Below, one piece after another: positions 1 through 37,551 of a stretch of DNA of 37,551 nucleotides (the stretch's first letter is position 1; every line of letters starts with the position of its first letter). The position numbers and the translations under genes were made by a program. The notes beneath the pieces are model-generated. The model did not search any database. It worked only from the letters and a program-made list of their open reading frames with translations, and was not told the DNA's origin. The stretch comes from a virus (Duplodnaviria > Caudoviricetes): IMG/VR virus record IMGVR_UViG_3300021425_000081, positions 1 through 37,551 of that record, one strand, 5' to 3'.

Positions 1-811
1 TGCCGATTCGATCCTTAATGGTGACTTGCAAGGCCGAGATGTTGTCCTCGATTTGCTTTTTTGCCGCCATGAAGTCGCGCAAAGTAGACACGCAGTCCAG
101 GGTGTCCTCGTCAGCCTCGACCGACGAATCCTCGCTAACCGGAAACTTGGCCGCGACGTCGTCGTCATTGATCGAGGGCGGAGCGATGTCTTCCACGACG
201 TGGAAATTCCAGAACAGATCGAGCGCATCGATCATTTCTTGCTCGCGTTCGTGGTCACGCTGAAGCTCGTACATTCGGAAGTCGTTACCGCCGAGCAGAA
301 CGCACACAAACCAGGTGTCGTAATCCAAGACCGCCATATAGTGACGGCACTGCGCTTCATACGACGGCGGGATGATAGGCGTCGGCCCAGTAACAACCAA
401 GCCATTGTCATCGACCTGAATGGTTTGCGACGGGCCCCAATCGCCGGCGACATACGCGCTGCCGGTTTTGATTTCCAGGCCAGCCTTTAGCTTGACGCCA
501 AAGCACTCAAGCCCGACACACACCCGATCGACATTTGCCAGCATCCAGGGATACGCGGCATGGCGGAAGGTTTGGTTGCGGACTTGCACCTTGATACCGG
601 TGCGACGAGCAAACTCGTCAGCGACAACGCCCTCGAGGACGTTACCAAAGTGAACGGATTGATTGCCGGAAAGATCGGCAGGCTCAACACGCTGGGTTTT
701 TTCTTGCCAAAGCTCAAACGGCGTTCGGTATTTGTTGAGGCGGAGTACCGTACCGGCATCCGACCCACCCAAACCCGACAGGCGCTCTTGCAGTTTTTCT
801 TGTGACAGCAT
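1..811 (-). CDS. YqaJ-like viral recombinase / lambda-exonuclease family protein (3' end runs off window)
   Basis: Not in the ORF track; translated by hand from ATG at 811 (AGGAG RBS upstream): MLSQEKLQERLSGLGGSDAGTVLRLNKYRTPFELWQEKT...HFGNVLE...PWMLANVDR...GLEIKT...YEAQCRHYMAVL...LLGGNDFR. Open to base 1. Has the GGSD, D..ExK and Q..YM motifs of YqaJ. Confidence 0.9.
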   Translation of the reverse strand, partial: MLSQEKLQERLSGLGGSDAGTVLRLNKYRTPFELWQEKTQRVEPADLSGNQSVHFGNVLEGVVADEFARRTGIKVQVRNQTFRHAAYPWMLANVDRVCVGLECFGVKLKAGLEIKTGSAYVAGDWGPSQTIQVDDNGLVVTGPTPIIPPSYEAQCRHYMAVLDYDTWFVCVLLGGNDFRMYELQRDHEREQEMIDALDLFWNFHVVEDIAPPSINDDDVAAKFPVSEDSSVEADEDTLDCVSTLRDFMAAKKQIEDNISALQVTIKDRIG

Positions 812-830
812 AAGCAATCTCCTAGGTTTA

Positions 831-919
831 ACCGGTTTTATTACCGGATTACCAGAGATTACCTAAAACTAACAACCAAATACAAGCAAAAAAGACTACT
901 TTACCGGTATTTTACCGGC
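831..919 (-). promoter_or_regulatory. Leftward sigma70-like promoter with clustered ACCGG boxes
   Basis: On the minus strand TTGTAT (885-880), 18 nt, TAATCT (861-856). ACCGGN boxes at 831, 843, 903 and 914 in AT-rich DNA. Confidence 0.55.
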
Positions 920-1578
920 TAACATAACCAACCAAGGGCATAGACCTTTCCGCACAACAACGCAGGGGCCACACCCTCGGGGAGAACAGCATTTTGATAG
1001 TCGGCGTAATTAGAAAACAGACTACACTCGATCGAGCGATCGCCGACCTTGGCATGGTGCGTAAGGTAGCGCTTACCGCCGATCGACTTGTAGATCCTGA
1101 ACTCAGCACGGTCGCAATTAGGCAAAACCACCAGAACGATATCGCCAGGGCGCGGATCAAGCGAGGGATCGACGAACCCCATGCAATTTTCGGCCCTGGT
1201 GTTACCCAACAACTCGGCCGACATTTCATCGATGTGGACAGTAAAGGAATTGTTACCACAGGGGACCGGCGAGCAAGCCAGATAATCGATGACCGAGTCG
1301 ACGTGACTGGCATCCATCATTCGGAGCGCTGCCGACTCCAGATCGTAGTGGGGCAGGGCGCCAGTGTTTCCATTCGACGGCGCACCGCTTCCAGTTTGAA
1401 TCCACTCCAGGTTTTCATCAAGCGCAACAACGATTGCGGGCAAGAATTTAGAACGAGGAACTTCCTGTTTCTCGATATCGACGATTGTTTGTTGAGAACA
1501 ACCGACAACTTCGGCCAAAGCCTTCTGCGTGATTCCACGCCGACGACGAGCCATTCTTATTCGCTCACCACCGCTCAC
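919..1578 (-). CDS. CI-like repressor (XRE HTH plus degenerate S24-like C-terminal domain)
   Basis: N-terminal ERIRMARRRRGITQKALAEVVGCSQQTIVDIE...LEWIQTG HTH. C-terminal SFTVHI...FVDPSLDPRPGDIVLV...RYL...LCGKV resembles the S24 fold. Divergent from the replication genes. Confidence 0.85.
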   Translation of the reverse strand: MSGGERIRMARRRRGITQKALAEVVGCSQQTIVDIEKQEVPRSKFLPAIVVALDENLEWIQTGSGAPSNGNTGALPHYDLESAALRMMDASHVDSVIDYLACSPVPCGNNSFTVHIDEMSAELLGNTRAENCMGFVDPSLDPRPGDIVLVVLPNCDRAEFRIYKSIGGKRYLTHHAKVGDRSIECSLFSNYADYQNAVLPEGVAPALLCGKVYALGWLC

Positions 1579-1644
1579 TACATACCCCTGCCATTAAGGC
1601 GTCTAACAAATGTCCGTACAGCGGGACCGTATCACAACACGCTT

Positions 1645-1698
1645 ACCGGTGTCTACAAGTACGCTTGGCTTTTACCGGACAGCCTGTAATTATCCACA
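1645..1698 (+). promoter_or_regulatory. Rightward promoter region with ACCGG boxes and a DnaA box
   Basis: TTGGCT (1665-1670), 17 nt, AATTAT (1688-1693). TTACCGG boxes with ACCGG at 1645 and 1674. TTATCCACA at 1690-1698. Confidence 0.5.
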
Positions 1699-1718
1699 TA
1701 ACACTTTAGAGGTAGAAC

Positions 1719-2426
1719 GTGCCCATTAATAAAGCCATACCCACCACTTTACACAACCAGAGCAGGGCCTACGTCGTGGTTCCCAGCGACCAGCTGGCGC
1801 GAATTGGGAACAGCGACGCGGTCGCTATTTGGTCTTACCTCTTAGACAAACCGCAAAACTGGATACCCAGGCGAAGCGACATCATGGACCGATTTGGCCT
1901 TGGCCGGCACCGATACGATAAAGCGATCGCCGAACTAAAACAGCTGGGATTGGTGTGGATTGAGGAAACCAGGAACGACCAGGGACAGATCGTCACCAGG
2001 GCTTTGTGCGTTTCGAGCGACCCAAGGTCGGAAAACGAACAATTGGGTGGCGATCACCCAAGGTCGGAAAACCCACAAGTAGGTAAATCCGACCACTTAA
2101 ACAGAACAGACTACTTAAACATGAAAGAACTACTACAGGAGCCGCCAGCGAACACGCGCAGGAAGCTCCAACCCGACTGGCTACCCAGCCAGGAACTCGT
2201 CGAGCGGTGCATCAATCTCGGGCTCACCATAGAAGACCCAGACTTTGCTGTTCGCGAATTTGTCGATTACTGGACCAACAAAACCACAGCCAGGACAAAC
2301 AGGGGCTGGGACACCACCTGGATCAATTACGTGAAGATGGTGAACAAGAAAGGAATGAAGCATGAAAAACGAACTAGCACCGACCTCATCGCGCAAGACT
2401 TCGAGCGGGCCTTCTCGGGCGGGTGA
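1719..2426 (+). CDS. Replication initiator (lambda O-like; N-terminal wHTH, C-terminal DnaT-like domain)
   Basis: N-terminal AIWSYLLDKPQNW...AIAELKQLGLV wHTH; internal DNA repeats; C-terminal DWLPS...EFVDYW...WDTTWINYV. GAGG RBS before GTG. Position next to repressor. Confidence 0.75.
   Translation: MPINKAIPTTLHNQSRAYVVVPSDQLARIGNSDAVAIWSYLLDKPQNWIPRRSDIMDRFGLGRHRYDKAIAELKQLGLVWIEETRNDQGQIVTRALCVSSDPRSENEQLGGDHPRSENPQVGKSDHLNRTDYLNMKELLQEPPANTRRKLQPDWLPSQELVERCINLGLTIEDPDFAVREFVDYWTNKTTARTNRGWDTTWINYVKMVNKKGMKHEKRTSTDLIAQDFERAFSGG
2020..2072 (+). repeat. 17-bp direct repeat, probable origin iterons
   Basis: ACCCAAGGTCGGAAAAC at 2020-2036 and 2056-2072 inside the initiator gene, followed by related sequence (AAATCCGACC, an inverted partial copy) and an A-rich stretch. 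Confidence 0.7.
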
Positions 2427-2868
2427 TTTAGCGCAAAGCACACCGGAGTACATTCGCCAGCTATCGAAGCAGACCGTCTCCCACGTCCCCGAGCTTTCAC
2501 CGGAGGACGCTAAAACAATGGCCGCGGTCTTTACCAGGATGAAGTCGATCTACGGCCACCTTTGGTCGTCCAACTTCCGAGAGGAAAGCCAGCTACGCCT
2601 GGCGCAGGCCGAATGGATCGCCGCGTTTAGAAGGGCAAGCCTGAGCCAGGGCGACGTCAGCAAGGCCCTGGATTGGCTCGTCACCAACAAAACCGACATG
2701 CCCAACCTTCCGGCCTTCATGGAAGTCGCCAGGATGATGAAGCACCAGCGGATTCAATCGATGCCCAGGGCGCTGCCGAAGAAAAAGACCGAGGAAGAAC
2801 TGGAAGCCGAGCGCGAAATTGCTTTGAAGGAAATGACGAAAATTAAGGCAATTCTTACTAAAAATTAA
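2362..2868 (+). CDS. Replication protein P-like helicase loader
   Basis: VFTRMKSIYGHLWSSNF...AQAEWIAAF...MPNLPAF pattern typical of lambda P-like proteins; follows the O-like gene. Alternative start at 2518 (GGAGG upstream). Confidence 0.65.
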   Translation: MKNELAPTSSRKTSSGPSRAGDLAQSTPEYIRQLSKQTVSHVPELSPEDAKTMAAVFTRMKSIYGHLWSSNFREESQLRLAQAEWIAAFRRASLSQGDVSKALDWLVTNKTDMPNLPAFMEVARMMKHQRIQSMPRALPKKKTEEELEAEREIALKEMTKIKAILTKN

Positions 2869-2948
2869 ATAAATAAGACAAAAGTGACGGCGCATTATTA
2901 AATGTTACGGGTTTTTTTCAAAAAATGACGAATATTTATATTTAATTG

Positions 2949-3021
2949 TTGCACCGGTAAATCTCTGCCTGTTACCTTGTACAAAACAAGCGTTAAACAC
3001 TACAAAAACCGGACAACCGGT
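2949..3021 (+). promoter_or_regulatory. Sigma70-like promoter with ACCGG boxes
   Basis: TTGCAC (2949-2954), 18 nt, extended TG-n-TACCTT (2973-2978). ACCGG boxes at 2953, 3008 and 3016. AT-rich UP-like tract upstream. Confidence 0.5.
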
Positions 3022-3074
3022 ATTCATTAACCTGGGCACACACACTCAACCTCGATGTATCGGAGTAAGGTTTA

Positions 3075-3305
3075 GTGCAAGACAGCGAACAAACATACGC
3101 ACATCGTGTCGCCCAGGCAGTCACGCAACACCCAGGGCGCACGTCACGCGAACTTTCAAAGTACACGGACATCGATCGGTTTACCCTGGCGCGGCTTTTG
3201 CCACAGCTGGAGCGCAACCAAAAGTCCGTCCAGCGAGGCGACCCCCGAGTTTGTAGCGTTTCCCAGCGAATCGTACTCACGTGGTGGCCTAACGAGGCCG
3301 GCTAA
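3075..3305 (+). CDS. Small winged-helix DNA-binding protein
   Basis: AVTQHPGRTSRELS...LARLLPQLER...VQRG wHTH pattern; GGAG/AAGG RBS; stop overlaps next start. Confidence 0.6.
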   Translation: MQDSEQTYAHRVAQAVTQHPGRTSRELSKYTDIDRFTLARLLPQLERNQKSVQRGDPRVCSVSQRIVLTWWPNEAG

Positions 3306-3751
3306 TGCTGGTCGTGGGTATCGATCCAGGCGCAACCGGCGCCCTCGCATTTATTGACGACCGCGACGGCTTGATGGCGGTCTACGACATGCCGACCACC
3401 AAAAACAAGCAAGGCAAGAACCTGGTCAACGCCACGTTACTCGCCCAGCTGTTGCGCGTCGAACAACCCAAAAAAGCAATCATCGAACGAGTCAGCGCGA
3501 TGCCAGGGCAAGGCGTCACGTCGATGTTTAATTTCGGCATGGGGTACGGCGTCGTTTTAGGCGTGATCGCCAGCCTTGGCATACCGCACGAGTTAGTCAC
3601 ACCACAGACCTGGAAGCGAGCCGCGGGCCTGATTGGCGCGGACAAGGACTACGCCAGGACAAAGGTGCTGGAAATGTACCCGCACGCCGACGTCGCACGC
3701 AAAAAGGACATCGGCCGAGCGGACGCGATATTGATCGCAAGGTACGGGTAG
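3305..3751 (+). CDS. RuvC-like Holliday junction resolvase
   Basis: VVGIDPG, IIERV, F.FG..YG, VTPQTWK and ADAILIA motifs. Confidence 0.9.
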   Translation: MLVVGIDPGATGALAFIDDRDGLMAVYDMPTTKNKQGKNLVNATLLAQLLRVEQPKKAIIERVSAMPGQGVTSMFNFGMGYGVVLGVIASLGIPHELVTPQTWKRAAGLIGADKDYARTKVLEMYPHADVARKKDIGRADAILIARYG

Positions 3752-3753
3752 CC

Positions 3754-4227
3754 ATGACGACCACTTGCGAACTCATCGAAATCATCGGAAAGGACGCAGT
3801 GACCAGGCTACAGCAAGCGATGGGGCCCGCGAGTGTTTATTTGCCTACGAAGGCAAGCCACACGCACCCGATATCGCACGCCATCGGATTCCTAGCAATG
3901 CAACAGCTTTGCAACTGGTTCGGCGGCTCGATGATTTGGATAGGGAACGGATACGCGAAGACAAAACGCAATCAGGAAATTTCCCAACTACTAACAGCAG
4001 GGGTACACGCTCAAGATTGTGCGGCGATGTTTGGCATTACGACCAGGCAAATTAGGGTAGTCGCTGCGCTCGAAGAACCACTGCCAACTTTCGGGCTTAC
4101 CAGGCGACGTATTAGGGGTTACGTCCAGGGAAGCCAAAGGCATGACAGATCAGAACGGCGCAGACCTACCAACGGTTCAACTGAGGGAGAACTTCGCGGT
4201 CCTCCGGCATCGGGTGGATCGACTTGA
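3754..4227 (+). CDS. Mor/C-family transcription activator (late regulator)
   Basis: ELIEIIG...L...G..VYLP, IG....QL...FGG, RNQEI...G....CA..FGITTRQIR: duplicated dimerisation-type motif plus C-terminal HTH. Sits just before the lysis genes. Confidence 0.75.
   Translation: MTTTCELIEIIGKDAVTRLQQAMGPASVYLPTKASHTHPISHAIGFLAMQQLCNWFGGSMIWIGNGYAKTKRNQEISQLLTAGVHAQDCAAMFGITTRQIRVVAALEEPLPTFGLTRRRIRGYVQGSQRHDRSERRRPTNGSTEGELRGPPASGGST
3973..4017 (+). promoter_or_regulatory. Putative activator-dependent late promoter (lysis), inside the activator gene
   Basis: CAGGAAATTTCCCA (11/14 match to GCGGAAGTTTCCCA), with CAAGAT starting 39 nt after the box start. Confidence 0.45.
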
Positions 4228-4477
4228 GGAACTCACGCCGAAGATTCTGAGAATGGAAAAAGAAATCCTCGTAATCACCGAAAAGCTCGAAAGCCAGACC
4301 GAGCGACTTACCGGCATTGCGGAGGATTGCAGTGAAGTCCGAAACGATATCAGTGCCCTGACCAGGCACATCGATCGGGCGATGTGGATCGGCGCCGGCG
4401 TTGTTGTAACCGCGTCGTTCATTACCGGCATGGGAGCGGCAGGATGGCAGTCAATGTTACGGATTTTCACAGGCTAA
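4142..4477 (+). CDS. Coiled-coil protein with C-terminal transmembrane helix (lysis module, holin-associated/XhlA-like)
   Basis: Heptad-rich body, then AMWIGAGVVVTASFITGMGAAGW; lies directly upstream of the endolysin. Confidence 0.55.
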   Translation: MTDQNGADLPTVQLRENFAVLRHRVDRLEELTPKILRMEKEILVITEKLESQTERLTGIAEDCSEVRNDISALTRHIDRAMWIGAGVVVTASFITGMGAAGWQSMLRIFTG

Positions 4478-5058
4478 ATTACGACTCGCTCCAGCGGCGG
4501 CTAACCGAGCTTGGCTTTCCGTTTTACGACAACGGCAACTACAACCTCAACCTAATCGGAATCCGTACCAGGGACAACACGTCCAACGAATTCAACGACC
4601 TCCTCGTAGTCGCCTACCGCAACGAAGGCGTCGGCACCCTTAACATCTTTCCCATTACCACCGACCCAGGGCTTTACTACCGCGAGAACCCGATCAACGT
4701 AGCCGGCACCGCCATCCTGGCGCCAGGCCATTACCGCGGGCTTTGGGCATTAGGTAAACACCAGGGCAAATACGACGCCCTGGTTCAGATCGCCAACTGC
4801 ACCGTTTACCGCGACAACAACCGCGACGAGGTCCTGGACTTTTGCCCGACCATGGCAGACGACGGGCTCCACGGCATCAACCTTCACAAAGCAGGGCTTG
4901 ACAGCACCCAGGTCGATCGCTGGTCCGCCGGTTGCCAGGTATTCCAGAAAGACCACGACTTCGCCATTTTGATGGCCCTCGTCCAGCGAGCCAAAGGCAA
5001 ATGGGGCCCGACGTTTTCATACACCCTAATCGACGAGGAACTGGTCTATGGCCTTTGA
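4444..5058 (+). CDS. Putative endolysin with L,D-transpeptidase (YkuD)-like His/Cys motif
   Basis: GINLHKAG...WSAGCQV motif; also NLIGIR, TTDPG and VYRDNNRD. Likely start is ATG 4444 (GGAG upstream) rather than 4384. Lies between two membrane-protein genes. Confidence 0.6.
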   Translation: MAVNVTDFHRLNYDSLQRRLTELGFPFYDNGNYNLNLIGIRTRDNTSNEFNDLLVVAYRNEGVGTLNIFPITTDPGLYYRENPINVAGTAILAPGHYRGLWALGKHQGKYDALVQIANCTVYRDNNRDEVLDFCPTMADDGLHGINLHKAGLDSTQVDRWSAGCQVFQKDHDFAILMALVQRAKGKWGPTFSYTLIDEELVYGL

Positions 5059-5563
5059 TTGGAAAAAGACCGTCGCAACGGTAGCGCCCACTATTGCCAC
5101 CGCCCTGGGCGGACCCCTGGCAGGCGTGGCGGTCAAGATCGCAGGCGAGGCCCTGGGGTTACCCGACGCAAACGAGGACGCGCTGCAGGCCGCAGTCGCC
5201 AGCGGTGACCCGAGCGTCCTGGTCAAGCTCAAAGAGGCCGAAATCGATTTTGACAAACGGATGCGCGAGCTAGACGTCGACATCGAGCGCATTCACCAGC
5301 AAGACCGTGTGAGCGCCAGGGGCCTCGCAAGCAACCGAGGCATAGCACCGCAAGGGATTTTGTCGATCGTTTTCGTGTGCGGCTTTGTGGCGATCCTGTG
5401 GGCCATTTTTACGGACAACGCGCTCATCCAGGGAAACCTAATGGAGCCCGCCATGTACCTACTCGGCATTTTAAGCGCGGGACTCACCCAGGTAATGAAT
5501 TTTTGGTTCGGCTCAAGCGCCGGTAGTAAAGACAAAACGCTCAAGATGGGACAAACGACATGA
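5048..5563 (+). CDS. Putative holin
   Basis: VAPTIATALGGPLAG N-terminus, DRVSAR, two C-terminal TM segments ending NFWFGSSAGS; overlaps the endolysin stop. Confidence 0.7.
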   Translation: MAFDWKKTVATVAPTIATALGGPLAGVAVKIAGEALGLPDANEDALQAAVASGDPSVLVKLKEAEIDFDKRMRELDVDIERIHQQDRVSARGLASNRGIAPQGILSIVFVCGFVAILWAIFTDNALIQGNLMEPAMYLLGILSAGLTQVMNFWFGSSAGSKDKTLKMGQTT

Positions 5564-5835
5564 GGAACAACCTCCCCGACATTTGGATAACCCGCATCGG
5601 CGACGCATTCAGCCAGCTGGTCAACGTGCTTTTTTTATTTGGCCGAGCCAACGAATCCGTAAGCGGCCGCGCCGGCAGGATCGTCGGCATTGAGAACAGC
5701 AAGCACTGGGGATGGCTGGCCGTTTACCACACCGTCAATTTCATTTTTTACCCGCTCCAGGACGATCACTGCGTCAGCGCCTACCTGGCTGACCTTAAGC
5801 GAGCCCAGCGCACGATCGAGATGGTGACCGAGTGA
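5560..5835 (+). CDS. Conserved phage hypothetical protein
   Basis: SQLVNVL...NESVSGR...DHC pattern; 4-nt overlaps with both neighbours. Confidence 0.65.
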   Translation: MRNNLPDIWITRIGDAFSQLVNVLFLFGRANESVSGRAGRIVGIENSKHWGWLAVYHTVNFIFYPLQDDHCVSAYLADLKRAQRTIEMVTE

Positions 5836-7160
5836 GCGATATTTGGCAGAACCGCATCACCGGCGAAGGCGTCGAAGATCCAACGCAACTGCTGGCGAAC
5901 CCGTACAACTGGCGCAAACACCCCGAGTACCAGAAAAAGGCACTCCGAGGTGCGCTCAACGAGGTGGGATGGGTACAGCGGACCATCGTCAACACCCGAA
6001 CCGGCCACCTGGTCGACGGCCACCTGCGGGTGGAGCTTGCGCTCGAGGACGGCGCTGCCGAAGTGCCCGTCGTTTACGTCGACCTTAGCGAGGAAGAAGA
6101 ACGCATTGCCCTGGCATCGCTCGACAGTATCACCAACCTCGCCGAAACCGACCAGGGGATGATCGAGAGCCTGCTTACCATCACCGAGGTCCAGAACGAC
6201 GACCTGGCTGCATTCCTGGATACATTGGTCCATCACGCCGAGGTGGACGAGGAAACCGAGGGTGAAACTGACCCCGACGCCGTACCGGACGTCCACGGGA
6301 CCAGAATCAGCCAGCCAGGCGACATATGGCTTTGCGGCGAGCATAGGGTCATGTGTGGCGACAGCACCGTGTGGGACGATGTGGAGCGCCTGTGCAGGGA
6401 CGCCGCGATCGACCTAGTGTGGACCGATCCACCGTACAACGTCGACTACGAGGGCGGCACCGGCCTCAAGATTGCCAACGACAACATGGGCAACGACCAA
6501 TTCAGGCAGTTTTTACACGACGCCTTCACTACCGCTTTCATGGCAACCAAGCCAGGCGGGCCCATTTACATCGCGCACGCCGACAGCGAGGGCTACAACT
6601 TCCGCGGGGCAATGACCGACGCCGGCTGGGATTTGAAGCAAAACCTGATATGGGTCAAGAACTCCATGGTGCTAGGGCGCCAGGACTACCAATGGCAACA
6701 CGAACCCATCCTCTACGGGTGGAAGCCAGGGGCCGCGCATTGTTGGTACGGGGAATTCGACAAGAAAACCGTTATCGACGACTGCCCAAACGTCAAGGAT
6801 ATGGACAAAAGCGAACTGGTGAACCTGGTCCGAACGCTCCGCAACGCGCTCAACACCAGCGTCATCCGCGAGGACAAGCCCGCCAGGAACTCAGAACACC
6901 CCACGATGAAGCCGGTGGCATTAATCGTCCACATGCTTAAGAACAGCAGTCGACGCGGCGACACGGTCCTGGATTTATTCGGAGGAAGCGGTAGCACGCT
7001 GATCGCTGCCGAACGGTTAAGCCGCAAATCCAGGCTGATGGAGATGGACCCCGTCTATTGCGACGTCATCGTTCGACGATTCATGGAATACACCGAACAG
7101 GAAGCCTACCTGGAAAGCACCGGAGAGGCGTTCAGTCAAATTAAGAGGGTTGATGCATAG
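5832..7160 (+). CDS. ParB-like N-terminal domain fused to N6-adenine/N4-cytosine DNA methyltransferase
   Basis: ParB-like NPYNWRKHP...LVDGHLRV; MTase motifs TDPPY, HPTMKP and VLDLFGGSGST (beta-class order). Confidence 0.92.
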   Translation: MSDIWQNRITGEGVEDPTQLLANPYNWRKHPEYQKKALRGALNEVGWVQRTIVNTRTGHLVDGHLRVELALEDGAAEVPVVYVDLSEEEERIALASLDSITNLAETDQGMIESLLTITEVQNDDLAAFLDTLVHHAEVDEETEGETDPDAVPDVHGTRISQPGDIWLCGEHRVMCGDSTVWDDVERLCRDAAIDLVWTDPPYNVDYEGGTGLKIANDNMGNDQFRQFLHDAFTTAFMATKPGGPIYIAHADSEGYNFRGAMTDAGWDLKQNLIWVKNSMVLGRQDYQWQHEPILYGWKPGAAHCWYGEFDKKTVIDDCPNVKDMDKSELVNLVRTLRNALNTSVIREDKPARNSEHPTMKPVALIVHMLKNSSRRGDTVLDLFGGSGSTLIAAERLSRKSRLMEMDPVYCDVIVRRFMEYTEQEAYLESTGEAFSQIKRVDA

Positions 7161-7642
7161 TGGTTGATACCGACGACAGAAAAGCCAAGGCCCGCGCCAG
7201 GCGAATCCAAGCCCAGGAAAACCGATCCAGGGCGGTGGAGCTTCGCAAGCTAGGCATGAGCTACCAGGAAATCGGCAAGCAACTGGGTATCAGCGCCCAG
7301 GCGGCACACAAGACAGTCCAAAAGGCGATGACCGAGGTCAAGGCACGCCAGGAAGATGACGCCAAGATCGCCAAGACCCTGGAGCTAGAAAAGCTCGACA
7401 ACGTCGAAATGCGCCTCTGGACCGAGAGCAAGACCGCGGCAGTGCCCGCATTCAACACAATGCTCAAGGTGTTTGAGCGCAGGGCCCGCCTGATGGGCCT
7501 GGATGCCCCCGTAAAGCACGCCAGCACCAACATCGAAGGCACGGAGACCATCGATCAAAGAATCCGAGAGATGAGCGACAGCGAGATCCAGGCACGCCTC
7601 GACGAATTGAACGAGAAGCTCCATGGCGAGTCCGTACATTGA
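7160..7642 (+). CDS. Terminase small subunit (HTH)
   Basis: AVELRKLGMSYQEIGKQLGIS HTH and RRARLMGLDAP; directly upstream of and overlapping the large subunit. Confidence 0.75.
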   Translation: MVDTDDRKAKARARRIQAQENRSRAVELRKLGMSYQEIGKQLGISAQAAHKTVQKAMTEVKARQEDDAKIAKTLELEKLDNVEMRLWTESKTAAVPAFNTMLKVFERRARLMGLDAPVKHASTNIEGTETIDQRIREMSDSEIQARLDELNEKLHGESVH

Positions 7643-9212
7643 GCGCCTGAAGCTCGCGGAAGAATTATGGCGACGCAGAGCGGCTCGAAGCCTCGATCAC
7701 TTTTGCCGGTACATCGACATACCAGGGGCGCCGCTGAACGACGACGAGGACTGCGACGAATTCTATCTCGACACGGTCACGCCGGCGGCACACCACACCC
7801 TGCTCAACGAAAAGCTCCAGCAAGTGGCCGATGGCGACCTCACCAGGCTAATGGTGTTTATGCCCCCAGGGAGCGCCAAGTCGACCTACGCCAGCGTCAC
7901 ATTCCCGACGTTTTACATGGGCAACCACCCAGGCGAGCCCGTGATCCTCACCAGCTACGGCTCCAGCCTGGCGGCAAAGTTTGGACGCAAGTGCCGGCAA
8001 ATCACCGCCAGCCCGAAGTACCAGGAGCTGTTCGGTTGCCACCTAAGACCCGACAACCGAGCCGTGGACGATTGGGGCCTTACAAACGGCTCAACTTTCA
8101 TGTGTGGCGGCATCATGAGCGGGATGACGGGCAACCGAGCCAAGCTCATCGTCATCGACGACCCAGTGAAGGGCCGCGAGGACGCCGACAGCCCGACGAT
8201 CAGGGAGAAAACCTGGGAGGCGTTTCTAAATGACCTCCGCACCCGACTCAAGCCCAGGGGCTCGATTGTGGTAATCCAGACCCGCTGGCACGAGGACGAC
8301 CTCAGCGGCCGCATCCTTCCCGACGATTGGGACGGCGAGAGCGGTCAGGTCAAAGCCAAAGACGGCGAAATGTGGGAGGTGCTGTGCCTTGAGGCCGAAT
8401 GCTCCAGGATGGACGACCCCCTGGGCCGGCGACCAGGCGAGTTTTTGTGGACCGATTGGTTCAACCAGGAACACTGGCAACGCGAGAAGGCCATCCAGGG
8501 AAGCCGCAACTGGGCCGCGCTTTACCAACAACGACCCAGGCCCCAGGAAGGCGCCCTGATACAGCGCCAGTGGATACGACGGTACAACGAGCTACCGGCG
8601 GAATTTTTACGGGTGGTTCAGAGCTGGGACACCGCATACAAGGATAACCAGATAAACGACCCGTCCGTTTGCACCACATGGGGCCAGACCAGGCACGGTT
8701 ACTACTTGCTCGACGTTTTCCGAGACCGCCTGACCTACCCCGACGTTAAACGTGCCGTGATCAACAACGCGCTCAAGTGGCAACCACAGGCGGTGCTGAT
8801 CGAGGACAAAGCAAGTGGGCAGTCGTTAATCCAGGAGCTAAAGCAGGGCACCCAAGTGGACGGCAACGCGATGTACCCACCCGTTATCGCAGTCGACCCG
8901 AAGGGCGTGAACAAGATCGACCGGCTAGTGGCAGTTTCGTCACTTTTCGAGGGCGGAACGGTTCACCTACCCGAGCAGGCGCCTTGGTTGTTGGACTTTG
9001 AGATGGAGTTATTCGGATTTCCGCTGACGACGCACGACGACCAGGTGGACAGCGTCAGCCAATTTTTAAAGTGGGCGCACAGCTACCGCGTGATGATTGA
9101 TTACAGCGCCCTCGGACGCACGCGATCGGCACTAGAACAGACACGAACGGAAACGGGTGACGACGCCAGGATCGACATAAACGGCGGCAGGGACCTGGGA
9201 GGATTTATCTAA
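7623..9212 (+). CDS. terL: Terminase large subunit
   Basis: Walker A MPPGSAKST, Walker B LIVIDDP, QTRWHEDDL, ALYQQRP; nuclease motifs QSWDTA and HDDQVDS. Confidence 0.95.
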   Translation: MASPYIERLKLAEELWRRRAARSLDHFCRYIDIPGAPLNDDEDCDEFYLDTVTPAAHHTLLNEKLQQVADGDLTRLMVFMPPGSAKSTYASVTFPTFYMGNHPGEPVILTSYGSSLAAKFGRKCRQITASPKYQELFGCHLRPDNRAVDDWGLTNGSTFMCGGIMSGMTGNRAKLIVIDDPVKGREDADSPTIREKTWEAFLNDLRTRLKPRGSIVVIQTRWHEDDLSGRILPDDWDGESGQVKAKDGEMWEVLCLEAECSRMDDPLGRRPGEFLWTDWFNQEHWQREKAIQGSRNWAALYQQRPRPQEGALIQRQWIRRYNELPAEFLRVVQSWDTAYKDNQINDPSVCTTWGQTRHGYYLLDVFRDRLTYPDVKRAVINNALKWQPQAVLIEDKASGQSLIQELKQGTQVDGNAMYPPVIAVDPKGVNKIDRLVAVSSLFEGGTVHLPEQAPWLLDFEMELFGFPLTTHDDQVDSVSQFLKWAHSYRVMIDYSALGRTRSALEQTRTETGDDARIDINGGRDLGGFI

Positions 9213-10705
9213 TGGCACACGAAAGACCCGAGATGACCGAACTGGCCGCGGCCGACCACGGCATCATCGCAACCAACGGCTTCACCAACATGCTGATCGA
9301 GAACCCCGATACGGTTCTACGACGCAAGGGGTGGAATTGGGAGATATACAACGAGCTACTTCGAGACGACCAGGTCAAGTCCGTATTTCAGCAACGCCGT
9401 ACCGGCCTCACAAGCGTTTCGTGGTCAGTCGAGCCCTACAGTGACGCCGCACCCGACGTGGCCGCTGCCGATTTCTTGCGAGAGCAGATGGAAAAGCTCA
9501 ACTGGGACCACATTACCGACCAAATGGCATACGGCATGTTCTACGGATTCGCCGTCGCCGAAGCGATGTGGGGTACAGAAGGCGGCAAGATCACCCTCGA
9601 AGACATCAAGGTGCGTGACCGGTCGCGGTTTCGCTTTAACAAAGATAACGAACTTTACCTAATCCACAGCCAACAGCCCCAGGGCATCAAGATGCCCGAG
9701 CATAAATTCTGGACGTACAACTGCGGCGCCAGCCACGGCGACAACCCCTACGGCCTAGGATTGGCCCACAGCCTTTATTGGCCGGTGTTCTTTAAGCGGA
9801 GCGACATCAAATACTGGCTGATCTTCCTGGAAAAATTCGGAATGCCCACCACGGCGATCAAGCTACCCGAAGGCCAGATGACAGACGCCAACCAAATCAT
9901 GAAGGCCAAGCAAGCCCTTAACGCGATCCAGGCGGACAGCGGCGTGGTCATACCCGACGGCATGGTGGTCGAGCTAATCGAAGCCCAGCGAGGCGGTACG
10001 CCCACCTACGAGGGAATGCTGGACAAGATGGACGCGGCGATCAGCAAAGTGATCCTCAGCCAGACCATGACGACCGACAACGGCGCATCGTTGGCCCAGG
10101 CAAGGGTCCACGAGAACGTCAGCACGGCCGTAATTGACAGCGACGCCGACCTGATCAACGAATCTTTCCGCGGCACGATCGGTAAATGGCTTACCGAGTG
10201 GAACTTCCCCAACGCCAACCCGCCGGTGATCAAGCGAAACACCGAGCCCGAGGAAGACCTCAACGAACGAGCGGACCGAGACGGCAAGATATACGCCCTG
10301 GGTTACACCCCAACCGAGGAATACATCGAGGAAGTCTACGGACCAGGCTGGGTTAAACGCGAAGCACAGCCCATCCCAGGACAGCTACTCAGCACCGGCC
10401 AGGGCGAGATGCCCCAGGAATTCAGCGAGGTGGCGCCGTTATTGTTCAAGCGAGCCAAGCACCGCGAGGACATGGAGTCGCTCAACCAGGCGGCGGAAAT
10501 GCTCGCCACCAAGTACAAGGACCTATACGGCAAGCGCATCGAGCAATTGCAGGCGTTCCTGGATGACAGCGGCGACCTTGAGACGTTCCAGAAGCACCTG
10601 GTCAACATGATGGAGGAAGTCGCACCCGAGCCGGCCGTCGAAGCGGTCCAAAAAGCCACGTTTTTCAGCAGGCTCATGGGGTTAGCGCGTGGGCAGTCAA
10701 GCTAA
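9212..10705 (+). CDS. Portal protein (Mu gp29/DUF935-like)
   Basis: YGFAVAE, NPYGLGL...YWPVFFK...WLIFLEKFGMP, ISKVILSQTMTT and ARVH motifs; follows terL. Confidence 0.92.
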   Translation: MAHERPEMTELAAADHGIIATNGFTNMLIENPDTVLRRKGWNWEIYNELLRDDQVKSVFQQRRTGLTSVSWSVEPYSDAAPDVAAADFLREQMEKLNWDHITDQMAYGMFYGFAVAEAMWGTEGGKITLEDIKVRDRSRFRFNKDNELYLIHSQQPQGIKMPEHKFWTYNCGASHGDNPYGLGLAHSLYWPVFFKRSDIKYWLIFLEKFGMPTTAIKLPEGQMTDANQIMKAKQALNAIQADSGVVIPDGMVVELIEAQRGGTPTYEGMLDKMDAAISKVILSQTMTTDNGASLAQARVHENVSTAVIDSDADLINESFRGTIGKWLTEWNFPNANPPVIKRNTEPEEDLNERADRDGKIYALGYTPTEEYIEEVYGPGWVKREAQPIPGQLLSTGQGEMPQEFSEVAPLLFKRAKHREDMESLNQAAEMLATKYKDLYGKRIEQLQAFLDDSGDLETFQKHLVNMMEEVAPEPAVEAVQKATFFSRLMGLARGQSS

Positions 10706-13700
10706 GATCGTCAACTACGCGGAAATCACCGCCAATTTTGAGCTAACACCAGTCCAGGCACTCGAATACTTCCTGGAAAAAGGGCTCAAACCCACGTTTT
10801 CGTGGGCCGATATGATGGGCGAAGAACACGACCAGGCGTTCACCGTAGCCAAAATGATGGATACGGATCTGCTGCAGACGGTCAAAGGCAAGCTCGACCA
10901 GGCACTCGCCGAGGGCAAGACCTTCGCGCAATTCAAAAACGAGCTGATTCCCGTACTTCAGAAGGCCGGCTGGTGGGGCAAGAAAGACGTCATCGACCCA
11001 TTGACCGGCTTGGTGGTCGAAGCCCAGCTGGGTAGCGCAAGCCGACTCGAAACGATCTTTTTGTCGAACATGCACAGCGCCTACCAGACCGGATCGTGGG
11101 AGGGCATCCAGGACAACAAAGAGCTATTCCCCTATTTAATGTACGACGCGGTCGACGACGCCAAAACCCGACCCGAACACGCGGCCAGAGACGGAGAGAT
11201 TCACGCAGTCGACAGCGATTTCTGGCGCACCCATTACCCACCGAACGGATACAACTGCCGGTGCGGCGTTATTCCGCTGACCGAAGACGACGCGATCGAC
11301 TACGGGTGGCCGACTAACAACAAGCCGATACAGACCGAACCCTGGACCAACCCCAGGACAAACAAGACGACCGACGTACCGACCGACGTCGATCCAGGCT
11401 GGGATCACAACCCAGGCCAGGCACGGATGGACAAGATCAAGAAGGTCAGCCAGGACAAAGCATCAACCCTGACCGCTGCCGAGCAGGAAGCGCTCAAAAA
11501 AGCCGAAGCCCAACAGGAGGCAATCAAGAAAGCATATGAAGAAACCATACAAGACGGGCTCAAAGACGCCCAAGACGCCATCGAAGCCGCCCAAGAAAAC
11601 TACCCGACAATCCAAGCCCAGGCGCAGATAAACACTGCCCTCGAGGCCAACACGCCGTACCTGGCAAACGAGATCAAGAAGCTCCAGGGCAAGATAGACG
11701 ATCCCATCGAACTGCTCGCCGCGGCCCAGGCCAAAGCGCTCAAGTCCGAACAGAACTCGATGGTGCAAACCTGGAAGCAGGCCAAGAAGAAAGGAAAAGA
11801 GCCCAGCCAAAAGGCCCAGGACTACGTCAAGACGTTACCCGACGAGGTCCAGATATCGCTCCAAAAAGAGATCGACGAATTTACAGGCGTCTCCGCTGCC
11901 AAGCTCGAACTCGAAAAGATCGCACTAGGCCAGGCGGCGAAGCAGAAGGGCCACAAGAAAAAGCTGTTCGACAAATACACCAAGGACGGAACCGCCGGCA
12001 ACTACGCCAACGACCCGAAAGGACTGCTCGCGCTGATTGAAAAGGAAGCCCAGGCGCTCCAGGACAAGGCAGAAAAGTCAGCGGTGTTGAGCGGCTACAA
12101 AAAGAGCATCCTGGCGGGCAAGGTGCCGAGCCCAAAACAGCAAAAGGTGTTCGGCGCGCTCGACGATCTGGAGCAGGAAAAGGTCCTCAACGACATCGAG
12201 GCGAAAAAGGGCTTCGCACCCAGCCCTGTGACGCCCCCAAAGGCCGCGTCAGACGCGAAAGTGACAAAGCAAAGCGCAGAGCCCGACCAACTGGACGGCG
12301 CCAACCTGACGCAAATAGGGCCCCAGGCAGGAAGCAACAAAGGTGGCCTGTACCAGGACACAACCACCGGCATCAAATACTACCTGAAGCAACCGGCCGA
12401 CTTTGACGTCGCCTACAACGAAATCCTCGCCAACAAGCTCTACCAGAAAGCCGGCGTCGACGTACCGGACGTCCAAATTGTCACAATCAACGGCGAGGAA
12501 TTCCTGGCCAGCCGCATCATTCCGAACCTGGAAAAGTCACGCAAGGCGCTCGAATCGGGCAAGCCCAAGGGCATCGGCGATGATTTCGTGTTTGACGCCT
12601 GGCTCGCCAACTGGGACGTGGTCGGCCTCGATTACGACAACATGCTGGTCAAGGGCGGCAAGGTTTACCGCATCGACAACGGTGGCGCACTGATCTACCG
12701 CGCCCAGGGCGGCAAGAAAACCAACTTCGGCGACGAGGTGCTGGAGCTTCAGACGCTACGGGACGCCAGCATCAACCCGCAAGCCGCCAGGGTGTTTAAA
12801 AACGTCACCGATGAACAGATTGCCGAAGGCGCTAACCGACTGGCAAAGATTACCGACAAAGAGATCCGCGACCTGGTCGACTCGTGGGGCCCAGGCACGC
12901 CGGCGGAAAAAGCAGCGCTCGCCAAAACGCTGATCGCCCGACGGGACTTTATCGTCAAGAAGTACGCCACAGCCAGCGACCCCAAGCTCGAAGCGTACAA
13001 GGCACAGCTGGCGCTGGAGCAAACCGAGGTCCTGGCTAACAGGATCAGCGACCTGGACAACCGAATCAAAGAGGCGGTGATCGGCATCGCCAAACAGCGA
13101 GACACCGGCAACCCGATAAGAGACAAAGACCGATTCCGCGTCGAAGCCGTGGTCGAAGCATATGAGGACCTACTGAGTCAGTACGGCCCAACGATGAACA
13201 GCGCACAGCACCAGGCATTCATCGCCCATTACAAGACGTGGGTAGACGACCTCAAGACCGTCGCCAACGCACAAACCGTGGGCCAGCCGGCGCGGGTGAT
13301 TTGGGCCGATCAATTCAAGGGCATGAAAGCCACCCAGGGATTCACACCCAAGATCGACCCGAAGAAACTAACCGACGTAGAGCTGCCCGACGAGAGCGTG
13401 CAGATTTACACGACAGCGCAAATCAAAAAGGAAGCCAGCGGCCTCGATTGGTCCGCAAGTTACTCATCCAACGCGCCAGCCAACCTGGCAGACCTCAGCA
13501 CGGCCGAGCTTGGCATTTTGAGAACGTACACCGGCGGCGATTACCGTCGGATGAACCGAAGCCTGCGCGAGAATTTAGGCCAGGGCCCGTTCGGAATACT
13601 GGCGAAAATGATGAACGCGGCGCTCACGAAGGCCAAAAAGTACAAAGGCGTGACCTCCAGGGGACTCAACATCCAGGGCGACGATTACAACTCGTTCATG

Positions 13701-13955
13701 GAGAAGATCAGAACGGCATTCGAGTCGGGATCAGCCTGGCGTGACTTCGGGATGATGTCGAGTAGTAAGGGCACCACGCCTGCCATGGGTGGCAACATTA
13801 TCTTGATATTGAACGGCAAGTCCGGTGTCGACATTTCCAAGATTTCACGTTACGGCGGAGAAAAGGAGGTACTCTTCCCCTCTGGCACGCAGTGGCTCGT
13901 CACGGAAATTAGCGAGCGCAATGGCAAGACCATCATCAATTTAATGGAGGAATAA
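10689..13955 (+). CDS. MuF (Mu gp30-like) minor head protein with kinase-like and ADP-ribosyltransferase domains
   Basis: MuF: AFTVAK, GWWG, RLETIF, YDAVDDAKTRPEH, PPNGYNCRC, VDPGWDHNPG. Kinase-like: GPQAGSNKGG, YYLK, NEILA, DAWLANWD...DN, RIDNGG. ART: YT...Y..MN..LR, SRG, MSSS, EKEVL. Confidence 0.88.
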   Translation: MGSQAKIVNYAEITANFELTPVQALEYFLEKGLKPTFSWADMMGEEHDQAFTVAKMMDTDLLQTVKGKLDQALAEGKTFAQFKNELIPVLQKAGWWGKKDVIDPLTGLVVEAQLGSASRLETIFLSNMHSAYQTGSWEGIQDNKELFPYLMYDAVDDAKTRPEHAARDGEIHAVDSDFWRTHYPPNGYNCRCGVIPLTEDDAIDYGWPTNNKPIQTEPWTNPRTNKTTDVPTDVDPGWDHNPGQARMDKIKKVSQDKASTLTAAEQEALKKAEAQQEAIKKAYEETIQDGLKDAQDAIEAAQENYPTIQAQAQINTALEANTPYLANEIKKLQGKIDDPIELLAAAQAKALKSEQNSMVQTWKQAKKKGKEPSQKAQDYVKTLPDEVQISLQKEIDEFTGVSAAKLELEKIALGQAAKQKGHKKKLFDKYTKDGTAGNYANDPKGLLALIEKEAQALQDKAEKSAVLSGYKKSILAGKVPSPKQQKVFGALDDLEQEKVLNDIEAKKGFAPSPVTPPKAASDAKVTKQSAEPDQLDGANLTQIGPQAGSNKGGLYQDTTTGIKYYLKQPADFDVAYNEILANKLYQKAGVDVPDVQIVTINGEEFLASRIIPNLEKSRKALESGKPKGIGDDFVFDAWLANWDVVGLDYDNMLVKGGKVYRIDNGGALIYRAQGGKKTNFGDEVLELQTLRDASINPQAARVFKNVTDEQIAEGANRLAKITDKEIRDLVDSWGPGTPAEKAALAKTLIARRDFIVKKYATASDPKLEAYKAQLALEQTEVLANRISDLDNRIKEAVIGIAKQRDTGNPIRDKDRFRVEAVVEAYEDLLSQYGPTMNSAQHQAFIAHYKTWVDDLKTVANAQTVGQPARVIWADQFKGMKATQGFTPKIDPKKLTDVELPDESVQIYTTAQIKKEASGLDWSASYSSNAPANLADLSTAELGILRTYTGGDYRRMNRSLRENLGQGPFGILAKMMNAALTKAKKYKGVTSRGLNIQGDDYNSFMEKIRTAFESGSAWRDFGMMSSSKGTTPAMGGNIILILNGKSGVDISKISRYGGEKEVLFPSGTQWLVTEISERNGKTIINLMEE

Positions 13956-14162
13956 GTGTCGAACATACTCGATTTGCCACCGGCGGTGCGCGACAAGGTC
14001 CTGGCGAAGATGGGCCTGACGCTAGAGGAAGCCAAAGAGAAAATGGCAGAGCAGGCTGAGATCAACAAAAACATCGACACCGATGGGTTTAACTCAGGCA
14101 AGCCCGACTCTCCAGGATGGTCAGACGACCAGATCGAAGGCTACGTCGACACCGACGAGTGA
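13956..14162 (+). CDS. Small acidic protein, candidate immunity protein for the MuF toxin
   Basis: GTG directly abuts the MuF TAA, with GGAGG RBS inside the last MuF codons; 68 aa with acidic C-terminus. Function inferred from position only. Confidence 0.55.
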   Translation: MSNILDLPPAVRDKVLAKMGLTLEEAKEKMAEQAEINKNIDTDGFNSGKPDSPGWSDDQIEGYVDTDE

Positions 14163-14202
14163 TATTTTCTAGGTATAGATAACCACAGCCAGCCCCCAGC
14201 AT
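14158..14202 (+). promoter_or_regulatory. Putative activator-dependent late promoter
   Basis: AGTGATATTTTCTA (degenerate box) with CAGCAT at +39. Confidence 0.35.
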
Positions 14203-14244
14203 TCTCACCATAGGCGCGAAAAGCGCCCACTGGGGGAAGCATGG

Positions 14245-15417
14245 ATGAGGGACTACGAGTACCTACGGCCTTACGCAACATCAAAATCACAAATAGAAGT
14301 CCTCGATGCTCTAGGCCAGGCAGACACGGTCAAAGAGGCCGCTGACGAGCTAGGCAGATTCGAGCGGTCAGTTTACAAAACACTGCAACGACTAAAGGCC
14401 GCGGCCGCAATCCAGGGTGTCGCGCCCGAACACGATATGCACAAGCCCGCTGCCGACCCGTTCCTGGTCCAGGGCACCAGCACACTCTACGGCGACGACG
14501 GCTCCGTCAAGATTCAATGGGTCAAGACCCAGCTGAAGAAAAACGAAGCACTGGCGATGTTGCGCGACGCGATCGTCGACTCGATGGAGGACTTTAAAGG
14601 GCGCCACAAGCCCACAGAATCCCCGTCAGCGCAAATTGCCGAGCTATTGACCGTTTACCCCATGGGCGACCCGCACATCGGGATGTACGCCTGGGCGGAG
14701 GAATGCGGCGAAGACTTCGACGTCAAGATAGCCAGGGACGACCTACTCAACGCCACCTCGCGCCTGGTCACCGTGGCGCCGGCAACGCAGAACGCCGTGA
14801 TTCTCAACCTCGGCGATTTTTTTCACGCCGATAACTACTCCGCCACCACGGCTCGATCCGGTCATAAACTCGATGTTGATTCAAGGTGGCCGCACGTTTT
14901 ACAGGTCGGCTGCATGATCATGGTGGACTTAATCACCCTCGCACTTTCCAAGCACCAGAAGGTCGACGTCATCAACTGTATAGGCAACCACGACGATCAC
15001 AGCAGTGTGATGCTTGCGGCCTTTCTGGATGCTTGGTTCCACGACGAGCCCAGGGTCCACGTCCACCCGACGGTTCAGAAATTTCACTTTTATCGATTCG
15101 GCAAGGTACTCATCGGCGCAACCCACGGCGACACGGTCAAGATGACCGACCTGGGTGAGCTGATGGCCGCGGACCAGCCCCAGGATTGGGCGGCAAGCGA
15201 ACACCGCTACTGGTACACGGGTCATATCCACCATAAGCAACGGCAAGAGCTACGGGGATGCACGGTGGAAAGTTTCAGGACCCTCGCTTCCAAGGATGCG
15301 TGGCACGCGGCTCAAGGCTATCGAAGCGGCCGAGATATGTACGCCATCGTTCACCATCGAGACTTCGGTGAGGTCGAGCGGTACCGGTGCGACATTCGCC
15401 AGGCAAGATCAAAATGA
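14245..15417 (+). CDS. Calcineurin-like metallophosphoesterase with N-terminal HTH
   Basis: GDPHIG, NLGDFFH, GNHD, HGD and GHIHH metal-binding motifs; N-terminal TVKEAADELGRFERSVYK HTH. Confidence 0.88.
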   Translation: MRDYEYLRPYATSKSQIEVLDALGQADTVKEAADELGRFERSVYKTLQRLKAAAAIQGVAPEHDMHKPAADPFLVQGTSTLYGDDGSVKIQWVKTQLKKNEALAMLRDAIVDSMEDFKGRHKPTESPSAQIAELLTVYPMGDPHIGMYAWAEECGEDFDVKIARDDLLNATSRLVTVAPATQNAVILNLGDFFHADNYSATTARSGHKLDVDSRWPHVLQVGCMIMVDLITLALSKHQKVDVINCIGNHDDHSSVMLAAFLDAWFHDEPRVHVHPTVQKFHFYRFGKVLIGATHGDTVKMTDLGELMAADQPQDWAASEHRYWYTGHIHHKQRQELRGCTVESFRTLASKDAWHAAQGYRSGRDMYAIVHHRDFGEVERYRCDIRQARSK

Positions 15418-15722
15418 GACGCCTGGTCCTACCCTCGAAGTACGGGCGCATTATGTTTTGCCCCGAGGAAATCATAAACATCGTCGAGGACACCAGGACG
15501 CCAGGCAAGTCCGTGGTGTACACCCCGCTATGGCAAGACGGCGTCGAGGTCACCCTGGCGTTTGACGACTTGATCGGGATCTACATGCACGCGACCAGGG
15601 AAGCCGAACAGGACGACGAAGAATACGAAGAAGAATACGAAGAAGACGACTACGAACTCGAGGACGATGAATCGGAGGAAACCAACGATGACGATGAAAT
15701 CTTTTGCGGCACAAATTCTTGA
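15414..15722 (+). CDS. Hypothetical protein with very acidic C-terminal tail
   Basis: ATGA overlap with the upstream stop; tail DDEEYEEEYEEDDYELEDDESEETNDDDE. Confidence 0.65.
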   Translation: MRRLVLPSKYGRIMFCPEEIINIVEDTRTPGKSVVYTPLWQDGVEVTLAFDDLIGIYMHATREAEQDDEEYEEEYEEDDYELEDDESEETNDDDEIFCGTNS

Positions 15723-16020
15723 AAAAGCCGCCAGGCACCTGGATGACCGAGCCAAGACCTACGACACCGAGGAAGGCGGAGAGCGAAGTATGGAAAAGAC
15801 CATAGCCACGTTTAACGCACTGACCGGCTCCCAACTCACGGTAGAGCAGGGCTGGCTTTTCATGGTTATCCTCAAGATGGTCCGCACCCAGCAAGGCGGG
15901 TACCGAGCGGATAACTACGAGGACGGCGCGGCGTATTTTGCCCTGGCAGGCGAGCAGGCAGAGCAAGACAGCCACCCTACCGCCCACACCTTAACCAGTA
16001 CCGCAACCGGTAAAGTTTAA
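15688..16020 (+). CDS. DUF6378-like protein (all-alpha, possible nucleotide pyrophosphohydrolase)
   Basis: DRAKTYD...ERSM...GWLFMVILKMVR...DNYEDGAAYFAL; GGAGG RBS before ATG 15688. Confidence 0.7.
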   Translation: MTMKSFAAQILEKAARHLDDRAKTYDTEEGGERSMEKTIATFNALTGSQLTVEQGWLFMVILKMVRTQQGGYRADNYEDGAAYFALAGEQAEQDSHPTAHTLTSTATGKV

Positions 16021-16071
16021 TAAAACCGGAATAAAGTGGTATAGTGTCGTCATTGCCGGTAATTCACCGGT
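16006..16071 (+). promoter_or_regulatory. Sigma70-like promoter with four CCGG-core boxes
   Basis: TTAATA (16017), 17 nt, extended TGG-TATAGT (16040-16045). Boxes at 16006, 16025, 16055 (inverted) and 16066. Confidence 0.6.
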
Positions 16072-16086
16072 TAAAAGGAGGACACT

Positions 16087-16509
16087 ATGTGGCTTTTCAC
16101 CAGTAAAGGATTTTTGTCGGTGGTCAACCACCGCGACGATAGCGAGGTGTTTATCGTCCGCGCCAGGCAGTACAACCACCTGGCCGAGTACGTCAGCACC
16201 AAGCATATATGGGAAGACCCCAACGCGGACTACCGATACCGCGCACTCATCACCTACGACGAGCTTGTCGCCTTGATGATGGCCGCGGTCAACGACCTGA
16301 CATACGACAACTTCAAGAACAGCATCCCAGCGCACGACCACCGGTACAAAGCGGCGGCGTCTCGCGTTTGGAAGCAGATGCTTCCGCTGCAGAACATCAA
16401 CCTGGATTGTAGCCCCGAGATGGACGACCAGATCGACTGGGACCATTACGGGCGCGAAGACGGTCTGGGCGGCGGCTACGACAACGGCTATTGGAGCCGA
16501 GGCGCGTAG
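16087..16509 (+). CDS. Conserved hypothetical protein (stand-alone, moron-like)
   Basis: Strong AGGAGG RBS; MWLFTSKGFLSVV...VRAR...ADYRYRA...YDNFK; has its own promoter and a downstream terminator. Confidence 0.8.
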   Translation: MWLFTSKGFLSVVNHRDDSEVFIVRARQYNHLAEYVSTKHIWEDPNADYRYRALITYDELVALMMAAVNDLTYDNFKNSIPAHDHRYKAAASRVWKQMLPLQNINLDCSPEMDDQIDWDHYGREDGLGGGYDNGYWSRGA

Positions 16510-16589
16510 GGAAGTTTTGCAGGGATTCTCGACGCCCAGGTCGAGGTACAAAGTAGGGGCTCACCAAGGGCACTCCTATTCATGATATT

Positions 16590-16617
16590 GGCCGGCTCCC
16601 ATACCGGCCTTTTTTTT
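16590..16617 (+). terminator. Rho-independent terminator
   Basis: GGCCGG-ctcccata-CCGGCC followed by T8. Confidence 0.85.
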
Positions 16618-16619
16618 GC

Positions 16620-16664
16620 GCGGATATTTTACGAGTACAGCGGAACCGCCACCGATCTCAGACT
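16620..16664 (+). promoter_or_regulatory. Putative activator-dependent late promoter (fibre cassette)
   Basis: GCGGATATTTTACG right after the terminator, with CAGACT at +39. Confidence 0.5.
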
Positions 16665-16693
16665 ACTCGGACACGTAAGCCCGAGAGAACCCC

Positions 16694-17287
16694 ATGGCGG
16701 AAACCGAACTGGCGATCCAGCAGGGTAAGACGTTTGTAAGAACGCTCCGGTGGGAAAGCGCACCAATTGAATACGAGGAAATCACAGGCATCGACAAGAC
16801 GGCGCCCGTGAGCATCACTGTGCCTGGTCACGCGATACCCGACGGGTGGCGAGTCGCCATTGTCTCGGTGCGCGGCATGACAGAAATCAACGCAAGCACG
16901 CCACCCAAAACAAAGGAATACCTAAAGGCCACAGTCGTAAGCCCTGATCGCATTGAGATCAACACGCTGAACGCGTCAGGATTTAGCGCATACCAGGGCG
17001 GCGGATTTGTTCAATACAACACGCCGGTGCCCCTGGATGGCTACACCGCCAGGATGACGATCAAGGATCGGATGCGAGGGACTGAGCTAACCACCCTCAC
17101 CACGGAAAACGGTCGAATTACCCTCGATCCCGTCAACTACGTCATACAGCTAAAGATCGAAGCCACAGAAACCGCAACATTTGACTGGACGACCGGTGTT
17201 TACGACCTAGAAATGGTCAGCCCCGACGGCACAGTTAGCCAGCTAATTTACGGCACAGTGACCGTCTCACCAGAGGTCACCACATGA
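16694..17287 (+). CDS. Virion structural adaptor protein (first gene of the fibre cassette)
   Basis: IQQGKTF...GYTARMTIK...VYDLEMV...LIYG.V.V.PEVT beta-sandwich pattern with an inserted ITGI...H...G..V...V.GMTEIN beta domain. Confidence 0.6.
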   Translation: MAETELAIQQGKTFVRTLRWESAPIEYEEITGIDKTAPVSITVPGHAIPDGWRVAIVSVRGMTEINASTPPKTKEYLKATVVSPDRIEINTLNASGFSAYQGGGFVQYNTPVPLDGYTARMTIKDRMRGTELTTLTTENGRITLDPVNYVIQLKIEATETATFDWTTGVYDLEMVSPDGTVSQLIYGTVTVSPEVTT

Positions 17288-17886
17288 CCAATGGCGTGGA
17301 TACCGTATCACTCAAGGAAATCACCACAACCGTCGTCGAAGAAAAAACCAGCGACGCCGTAATCGGTGAGAGTCCTGCGTACACGGTCGCCACGCCAGCG
17401 GAAGCAGAAACAGCAGTAATCGAAACACAACAGTCATCGGTTTACGCCGAGGTCACAGAACAAGCGGTAACCACACTCGGCCAGATCGGCCCACAAGGGC
17501 AACCAGGCGAAACAGGACCGCCAGGTCCAGAGGGCCAGCCAGGCCCGCAGGGAGCGCCAGGAACCGGACTAAGCCCATCGGTGCGGGTATTCGTGCCAAT
17601 TGGCGCCACGGCGATTGTGGAAGCCCTAAACGCGTCCGTGATCCGTTCGTGCAAATGGATCATCACGACAACAGCCACCAACCGCCAGCACTTCAGGATG
17701 AGTGAAATCCTCGCACTTAACGACGGCCAAGCATCACACCACATCGAGTACGGAATTCTTGGCGCAGACGTTCAGTACACGGCAGACGTTGCCATGGAGG
17801 ACGACTCTTTTTTTTTACGCATCACAAACAACGACACCGAACAGCTAATGGTTGACGCCGTTCGAGTCGGAAACCTAGCCACCTAA
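17284..17886 (+). CDS. Fibre protein with collagen-like segment
   Basis: GQIGPQGQPGETGPPGPEGQPGPQGAPGTG Gly-X-Y run; C-terminal domain paralogous to that of the next gene. Confidence 0.75.
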   Translation: MTNGVDTVSLKEITTTVVEEKTSDAVIGESPAYTVATPAEAETAVIETQQSSVYAEVTEQAVTTLGQIGPQGQPGETGPPGPEGQPGPQGAPGTGLSPSVRVFVPIGATAIVEALNASVIRSCKWIITTTATNRQHFRMSEILALNDGQASHHIEYGILGADVQYTADVAMEDDSFFLRITNNDTEQLMVDAVRVGNLAT

Positions 17887-17898
17887 AGGAGAAACACC

Positions 17899-19173
17899 AT
17901 GGCTCTATCATTTTTTAACGTCGAGCGCGGCTTTTTACACAACAATGCCGCCATCATCGCCGGCGCAGGCGCACCTTCGGGGACAGGCGACAGCGCAGAA
18001 GTCCTCATCGGTTCGATTTACCAGGACACCGCCACCGGTGATATGTACATCAAGAAGGTGGCCGGTGCAGGCGCCGACAACTGGGAAAAGCTCGCAGTAA
18101 CAGGCGACATCACCAACCAGCTATCGTTCCGTGAGCCCGCGCACGTTGCCGGCATGGAGACTACGCTGCCAACAGGCACAGCCGGTCAGACCATCGACAT
18201 CGATGGCGTCACTATCGAAGACGGGCACCGCGTCCTGTTTAAGATGCTCGACACCAACCCCAACGTATACACCTACGACCAGGCAAGCGGCACGTTCGTC
18301 GAAGACAACAACGCCGCCACAGCAGGCGATATGGTTTACATCGTCGGCGGTTCGTCAGGCGGTCAGACTTTTAGCTACAACGGCACCGACTGGGTACTCT
18401 CAAACCAGAGCAACCTCGAGGAGCAAAACTTCATCCGCACCTTCATCGGTAAAGGCGCAGAGGGAAGCGAACTCCCACAATACTCATCGACCACATTCGT
18501 CACAAACGGCGACAACCTGGAAACTGCTATCGGCAAATTAGACGCCCAGGCAGACCAGAACGCCGACGACATCGTCAGCGAAGCAACGATCCGAGCCAAC
18601 ACTGACTCAGACTTGCAAGACGAGATCGATGACACTCAGACCGGCGCAGGCTTAAACGCCGACGGCACGTACAGCGCAAACAGCGGCTCCAACTACCTGA
18701 CAACGGCGACCAGCCTCAAGTCAGCGGACAACCTGCTCGACGCGCAGTTAAAGTCGACCACGGACAACCTCGAATCACTCGAGACAACCGTTAACGCGGC
18801 GACAGCCAAGCTAGATCGCGCACGTACAGAAAGCGACGAGCAAGCCGTCACATTAGCAACGACTGTCGACAGCATCGCTGTGGACACCGTAGCGGCGTGC
18901 AAGTGGACAATCCACGTCCAGGGCAACCAGGCGGGCGAGCAAAACAAAAAGCAAGTCGTCGAGATCCTGGCGACTCACGACGGCACAAGCTCATCCGACG
19001 CAACCGACACCGACTACACCGTTTATTCAAAGCTCCGCATGGGCGGCAACCTCCAGGGCTTGAACTTTTCAGTAGACGTTAGCGGCTCAGGCGCGGCACA
19101 GGTTATGCGCCTGCGTGTTTCATCAACGGCATCGGTAGACGTTCGCGCTACGCGTGAGGTGATCAACTTCTAA
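17899..19173 (+). CDS. Fibre protein (beta domains, coiled coil, C-terminal connector-like domain)
   Basis: AGGAG RBS; G/T/S/D-rich; IDGVTIEDGHRVL; LETAIGKLD and LKSADNLLD coiled-coil repeats. Confidence 0.7.
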   Translation: MALSFFNVERGFLHNNAAIIAGAGAPSGTGDSAEVLIGSIYQDTATGDMYIKKVAGAGADNWEKLAVTGDITNQLSFREPAHVAGMETTLPTGTAGQTIDIDGVTIEDGHRVLFKMLDTNPNVYTYDQASGTFVEDNNAATAGDMVYIVGGSSGGQTFSYNGTDWVLSNQSNLEEQNFIRTFIGKGAEGSELPQYSSTTFVTNGDNLETAIGKLDAQADQNADDIVSEATIRANTDSDLQDEIDDTQTGAGLNADGTYSANSGSNYLTTATSLKSADNLLDAQLKSTTDNLESLETTVNAATAKLDRARTESDEQAVTLATTVDSIAVDTVAACKWTIHVQGNQAGEQNKKQVVEILATHDGTSSSDATDTDYTVYSKLRMGGNLQGLNFSVDVSGSGAAQVMRLRVSSTASVDVRATREVINF

Positions 19174-19478
19174 TGAGCTTAGAGCGGGCATTCGAGACTG
19201 ACGAGCTTTTAATCCAGGAAAAGGCCAGCATCCTAACGGGTGCTGCCGACCCCAGGACAGTCCCCTACGCCCGCCCAATCGGTTCAATTTACCTCCGCAC
19301 AGACGGAACGCTATGGCAAAAAACCGGTCTCCTGGCTAACGAATGGTCCCAAGTGCAAGGCGGTGAGGGACCAGGACCAGGGACCGGTGACTCTTTCGGC
19401 AACGCTGACGGAGGATTTGCAGATTCTATCTACGGCGGGATCACACCAGTAGACGGAGGGAATGCCAGTGGCAGTTAA
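19173..19478 (+). CDS. Short fibre segment protein
   Basis: PIGSIYLRTDGTLWQKTG...W resembles LIGSIYQDTATGDMYIKK...W of the previous gene; ends with two DGG motifs. Confidence 0.65.
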   Translation: MSLERAFETDELLIQEKASILTGAADPRTVPYARPIGSIYLRTDGTLWQKTGLLANEWSQVQGGEGPGPGTGDSFGNADGGFADSIYGGITPVDGGNASGS

Positions 19479-19755
19479 CATTCAACTCCGACGTGACTCG
19501 GCCACGCAATGGGCAACCGTTAACCCTGTCATTGCAGAAGGGGAACTCGGCTACGAGTTAGACACGGGCAAGATTAAGGTCGGGAACGGCATCGATGCCT
19601 GGAATGACCTCCCGTATCGGATGACAAAAGAACACGGGGACTTGTCTGGGCGAGCAGATCCAGACCAGCACCCAATCAACGCAATTACCAACCTGCAAAG
19701 CTCACTAGATGAAAAGCTGGACCCGTTCAGCACGATCGACGCGGGCGCATTTTAA
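19462..19755 (+). CDS. Short fibre segment with Mtd N-terminal/hyaluronidase-N-like domain
   Basis: IQLRRDSATQWATVNPVIAEGELGYELDTGKIKVGNG...WNDLPY; HPINAITNL repeat; ends IDAGAF. Confidence 0.75.
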   Translation: MPVAVNIQLRRDSATQWATVNPVIAEGELGYELDTGKIKVGNGIDAWNDLPYRMTKEHGDLSGRADPDQHPINAITNLQSSLDEKLDPFSTIDAGAF

Positions 19756-19767
19756 AGAGGCTAAGTC

Positions 19768-20604
19768 ATGACACAAACCATCAAGATCAAGCGCAGTACA
19801 GTCACATCGGTACCTAGCTCGCTTCAAAACGGCGAACTCGCGTACTCGGAGAACAGCAAAAAGCTATTCATCGGACGACCAGGCGGCACGACCGGCGACG
19901 TTGATGCGATCGGCGGCAAGTTTTATACCAACCTGGTCGACAGCAACAGCGACAACTGGACCACCGCATACAACAACCAGGTCGTCTCGGTTGGTTTCGA
20001 TAGCGATGGCGTTTTAACGCTGGGTCAGCAGGACGGCGGGACACTTACCGTCGACCTTGACGGCCGCTACCTTCAGAGCTACGCCGAGACAGACACGCTA
20101 GACAGCGTTACAGACCGCGGCGCAAGCACCACTAACTCCCTCACAGTGGGCGGATTGACCATCTCAGGCGACCTCGTAGTCTCGGGCACCACGACGAGCG
20201 TGAACACCGAGGAAGTCAACATCGCCGACAACTTCCTCCTGCTCAACAGCAACTTTTCAGGATCGGCCTCGGAAAACGCCGGCATCGAGATTAACCGCGG
20301 CTCCGACGCCAACGTCTCTATCCGATACAACGAAACCGACGACGCCTGGGAGCTAACCAACGACGGCTCGAACTTCAACGCCATTGCAACGGGCGCGTCA
20401 GTCCGAACCGACCAGGAAATCATCGACCTATCCACTGGCGGCTCGCAGACCAATATCAGCGTGACAGACGGCGGCACAGGCGTGGACTTTTCGGTAGCAA
20501 CAGCGACAGCAAGCGTCCTAGGTGTTGCGAGCTTCGCATCGCCAGACTTTAGCGTCTCAGCCGGCGCCGTTTCGCTCAACCAGGTAGACGGCGGCACGTT
20601 CTAA
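19768..20604 (+). CDS. Fibre segment protein
   Basis: N-terminal IKIKRS...PSSLQNGELAYS; TLDSVTDRG; GDLVVSGTTTSVN...IADN...AGIEINRG; ends VDGGTF. Confidence 0.75.
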   Translation: MTQTIKIKRSTVTSVPSSLQNGELAYSENSKKLFIGRPGGTTGDVDAIGGKFYTNLVDSNSDNWTTAYNNQVVSVGFDSDGVLTLGQQDGGTLTVDLDGRYLQSYAETDTLDSVTDRGASTTNSLTVGGLTISGDLVVSGTTTSVNTEEVNIADNFLLLNSNFSGSASENAGIEINRGSDANVSIRYNETDDAWELTNDGSNFNAIATGASVRTDQEIIDLSTGGSQTNISVTDGGTGVDFSVATATASVLGVASFASPDFSVSAGAVSLNQVDGGTF

Positions 20605-20641
20605 TCAAAGCCCAGGCTAAATAGCCAGGAAGGGAGGCCAT

Positions 20642-21253
20642 ATGGCAAGCACCATCCAGATAAAGCGATCGGCCGTCGCAGGGAAAACTCCAACAACGAG
20701 TGACCTTGTGGCGGGCGAATTCGCCATCAATACCTTCGACGGCAAGGTTTACATCAAGAAGATCCAGGGGGGCACGGAAAGCATCGTCGAAGTCGGTGCC
20801 GGTGGAAGCGGTCCCGCCACAACGCCTCTCTGCAAAGTGCGGGGCAGAGTAAACGACCTTCTTAATAACTCAACCGATTTTACGGTGCGGGCGGTTTTCA
20901 ACGCCACGCCGCTCATCAACGTGGGCGGATTTAGCGTTAGCACAACCGCAATCGAGGTACCCAGTACAGGTAAGTACCTTTGCGCTGCCGACATCTTTCT
21001 CGACAACGATAAAGAAAGGGCAAACGTCGGTATGTCCTGGGCCGTCAACAGCACAAGGCAAATCGGCACAGCCGCGACAGCCTACGTCAGAGATAGAGAT
21101 GGACACAACGAGTCATCGCTTCACTTGACCGAGGTGCTTGATTTAGTGGCCGGCGACGAAGTCCAGCTGATGTTTGCCAGGATTGCTAGGTCGGGCAACG
21201 ACGACCTCGTCACCAGAACAGAAAGCTCAGTCAGCATCATAAAACTACCGTAG
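20642..21253 (+). CDS. Distal fibre segment with probable C1q/TNF-like tip
   Basis: N-terminal IQIKRSAVAGKTP..SDLVAGEFAINTFDG; C-terminal F....IEVPSTGKY...VLDLVAGDEVQL. Confidence 0.72.
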   Translation: MASTIQIKRSAVAGKTPTTSDLVAGEFAINTFDGKVYIKKIQGGTESIVEVGAGGSGPATTPLCKVRGRVNDLLNNSTDFTVRAVFNATPLINVGGFSVSTTAIEVPSTGKYLCAADIFLDNDKERANVGMSWAVNSTRQIGTAATAYVRDRDGHNESSLHLTEVLDLVAGDEVQLMFARIARSGNDDLVTRTESSVSIIKLP

Positions 21254-21262
21254 AGGGCAACC

Positions 21263-21883
21263 ATGGCATACGTGAAGCTAACGGATGGAATACCGTCCTA
21301 TTACTCGCTCGGATTATTGCGCCGAGAACACCAGGAGCTACAGCAGGTCGAGTCGTTAACCGAGGGCGAACTAGCCGCATACAACGTCTACCCCGCAATC
21401 GAGGACCCAGAGCCCGACTACGACCACAAAATGCAAACAGCAGAACAGCAGTACGACTACATCGACGATGCCTGGCGGATAACCTGGTCGGTCCAGGACA
21501 AGCCCATGGCAGAACGCCAGGCCATCGTAAACGAAAGAATCAAGCGTGATCGCAAGGCGAAAGAAGAAATCGGAATCTCCTGGACTGACGTGAAGGGCGA
21601 CACATTCTTTTTTGACACCAGCCAAGATTCCCAACAGCGACACGCAGGCGCCGTCGCCTCAATCAACGCCAAGATGAGAACAGACGGGATATGGAAATGC
21701 TCCAACGTCCACGGCAATACCGTGTTTCGGCAGACGACCAATAACGAGCTACTCAACATTAGCCAGCTGGTCCACGACCATATCCAGCTGTGCTTTGAAG
21801 CCGAGGCCGCTGCCAGCGCAAAGGTCGCCGGCGAGGACCTAACCGCAAACTTCGAAGACGAGTACAACAACCTGACCGGTTGA
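21263..21883 (+). CDS. Fibre assembly/accessory protein (DUF4376-like)
   Basis: PDYDHKMQ...WSVQD, then R...E..GI...FDT...SQ...WK...HIQLCFEAE; last gene of the fibre cassette. Confidence 0.65.
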   Translation: MAYVKLTDGIPSYYSLGLLRREHQELQQVESLTEGELAAYNVYPAIEDPEPDYDHKMQTAEQQYDYIDDAWRITWSVQDKPMAERQAIVNERIKRDRKAKEEIGISWTDVKGDTFFFDTSQDSQQRHAGAVASINAKMRTDGIWKCSNVHGNTVFRQTTNNELLNISQLVHDHIQLCFEAEAAASAKVAGEDLTANFEDEYNNLTG

Positions 21884-22037
21884 AAGTCCAGGACTACCTG
21901 TTTTTCTAAAGCCAAAAACCGGCTTTCAGTAGATATTCGTACATATTACCGGTATATACAAGGAACGTACCGGAAAAACATCAATCACTGACCGGTACGC
22001 TTTAGGAGGATACAAGCATGAGAACCATAAAACCGGT
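21875..22037 (+). promoter_or_regulatory. AT-rich control region with six ACCGG boxes
   Basis: ACCGGN at 21875, 21918, 21948, 21969, 21991 and 22032; AGGAGG RBS before 22018. Promoter hexamers not clearly resolved. Confidence 0.55.
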
Positions 22038-22287
22038 CATGCGAGTCAAGAAGCTCAACTACGACCGAAAAATAAAATGGCTGTTTAACAGCGAAGAAAC
22101 CGAACTCCAGGCGCAGGTCACAAACCACTTCGGGTCATTCATTGGCAACGAGTGGACGGCCGAGGATTGCCAGCGATTCGAGGACTCACTCAAAGAGGAC
22201 CTCACGGTGCGCGAATACCTGGAAACCAGCTGGTCCCCTTACGGGCCAACAACACCAACCCAACTCGACCTAGGAGGTGTGGCATGA
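22018..22287 (+). CDS. Hypothetical protein
   Basis: AGGAGG RBS; stop overlaps the next ATG. Confidence 0.7.
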   Translation: MRTIKPVMRVKKLNYDRKIKWLFNSEETELQAQVTNHFGSFIGNEWTAEDCQRFEDSLKEDLTVREYLETSWSPYGPTTPTQLDLGGVA

Positions 22288-22604
22288 CACAGCGCGATCG
22301 ATTGCGTGAATTTTTTGACCAGGGGAACACCCTCAACAGGCTCGACGCTTGGCGGCAATTGGGAATTCTCGAAGCACCGGCCCGCATTAGCGAGCTTCGG
22401 AGCGAGGGCTACCCGATCGAAACCAAGATGGTCACGGTGATGAACCGCTACGGCGAGAAGGTCCGAGTCGCCCGATGGGCCAAGACCGGCACCCCGTCAC
22501 CTTGCCCCAGGTGCCACGGCAACCGGATCGAGCCAGGCTTTGTCGGCATGGCGCCGGACTGCTCCGAGTGCAACGGCCAGGGGGTGATCGATGAATCTGA
22601 TTGA
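22284..22604 (+). CDS. Winged-HTH protein with C-terminal zinc finger
   Basis: Start at 22284 (AGGAGG, ATGA overlap): MTQRDRL...LGILEAPARISELRSEGYPIET; CPRCHG...CSECNGQG. Confidence 0.75.
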   Translation: MTQRDRLREFFDQGNTLNRLDAWRQLGILEAPARISELRSEGYPIETKMVTVMNRYGEKVRVARWAKTGTPSPCPRCHGNRIEPGFVGMAPDCSECNGQGVIDESD

Positions 22605-22905
22605 GCAAGCCCTAGGCAAATCCATGTACCAAACGGCGCCATCAAGCGACCTGTCCGTCAACGCCCGCGCATTGCTCAAGCAAATCAGCGGCACAACGGA
22701 ATCTGCGATCGAAGACAGTCGAAAGGCCATCGCCGCCTGGAAGCAGGGGAGACCGCTAAAGGCTCGCGACTTCAGCCCAAAACCATGGGACGCCGGATGG
22801 ACCGACGTGACTGACGAACCTATGGCCGACGTCATCGCCCTCGTCGAGTGCGGGCAGATTTTCTGCACCAAAGTCGACAAGCGATGGTTTGCGAGATCCC
22901 TATGA
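22591..22905 (+). CDS. Hypothetical protein
   Basis: Overlaps both neighbours in the operon; no family recognised. Confidence 0.55.
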   Translation: MNLIEQALGKSMYQTAPSSDLSVNARALLKQISGTTESAIEDSRKAIAAWKQGRPLKARDFSPKPWDAGWTDVTDEPMADVIALVECGQIFCTKVDKRWFARSL

Positions 22906-23072
22906 TCGAGGCCATTCACAGCGAGCTGTTCGAACTTCGCCAGGAGTTACGAAAGCTCGAAGAAACCAACGAAAGAACCCAGCGCATGATGACGGTGGTC
23001 AACAACAGCATCGAGACCCTGGACAAAGTGCGCCGATACGAGATGGCAAAAGCCACTAGGAGTGCAAAATGA
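22902..23072 (+). CDS. Small coiled-coil protein
   Basis: ATGA overlaps at both ends; MIEAIHSELFELRQELRKLEETNER. Confidence 0.6.
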   Translation: MIEAIHSELFELRQELRKLEETNERTQRMMTVVNNSIETLDKVRRYEMAKATRSAK

Positions 23073-23479
23073 GTTTTACACAACAACATACCCACATCAT
23101 CGGCAACCTTGGGAGCGACCCCGAGATCCGATCCACACAGGACGGTACCTGCATCGCCAACCTCAGCGTTGCGGTCAGCGAAAAGTACAAGGACCGCAAC
23201 GGCCAGCCAGTCGAGGAAACGACCTGGTTCCGCGTCGCGATGTTCGGCCGGCTGGCTGAGGTCGCCAGGGACTACGCCGAGAAAGGCGAAAAGGTCTACG
23301 TCGCAGGCAAGATCAAGACCCGTTCCTACCTCAAGGCCGGCGTCGAAACCTGGACCTGGGACCTCAAGGCAACGCAATTCGGATTGTTAGGCGAACGCAA
23401 GGACGCTCAGACGGGCGCTGTAACGCCCACAGGCAACACGCAATTTGAATCAGTCCCAGACGACGACATCCCATTCTAA
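23069..23479 (+). CDS. ssb: Single-stranded DNA-binding protein
   Basis: IIGNLGSDPEIR, TTWFRV..FG.LAE, KG..VYVAGKI.TR and C-terminal DDDIPF. Confidence 0.95.
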   Translation: MSFTQQHTHIIGNLGSDPEIRSTQDGTCIANLSVAVSEKYKDRNGQPVEETTWFRVAMFGRLAEVARDYAEKGEKVYVAGKIKTRSYLKAGVETWTWDLKATQFGLLGERKDAQTGAVTPTGNTQFESVPDDDIPF

Positions 23480-23498
23480 ATTGCACACCGTGCAAACC

Positions 23499-23522
23499 AG
23501 GGGGCCTTACCGGCCCCCTTTT
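23499..23522 (+). terminator. Rho-independent terminator
   Basis: AGGGGGCC-ttacc-GGCCCCCT then a T-rich tail, after ssb. Confidence 0.75.
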
Positions 23523-23528
23523 ACTTTG

Positions 23529-23573
23529 GCGGAAGTTTCCCAAGTAGTACGCAACCCCCACCGGCTCAAAAAT
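23529..23573 (+). promoter_or_regulatory. Putative activator-dependent late promoter (head genes)
   Basis: GCGGAAGTTTCCCA, identical to 27051-27064, with AAAAAT at +39. Confidence 0.6.
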
Positions 23574-23601
23574 GGCACCGAACCCAATGCGGCGAGGCGT
23601 C

Positions 23602-24630
23602 ATGAAATCTATTCACATTTTCAGAGCGGGCACGCACACCAGCGCCGGCGGTAACACGCTGGACTTCAGTGCCGATGCGCTCCAGGCAACAGCCGAAAGC
23701 TACAACCCAACAATCAGCGAAGCGCCGATCGTAGTCGGGCACCCGAAAGACAACGGGCCCGCATTCGGATGGATCGATGCGCTCGAATTCAACGAATCAG
23801 GACTCCACGCGAAACCACGCCAGGTCAATGGCGACTTTGCAGAGCAAGTCCAGAACGGCGCCTACAAAAAGGTCAGCGCGTCGTTTTATGCACCAGACGC
23901 ACCGAGCAACCCAACGCCAGGCACCTACTACCTTCGACACGTTGGGTTTTTAGGAGCTATGCCGCCAGCCCTAAAGGGCCTCGAGGCGGTGCAATTTAGT
24001 GAGACCGAGGAAGGCGTCGTCGAGTTTTCAGTAGCCATCGATGCCGGCCAGGAATTCGACCAGGAGCAAACACTGCTGGATCGCATTGCCAGTTATTTCG
24101 GACTCATACCCTCCGATCAACAAACAGACGACCTAGTGTCGACGCAGGAGCAAACCATGAACCAAGAGCAAGTCGATCAGGCACGCGCAGACCTCGAAGC
24201 TGAACGCGCCGAACTAGAGTCGCAGAAAGCAGAATTTGCAGAGCGACTCGCTGCCGAGAACGCACGAATCCAGGAAGCCCGAGTGGCTGATTTCCAGGAG
24301 CGAGTTACCGGCCTAGTAGACAGCGGACGCATCACGCCCGCTAACGCCGAGCGCGTCCTGGCATTCGCAAAGAGCCTCGACCACAACGCAGTGGTGGAGT
24401 TTGGCGAAGGCGAAGACGACAAGATGGGATCAGCCGAGTTGCTGTTCGCCATCCTCGAGAGCCAGACAGAAGGCCCATCGTTCAACGAAGCCGCACCAAG
24501 CGAAGGCGCTGAACCCGAGTCTTTAACCGATAACCAAATTGCCGAGCAAGCACTCACCTATCGCAACGCGCAAAAGGCACGCGGTATCGACGTTTCATTC
24601 ACCGAAGCTGTCCAGGCAGTCAATCAGTAA
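23602..24630 (+). CDS. Prohead protease/scaffold (Mu gpI-like)
   Basis: IHIFRAGTH, APIVVGHP...PAFGW, YKKVSASFY and LRHVGFLGA.PPA.KGL; coiled-coil C-terminal half. Likely start 23602 (GAGG). Confidence 0.9.
   Translation: MKSIHIFRAGTHTSAGGNTLDFSADALQATAESYNPTISEAPIVVGHPKDNGPAFGWIDALEFNESGLHAKPRQVNGDFAEQVQNGAYKKVSASFYAPDAPSNPTPGTYYLRHVGFLGAMPPALKGLEAVQFSETEEGVVEFSVAIDAGQEFDQEQTLLDRIASYFGLIPSDQQTDDLVSTQEQTMNQEQVDQARADLEAERAELESQKAEFAERLAAENARIQEARVADFQERVTGLVDSGRITPANAERVLAFAKSLDHNAVVEFGEGEDDKMGSAELLFAILESQTEGPSFNEAAPSEGAEPESLTDNQIAEQALTYRNAQKARGIDVSFTEAVQAVNQ
24157..24630 (+). CDS. Scaffolding protein from an in-frame internal start (Mu gpZ-like)
   Basis: AGGAG-caaacc-ATG at 24157, in frame, exactly where the coiled coil begins. 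Confidence 0.65.
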   Translation: MNQEQVDQARADLEAERAELESQKAEFAERLAAENARIQEARVADFQERVTGLVDSGRITPANAERVLAFAKSLDHNAVVEFGEGEDDKMGSAELLFAILESQTEGPSFNEAAPSEGAEPESLTDNQIAEQALTYRNAQKARGIDVSFTEAVQAVNQ

Positions 24631-24642
24631 AGGAGAACCACC

Positions 24643-24993
24643 ATGGCACAACCACGCCACATCAAAACCTTCGTCGCGCCTGCCTCAGTAGCCGGTCGAT
24701 CACTCGTCACTTTCGGTGCCGCAGACGGCGAAGTAGCAGTAGCAACCGCCGCAACTGACACGCTTATCGGCGTAGCAGAGCGCATCGGAAGCCGTGACAA
24801 CAACCGCGTCGACGTCGTCATTGGCGGCATCGCGGAATCAGTAGCTGGGGGAAACATCACTCGCGGCGACATCTTAACCACCAACGCATCGGGCCAGGCC
24901 ATAACGGCAGGCGCAGGTGATCGTGTTATCGGAATCGCGCTGGTTAGCGCGGTTGCAGGCGACCACATCGATGTACTTATCGCCCAGGGCTAA
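24643..24993 (+). CDS. Capsid decoration/cement protein (DUF2190-like)
   Basis: Small A/G/V-rich protein with AGGNITRGD.L...A.G.A...IGIAL..A..GD.I.V; between protease and capsid. Confidence 0.8.
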   Translation: MAQPRHIKTFVAPASVAGRSLVTFGAADGEVAVATAATDTLIGVAERIGSRDNNRVDVVIGGIAESVAGGNITRGDILTTNASGQAITAGAGDRVIGIALVSAVAGDHIDVLIAQG

Positions 24994-25007
24994 AGGAGTA
25001 AAACCAC

Positions 25008-25931
25008 ATGGCAAATTCACCATTCGTAACTGACCAGGTCCGCACGCAGATCGCCCTGGCGTACCGCAACGAGGACTACATTGCTGACCTCGTTCTGCCA
25101 CGCGCTCCCGTAAGCGGCGAGGAATTCAAGTGGATCAAGTACAACAAGGATGACCGCTTCACTCTGCCCGATACCACGATCGACCGTAAAGGTTCGTTCA
25201 ACGAGGTGGAATTCGGCGGAACGGAAGAATCCGCAATGACCGTTGACTTCGGTCTGCAGGACGTCATTCCACAGAAAGACATCGACGCCGCTGCCGAGGT
25301 GGGTTTCGACCCCCAGGGCAACGCCGTAGAGATCCTCACCGACCTCATGATGTTGCACCGCGAAAAGCGCGTAGCCGACCTTACATTCACATCCGCGGCA
25401 CACAGCCTCAAAGAGACTTTGACCGGCACAGACCAGTGGAGCGACCCAGCATCGCGCCCACTCGTTCAGCTTTCAGACGCGATGGAGGTCCCCTTCATGC
25501 GTCCGAACTTCATGGTCATCGACTACACCGGCGCGTTGGCACTTCAGCGCAACCCAAGCGTCGTGAAGGCGTACAACGGCACATCCGGTGACGAAGGCAT
25601 GGTACCGCTGTCATGGATCGCTCAGACTTTGGGCCTTCAGGACATCGTAGTCGGCCGCGCAAAGATCAACTCAGCAAACCCAGGCCAGTCAGCAACCTAC
25701 GGCCGCGTTTGGGGCGACAACGCTTTGTTGATGTACAAGAACCCCTCTGCGATGCCAGATCGCGGCCTCACTTACGGCCTCACAGCCCAGTTTGGTCAGC
25801 GAATCAGCCAGAGCAAGCGGGACGACGACGTGGGCCTTCGTGGCGCCGTGATCCAGCGTGTAGGCGAGTCAGTCAAGGAGCTGATCCTCTCAGACGAGTG
25901 CGCTTACTTCATCGAAGACACCGTCGCCTAA
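25008..25931 (+). CDS. Major capsid protein
   Basis: AGGAG RBS; IALAYRN..YIAD.VLP, REKRVA, QWSD..S.P, RPN, VWG; position and downstream terminator. Confidence 0.88.
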   Translation: MANSPFVTDQVRTQIALAYRNEDYIADLVLPRAPVSGEEFKWIKYNKDDRFTLPDTTIDRKGSFNEVEFGGTEESAMTVDFGLQDVIPQKDIDAAAEVGFDPQGNAVEILTDLMMLHREKRVADLTFTSAAHSLKETLTGTDQWSDPASRPLVQLSDAMEVPFMRPNFMVIDYTGALALQRNPSVVKAYNGTSGDEGMVPLSWIAQTLGLQDIVVGRAKINSANPGQSATYGRVWGDNALLMYKNPSAMPDRGLTYGLTAQFGQRISQSKRDDDVGLRGAVIQRVGESVKELILSDECAYFIEDTVA

Positions 25932-25941
25932 AGACGGGTAG

Positions 25942-25969
25942 GGGGCACTACGGTGCCCCTTCTCTTTTT
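25942..25969 (+). terminator. Terminator after major capsid gene
   Basis: GGGGCAC-TACG-GTGCCCC (UNCG loop) then TTCTCTTTTT. Confidence 0.75.
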
Positions 25970-25980
25970 AGGAGGAAGAT

Positions 25981-26157
25981 ATGAAATACAAAGTAGTTTC
26001 ACCGGTTCGGATAGAGGGCCGGCTTTACCGCGTAGGCGAAACAGTGGAGTGCCCCGAAAGCCTCCTGGCTGGCGCCCAGCACTGCGTCGAGAAAATCGAC
26101 GCGCCCAAACCAGCACCCAAGCCACGAGCGAAAGCCAAAAGCAAGGCCGCTGAATGA
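25981..26157 (+). CDS. Small head-associated protein (58 aa, not in ORF track)
   Basis: AGGAGG RBS; MKYKVVSPVRIEGRLYRVGETVECPESLLAGAQHCVEKIDAPKPAPKPRAKAKSKAAE; ATGA overlap with the next gene. Confidence 0.75.
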   Translation: MKYKVVSPVRIEGRLYRVGETVECPESLLAGAQHCVEKIDAPKPAPKPRAKAKSKAAE

Positions 26158-26582
26158 CTTACAGCACCCAGCAGGACCTGGTCGACCGTTTCGGTTTAGC
26201 CGAATTAGAGCGGTACGCCTGGGACGACGACAACGACTCCCTGGACAGCACACAAATCCAGCGAGCCCTGGCGGACGCCAAAGCGGTAATTGACGTCTAC
26301 ATTAGCCAGGTCGTGGAGCTTCCCTTAACGGAAACCCCTGCCATTTTGGTTGCAATAAGCAGTGACCTCGCACGCATCCGGCTACAGGACGATGCCCCGC
26401 TCGATGAAGCCACAGCGCGACACAATCAAGCAATGTCGTTACTGAAGGACATGGCGAGTGGTAAAGCCGCCCTCCCGATACCGGAGAACCAGAACCCAGG
26501 CGGCGACGTCTACGCCCAACGCACAGCCGACGATCGAGTCTTTACCAACGAATCGCTCCAGGCATTCTCGTGGCCAAATTAG
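26154..26582 (+). CDS. Head-tail adaptor (Mu gp36/DUF1320-like)
   Basis: MTYST..DL..RFG..EL...ALADA...ID.Y...LPL...DLAR..L...A...LK.MASGK. Confidence 0.88.
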   Translation: MTYSTQQDLVDRFGLAELERYAWDDDNDSLDSTQIQRALADAKAVIDVYISQVVELPLTETPAILVAISSDLARIRLQDDAPLDEATARHNQAMSLLKDMASGKAALPIPENQNPGGDVYAQRTADDRVFTNESLQAFSWPN

Positions 26583-27049
26583 ACCTCCTTCTTGATATCA
26601 CCGAGGTCAACAAGGCAATCAACCAGGCGCTAGAAACCGAAAAGCGCGACCTCATGAAGGCGCTCGGCGCCGTGGTCAAAAGCGCCACGCTTATCAATTT
26701 CAAGAAAGAAACCAGCCCCGACGGGACACCCTGGATACCCAGCAAGCGAGCCCAAAAGGAAGGCGGCAAAACGCTCAGAGACACCGGCATCCTACGGAAC
26801 AGCATAAGCTACCAGGTGGTATCAGACACCGAGGTCCAGATAGGAACCAACGTCCCCTACGGCGCCATTCATCAATTCGGGTTCGACGGCATCATCGGCG
26901 TACCCGCACACACCAGGGCCGGCCATTCGGTCAAAGCCCACGACCGTAAGCTAGTGATGCCCGCCAGGCCGTTTATTGGCATCAACAACCAGGTCCTCAA
27001 GAACATCGACAAAGCCATCGAGCAGTGGTCACAGAAGATCACCAAGTAG
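26570..27049 (+). CDS. Virion morphogenesis/tail completion protein (Mu gpG, P2 gpS-like)
   Basis: F..ETSPDG.PW, L.DTG.L..SI, IGTNVPYGAIHQFG and MPARPFIG. Confidence 0.9.
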   Translation: MAKLDLLLDITEVNKAINQALETEKRDLMKALGAVVKSATLINFKKETSPDGTPWIPSKRAQKEGGKTLRDTGILRNSISYQVVSDTEVQIGTNVPYGAIHQFGFDGIIGVPAHTRAGHSVKAHDRKLVMPARPFIGINNQVLKNIDKAIEQWSQKITK

Positions 27050-27050
27050 C

Positions 27051-27095
27051 GCGGAAGTTTCCCATGGTGAAAGTGAAGCCCTGGAAACATTCAAT
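27051..27095 (+). promoter_or_regulatory. Putative activator-dependent late promoter (tail genes)
   Basis: GCGGAAGTTTCCCA in the only intergenic gap of the neck region; TTCAAT at +39. Confidence 0.55.
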
Positions 27096-27116
27096 AGCGA
27101 AAAGGGAAGGTAACGA

Positions 27117-27566
27117 ATGGCATCGATCGATTCGGCATTGACAACCGTTACTCAGGGAATCCAAGCCGCGCTGCCAGACATAGACGTCGCCGAGCATCCT
27201 GGCCGATTCACCGAGGACGAGCTAGGACGAACCCTGACCAAAAAGCAGGCGGTGCGCGTGGCGATAGAGCGCATCAACAGCTTCGAGGCCCAGGGGAACG
27301 GTGTCGTAAACGCAGAAATTCAGTTTGCCGCGTTCGTTATCTGTAGTGACAAAAAGGGCGAGGACCGGCACCAGACGGCACTTGTCTTAATTGAGCAACT
27401 AGCAGGATTGGTAACTTTTGCGCGATGGAACAAGCCCGACACATTCAGAGCCGCCAACCCTGCCGATATTGCAATCGACAATCTTTACAGCGGCCCCCTG
27501 AGCAACGGGAAGGGCATCGCAATGTGGGTTGTCACATGGAACCAGCAAATCCGGTCAACTAACTAG
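27117..27566 (+). CDS. Tail terminator-like protein (Mu gp37-like)
   Basis: HPGRF...EL...AVRVA...NLYS....G.AMW.V.W.Q; directly before the tube gene. Confidence 0.72.
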   Translation: MASIDSALTTVTQGIQAALPDIDVAEHPGRFTEDELGRTLTKKQAVRVAIERINSFEAQGNGVVNAEIQFAAFVICSDKKGEDRHQTALVLIEQLAGLVTFARWNKPDTFRAANPADIAIDNLYSGPLSNGKGIAMWVVTWNQQIRSTN

Positions 27567-27577
27567 GAGCAAAACCA

Positions 27578-28327
27578 ATGGCAACCACAGACAGAAGCTA
27601 CATCGGCAAAGGTCCGGTCTACTTTAAAGTGAAGGGCGCTACCGGCGGCATGCAAGCCATCGGTAACTGCTCGAACCTTGAGGTGTCGTTTGAGGAAGAA
27701 TCAGTAACGCTTTCCGACTACACCACAGCGTCAGGCGGCAACCGCAACTCAGTATCACGAGTAAGCACGGTCACCGGCGCAGTCACCATGCACGACTTCA
27801 GCGCAGACAACCTGGCGCTGGCTTTGCGTGGCGCAAAAAGCACTGAAACAGCAGGCGCGGTCACCGACGAGCTACACAGCACAGCGGGTACAGCGGGCGA
27901 GTTTATCCCGTTCGACTTCATCCGCGACCCCGATGTTGCACCCGTTGTCACAAGCCAGGACGGCCTGACCACTTACGATGCGGGCACCGACTACGACGTC
28001 GAGAACAACGGCATCGTGATCACCAGCGGATCAGGCATCGGTAACGGCGGCGTATCGGTCGACTACACCAAAGATATCAGCGAGACCATGGAGGCGCTCA
28101 CAGACGCAGGCCAGGAGTACGAAATCTACTTCAACGGCCTCAACGAAGCGCAAAGCGGAAGCCTCGTAGAGATCCGCATGTACCGCGTGAAATTCAGCCC
28201 AGCCCAGGGCCTGTCATTCATCGGCGACGAATTCGGCGAGCTTTCAGTCGACTTCGAGATCCTTTCCGACTCCAGCAAGACCGGAGCAGGCATCTCCAAG
28301 TTTATGAAGGTAGCGCAAGCCGTCTAA
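27578..28327 (+). CDS. Major tail (tube) protein, non-contractile tail
   Basis: YIGKG.VY...IGNCS.L...NLALAL...F.GLNEA...RVKFSPA..LSFIGDEF; no sheath gene present. Confidence 0.85.
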   Translation: MATTDRSYIGKGPVYFKVKGATGGMQAIGNCSNLEVSFEEESVTLSDYTTASGGNRNSVSRVSTVTGAVTMHDFSADNLALALRGAKSTETAGAVTDELHSTAGTAGEFIPFDFIRDPDVAPVVTSQDGLTTYDAGTDYDVENNGIVITSGSGIGNGGVSVDYTKDISETMEALTDAGQEYEIYFNGLNEAQSGSLVEIRMYRVKFSPAQGLSFIGDEFGELSVDFEILSDSSKTGAGISKFMKVAQAV

Positions 28328-28368
28328 GACAGACCCCACACCCAGGGCCGGCCCAGCCGGACACGATC

Positions 28369-28396
28369 AGGGCGGCTTAATGTCGCCCTTTTTTTT
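28369..28396 (+). terminator. Rho-independent terminator between tube and tape measure genes
   Basis: AGGGCGGC-ttaat-GTCGCCCT followed by a T run. Confidence 0.8.
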
Positions 28397-28407
28397 AGGG
28401 ATACAAA

Positions 28408-31400
28408 ATGGCAATCAAAGATAGCGTCCTCAATGTCGTCATCAAGGCGCAGGACGAGGCAACCGATACCCTCACCAAATTTAAGGCCCAAATCGTAGCC
28501 CTCGACAGGGCCGCTAACGACGCCGCTGGCGACGGCCTGGAGAAAGTAGAGCGAGACATCCAGGGAATCGATAGAGCCGCCCAGAAAGCCGCCAGTGGCC
28601 CCCTGGACGCAGTAGCGGACGACATCGACGACGTAGGCGACGAGGCAAACAAGGCCGCGCCTAAATTAGCCAAATTCGGCGAGCGACAGCGCACCCTTTA
28701 CGAAAAGCTCCGCCTCCAGGCACTACAACAGCCAGGCCGCAAGGTAGCCAAGGACATACGCACCAGCGAGGTGGCCGCTACCCAAGCCGGCCTCAGCTTT
28801 GGCAACCTGGCACGCAAGGTCGGTGGTCTCATTGCCGCATACGCCGGCTTTGAGGCCGTCCGCCGAACGGTCGGAAGCATTATCCAGACCGGCGACCAAT
28901 TCGAGAAGCTAGGCATTCAGCTAGAAGCCGTCGAGGGATCGGCCAAGGGCGCCAGGGACGCGCTTAATTTTGTCGAGGAATTTACCAAGAAGACCCCGCT
29001 ACAGCTGGAGCAGGTCACCGAGGCGTACACCAAGCTCCGCAACTTTGGCATCGACCCCACCAACGGGACCCTTCAAGCACTCGTCGACCAAAACGAAAAG
29101 CTAGGCGGTGGATACGAGCGACTCAACGGATTAATCCTGGCGGTCGGCCAGGCATGGGGTAAATCGAAACTCCAGGGCGAAGAAATACTCCAGCTGATCG
29201 AGCGCGGTGTACCCGTGTGGCAGTTATTGGAGGAAGCCACAGGCAAGAATGTCCAGGAGCTTCAGAAACTTTCGGCTGCGGGCAAGCTAGGCCGCAACGA
29301 GATCAAGCTACTGATCGACCAGATCGGCGCGTCAGCCAGCGGGGCCGCGGTCGCCAACATGGCGACATTTTCGGGATTGGTCAGCAACCTCCGCGACTCC
29401 TGGGCTCAATTTGCCAACACCGTCGCCGAAGCCGGCGTGCTCGACTACATCAAGCGCAACCTGAAGGACGTCTCCGACGCGATCAAGCGACTCAGCGCCA
29501 GCGGCCAGCTAGACGCATTCGCCAAGTCACTGAGCGACGCCATGATCGTCGCCGGCGAGGCATTGAAAGGCGTAGTCCAGGGCATCGGTTTCGCCATACA
29601 GAACAGCAAGCTCCTGTTCCAGCTGTGGGCCGCGTTTAAGTTTGCCGCCATAGCCACACGCCTCGGAGCCGTAACGGCCGGTATGACGGCGTACAGCGCC
29701 GCTACGCGGGTCGCCATAGGGGTCACTAACCTATTCAAAACCGCGCTCCGAGCGATCCCATTTTTTGCCCTGACCGAAGCCATCCTCACGGTCGGCGACG
29801 CAATACGCCAATACATCCTGGCGAGCAACGACCTCAAGGCATCCCAGGAAGGGCTGGCAACGGTCACCGATGAAGCGGCCAAGCGCATAGCGCAATACAA
29901 CGAGCAAACCGGCGAGAGCGTCCAGACCCTGGATGAACTGCTCGCCCTGGTCGACTCAGGCCAAGCGATATTTGATGCGGCCAATCAGCGATGGATTACC
30001 GGCGCCGCGGCTGTCGAGCAATTCAAAAACAGCACCGGCGTAGCAACCGAGGAACAGGTCAAGCTCACCGGCGCCCTTTACGACGGCGTCGATGCGTTCA
30101 AGGCGGCACAGGGCGAAGCAGAGACCACGGCCGAAGCGCTCGAGGCGGTATTCGACAATTACGACCTCAACGTCGCTGACGACGTCTTCTTTTTAGCAAA
30201 CACGCTCCAAAAGCTATCGGAGCAGGGCGAAGTTACCGCCCAGGACTTGCAGGAATCGCTAGGCACTGCCCTGGAAGATTTGAGCGTCACCGAACTGAAC
30301 ACGTTTGTCGCCAACGCCACGCGGGCCTTCAAGCTAGGCGCCATCGAGGCCGAGACATTCGCCAATGTGATCGACACCGCGGTCGGTGGCGCCCTGGAGG
30401 ATCTAGGCGTCGACCTCACCCTGGCGGAAACGGGCATAGGTGACCTGGCGACCACCGCCATCCAGCAATTCCAACTCGTTGTCCAATCAATACAGCAGAC
30501 CGGCGACACCGCCGAGGTGGCATCGAAAAAGGTCTCTGCTGCCTTCACCCAGGCGCTGGCAACAATCAACACCAACGCGGGATTCGACGAGCTAAAGCGC
30601 AACCTGGTCCAAGCGGCCGAGGCAGGCGTTATCAGCACCGCCGAGTACAACAAAAAGCTCAAGGAACTGATCGAGGCGCAAAAGGCATTTAACGAAACCA
30701 CAAAGGCCACGACGGCGAGCGCCAAAGAGCTAAAGAAAACGGTCGATGAGATCGACGCCAGCAAGCTCGATGACGTCACCGACGCCGCCGCACCGGCCGG
30801 CTCAGTCATTGGCACTGTTGCGACCGCTGCCAACCAGGTCAACCGCGAGATGGCCGAACTGGGACCGAAAGCCCAGGCGGCGTTTGCAGATATGCTCGGG
30901 GTGGCCCACCTGGCAACTCAGGCGGTCAACGACCTGGACAGCGCACTCGCGCAGGCCCAAACAAACCTCGCTGCATTGACTGAATACAGGGTCAGCCAGG
31001 ACATCACAGGTATCGGCAACAAGCTCAACGAGATGGCCCAGGCGGGCGAGCGGGTAAAGATCGCGTTTTACAGCCAGGCGATCGCGGTCCGAAACCTCCA
31101 ACAAGCGTACCAGGCAGGCACGATCGAGCTTAACGACTTTATTTACCAGGCAGAGCGAGCGATTGATAACGCATACCTGCTCGACAACCAGCAACTCAAC
31201 GGCCTTCGGTCCGCCATCATTGCCGCACGCCGCGAGATGGAAGCCTTCGCAGATTCGACCGAGGACACGTTAACCAGGCTCCAGAACCGCCTGGATCGCC
31301 TCAATGACGACACCGCGGCCATCGTCGAGCGCGAGTACCTTCGCGACATCGCCAAGCTAGAGGCCGAACTGGCCCAGGCACGCGCCAACAGGGACGAGGA

Positions 31401-31737
31401 ATCGATACGCAACCTCACCGAGGCGCTACGCATCCGCCGAGAAATCTACAACCTCGAAAAGGAAGCGGCAAGGGAGGCAGACCGAAACCGCAAAGAGCGG
31501 GACAGGGAACTCGACCGCGAGAAAAAGGACAGAAGGGACCCACCGAAAAAACCACCACGCGACCCCTTAGAGGATATTTTCTCAGGTAACAGCGGCGGCA
31601 ATTCAGGTTCAAATCGCACGGTAACGCTCAATTTGTCAGTCGGCGGCGGCCCCATCGGATCGCTAACCAATGTCGACCAGGACGAGTTAGAGCGATTGAT
31701 CGAAGCCCTCGAACGAGCAGGGCTGACGGGAGGTTAA
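28408..31737 (+). CDS. Tape measure protein
   Basis: 1109 aa, Ala-rich helical; TPLQLEQV...L.NFG.DP...GQAWGKSKLQGEEILQLIERGVPVW..L...TFSGLVSNL.D tape-measure N-terminal domain. Confidence 0.95.
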   Translation: MAIKDSVLNVVIKAQDEATDTLTKFKAQIVALDRAANDAAGDGLEKVERDIQGIDRAAQKAASGPLDAVADDIDDVGDEANKAAPKLAKFGERQRTLYEKLRLQALQQPGRKVAKDIRTSEVAATQAGLSFGNLARKVGGLIAAYAGFEAVRRTVGSIIQTGDQFEKLGIQLEAVEGSAKGARDALNFVEEFTKKTPLQLEQVTEAYTKLRNFGIDPTNGTLQALVDQNEKLGGGYERLNGLILAVGQAWGKSKLQGEEILQLIERGVPVWQLLEEATGKNVQELQKLSAAGKLGRNEIKLLIDQIGASASGAAVANMATFSGLVSNLRDSWAQFANTVAEAGVLDYIKRNLKDVSDAIKRLSASGQLDAFAKSLSDAMIVAGEALKGVVQGIGFAIQNSKLLFQLWAAFKFAAIATRLGAVTAGMTAYSAATRVAIGVTNLFKTALRAIPFFALTEAILTVGDAIRQYILASNDLKASQEGLATVTDEAAKRIAQYNEQTGESVQTLDELLALVDSGQAIFDAANQRWITGAAAVEQFKNSTGVATEEQVKLTGALYDGVDAFKAAQGEAETTAEALEAVFDNYDLNVADDVFFLANTLQKLSEQGEVTAQDLQESLGTALEDLSVTELNTFVANATRAFKLGAIEAETFANVIDTAVGGALEDLGVDLTLAETGIGDLATTAIQQFQLVVQSIQQTGDTAEVASKKVSAAFTQALATINTNAGFDELKRNLVQAAEAGVISTAEYNKKLKELIEAQKAFNETTKATTASAKELKKTVDEIDASKLDDVTDAAAPAGSVIGTVATAANQVNREMAELGPKAQAAFADMLGVAHLATQAVNDLDSALAQAQTNLAALTEYRVSQDITGIGNKLNEMAQAGERVKIAFYSQAIAVRNLQQAYQAGTIELNDFIYQAERAIDNAYLLDNQQLNGLRSAIIAARREMEAFADSTEDTLTRLQNRLDRLNDDTAAIVEREYLRDIAKLEAELAQARANRDEESIRNLTEALRIRREIYNLEKEAAREADRNRKERDRELDREKKDRRDPPKKPPRDPLEDIFSGNSGGNSGSNRTVTLNLSVGGGPIGSLTNVDQDELERLIEALERAGLTGG

Positions 31738-32127
31738 ATGGCGATCACGCTAGAAGGCATCCCGCTACCAGACGACATCCAGTGGGTGGATAAATACCAG
31801 GGTTTCGGCGTAGGCCAGACCATCACAAGAACCCTCACCGGCGCACTTGTAGTCGAGGAAGCGGCACAAACAACCGGACGACGCATCACCCTGGCATCGA
31901 ACGGCGCCGCGTGGGTTCAGAAAAGCGTAGTCGAGCAACTAAACACCCTGGCCGCAACGCCACTCAACGGAAGCACGCTCACCCTCAATTGGGAGGGCGA
32001 CACGTATGCCGTTGTTTTTGATAGAGAAAATGGTGGTTTTGGGGCCCAGGAAGTCCTGCGATTGGCCGAAGGCGCCCAGGACAACACACACAACTACGTG
32101 ATCGAAATCAATCTGATCACGGCGTAA
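31738..32127 (+). CDS. Distal tail protein-like
   Basis: ITL..I.LPDD.QW.D...RTLTGALVV...GR.ITL; directly after the tape measure gene. Confidence 0.7.
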   Translation: MAITLEGIPLPDDIQWVDKYQGFGVGQTITRTLTGALVVEEAAQTTGRRITLASNGAAWVQKSVVEQLNTLAATPLNGSTLTLNWEGDTYAVVFDRENGGFGAQEVLRLAEGAQDNTHNYVIEINLITA

Positions 32128-32137
32128 GGACACGACG

Positions 32138-35100
32138 ATGCCAATAGGAAAAGACAACCTCAAGCTCATGAAGTCGCAACGCATGACCGACAACGACGAC
32201 GGCGGCGGCAGAATCACGGGCACTCAAATCATCGACAACGTGTCGAACGAGATATTCGACGACATTACCGACCTCGATCGAGTAACCGGCAACGTCAGCC
32301 TTCGCAAGATTTACCCATGGGTGGACACCACGGACACGGATGGCTACTTCGGCGCCAACATCATCCTGGCTAACACGCCAGACGACGAATATGTCGATAT
32401 CACCATGATGAAAACCGGCGATTTCGACGACGAGCGAGCCCAGGCCCAGGAAAAAATCGAGCGCTACCTGGTTAAAGCCAATCAGTCCGACTACGGCCTT
32501 TTAGGTAACCATTTCCAGGGACAGCGATCACTCAACTGGTTCGCCATTGAACAACGCCTACCGCCCAGCCCAGGCGAGACCTACACGCTGGAAAACGCGG
32601 CCGGCACACAGCAAGAGTACGTGCGGCTCGTTGACGTTGACGCGGAGCTGACCACCTTCGTCAAATTTGACGTGAACGGCAACCTCAAGGAATTCCAGGC
32701 GTGGAACATCGTCGCCGAAATTAGCGCTCCGATCGTGTACGACTACATCGGTGGCGACGCTGAAGAAGACGGCGTCACAAAGCAGGCCAGCGAAGACGAA
32801 GAACCAGCGCCGATTTTCAACACCCAGGTCGCAGACGCGGCGCGTTACTACGGCATTAAGCCGCTGACACAGCCGGCCAGCATTGGCGACACCAAGGTAT
32901 ACGTCGACAGCCTATTCTCGAGCATCGTACCCGCAGGCCAGGCAGAGCAACCCTTGGTCGACGAAAACGCTGCCGTCGCTCGGGTGATAAACAGACCGAT
33001 CACAGCACAGCCCCTAACAGCCAACAACGAGACCTGGTCGAACACCGGCGACTCATTCGCCAAGTCAATATATCTGCCGACAGCAATAGTGCCAGGCACG
33101 CTTACCATTACGATGCTAGGCGGTGGAGGCGGCACCTCAACACACCAGGACGTCGCAAAGAACGGCACGCTGACCAGGACAGCCGGCACGGCGTACCAGG
33201 ACAACATGACTGTCGATTACGACACCGGCATCGTTACAGCAACCGCTGCATTCAGCGGCGGCGGCCCCCAGGCCATCAACTACAGCTACACACCAGGCGA
33301 AAAGGTATCGTCGACCATCGTTTCCGACCTGGAATACGTGACAGCCGTCACCCGCGGCTTTAACTACTCGAAATCATTTCCGGCAGACACGCCAGCACCA
33401 GGCTCGCTCGTCGTCGCCTATATGGTATTTGGCGAGTGGTACGAACTGACCGACGACGGCTACGGACAGATTACAGGCGCAGGATCGGGCACCGTCAACT
33501 ACGAGACCGGCACGATCCAGGTCACGCTTCAGGAGCTACCCGACGTCGACAGCTACATCATTTATCAGTTTGTCCCCGAGGACCCAGGCGCCATCGCCGA
33601 CCTGACCGGCACCCAAACAAGCCCGCTCTTTTACAACCTGCAGACCGCCAACGAAGACAAGATCAATCCAGGATCGGTGGTGGTGACATACACGTCGGGC
33701 GCGACTCAGTACACGGCTGACGACAGCGACCTCGTCAACAACGACGCAACGCTTGCCGGCGACGGCTCAGGCACGATCGACTACACCGGCGGCACGGTCA
33801 CATTCACGCCAGACCGCATCCCCGATCCAGGCACAGACATACAGCTGGACTACGAGACAAGCACGTACGACAGCACGACGATCCTCAACGCTAACATCGT
33901 CAAAAAGACGGCTCAGACCGGTACGGTGCCGGCCGGCACAGGCATCACGCATTTATCAATAATTTACACCTCGACCTATACGCTCCCCGTTAACGCGGTC
34001 GGCGACGAAAACACCATCACGCAAAAAATACTGATCGCAAGCGACGGCGCGGGCGGGCTTAGATACAAACTTTTGGACCAAGGCGGAACCTGGATTGCGC
34101 TGCCGAACTCAACCTTTGACCTCAGCACCGGCGCGTACTCGATTCAGTGGCCGATCTACCAAATCGAATACCGAAAGTACGGGTTTGGCGGAATCTTCAC
34201 CGAGACAAAAAACCTGCGCCTGTGGCCAAACGACCCCAACACTGACCTCGAAATTCGCACACGTTTTAACGATGCATCGACCGCATCGGCAACCCCAGTG
34301 ACAGCGCAAACTAGCTCGGTACAAATGACGCTACCCGTCAGCAACATCCAAGGGCTTTTAAGAGGAAGTCTGGTATTTGATTGGCTCGATAACCGCTACT
34401 ACGACGACGGCCAGGGCAACCTTCTCGTCAACTACGACCATAGCGACGGCACATCGACGATCGCAGGCGGCATCAACTACGGCACCGGCCAGGTCAGCAT
34501 CAACAGCTTCAGCCAGGTAGGCGGACTGCAAACCGACCTGGTGGTGGTCGCGGCCGGCGGCATTCGCAGGATTCGGCGCGTAGACCAACTGATATTTAGG
34601 ACGCTGGGCGCACCGATTAGGCCGCAGAGCTTCCAGATTTCAGCTGTGTCGCTCGACGAAGACGTGCCCAATCCAGTGGCATCAATCCAGGCGGACGCAG
34701 ACGGTAACTTTGATACAGGCGACGACGCGATCGTAGGCACGATCAACTACGAGACCGGCGTGGTTTCCGCCACGTTTGACCCCGACGTCGACCCGTTTCA
34801 GATCCTTTACAACGCGGTCCAGCTGGTGTTTTTGCCGCTCGACCCCGAGATCGTGGGCCTCGACCCCGTGCGATTACCCCAGGACGGCCGCATCCCGATC
34901 TACCGAACCGGCGACATCGTGGTGGTTCACAACGAAAAAACGACCGAGGTGGCAACACCCACAGCCAACGACGTGATCGACGCGGGTAGGGCTCGACTGG
35001 CCGAGGTCAGAATTTACGACGCCAACGGCGATATCGTGCCGGCAACCCAATACACCGAAGACCTGGACGCCGGCACCGTCACGCTGGCAGACCCGATCGA

Positions 35101-35707
35101 CACATCGACAAGCCCAGCCCCCTGGTCGGTCATTGATCGAGTCGAAGACATGGCGCTGGTCAACGACGTGGATATCAGCGGTGAGATCAGCCTGACCCGA
35201 CAAATCAGCCACACATTCCCCGACACAACGACCTACCTAAGCACGGCGATGGTGCTGGGCGACCTCCAGGCTCGGGTGACTAACGTGTTCGACCAGGCAA
35301 CCTGGACCAACGAGTGGTCCGATTTATTGATAGGCAACGAGCCATCGGCTGAATACGACAACACGACCTACCCGATCGAGGTGGACAACCGCGGCACGCT
35401 TTACCAGCGATGGGCCCTGGTATTCACCGGATCGACTAGCTTTAACATTATCGGCGAGACCGTCGGTAACGTGGGCGTGGGCAACACCTCGTCCGACATA
35501 GCACCGACTAACCCAAACACCAGCACGCCGTACTTCACCATCCGATCGCTTGGGTGGGGCGCGGGCTGGGCGGCAGGCAACGTCCTGCGATTTAACACGA
35601 TCTCAAGCAACTACCCCGTATGGATTGCGCGAAGCGTCTCGCAGTCCAACCCAACCGACACTCCCGATCAATTCCGTTTGCAAGTGCGCGGAAACATCAA
35701 CACGTAA
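32138..35707 (+). CDS. Large tail tip/hub protein with repeated beta domains
   Basis: KSQRMTD..DGGGR...F.DI..LDR..G.VSLRK N-terminus; repeats VDYDTG, GTVNYETG, GTIDYTGG, GGINYGTG and GTINYETG; GLDPVRLP.DGR; GWG.GW..GN.LRFNT. Confidence 0.8.
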   Translation: MPIGKDNLKLMKSQRMTDNDDGGGRITGTQIIDNVSNEIFDDITDLDRVTGNVSLRKIYPWVDTTDTDGYFGANIILANTPDDEYVDITMMKTGDFDDERAQAQEKIERYLVKANQSDYGLLGNHFQGQRSLNWFAIEQRLPPSPGETYTLENAAGTQQEYVRLVDVDAELTTFVKFDVNGNLKEFQAWNIVAEISAPIVYDYIGGDAEEDGVTKQASEDEEPAPIFNTQVADAARYYGIKPLTQPASIGDTKVYVDSLFSSIVPAGQAEQPLVDENAAVARVINRPITAQPLTANNETWSNTGDSFAKSIYLPTAIVPGTLTITMLGGGGGTSTHQDVAKNGTLTRTAGTAYQDNMTVDYDTGIVTATAAFSGGGPQAINYSYTPGEKVSSTIVSDLEYVTAVTRGFNYSKSFPADTPAPGSLVVAYMVFGEWYELTDDGYGQITGAGSGTVNYETGTIQVTLQELPDVDSYIIYQFVPEDPGAIADLTGTQTSPLFYNLQTANEDKINPGSVVVTYTSGATQYTADDSDLVNNDATLAGDGSGTIDYTGGTVTFTPDRIPDPGTDIQLDYETSTYDSTTILNANIVKKTAQTGTVPAGTGITHLSIIYTSTYTLPVNAVGDENTITQKILIASDGAGGLRYKLLDQGGTWIALPNSTFDLSTGAYSIQWPIYQIEYRKYGFGGIFTETKNLRLWPNDPNTDLEIRTRFNDASTASATPVTAQTSSVQMTLPVSNIQGLLRGSLVFDWLDNRYYDDGQGNLLVNYDHSDGTSTIAGGINYGTGQVSINSFSQVGGLQTDLVVVAAGGIRRIRRVDQLIFRTLGAPIRPQSFQISAVSLDEDVPNPVASIQADADGNFDTGDDAIVGTINYETGVVSATFDPDVDPFQILYNAVQLVFLPLDPEIVGLDPVRLPQDGRIPIYRTGDIVVVHNEKTTEVATPTANDVIDAGRARLAEVRIYDANGDIVPATQYTEDLDAGTVTLADPIDTSTSPAPWSVIDRVEDMALVNDVDISGEISLTRQISHTFPDTTTYLSTAMVLGDLQARVTNVFDQATWTNEWSDLLIGNEPSAEYDNTTYPIEVDNRGTLYQRWALVFTGSTSFNIIGETVGNVGVGNTSSDIAPTNPNTSTPYFTIRSLGWGAGWAAGNVLRFNTISSNYPVWIARSVSQSNPTDTPDQFRLQVRGNINT

Positions 35708-35717
35708 GGAATAGAAA

Positions 35718-37058
35718 ATGGCTACCTTCCCCGTTAAATGGTTTTCCGGCGAAATGCAGACCGCACCCGCACTCAGCGGTCGATACGAGACAGGCTGGAC
35801 CTCCTCCGCGCCTTACCTAAACATGGTGCCAGGCGAAATCACGACAGCGCTCAAAGCGTTTTTAATTGACGGTTTCGGCGAGACCGCTGCCACCGACATC
35901 ACATACGACTCAGGCACCGATCGCGTCACCGTGACCTTTGCAACGGCGCACGAGTTTAAAAAGTACAGCGTGATCGAGGTCAGTGGGGCCGACCAGGCGC
36001 AGTACAACGGCGAATTCCGAGTCACCGCAGTGACACCGACGACGCTACAGTACCAGCCCGACTCAGCACCGGCGGCAACACCAGCGACGACCGGCACAGC
36101 GTTCAGCGTCAAACTGCCACCCGTCGATGGCTGGGAATTGATCGACGACGACAACGCAACGAACCAGCGCATCGTCCTGGGTCGGACCGCTGCCGACGCC
36201 ACCCCTTACAAGATCCTGGTGCGGAACGACCAGAACTACGGCTACGTAGATTTCGGCAGTAGCGTCGCAAGCCAGGCCGCGAGCTACGCCAAAATTGAGG
36301 TCATCGATAACTTCGTCGATTACGACACCTACGACACGGTGCTGACCCACTACATCCCCAGCTGGAGCAACGGCTACGGATCGACAAGCACAAACCAAAC
36401 GAACGTCGGCTACTTCGGCAACCGCGAGCCGTACTATTTCTACGCCGACGCGTACTGCTGGTATTGGCACATTCCGTACACCTATTACGGCCAGCTAACC
36501 GGCCCCTATTTCTGCGGCGACATCGAGTCGGTCAGACCAGGCGACCGCGGGCACTTTATGTGCAACGGCGTCTACGCCGAAGGCCCTAACATGGACACGA
36601 CTAGCTGGTCAGGAGCAGGCCGATTGTTCACCGGCGGATCGACGCAATACGAGAGCGCAAATCGAGCAGGCGCACAGGTAGCAACAAATTTTGGCAACGT
36701 ACCAGGATCGGTCAGAGCATCGACAGTGGTGCCGTTCTCGTGGCAAAAGTACCCGTCGCTTTTATTGCGCTACCCGAACCCAGCCAACTCGGGCCTTTAC
36801 ATTTCCAAAGAGCGCACGCTCGTTTGCACCAACGAATTCGGAAGCAACTTGTACCAGTCGAACGCAACGCTTCGTGGCTTTATGCCAGGCTTTGTTTCAA
36901 CGCCGCAGTACGGCGGAGCTTTGCACGAGCAAGTGATCGAGGGCGTTCCAGGATTTGGCACCACGCCGATCCATTGCACGCGTTTGTACGGCTACATCCA
37001 CACCGAATACTTCATGAGCATGATCAGACTCGATCAATGGCGCGACTTGCCACAGTAA
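35718..37058 (+). CDS. Tail fibre/receptor-binding protein
   Basis: VKWF...M..AP.L N-terminus, beta domain (AH.F...I.VSGA....YNGEFRV), aromatic-rich C-terminal region ending LRGFMPG. Confidence 0.7.
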   Translation: MATFPVKWFSGEMQTAPALSGRYETGWTSSAPYLNMVPGEITTALKAFLIDGFGETAATDITYDSGTDRVTVTFATAHEFKKYSVIEVSGADQAQYNGEFRVTAVTPTTLQYQPDSAPAATPATTGTAFSVKLPPVDGWELIDDDNATNQRIVLGRTAADATPYKILVRNDQNYGYVDFGSSVASQAASYAKIEVIDNFVDYDTYDTVLTHYIPSWSNGYGSTSTNQTNVGYFGNREPYYFYADAYCWYWHIPYTYYGQLTGPYFCGDIESVRPGDRGHFMCNGVYAEGPNMDTTSWSGAGRLFTGGSTQYESANRAGAQVATNFGNVPGSVRASTVVPFSWQKYPSLLLRYPNPANSGLYISKERTLVCTNEFGSNLYQSNATLRGFMPGFVSTPQYGGALHEQVIEGVPGFGTTPIHCTRLYGYIHTEYFMSMIRLDQWRDLPQ

Positions 37059-37070
37059 GGGAGCGGAGCA

Positions 37071-37551
37071 ATGCCAACACCGCTAGGTTATTACACGCTA
37101 GACGGCACCCTCACTGACGTTAACTACGGCGGTGCCACGCTGACCCAGGGCGACGTTACATTCGGCCTGGTAAAGCCCACAGCCGCCAACCAGGGCCTCA
37201 CAGCAAGCCAGAGCGGCGACGGGCAAAGCATCGGCTACGAGTACGCAAGCGAGGGCACCGTGTTCGGTGTTTTTGACGTCCAGAGCGACGGCACCATTAT
37301 GGGTCAGTACGACGGGGTCAACGGCGTCAAGGTCAAGCAAGAAAACGGCGTTTTGGTCCTGGCGGTAGATCAGCAGATTTACACGTCGACGTTTAGCGCG
37401 TTCGACAGCCCGATACGTTTATCGTTGGGATGGAACGACACCCACACCGCCCTGGTTGCAGACGGTAGCATCGTCGCCTTGATCGAGGCGGTGCCCACTT
37501 TGCCCGCTGCCGACTTCCACGTCTTCGGCGACTCGCTAGGCGGCAACAGCA
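37071..37551 (+). CDS. Tail-associated protein, possibly ConA/LamG-like (runs off window)
   Basis: Not in ORF track; GGAG RBS; MPTPLGYYTLDGTLTDVNYGGATLT...EGTVFG...LSLGWNDTHTALVADG; open to the end. Confidence 0.65.
   Translation, partial: MPTPLGYYTLDGTLTDVNYGGATLTQGDVTFGLVKPTAANQGLTASQSGDGQSIGYEYASEGTVFGVFDVQSDGTIMGQYDGVNGVKVKQENGVLVLAVDQQIYTSTFSAFDSPIRLSLGWNDTHTALVADGSIVALIEAVPTLPAADFHVFGDSLGGNS

Follow-up and report, generated by a model that had tools for sequence, protein, structure and literature searches.

A phage MuF protein that joins an atypical kinase to an ADP-ribosyltransferase, and a possible role for the kinase in ADP-ribose chemistry

When a phage head protein carries two enzymes in one chain, the question is whether these are separate payloads or parts of one activity. 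This question is raised by a gene in a window of 37,551 nt (positions 1 to 37,551 of IMG/VR record IMGVR_UViG_3300021425_000081, the whole stretch analysed here) from a marine tailed phage. A sequence-only reading had proposed that it encodes a MuF domain, a kinase-like middle and a C-terminal R-S-ExE ADP-ribosyltransferase (ART), followed by a 68-aa gene, and this architecture was borne out by Pfam, fold searches and motif analysis. Features lie on the + strand unless marked otherwise.

Layout of the fusion gene and its ADP-ribosyltransferase

The fusion gene (10689..13955) is a single uninterrupted ORF of 1088 aa that belongs to a 31-member class of relatives with the same layout. It starts 17 nt inside the 3' end of a Mu-type portal gene (9212..10705; Pfam Portal_Mu, E 6.4e-104), which lies directly upstream and gives a packaging context. 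The core of the MuF (Phage_Mu_F) head-association domain was located at aa 63–194 (10875..11270; Pfam PF04233, E 1.9e-20) and the domain was also detected with NCBIfam TIGR01641 (above cut-off) and PHROG 220 (aa 9–425). It is followed by a first linker (aa 251–530, 11439..12278) that is rich in Lys, Ala and Gln, has no significant Pfam match, shares 24–49% identity with distant relatives and, judging from its composition, is probably helical. Next are the atypical kinase domain (aa 531–765, 12279..12983), a second linker (aa 766–915, 12984..13433) also present in MuF-kinase relatives with either of the two main kinds of ART, and the ART of Alt/VIP2 type (13488..13928). An assembly chimera was ruled out, because an independent contig from a different study covers 11542–16734 in one piece, with 341 differing letters over ~5.2 kb; no RNA record carrying the region was listed.

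Several features of a MuF polymorphic toxin are present, with an N-terminal MuF domain in a packaging module 3' of the portal gene, a variable C-terminal domain (Alt/VIP2 here, a DarT-fold ART in other MuF-kinase relatives) and a downstream ORF of less than 150 aa (68 aa) that co-varies with ART class.

The ART was identified by Pfam PF03496 (aa 934–1080, E 2.7e-11, above cut-off), and its sequence matches in the PDB were ExoT and Tre1. It has the catalytic Arg, STS-type motif and ExE motif of the Alt/VIP2 (R-S-E) class, namely R991 (27/31 relatives), S1024–1026 and E1058-K-E1060 (both Glu in 31/31), which confirms the proposed R-S-ExE assignment. An ExE motif indicates arginine as the ADP-ribose acceptor, and the enzyme is thus predicted to be arginine-directed.

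The start of the 68-aa gene (13956..14162) is the base after the ART stop and its GGAGGA site sits within the last ART codons, so that the two genes appear translationally coupled. The product is acidic (pI 4.2) and is a candidate ART inhibitor. Homologs occur 3' of the ART at three loci (L001, L006 and L023), with L006 and L001 carrying the two closest ARTs, and a scan for others found none beyond the known loci (four homologs in all). Downstream small-gene families were class-specific at 44/44 loci with a DarT-fold ART and 32/32 with an R-S-E ART. Such switching of the small gene with ART class is as expected of a cognate inhibitor, and makes the immunity role suggested for this gene in the sequence-only reading plausible.

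The kinase domain and its relatives

All of the kinase motifs placed at ~12300–12960 by that reading were located there (12318–12686). These were GPQAGSNKGG, read as the Gly loop (12318–12347), YYLK with K567 (12378–12389), NEILA with E578 (12417–12431), DAWLANWD with D643 (12594–12617), DYDN with N651 (12630–12641) and IDNGG with D663 as the DFG equivalent (12672–12686). Residue roles were assigned from motif position rather than from residue-level superposition. The AlphaFold model of the domain (pLDDT 96) was matched by Foldseek to CtkA (E 1.6e-6) and also to LepB, giving the middle domain a kinase fold. In structure comparisons CtkA again came first (Z 13.9, rmsd 3.4, 205 aligned), followed by CotH (Z 13.8), PI4KIIalpha (Z 13.6), MavQ (Z 12.2) and HipA (Z 10.8). 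The predicted model (residues 1–234) has a kinase fold with a helical C-lobe, and the Lys, Glu, catalytic Asp and metal-binding Asn and Asp are all present, which places the domain in the CtkA/PI4KII/Fam20/HipA clan and agrees with the HipA/PI3-PI4-kinase type named earlier.

Across 73 diverse kinase domains K567, E578, D643 and D663 were found in 73/73 and N651 in 72/73. A pseudokinase was rejected because the catalytic residues are invariant, and the catalytic apparatus looks intact. Basic residues beside the DFG equivalent are nearly as constant (K677 and R751 in 73/73, R671 in 70/73), as would be expected for one fixed phosphate-rich substrate. Searches of Pfam, NCBIfam and the PDB with the single sequence and with a 73-row profile returned nothing significant, and the only PHROG match was phrog_3162 (E 0.0014), whose function is not known. 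The HipA family proper was excluded (HipA_C 13.2 against a cut-off of 30.5 bits; HipA_2 9.8 against 27 bits), as was the polyvalent-protein kinase clade (Iyer et al., 2017), since the present kinase has a full C-lobe with five helices of pLDDT >90. No match to the T7 gp0.7-type kinase family was obtained in Pfam or PHROG scans.

The PI4KIIalpha, MavQ and LepB matches would also suit a kinase of lipid or sugar head groups that eases DNA entry. We consider this highly improbable, as it leaves the association with ART, Nudix and ARG described below unexplained and, to our knowledge, phosphoinositides are absent from most proteobacteria.

The kinase belongs to a large, unnamed family of 4,900 clusters. 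Among 150 representatives, chosen as the closest clusters and not as a random sample, an ART was found in 133 by our own profiles and in one more by Pfam DRAT, with 17 lacking an ART by our own profiles. The combination of two enzymes, which had been thought the unusual part of the protein, is thus the normal state of the family and not a rarity. The ARTs partnered with the kinase are of Alt/VIP2, DraT-like and DarT-fold classes, the last called from one predicted model (pLDDT 93.5) of middling similarity to DarT1 (Z 10.3, rmsd 3.7, 156 aligned). Some proteins carry at least two kinase copies per ART, and some ART-free kinases are fused to Nudix domains instead (L116, L042 and P0194). Kinase-free MuF relatives exchange many other payloads freely, whereas kinase-bearing ones retain the ART.

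The order kinase-then-ART is constant in the phage proteins, and this could reflect an internal switch: by phosphorylating the ART to which it is fused, or the small inhibitor bound to that ART, the kinase would turn the ART on only after injection into ATP-rich cytoplasm. Phage fHe-Yen8-01 would fit, since its kinase-ART protein, which lacks a MuF domain, and the product of the next gene are both annotated in GenBank as 'particle associated', and the ART may be delivered with its partner bound; the product of its 140-aa-family gene is not so annotated. Yet neither the ARTs nor their small partners are related from one class to another, the ART comes first in a Vibrio (L124, ART-kinase with a CesT chaperone) and Endozoicomonas (L100, Scabin-like ART-kinase), and the kinase also occurs without an ART in fusions with Nudix or phosphatase domains, so that we regard such a switch as improbable.

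Outside phages, a tie to ADP-ribose writers and erasers was found that the sequence-only reading had missed. The middle domain of the Pseudomonas syringae effector HopAG1 (L139/L144) is homologous to the phage kinase over the whole domain (39–40% identity by tblastn among the candidates, E 4e-41 and 1e-39; profile E 7e-72) and has the same catalytic motifs. In alphaproteobacteria the kinase has a Cys-phosphatase as partner or in the same chain, with an ADP-ribosylhydrolase or draT-draG alongside. A standalone kinase lies immediately upstream of a phosphatase-ARG fusion (L123), with an identical downstream family at four such loci, and phosphatase-kinase fusions adjoin draG in three genomes, in two of which draT was confirmed by Pfam. 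The kinase module is also present in cultured ~90-kb phages.

The 140-aa gene and the substrate of the kinase

A 140-aa gene (16087..16509), also missed earlier, belongs to an unnamed family whose distribution follows that of the kinase. It is present at 15/15 kinase-bearing and 1/29 kinase-free MuF loci, and all nine GenBank phages with a member of the family also have the kinase. It is absent from 48/119 kinase loci with room downstream, from 11/11 Gordonia phage records and from 5/5 bacterial genomes, it persists at one locus without a kinase (L205), and the co-occurrence amounts to only three independent pairs on well-supported branches, for which a sign test was not significant. Nine residues are invariant (W2, S11, R25, R27, D48, Y49, R52, K77 and W95; 44 rows), although the sequence varies too much elsewhere to be used in scanning loci. 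It matched no family in Pfam, PHROG, NCBIfam or the PDB, and Atlas neighbours were nameless except for one Nudix-fused cluster (TM 0.72). The gene is preceded by an RBS of its own and at many loci is encoded on the opposite strand. A terminator-like hairpin with a T run (16590..16619, 6 GC pairs) lies 3' of it but is not beyond chance, because six such sites were found against 3.9 expected; the one promoter-like site 5' of the gene, against 1.5 expected, is likewise no more than chance would give. Complex prediction of the kinase with the 140-aa protein scored 0.00, which carries no weight for or against binding. From its distribution, the protein is a candidate kinase inhibitor, or an eraser or reader of the kinase product.

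The small genes bear on the role of the whole protein. As in the model of MuF toxins put forward by Jamet et al., a temperate phage could use it as an inter-bacterial poison against non-lysogens, rather than for host takeover, with the two small genes giving lysogen immunity. The window holds a CI-like repressor gene (919–1578, −) and lambda-type replication genes, the small cognate genes lie downstream, and the 140-aa gene, with its own RBS and terminator-like hairpin and often on the opposite strand, is retained at the kinase-less L205. We think this role unlikely, as the same module occurs in the cultured ~90-kb phages, no integrase gene could be recognised in the window (record 87% complete), and Jamet et al. 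(PMC5576092) themselves regard ART-type MuF toxins as possibly mild modulators.

Our preferred reading, to which we assign a rough probability of 0.45, is that the fusion protein is an injected pair of writers, the kinase of which phosphorylates ADP-ribose or NAD. The assignment of substrate is drawn entirely from gene neighbourhood and fusions: the kinase would act on the ADP-ribose tag because its relatives adjoin ADP-ribose enzymes in phages, in a plant-pathogen effector and at nitrogenase-control loci. Two independent payloads, or a plain protein substrate, fit poorly with this constant tie to writers and erasers. In support, the nearest folds include kinases of sugar and inositol hydroxyls (PI4KII, MavQ and Fam20), and the partner is constant in kind and not in sequence, with three ART classes. 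The MuF domain and the virion-annotated relative make it likely that the protein is packaged at the portal and enters the host with the injected DNA. The ART would then ADP-ribosylate arginines on host proteins and the kinase would phosphorylate the resulting ADP-ribose, or its NAD source, giving a mark that is predicted to resist host ADP-ribose erasers. The ART would be kept inactive by the 68-aa protein during head building, and the 140-aa protein would inhibit the kinase or undo its effect, taking the place of the phosphatase with which the kinase is paired in bacteria.

Several points count against a substrate of ADP-ribose or NAD. CtkA, the top fold match, is a protein kinase, as are CotH, Fam20C and HipA, and the substrates of the Cys-phosphatase family are mostly phosphoproteins. 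There are also the 17/150 representatives without an ART, the multiple kinase copies per ART and the DarT-fold call from one model, and polyvalent phage proteins often combine unrelated enzymes (PMC5512222). In the main rival account, the domain is a Ser/Thr protein kinase that, in the manner of T7 gp0.7, would phosphorylate host proteins as infection begins, with the ART acting separately towards a common goal and not on a common substrate; its targets could possibly include host ADP-ribose erasers or NAD-based defences. T7K disarms Retron-Eco9 and DarTG1 through phosphorylation, according to the available text of PMC13645617, and a phosphatase-kinase pair beside draG could control DraG or DraT by protein phosphorylation. 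A free-standing protein kinase, however, would have no need of the ART, Nudix or ARG neighbours that recur in phages, in a plant-directed effector and at nitrogenase loci, the substrate-side loop does not vary over all these hosts, and the retention of the ART by kinase-bearing MuF proteins, when kinase-free ones swap payloads, is not anticipated. We therefore hold two parallel payloads to be a credible but somewhat doubtful account.

More broadly and more tentatively, we propose that the kinase family writes a second layer of phospho-ADP-ribose on ART marks or on NAD, and that phages fuse it to ARTs of any class so that the marks resist erasure. HopAG1 would perform the same chemistry in plants. 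Phosphatase-ARG fusions would be the bacterial countermeasure, the kinase-phosphatase pair would have been put to a second use in adjusting how DraT/DraG regulate nitrogenase, and the phage 140-aa protein would represent a new kind of reader, eraser or inhibitor. What appeared as a single odd fusion thus leads to a large unnamed kinase family whose neighbours point to a single pathway. Should its substrate be ADP-ribose or NAD, the kinase would add an undescribed modification, a new chemical layer in phage–host conflict, explain the frequent phosphatase on host ADP-ribosylhydrolases, give the middle domain of HopAG1 a function and possibly add a control step for DraT/DraG. Even as a protein kinase it would represent a widespread, probably virion-delivered class, which could be tested directly in cultured relatives such as E. 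coli phage ECML-606-1 and the Pseudomonas putida phages Jeremy and Dolphis.

Comparison with known systems

The kinase shares its fold and catalytic residues with CtkA of Helicobacter, CotH, PI4KII, Fam20 and HipA. It differs from this atypical clan in its identity of 14–17%, its length of ~235 aa and its catalytic loop, NWD-VVGLDY-DN in place of D-x-H-x-x-N. T7K is an early gene product and is not known to be a MuF-fused virion protein. T7 gp0.7 resembles the present protein as a phage kinase with early action and a proposed counter-defence role (available text of PMC13645617).

HopAG1 has the homologous kinase domain, its catalytic motifs and an adjoining ART, but is delivered into plants by type III secretion and has the order ART-kinase-Nudix. 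The HopBF1 work of Lopez et al. in Cell in 2019 reportedly noted a kinase-like domain in it. The ART and Nudix domains are given in PMC9963460, and in the available text of that paper and of PMC4981494 the ART and/or Nudix are described and the word kinase is not used.

MuF polymorphic toxins (Jamet et al., 2017, PMC5576092) likewise have an N-terminal MuF domain 3' of the portal, a C-terminal ART (in 14% of 191 toxins) and a small downstream ORF. The present protein differs by the constant second enzyme that lies between its MuF and ART domains and by a further, separate partner gene, and the word kinase is absent from the main text of that paper. Polyvalent proteins (Iyer et al., 2017, PMC5512222) are also multi-enzyme and virion-linked, with ART, kinase and Nudix modules, but they have an H-Y-D ART and a kinase without any of the C-terminal subdomain, as against an R-S-E ART and a full helical C-lobe (CtkA/PI4KII) here. 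Our literature searches, mostly of open-access papers, found no MuF-kinase-ART protein, no link of the kinase family to ADP-ribose enzymes and no paper on phage fHe-Yen8-01; the supplements of Iyer et al. (2017, 2022) may list the architecture. T4 Alt and MuF-fused Alt/VIP2 ARTs (Iyer et al., 2022, PMC9503650) are head-packaged R-S-E ARTs, with host proteins as their predicted targets during entry, for which no fused kinase is described in the available text, unlike the fusion found here.

Section 3.8 of PMC9503650, in its available text, reports a phosphatase in >55% of host ARG systems, reads it as acting on ADP-ribose once released and mentions no partner kinase. These rhodanese-phosphatase systems and DraT-DraG meet the present family directly, as the same phosphatase-ARG fusion lies immediately 3' of standalone kinases and phosphatase-kinase fusions adjoin draT-draG.

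Architecture and setting of the MuF-kinase-ART protein

The ORF at 10689–13955 (+) encodes 1088 residues, in which all motifs named in the sequence-only reading were found in their places, and its MuF and ADP-ribosyltransferase (ART) domain calls both exceeded the Pfam cut-offs. Sequence searches with the middle domain (residues 531–765) gave no significant match; the kinase-like fold proposed for it was borne out by a structural model (pLDDT 96), which predicts the fold of CtkA, CotH, PI4KIIalpha, MavQ, Fam20 and HipA. Five catalytic residues are retained in 140–144 of 148 domains of the closest proteins and in 72–73 of 73 diverse domains. HipA proper and the C-lobe-less polyvalent kinase were rejected as the identity of this kinase. 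By its layout the protein is a MuF polymorphic toxin, and a single independent contig spans kinase, ART, 68-aa gene and 140-aa gene unbroken.

The 37.6-kb virus record has an estimated completeness of 87%. Metagenome runs containing it are from seawater, marine and estuary samples, and half or more of its words are present in two runs, one perhaps its source. A CI-like repressor (919–1578, −) lies beside lambda-type replication genes, and the phage may be temperate. The record also has genes for a terminase, a Mu-type portal, a protease, the capsid and the tail. The portal gene directly precedes the MuF-kinase-ART ORF. MuF and the head protease are set apart by a 9-kb block (14245–23479), which interrupts the head module in an unusual way and carries a metallophosphoesterase, DUF6378, the 140-aa gene, several tail-fibre-like genes, an HTH gene and an SSB. 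The ORF at 16694–17287, among the tail-fibre genes, matches the Pfam E1 FCCH domain weakly (E 8.9e-7), falling slightly short of the cut-off.

The two-enzyme form had been thought unusual and proved to be a family. The kinase search matched 825 proteins of similar length and 4,900 clusters (50% identity); for 1,156 of these clusters the match reached E 1e-30 or better. Regions C-terminal of the kinase in the best 120 of the 825 proteins fell into classes of 63, 31 and 18, with eight singletons. The class of 31 consists of Alt/VIP2 ARTs, as in the window, and that of 18 of DraT-like ARTs (Pfam DRAT match or common ExE in 4 of 5 scanned), while that of 63 is an unnamed domain whose model resembles DarT (Foldseek E 7e-4; Z 10.3). 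Using profiles built from these classes, an ART was found in 133 of the 150 best kinase representatives, which are the closest relatives and not a random sample; the other 17 include one Pfam DRAT match, one Nudix, one WGR domain and several proteins apparently cut short.

The unnamed domain with the DarT-like fold (L087:7531–8349 and 62 related proteins) is followed each time by a ~123-aa acidic gene, and on the modelled fold domain and gene may represent a new family of ARTs and one of immunity proteins. Giant relatives (P0003, P0004, P0008, P0123 and others) carry at least two kinase copies, some also a second ART, Nudix, intein or pyrophosphatase module.

Small genes accompanying the ART and the kinase

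The gene at 13956–14162 (+), 68 aa, is acidic (pI 4.2, against 9.3 for the ART) and translationally coupled, as had been proposed. Its homologs lie downstream of the ART in L001 and L006, whose ARTs are closest to that of the window, and in L023, whose ART is more distant. DNA extended beyond 145 kinase ORFs, and the 130 next genes identified sort by ART class, with a 123-aa family following DarT-fold ARTs (44/44), a 165-aa family following R-S-E ARTs (32/32), smaller families elsewhere and 22 singletons. Such sorting is the pattern of cognate inhibitors and makes these families candidates for that role.

A second gene, of 140 aa (16087–16509, +), belongs to an unnamed family of 964 proteins. 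Members were found at 79 of the 166 kinase loci, a figure of 71 of 119 when only loci with at least 2.5 kb after the ORF are counted, and lie 0.02–3.6 kb downstream on either strand. As a control, the 80 nearest MuF loci were reduced to 44 by requiring at least 2.5 kb of DNA beyond the MuF gene, which dropped 36; in this set the family was present in 15/15 kinase-bearing vs 1/29 kinase-free loci, in a scan for which one of two seeds was the kinase pattern. The MuF tree has nine changes of kinase presence, three of them forced by supported branches, and yields three independent pairs for co-occurrence, too few for significance. In reverse, the family was found in 9 of 50,697 GenBank phage records, all among the 20 with the kinase, eight of the nine being similar ~90-kb phages; it was absent from the 11 Gordonia phage records. 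Most actinobacterial and Dehalococcoidia loci lack it, as do 5/5 bacterial genomes whose kinase is standalone or part of an effector (positive control included). In L116 and L042 the gene directly follows Nudix-kinase proteins that end in the kinase, suggesting an association with the kinase and not with the ART. One member (L205:3925–4338, −) sits beside a short kinase-free MuF nested within kinase-bearing lineages and may be an orphan left after payload loss.

Four cultured ~90-kb phages (fHe-Yen8-01, Mecenats66, Jeremy and ECML-606-1; L081–L084) share a cassette in which kinase-ART is accompanied by a ~160-aa gene, by a third gene that is a Nudix wherever it has been annotated or scanned, and by a member of the 140-aa family; three of the phages have it close to the terminase. 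In Gordonia phage Forza (L085:5671–11203), two adjacent genes downstream of the portal encode kinase and ART separately, and a small acidic-looking gene comes after each.

The kinase outside phages and its possible substrate

Loci L139 and L144 cluster with proteins named HopAG1, a Pseudomonas syringae type III effector, in which the kinase domain lies between ART and Nudix; a kinase-like domain of this effector may already have been mentioned in the literature. Domain order is reversed relative to the phage proteins in a Vibrio ART-kinase adjoining a CesT chaperone and in a Scabin-like ART-kinase of Endozoicomonas. The ART of HopAG1 is N-terminal and its Nudix C-terminal (Hulin et al., available text of PMC9963460).

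Across 121 genomes of the Rhodopseudomonas family there were 16 profile matches, nine of them in the kinase part. Four of these nine are standalone kinases upstream of a phosphatase-ADP-ribosylhydrolase (ARG)-type gene, Pfam-tested for L123 and assigned in the other three by clustering or shared start. One is a kinase-phosphatase fusion, and three, in alphaproteobacterial genomes (L268:5376–8704, L269:6742–9155 and L270:5356–8780), are Cys-phosphatase-kinase fusions converging on draG, with draT Pfam-confirmed in two and one locus within a nif/fix region. Kinase catalytic residues are intact in the fusions.

The kinase keeps company with ARTs whose targets probably differ, with Nudix and ARG, and with DraT/DraG, in bacterial and plant cytoplasm, and by gene context its constant partner is ADP-ribose chemistry rather than one target. 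ADP-ribose or NAD would be the simplest shared substrate, a reading to which we assign a probability of roughly 0.45; the basic residues next to the active site, which do not vary, are compatible with it. The main rival, that a protein kinase works in parallel with the ART and perhaps targets the erasers themselves, has a precedent in the T7 protein kinase gp0.7 (available text of PMC13645617) and seems to us somewhat improbable. If the ADP-ribose mark or NAD were the substrate, the phosphorylated mark could plausibly evade ARG, and phosphatase-ARG fusions would then be explained as a two-step eraser; over 55% of host ARG systems include a phosphatase (Iyer et al., 2022, section 3.8, available text of PMC9503650). 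Independently of the substrate, the role may be host takeover or the killing of non-lysogens.

A four-part module and its known counterparts

The module, in which a MuF carrier bears a kinase and a swappable ART and is accompanied by the ART's putatively cognate small gene and a kinase-tracking gene, is real and widespread, and apparently undescribed so far. No description of the kinase in MuF proteins was found in the literature available, including the text of PMC5512222, PMC9503650, PMC5576092, PMC3482391, PMC9963460, PMC4981494, PMC2745422, PMC5599653, PMC13645617 and PMC11833690. Nor was its tie to ADP-ribose enzymes found described in the literature available. That the module makes a new biochemical modification is possible, and we put this forward tentatively. 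Delivery together with the DNA is likely by analogy, given the particle-associated annotation of the MuF-less relative in fHe-Yen8-01, the low-copy, portal-associated position of MuF proteins in the head and the precedent of T4 Alt, a packaged and injected ART (available text of PMC5576092, PMC5512222).
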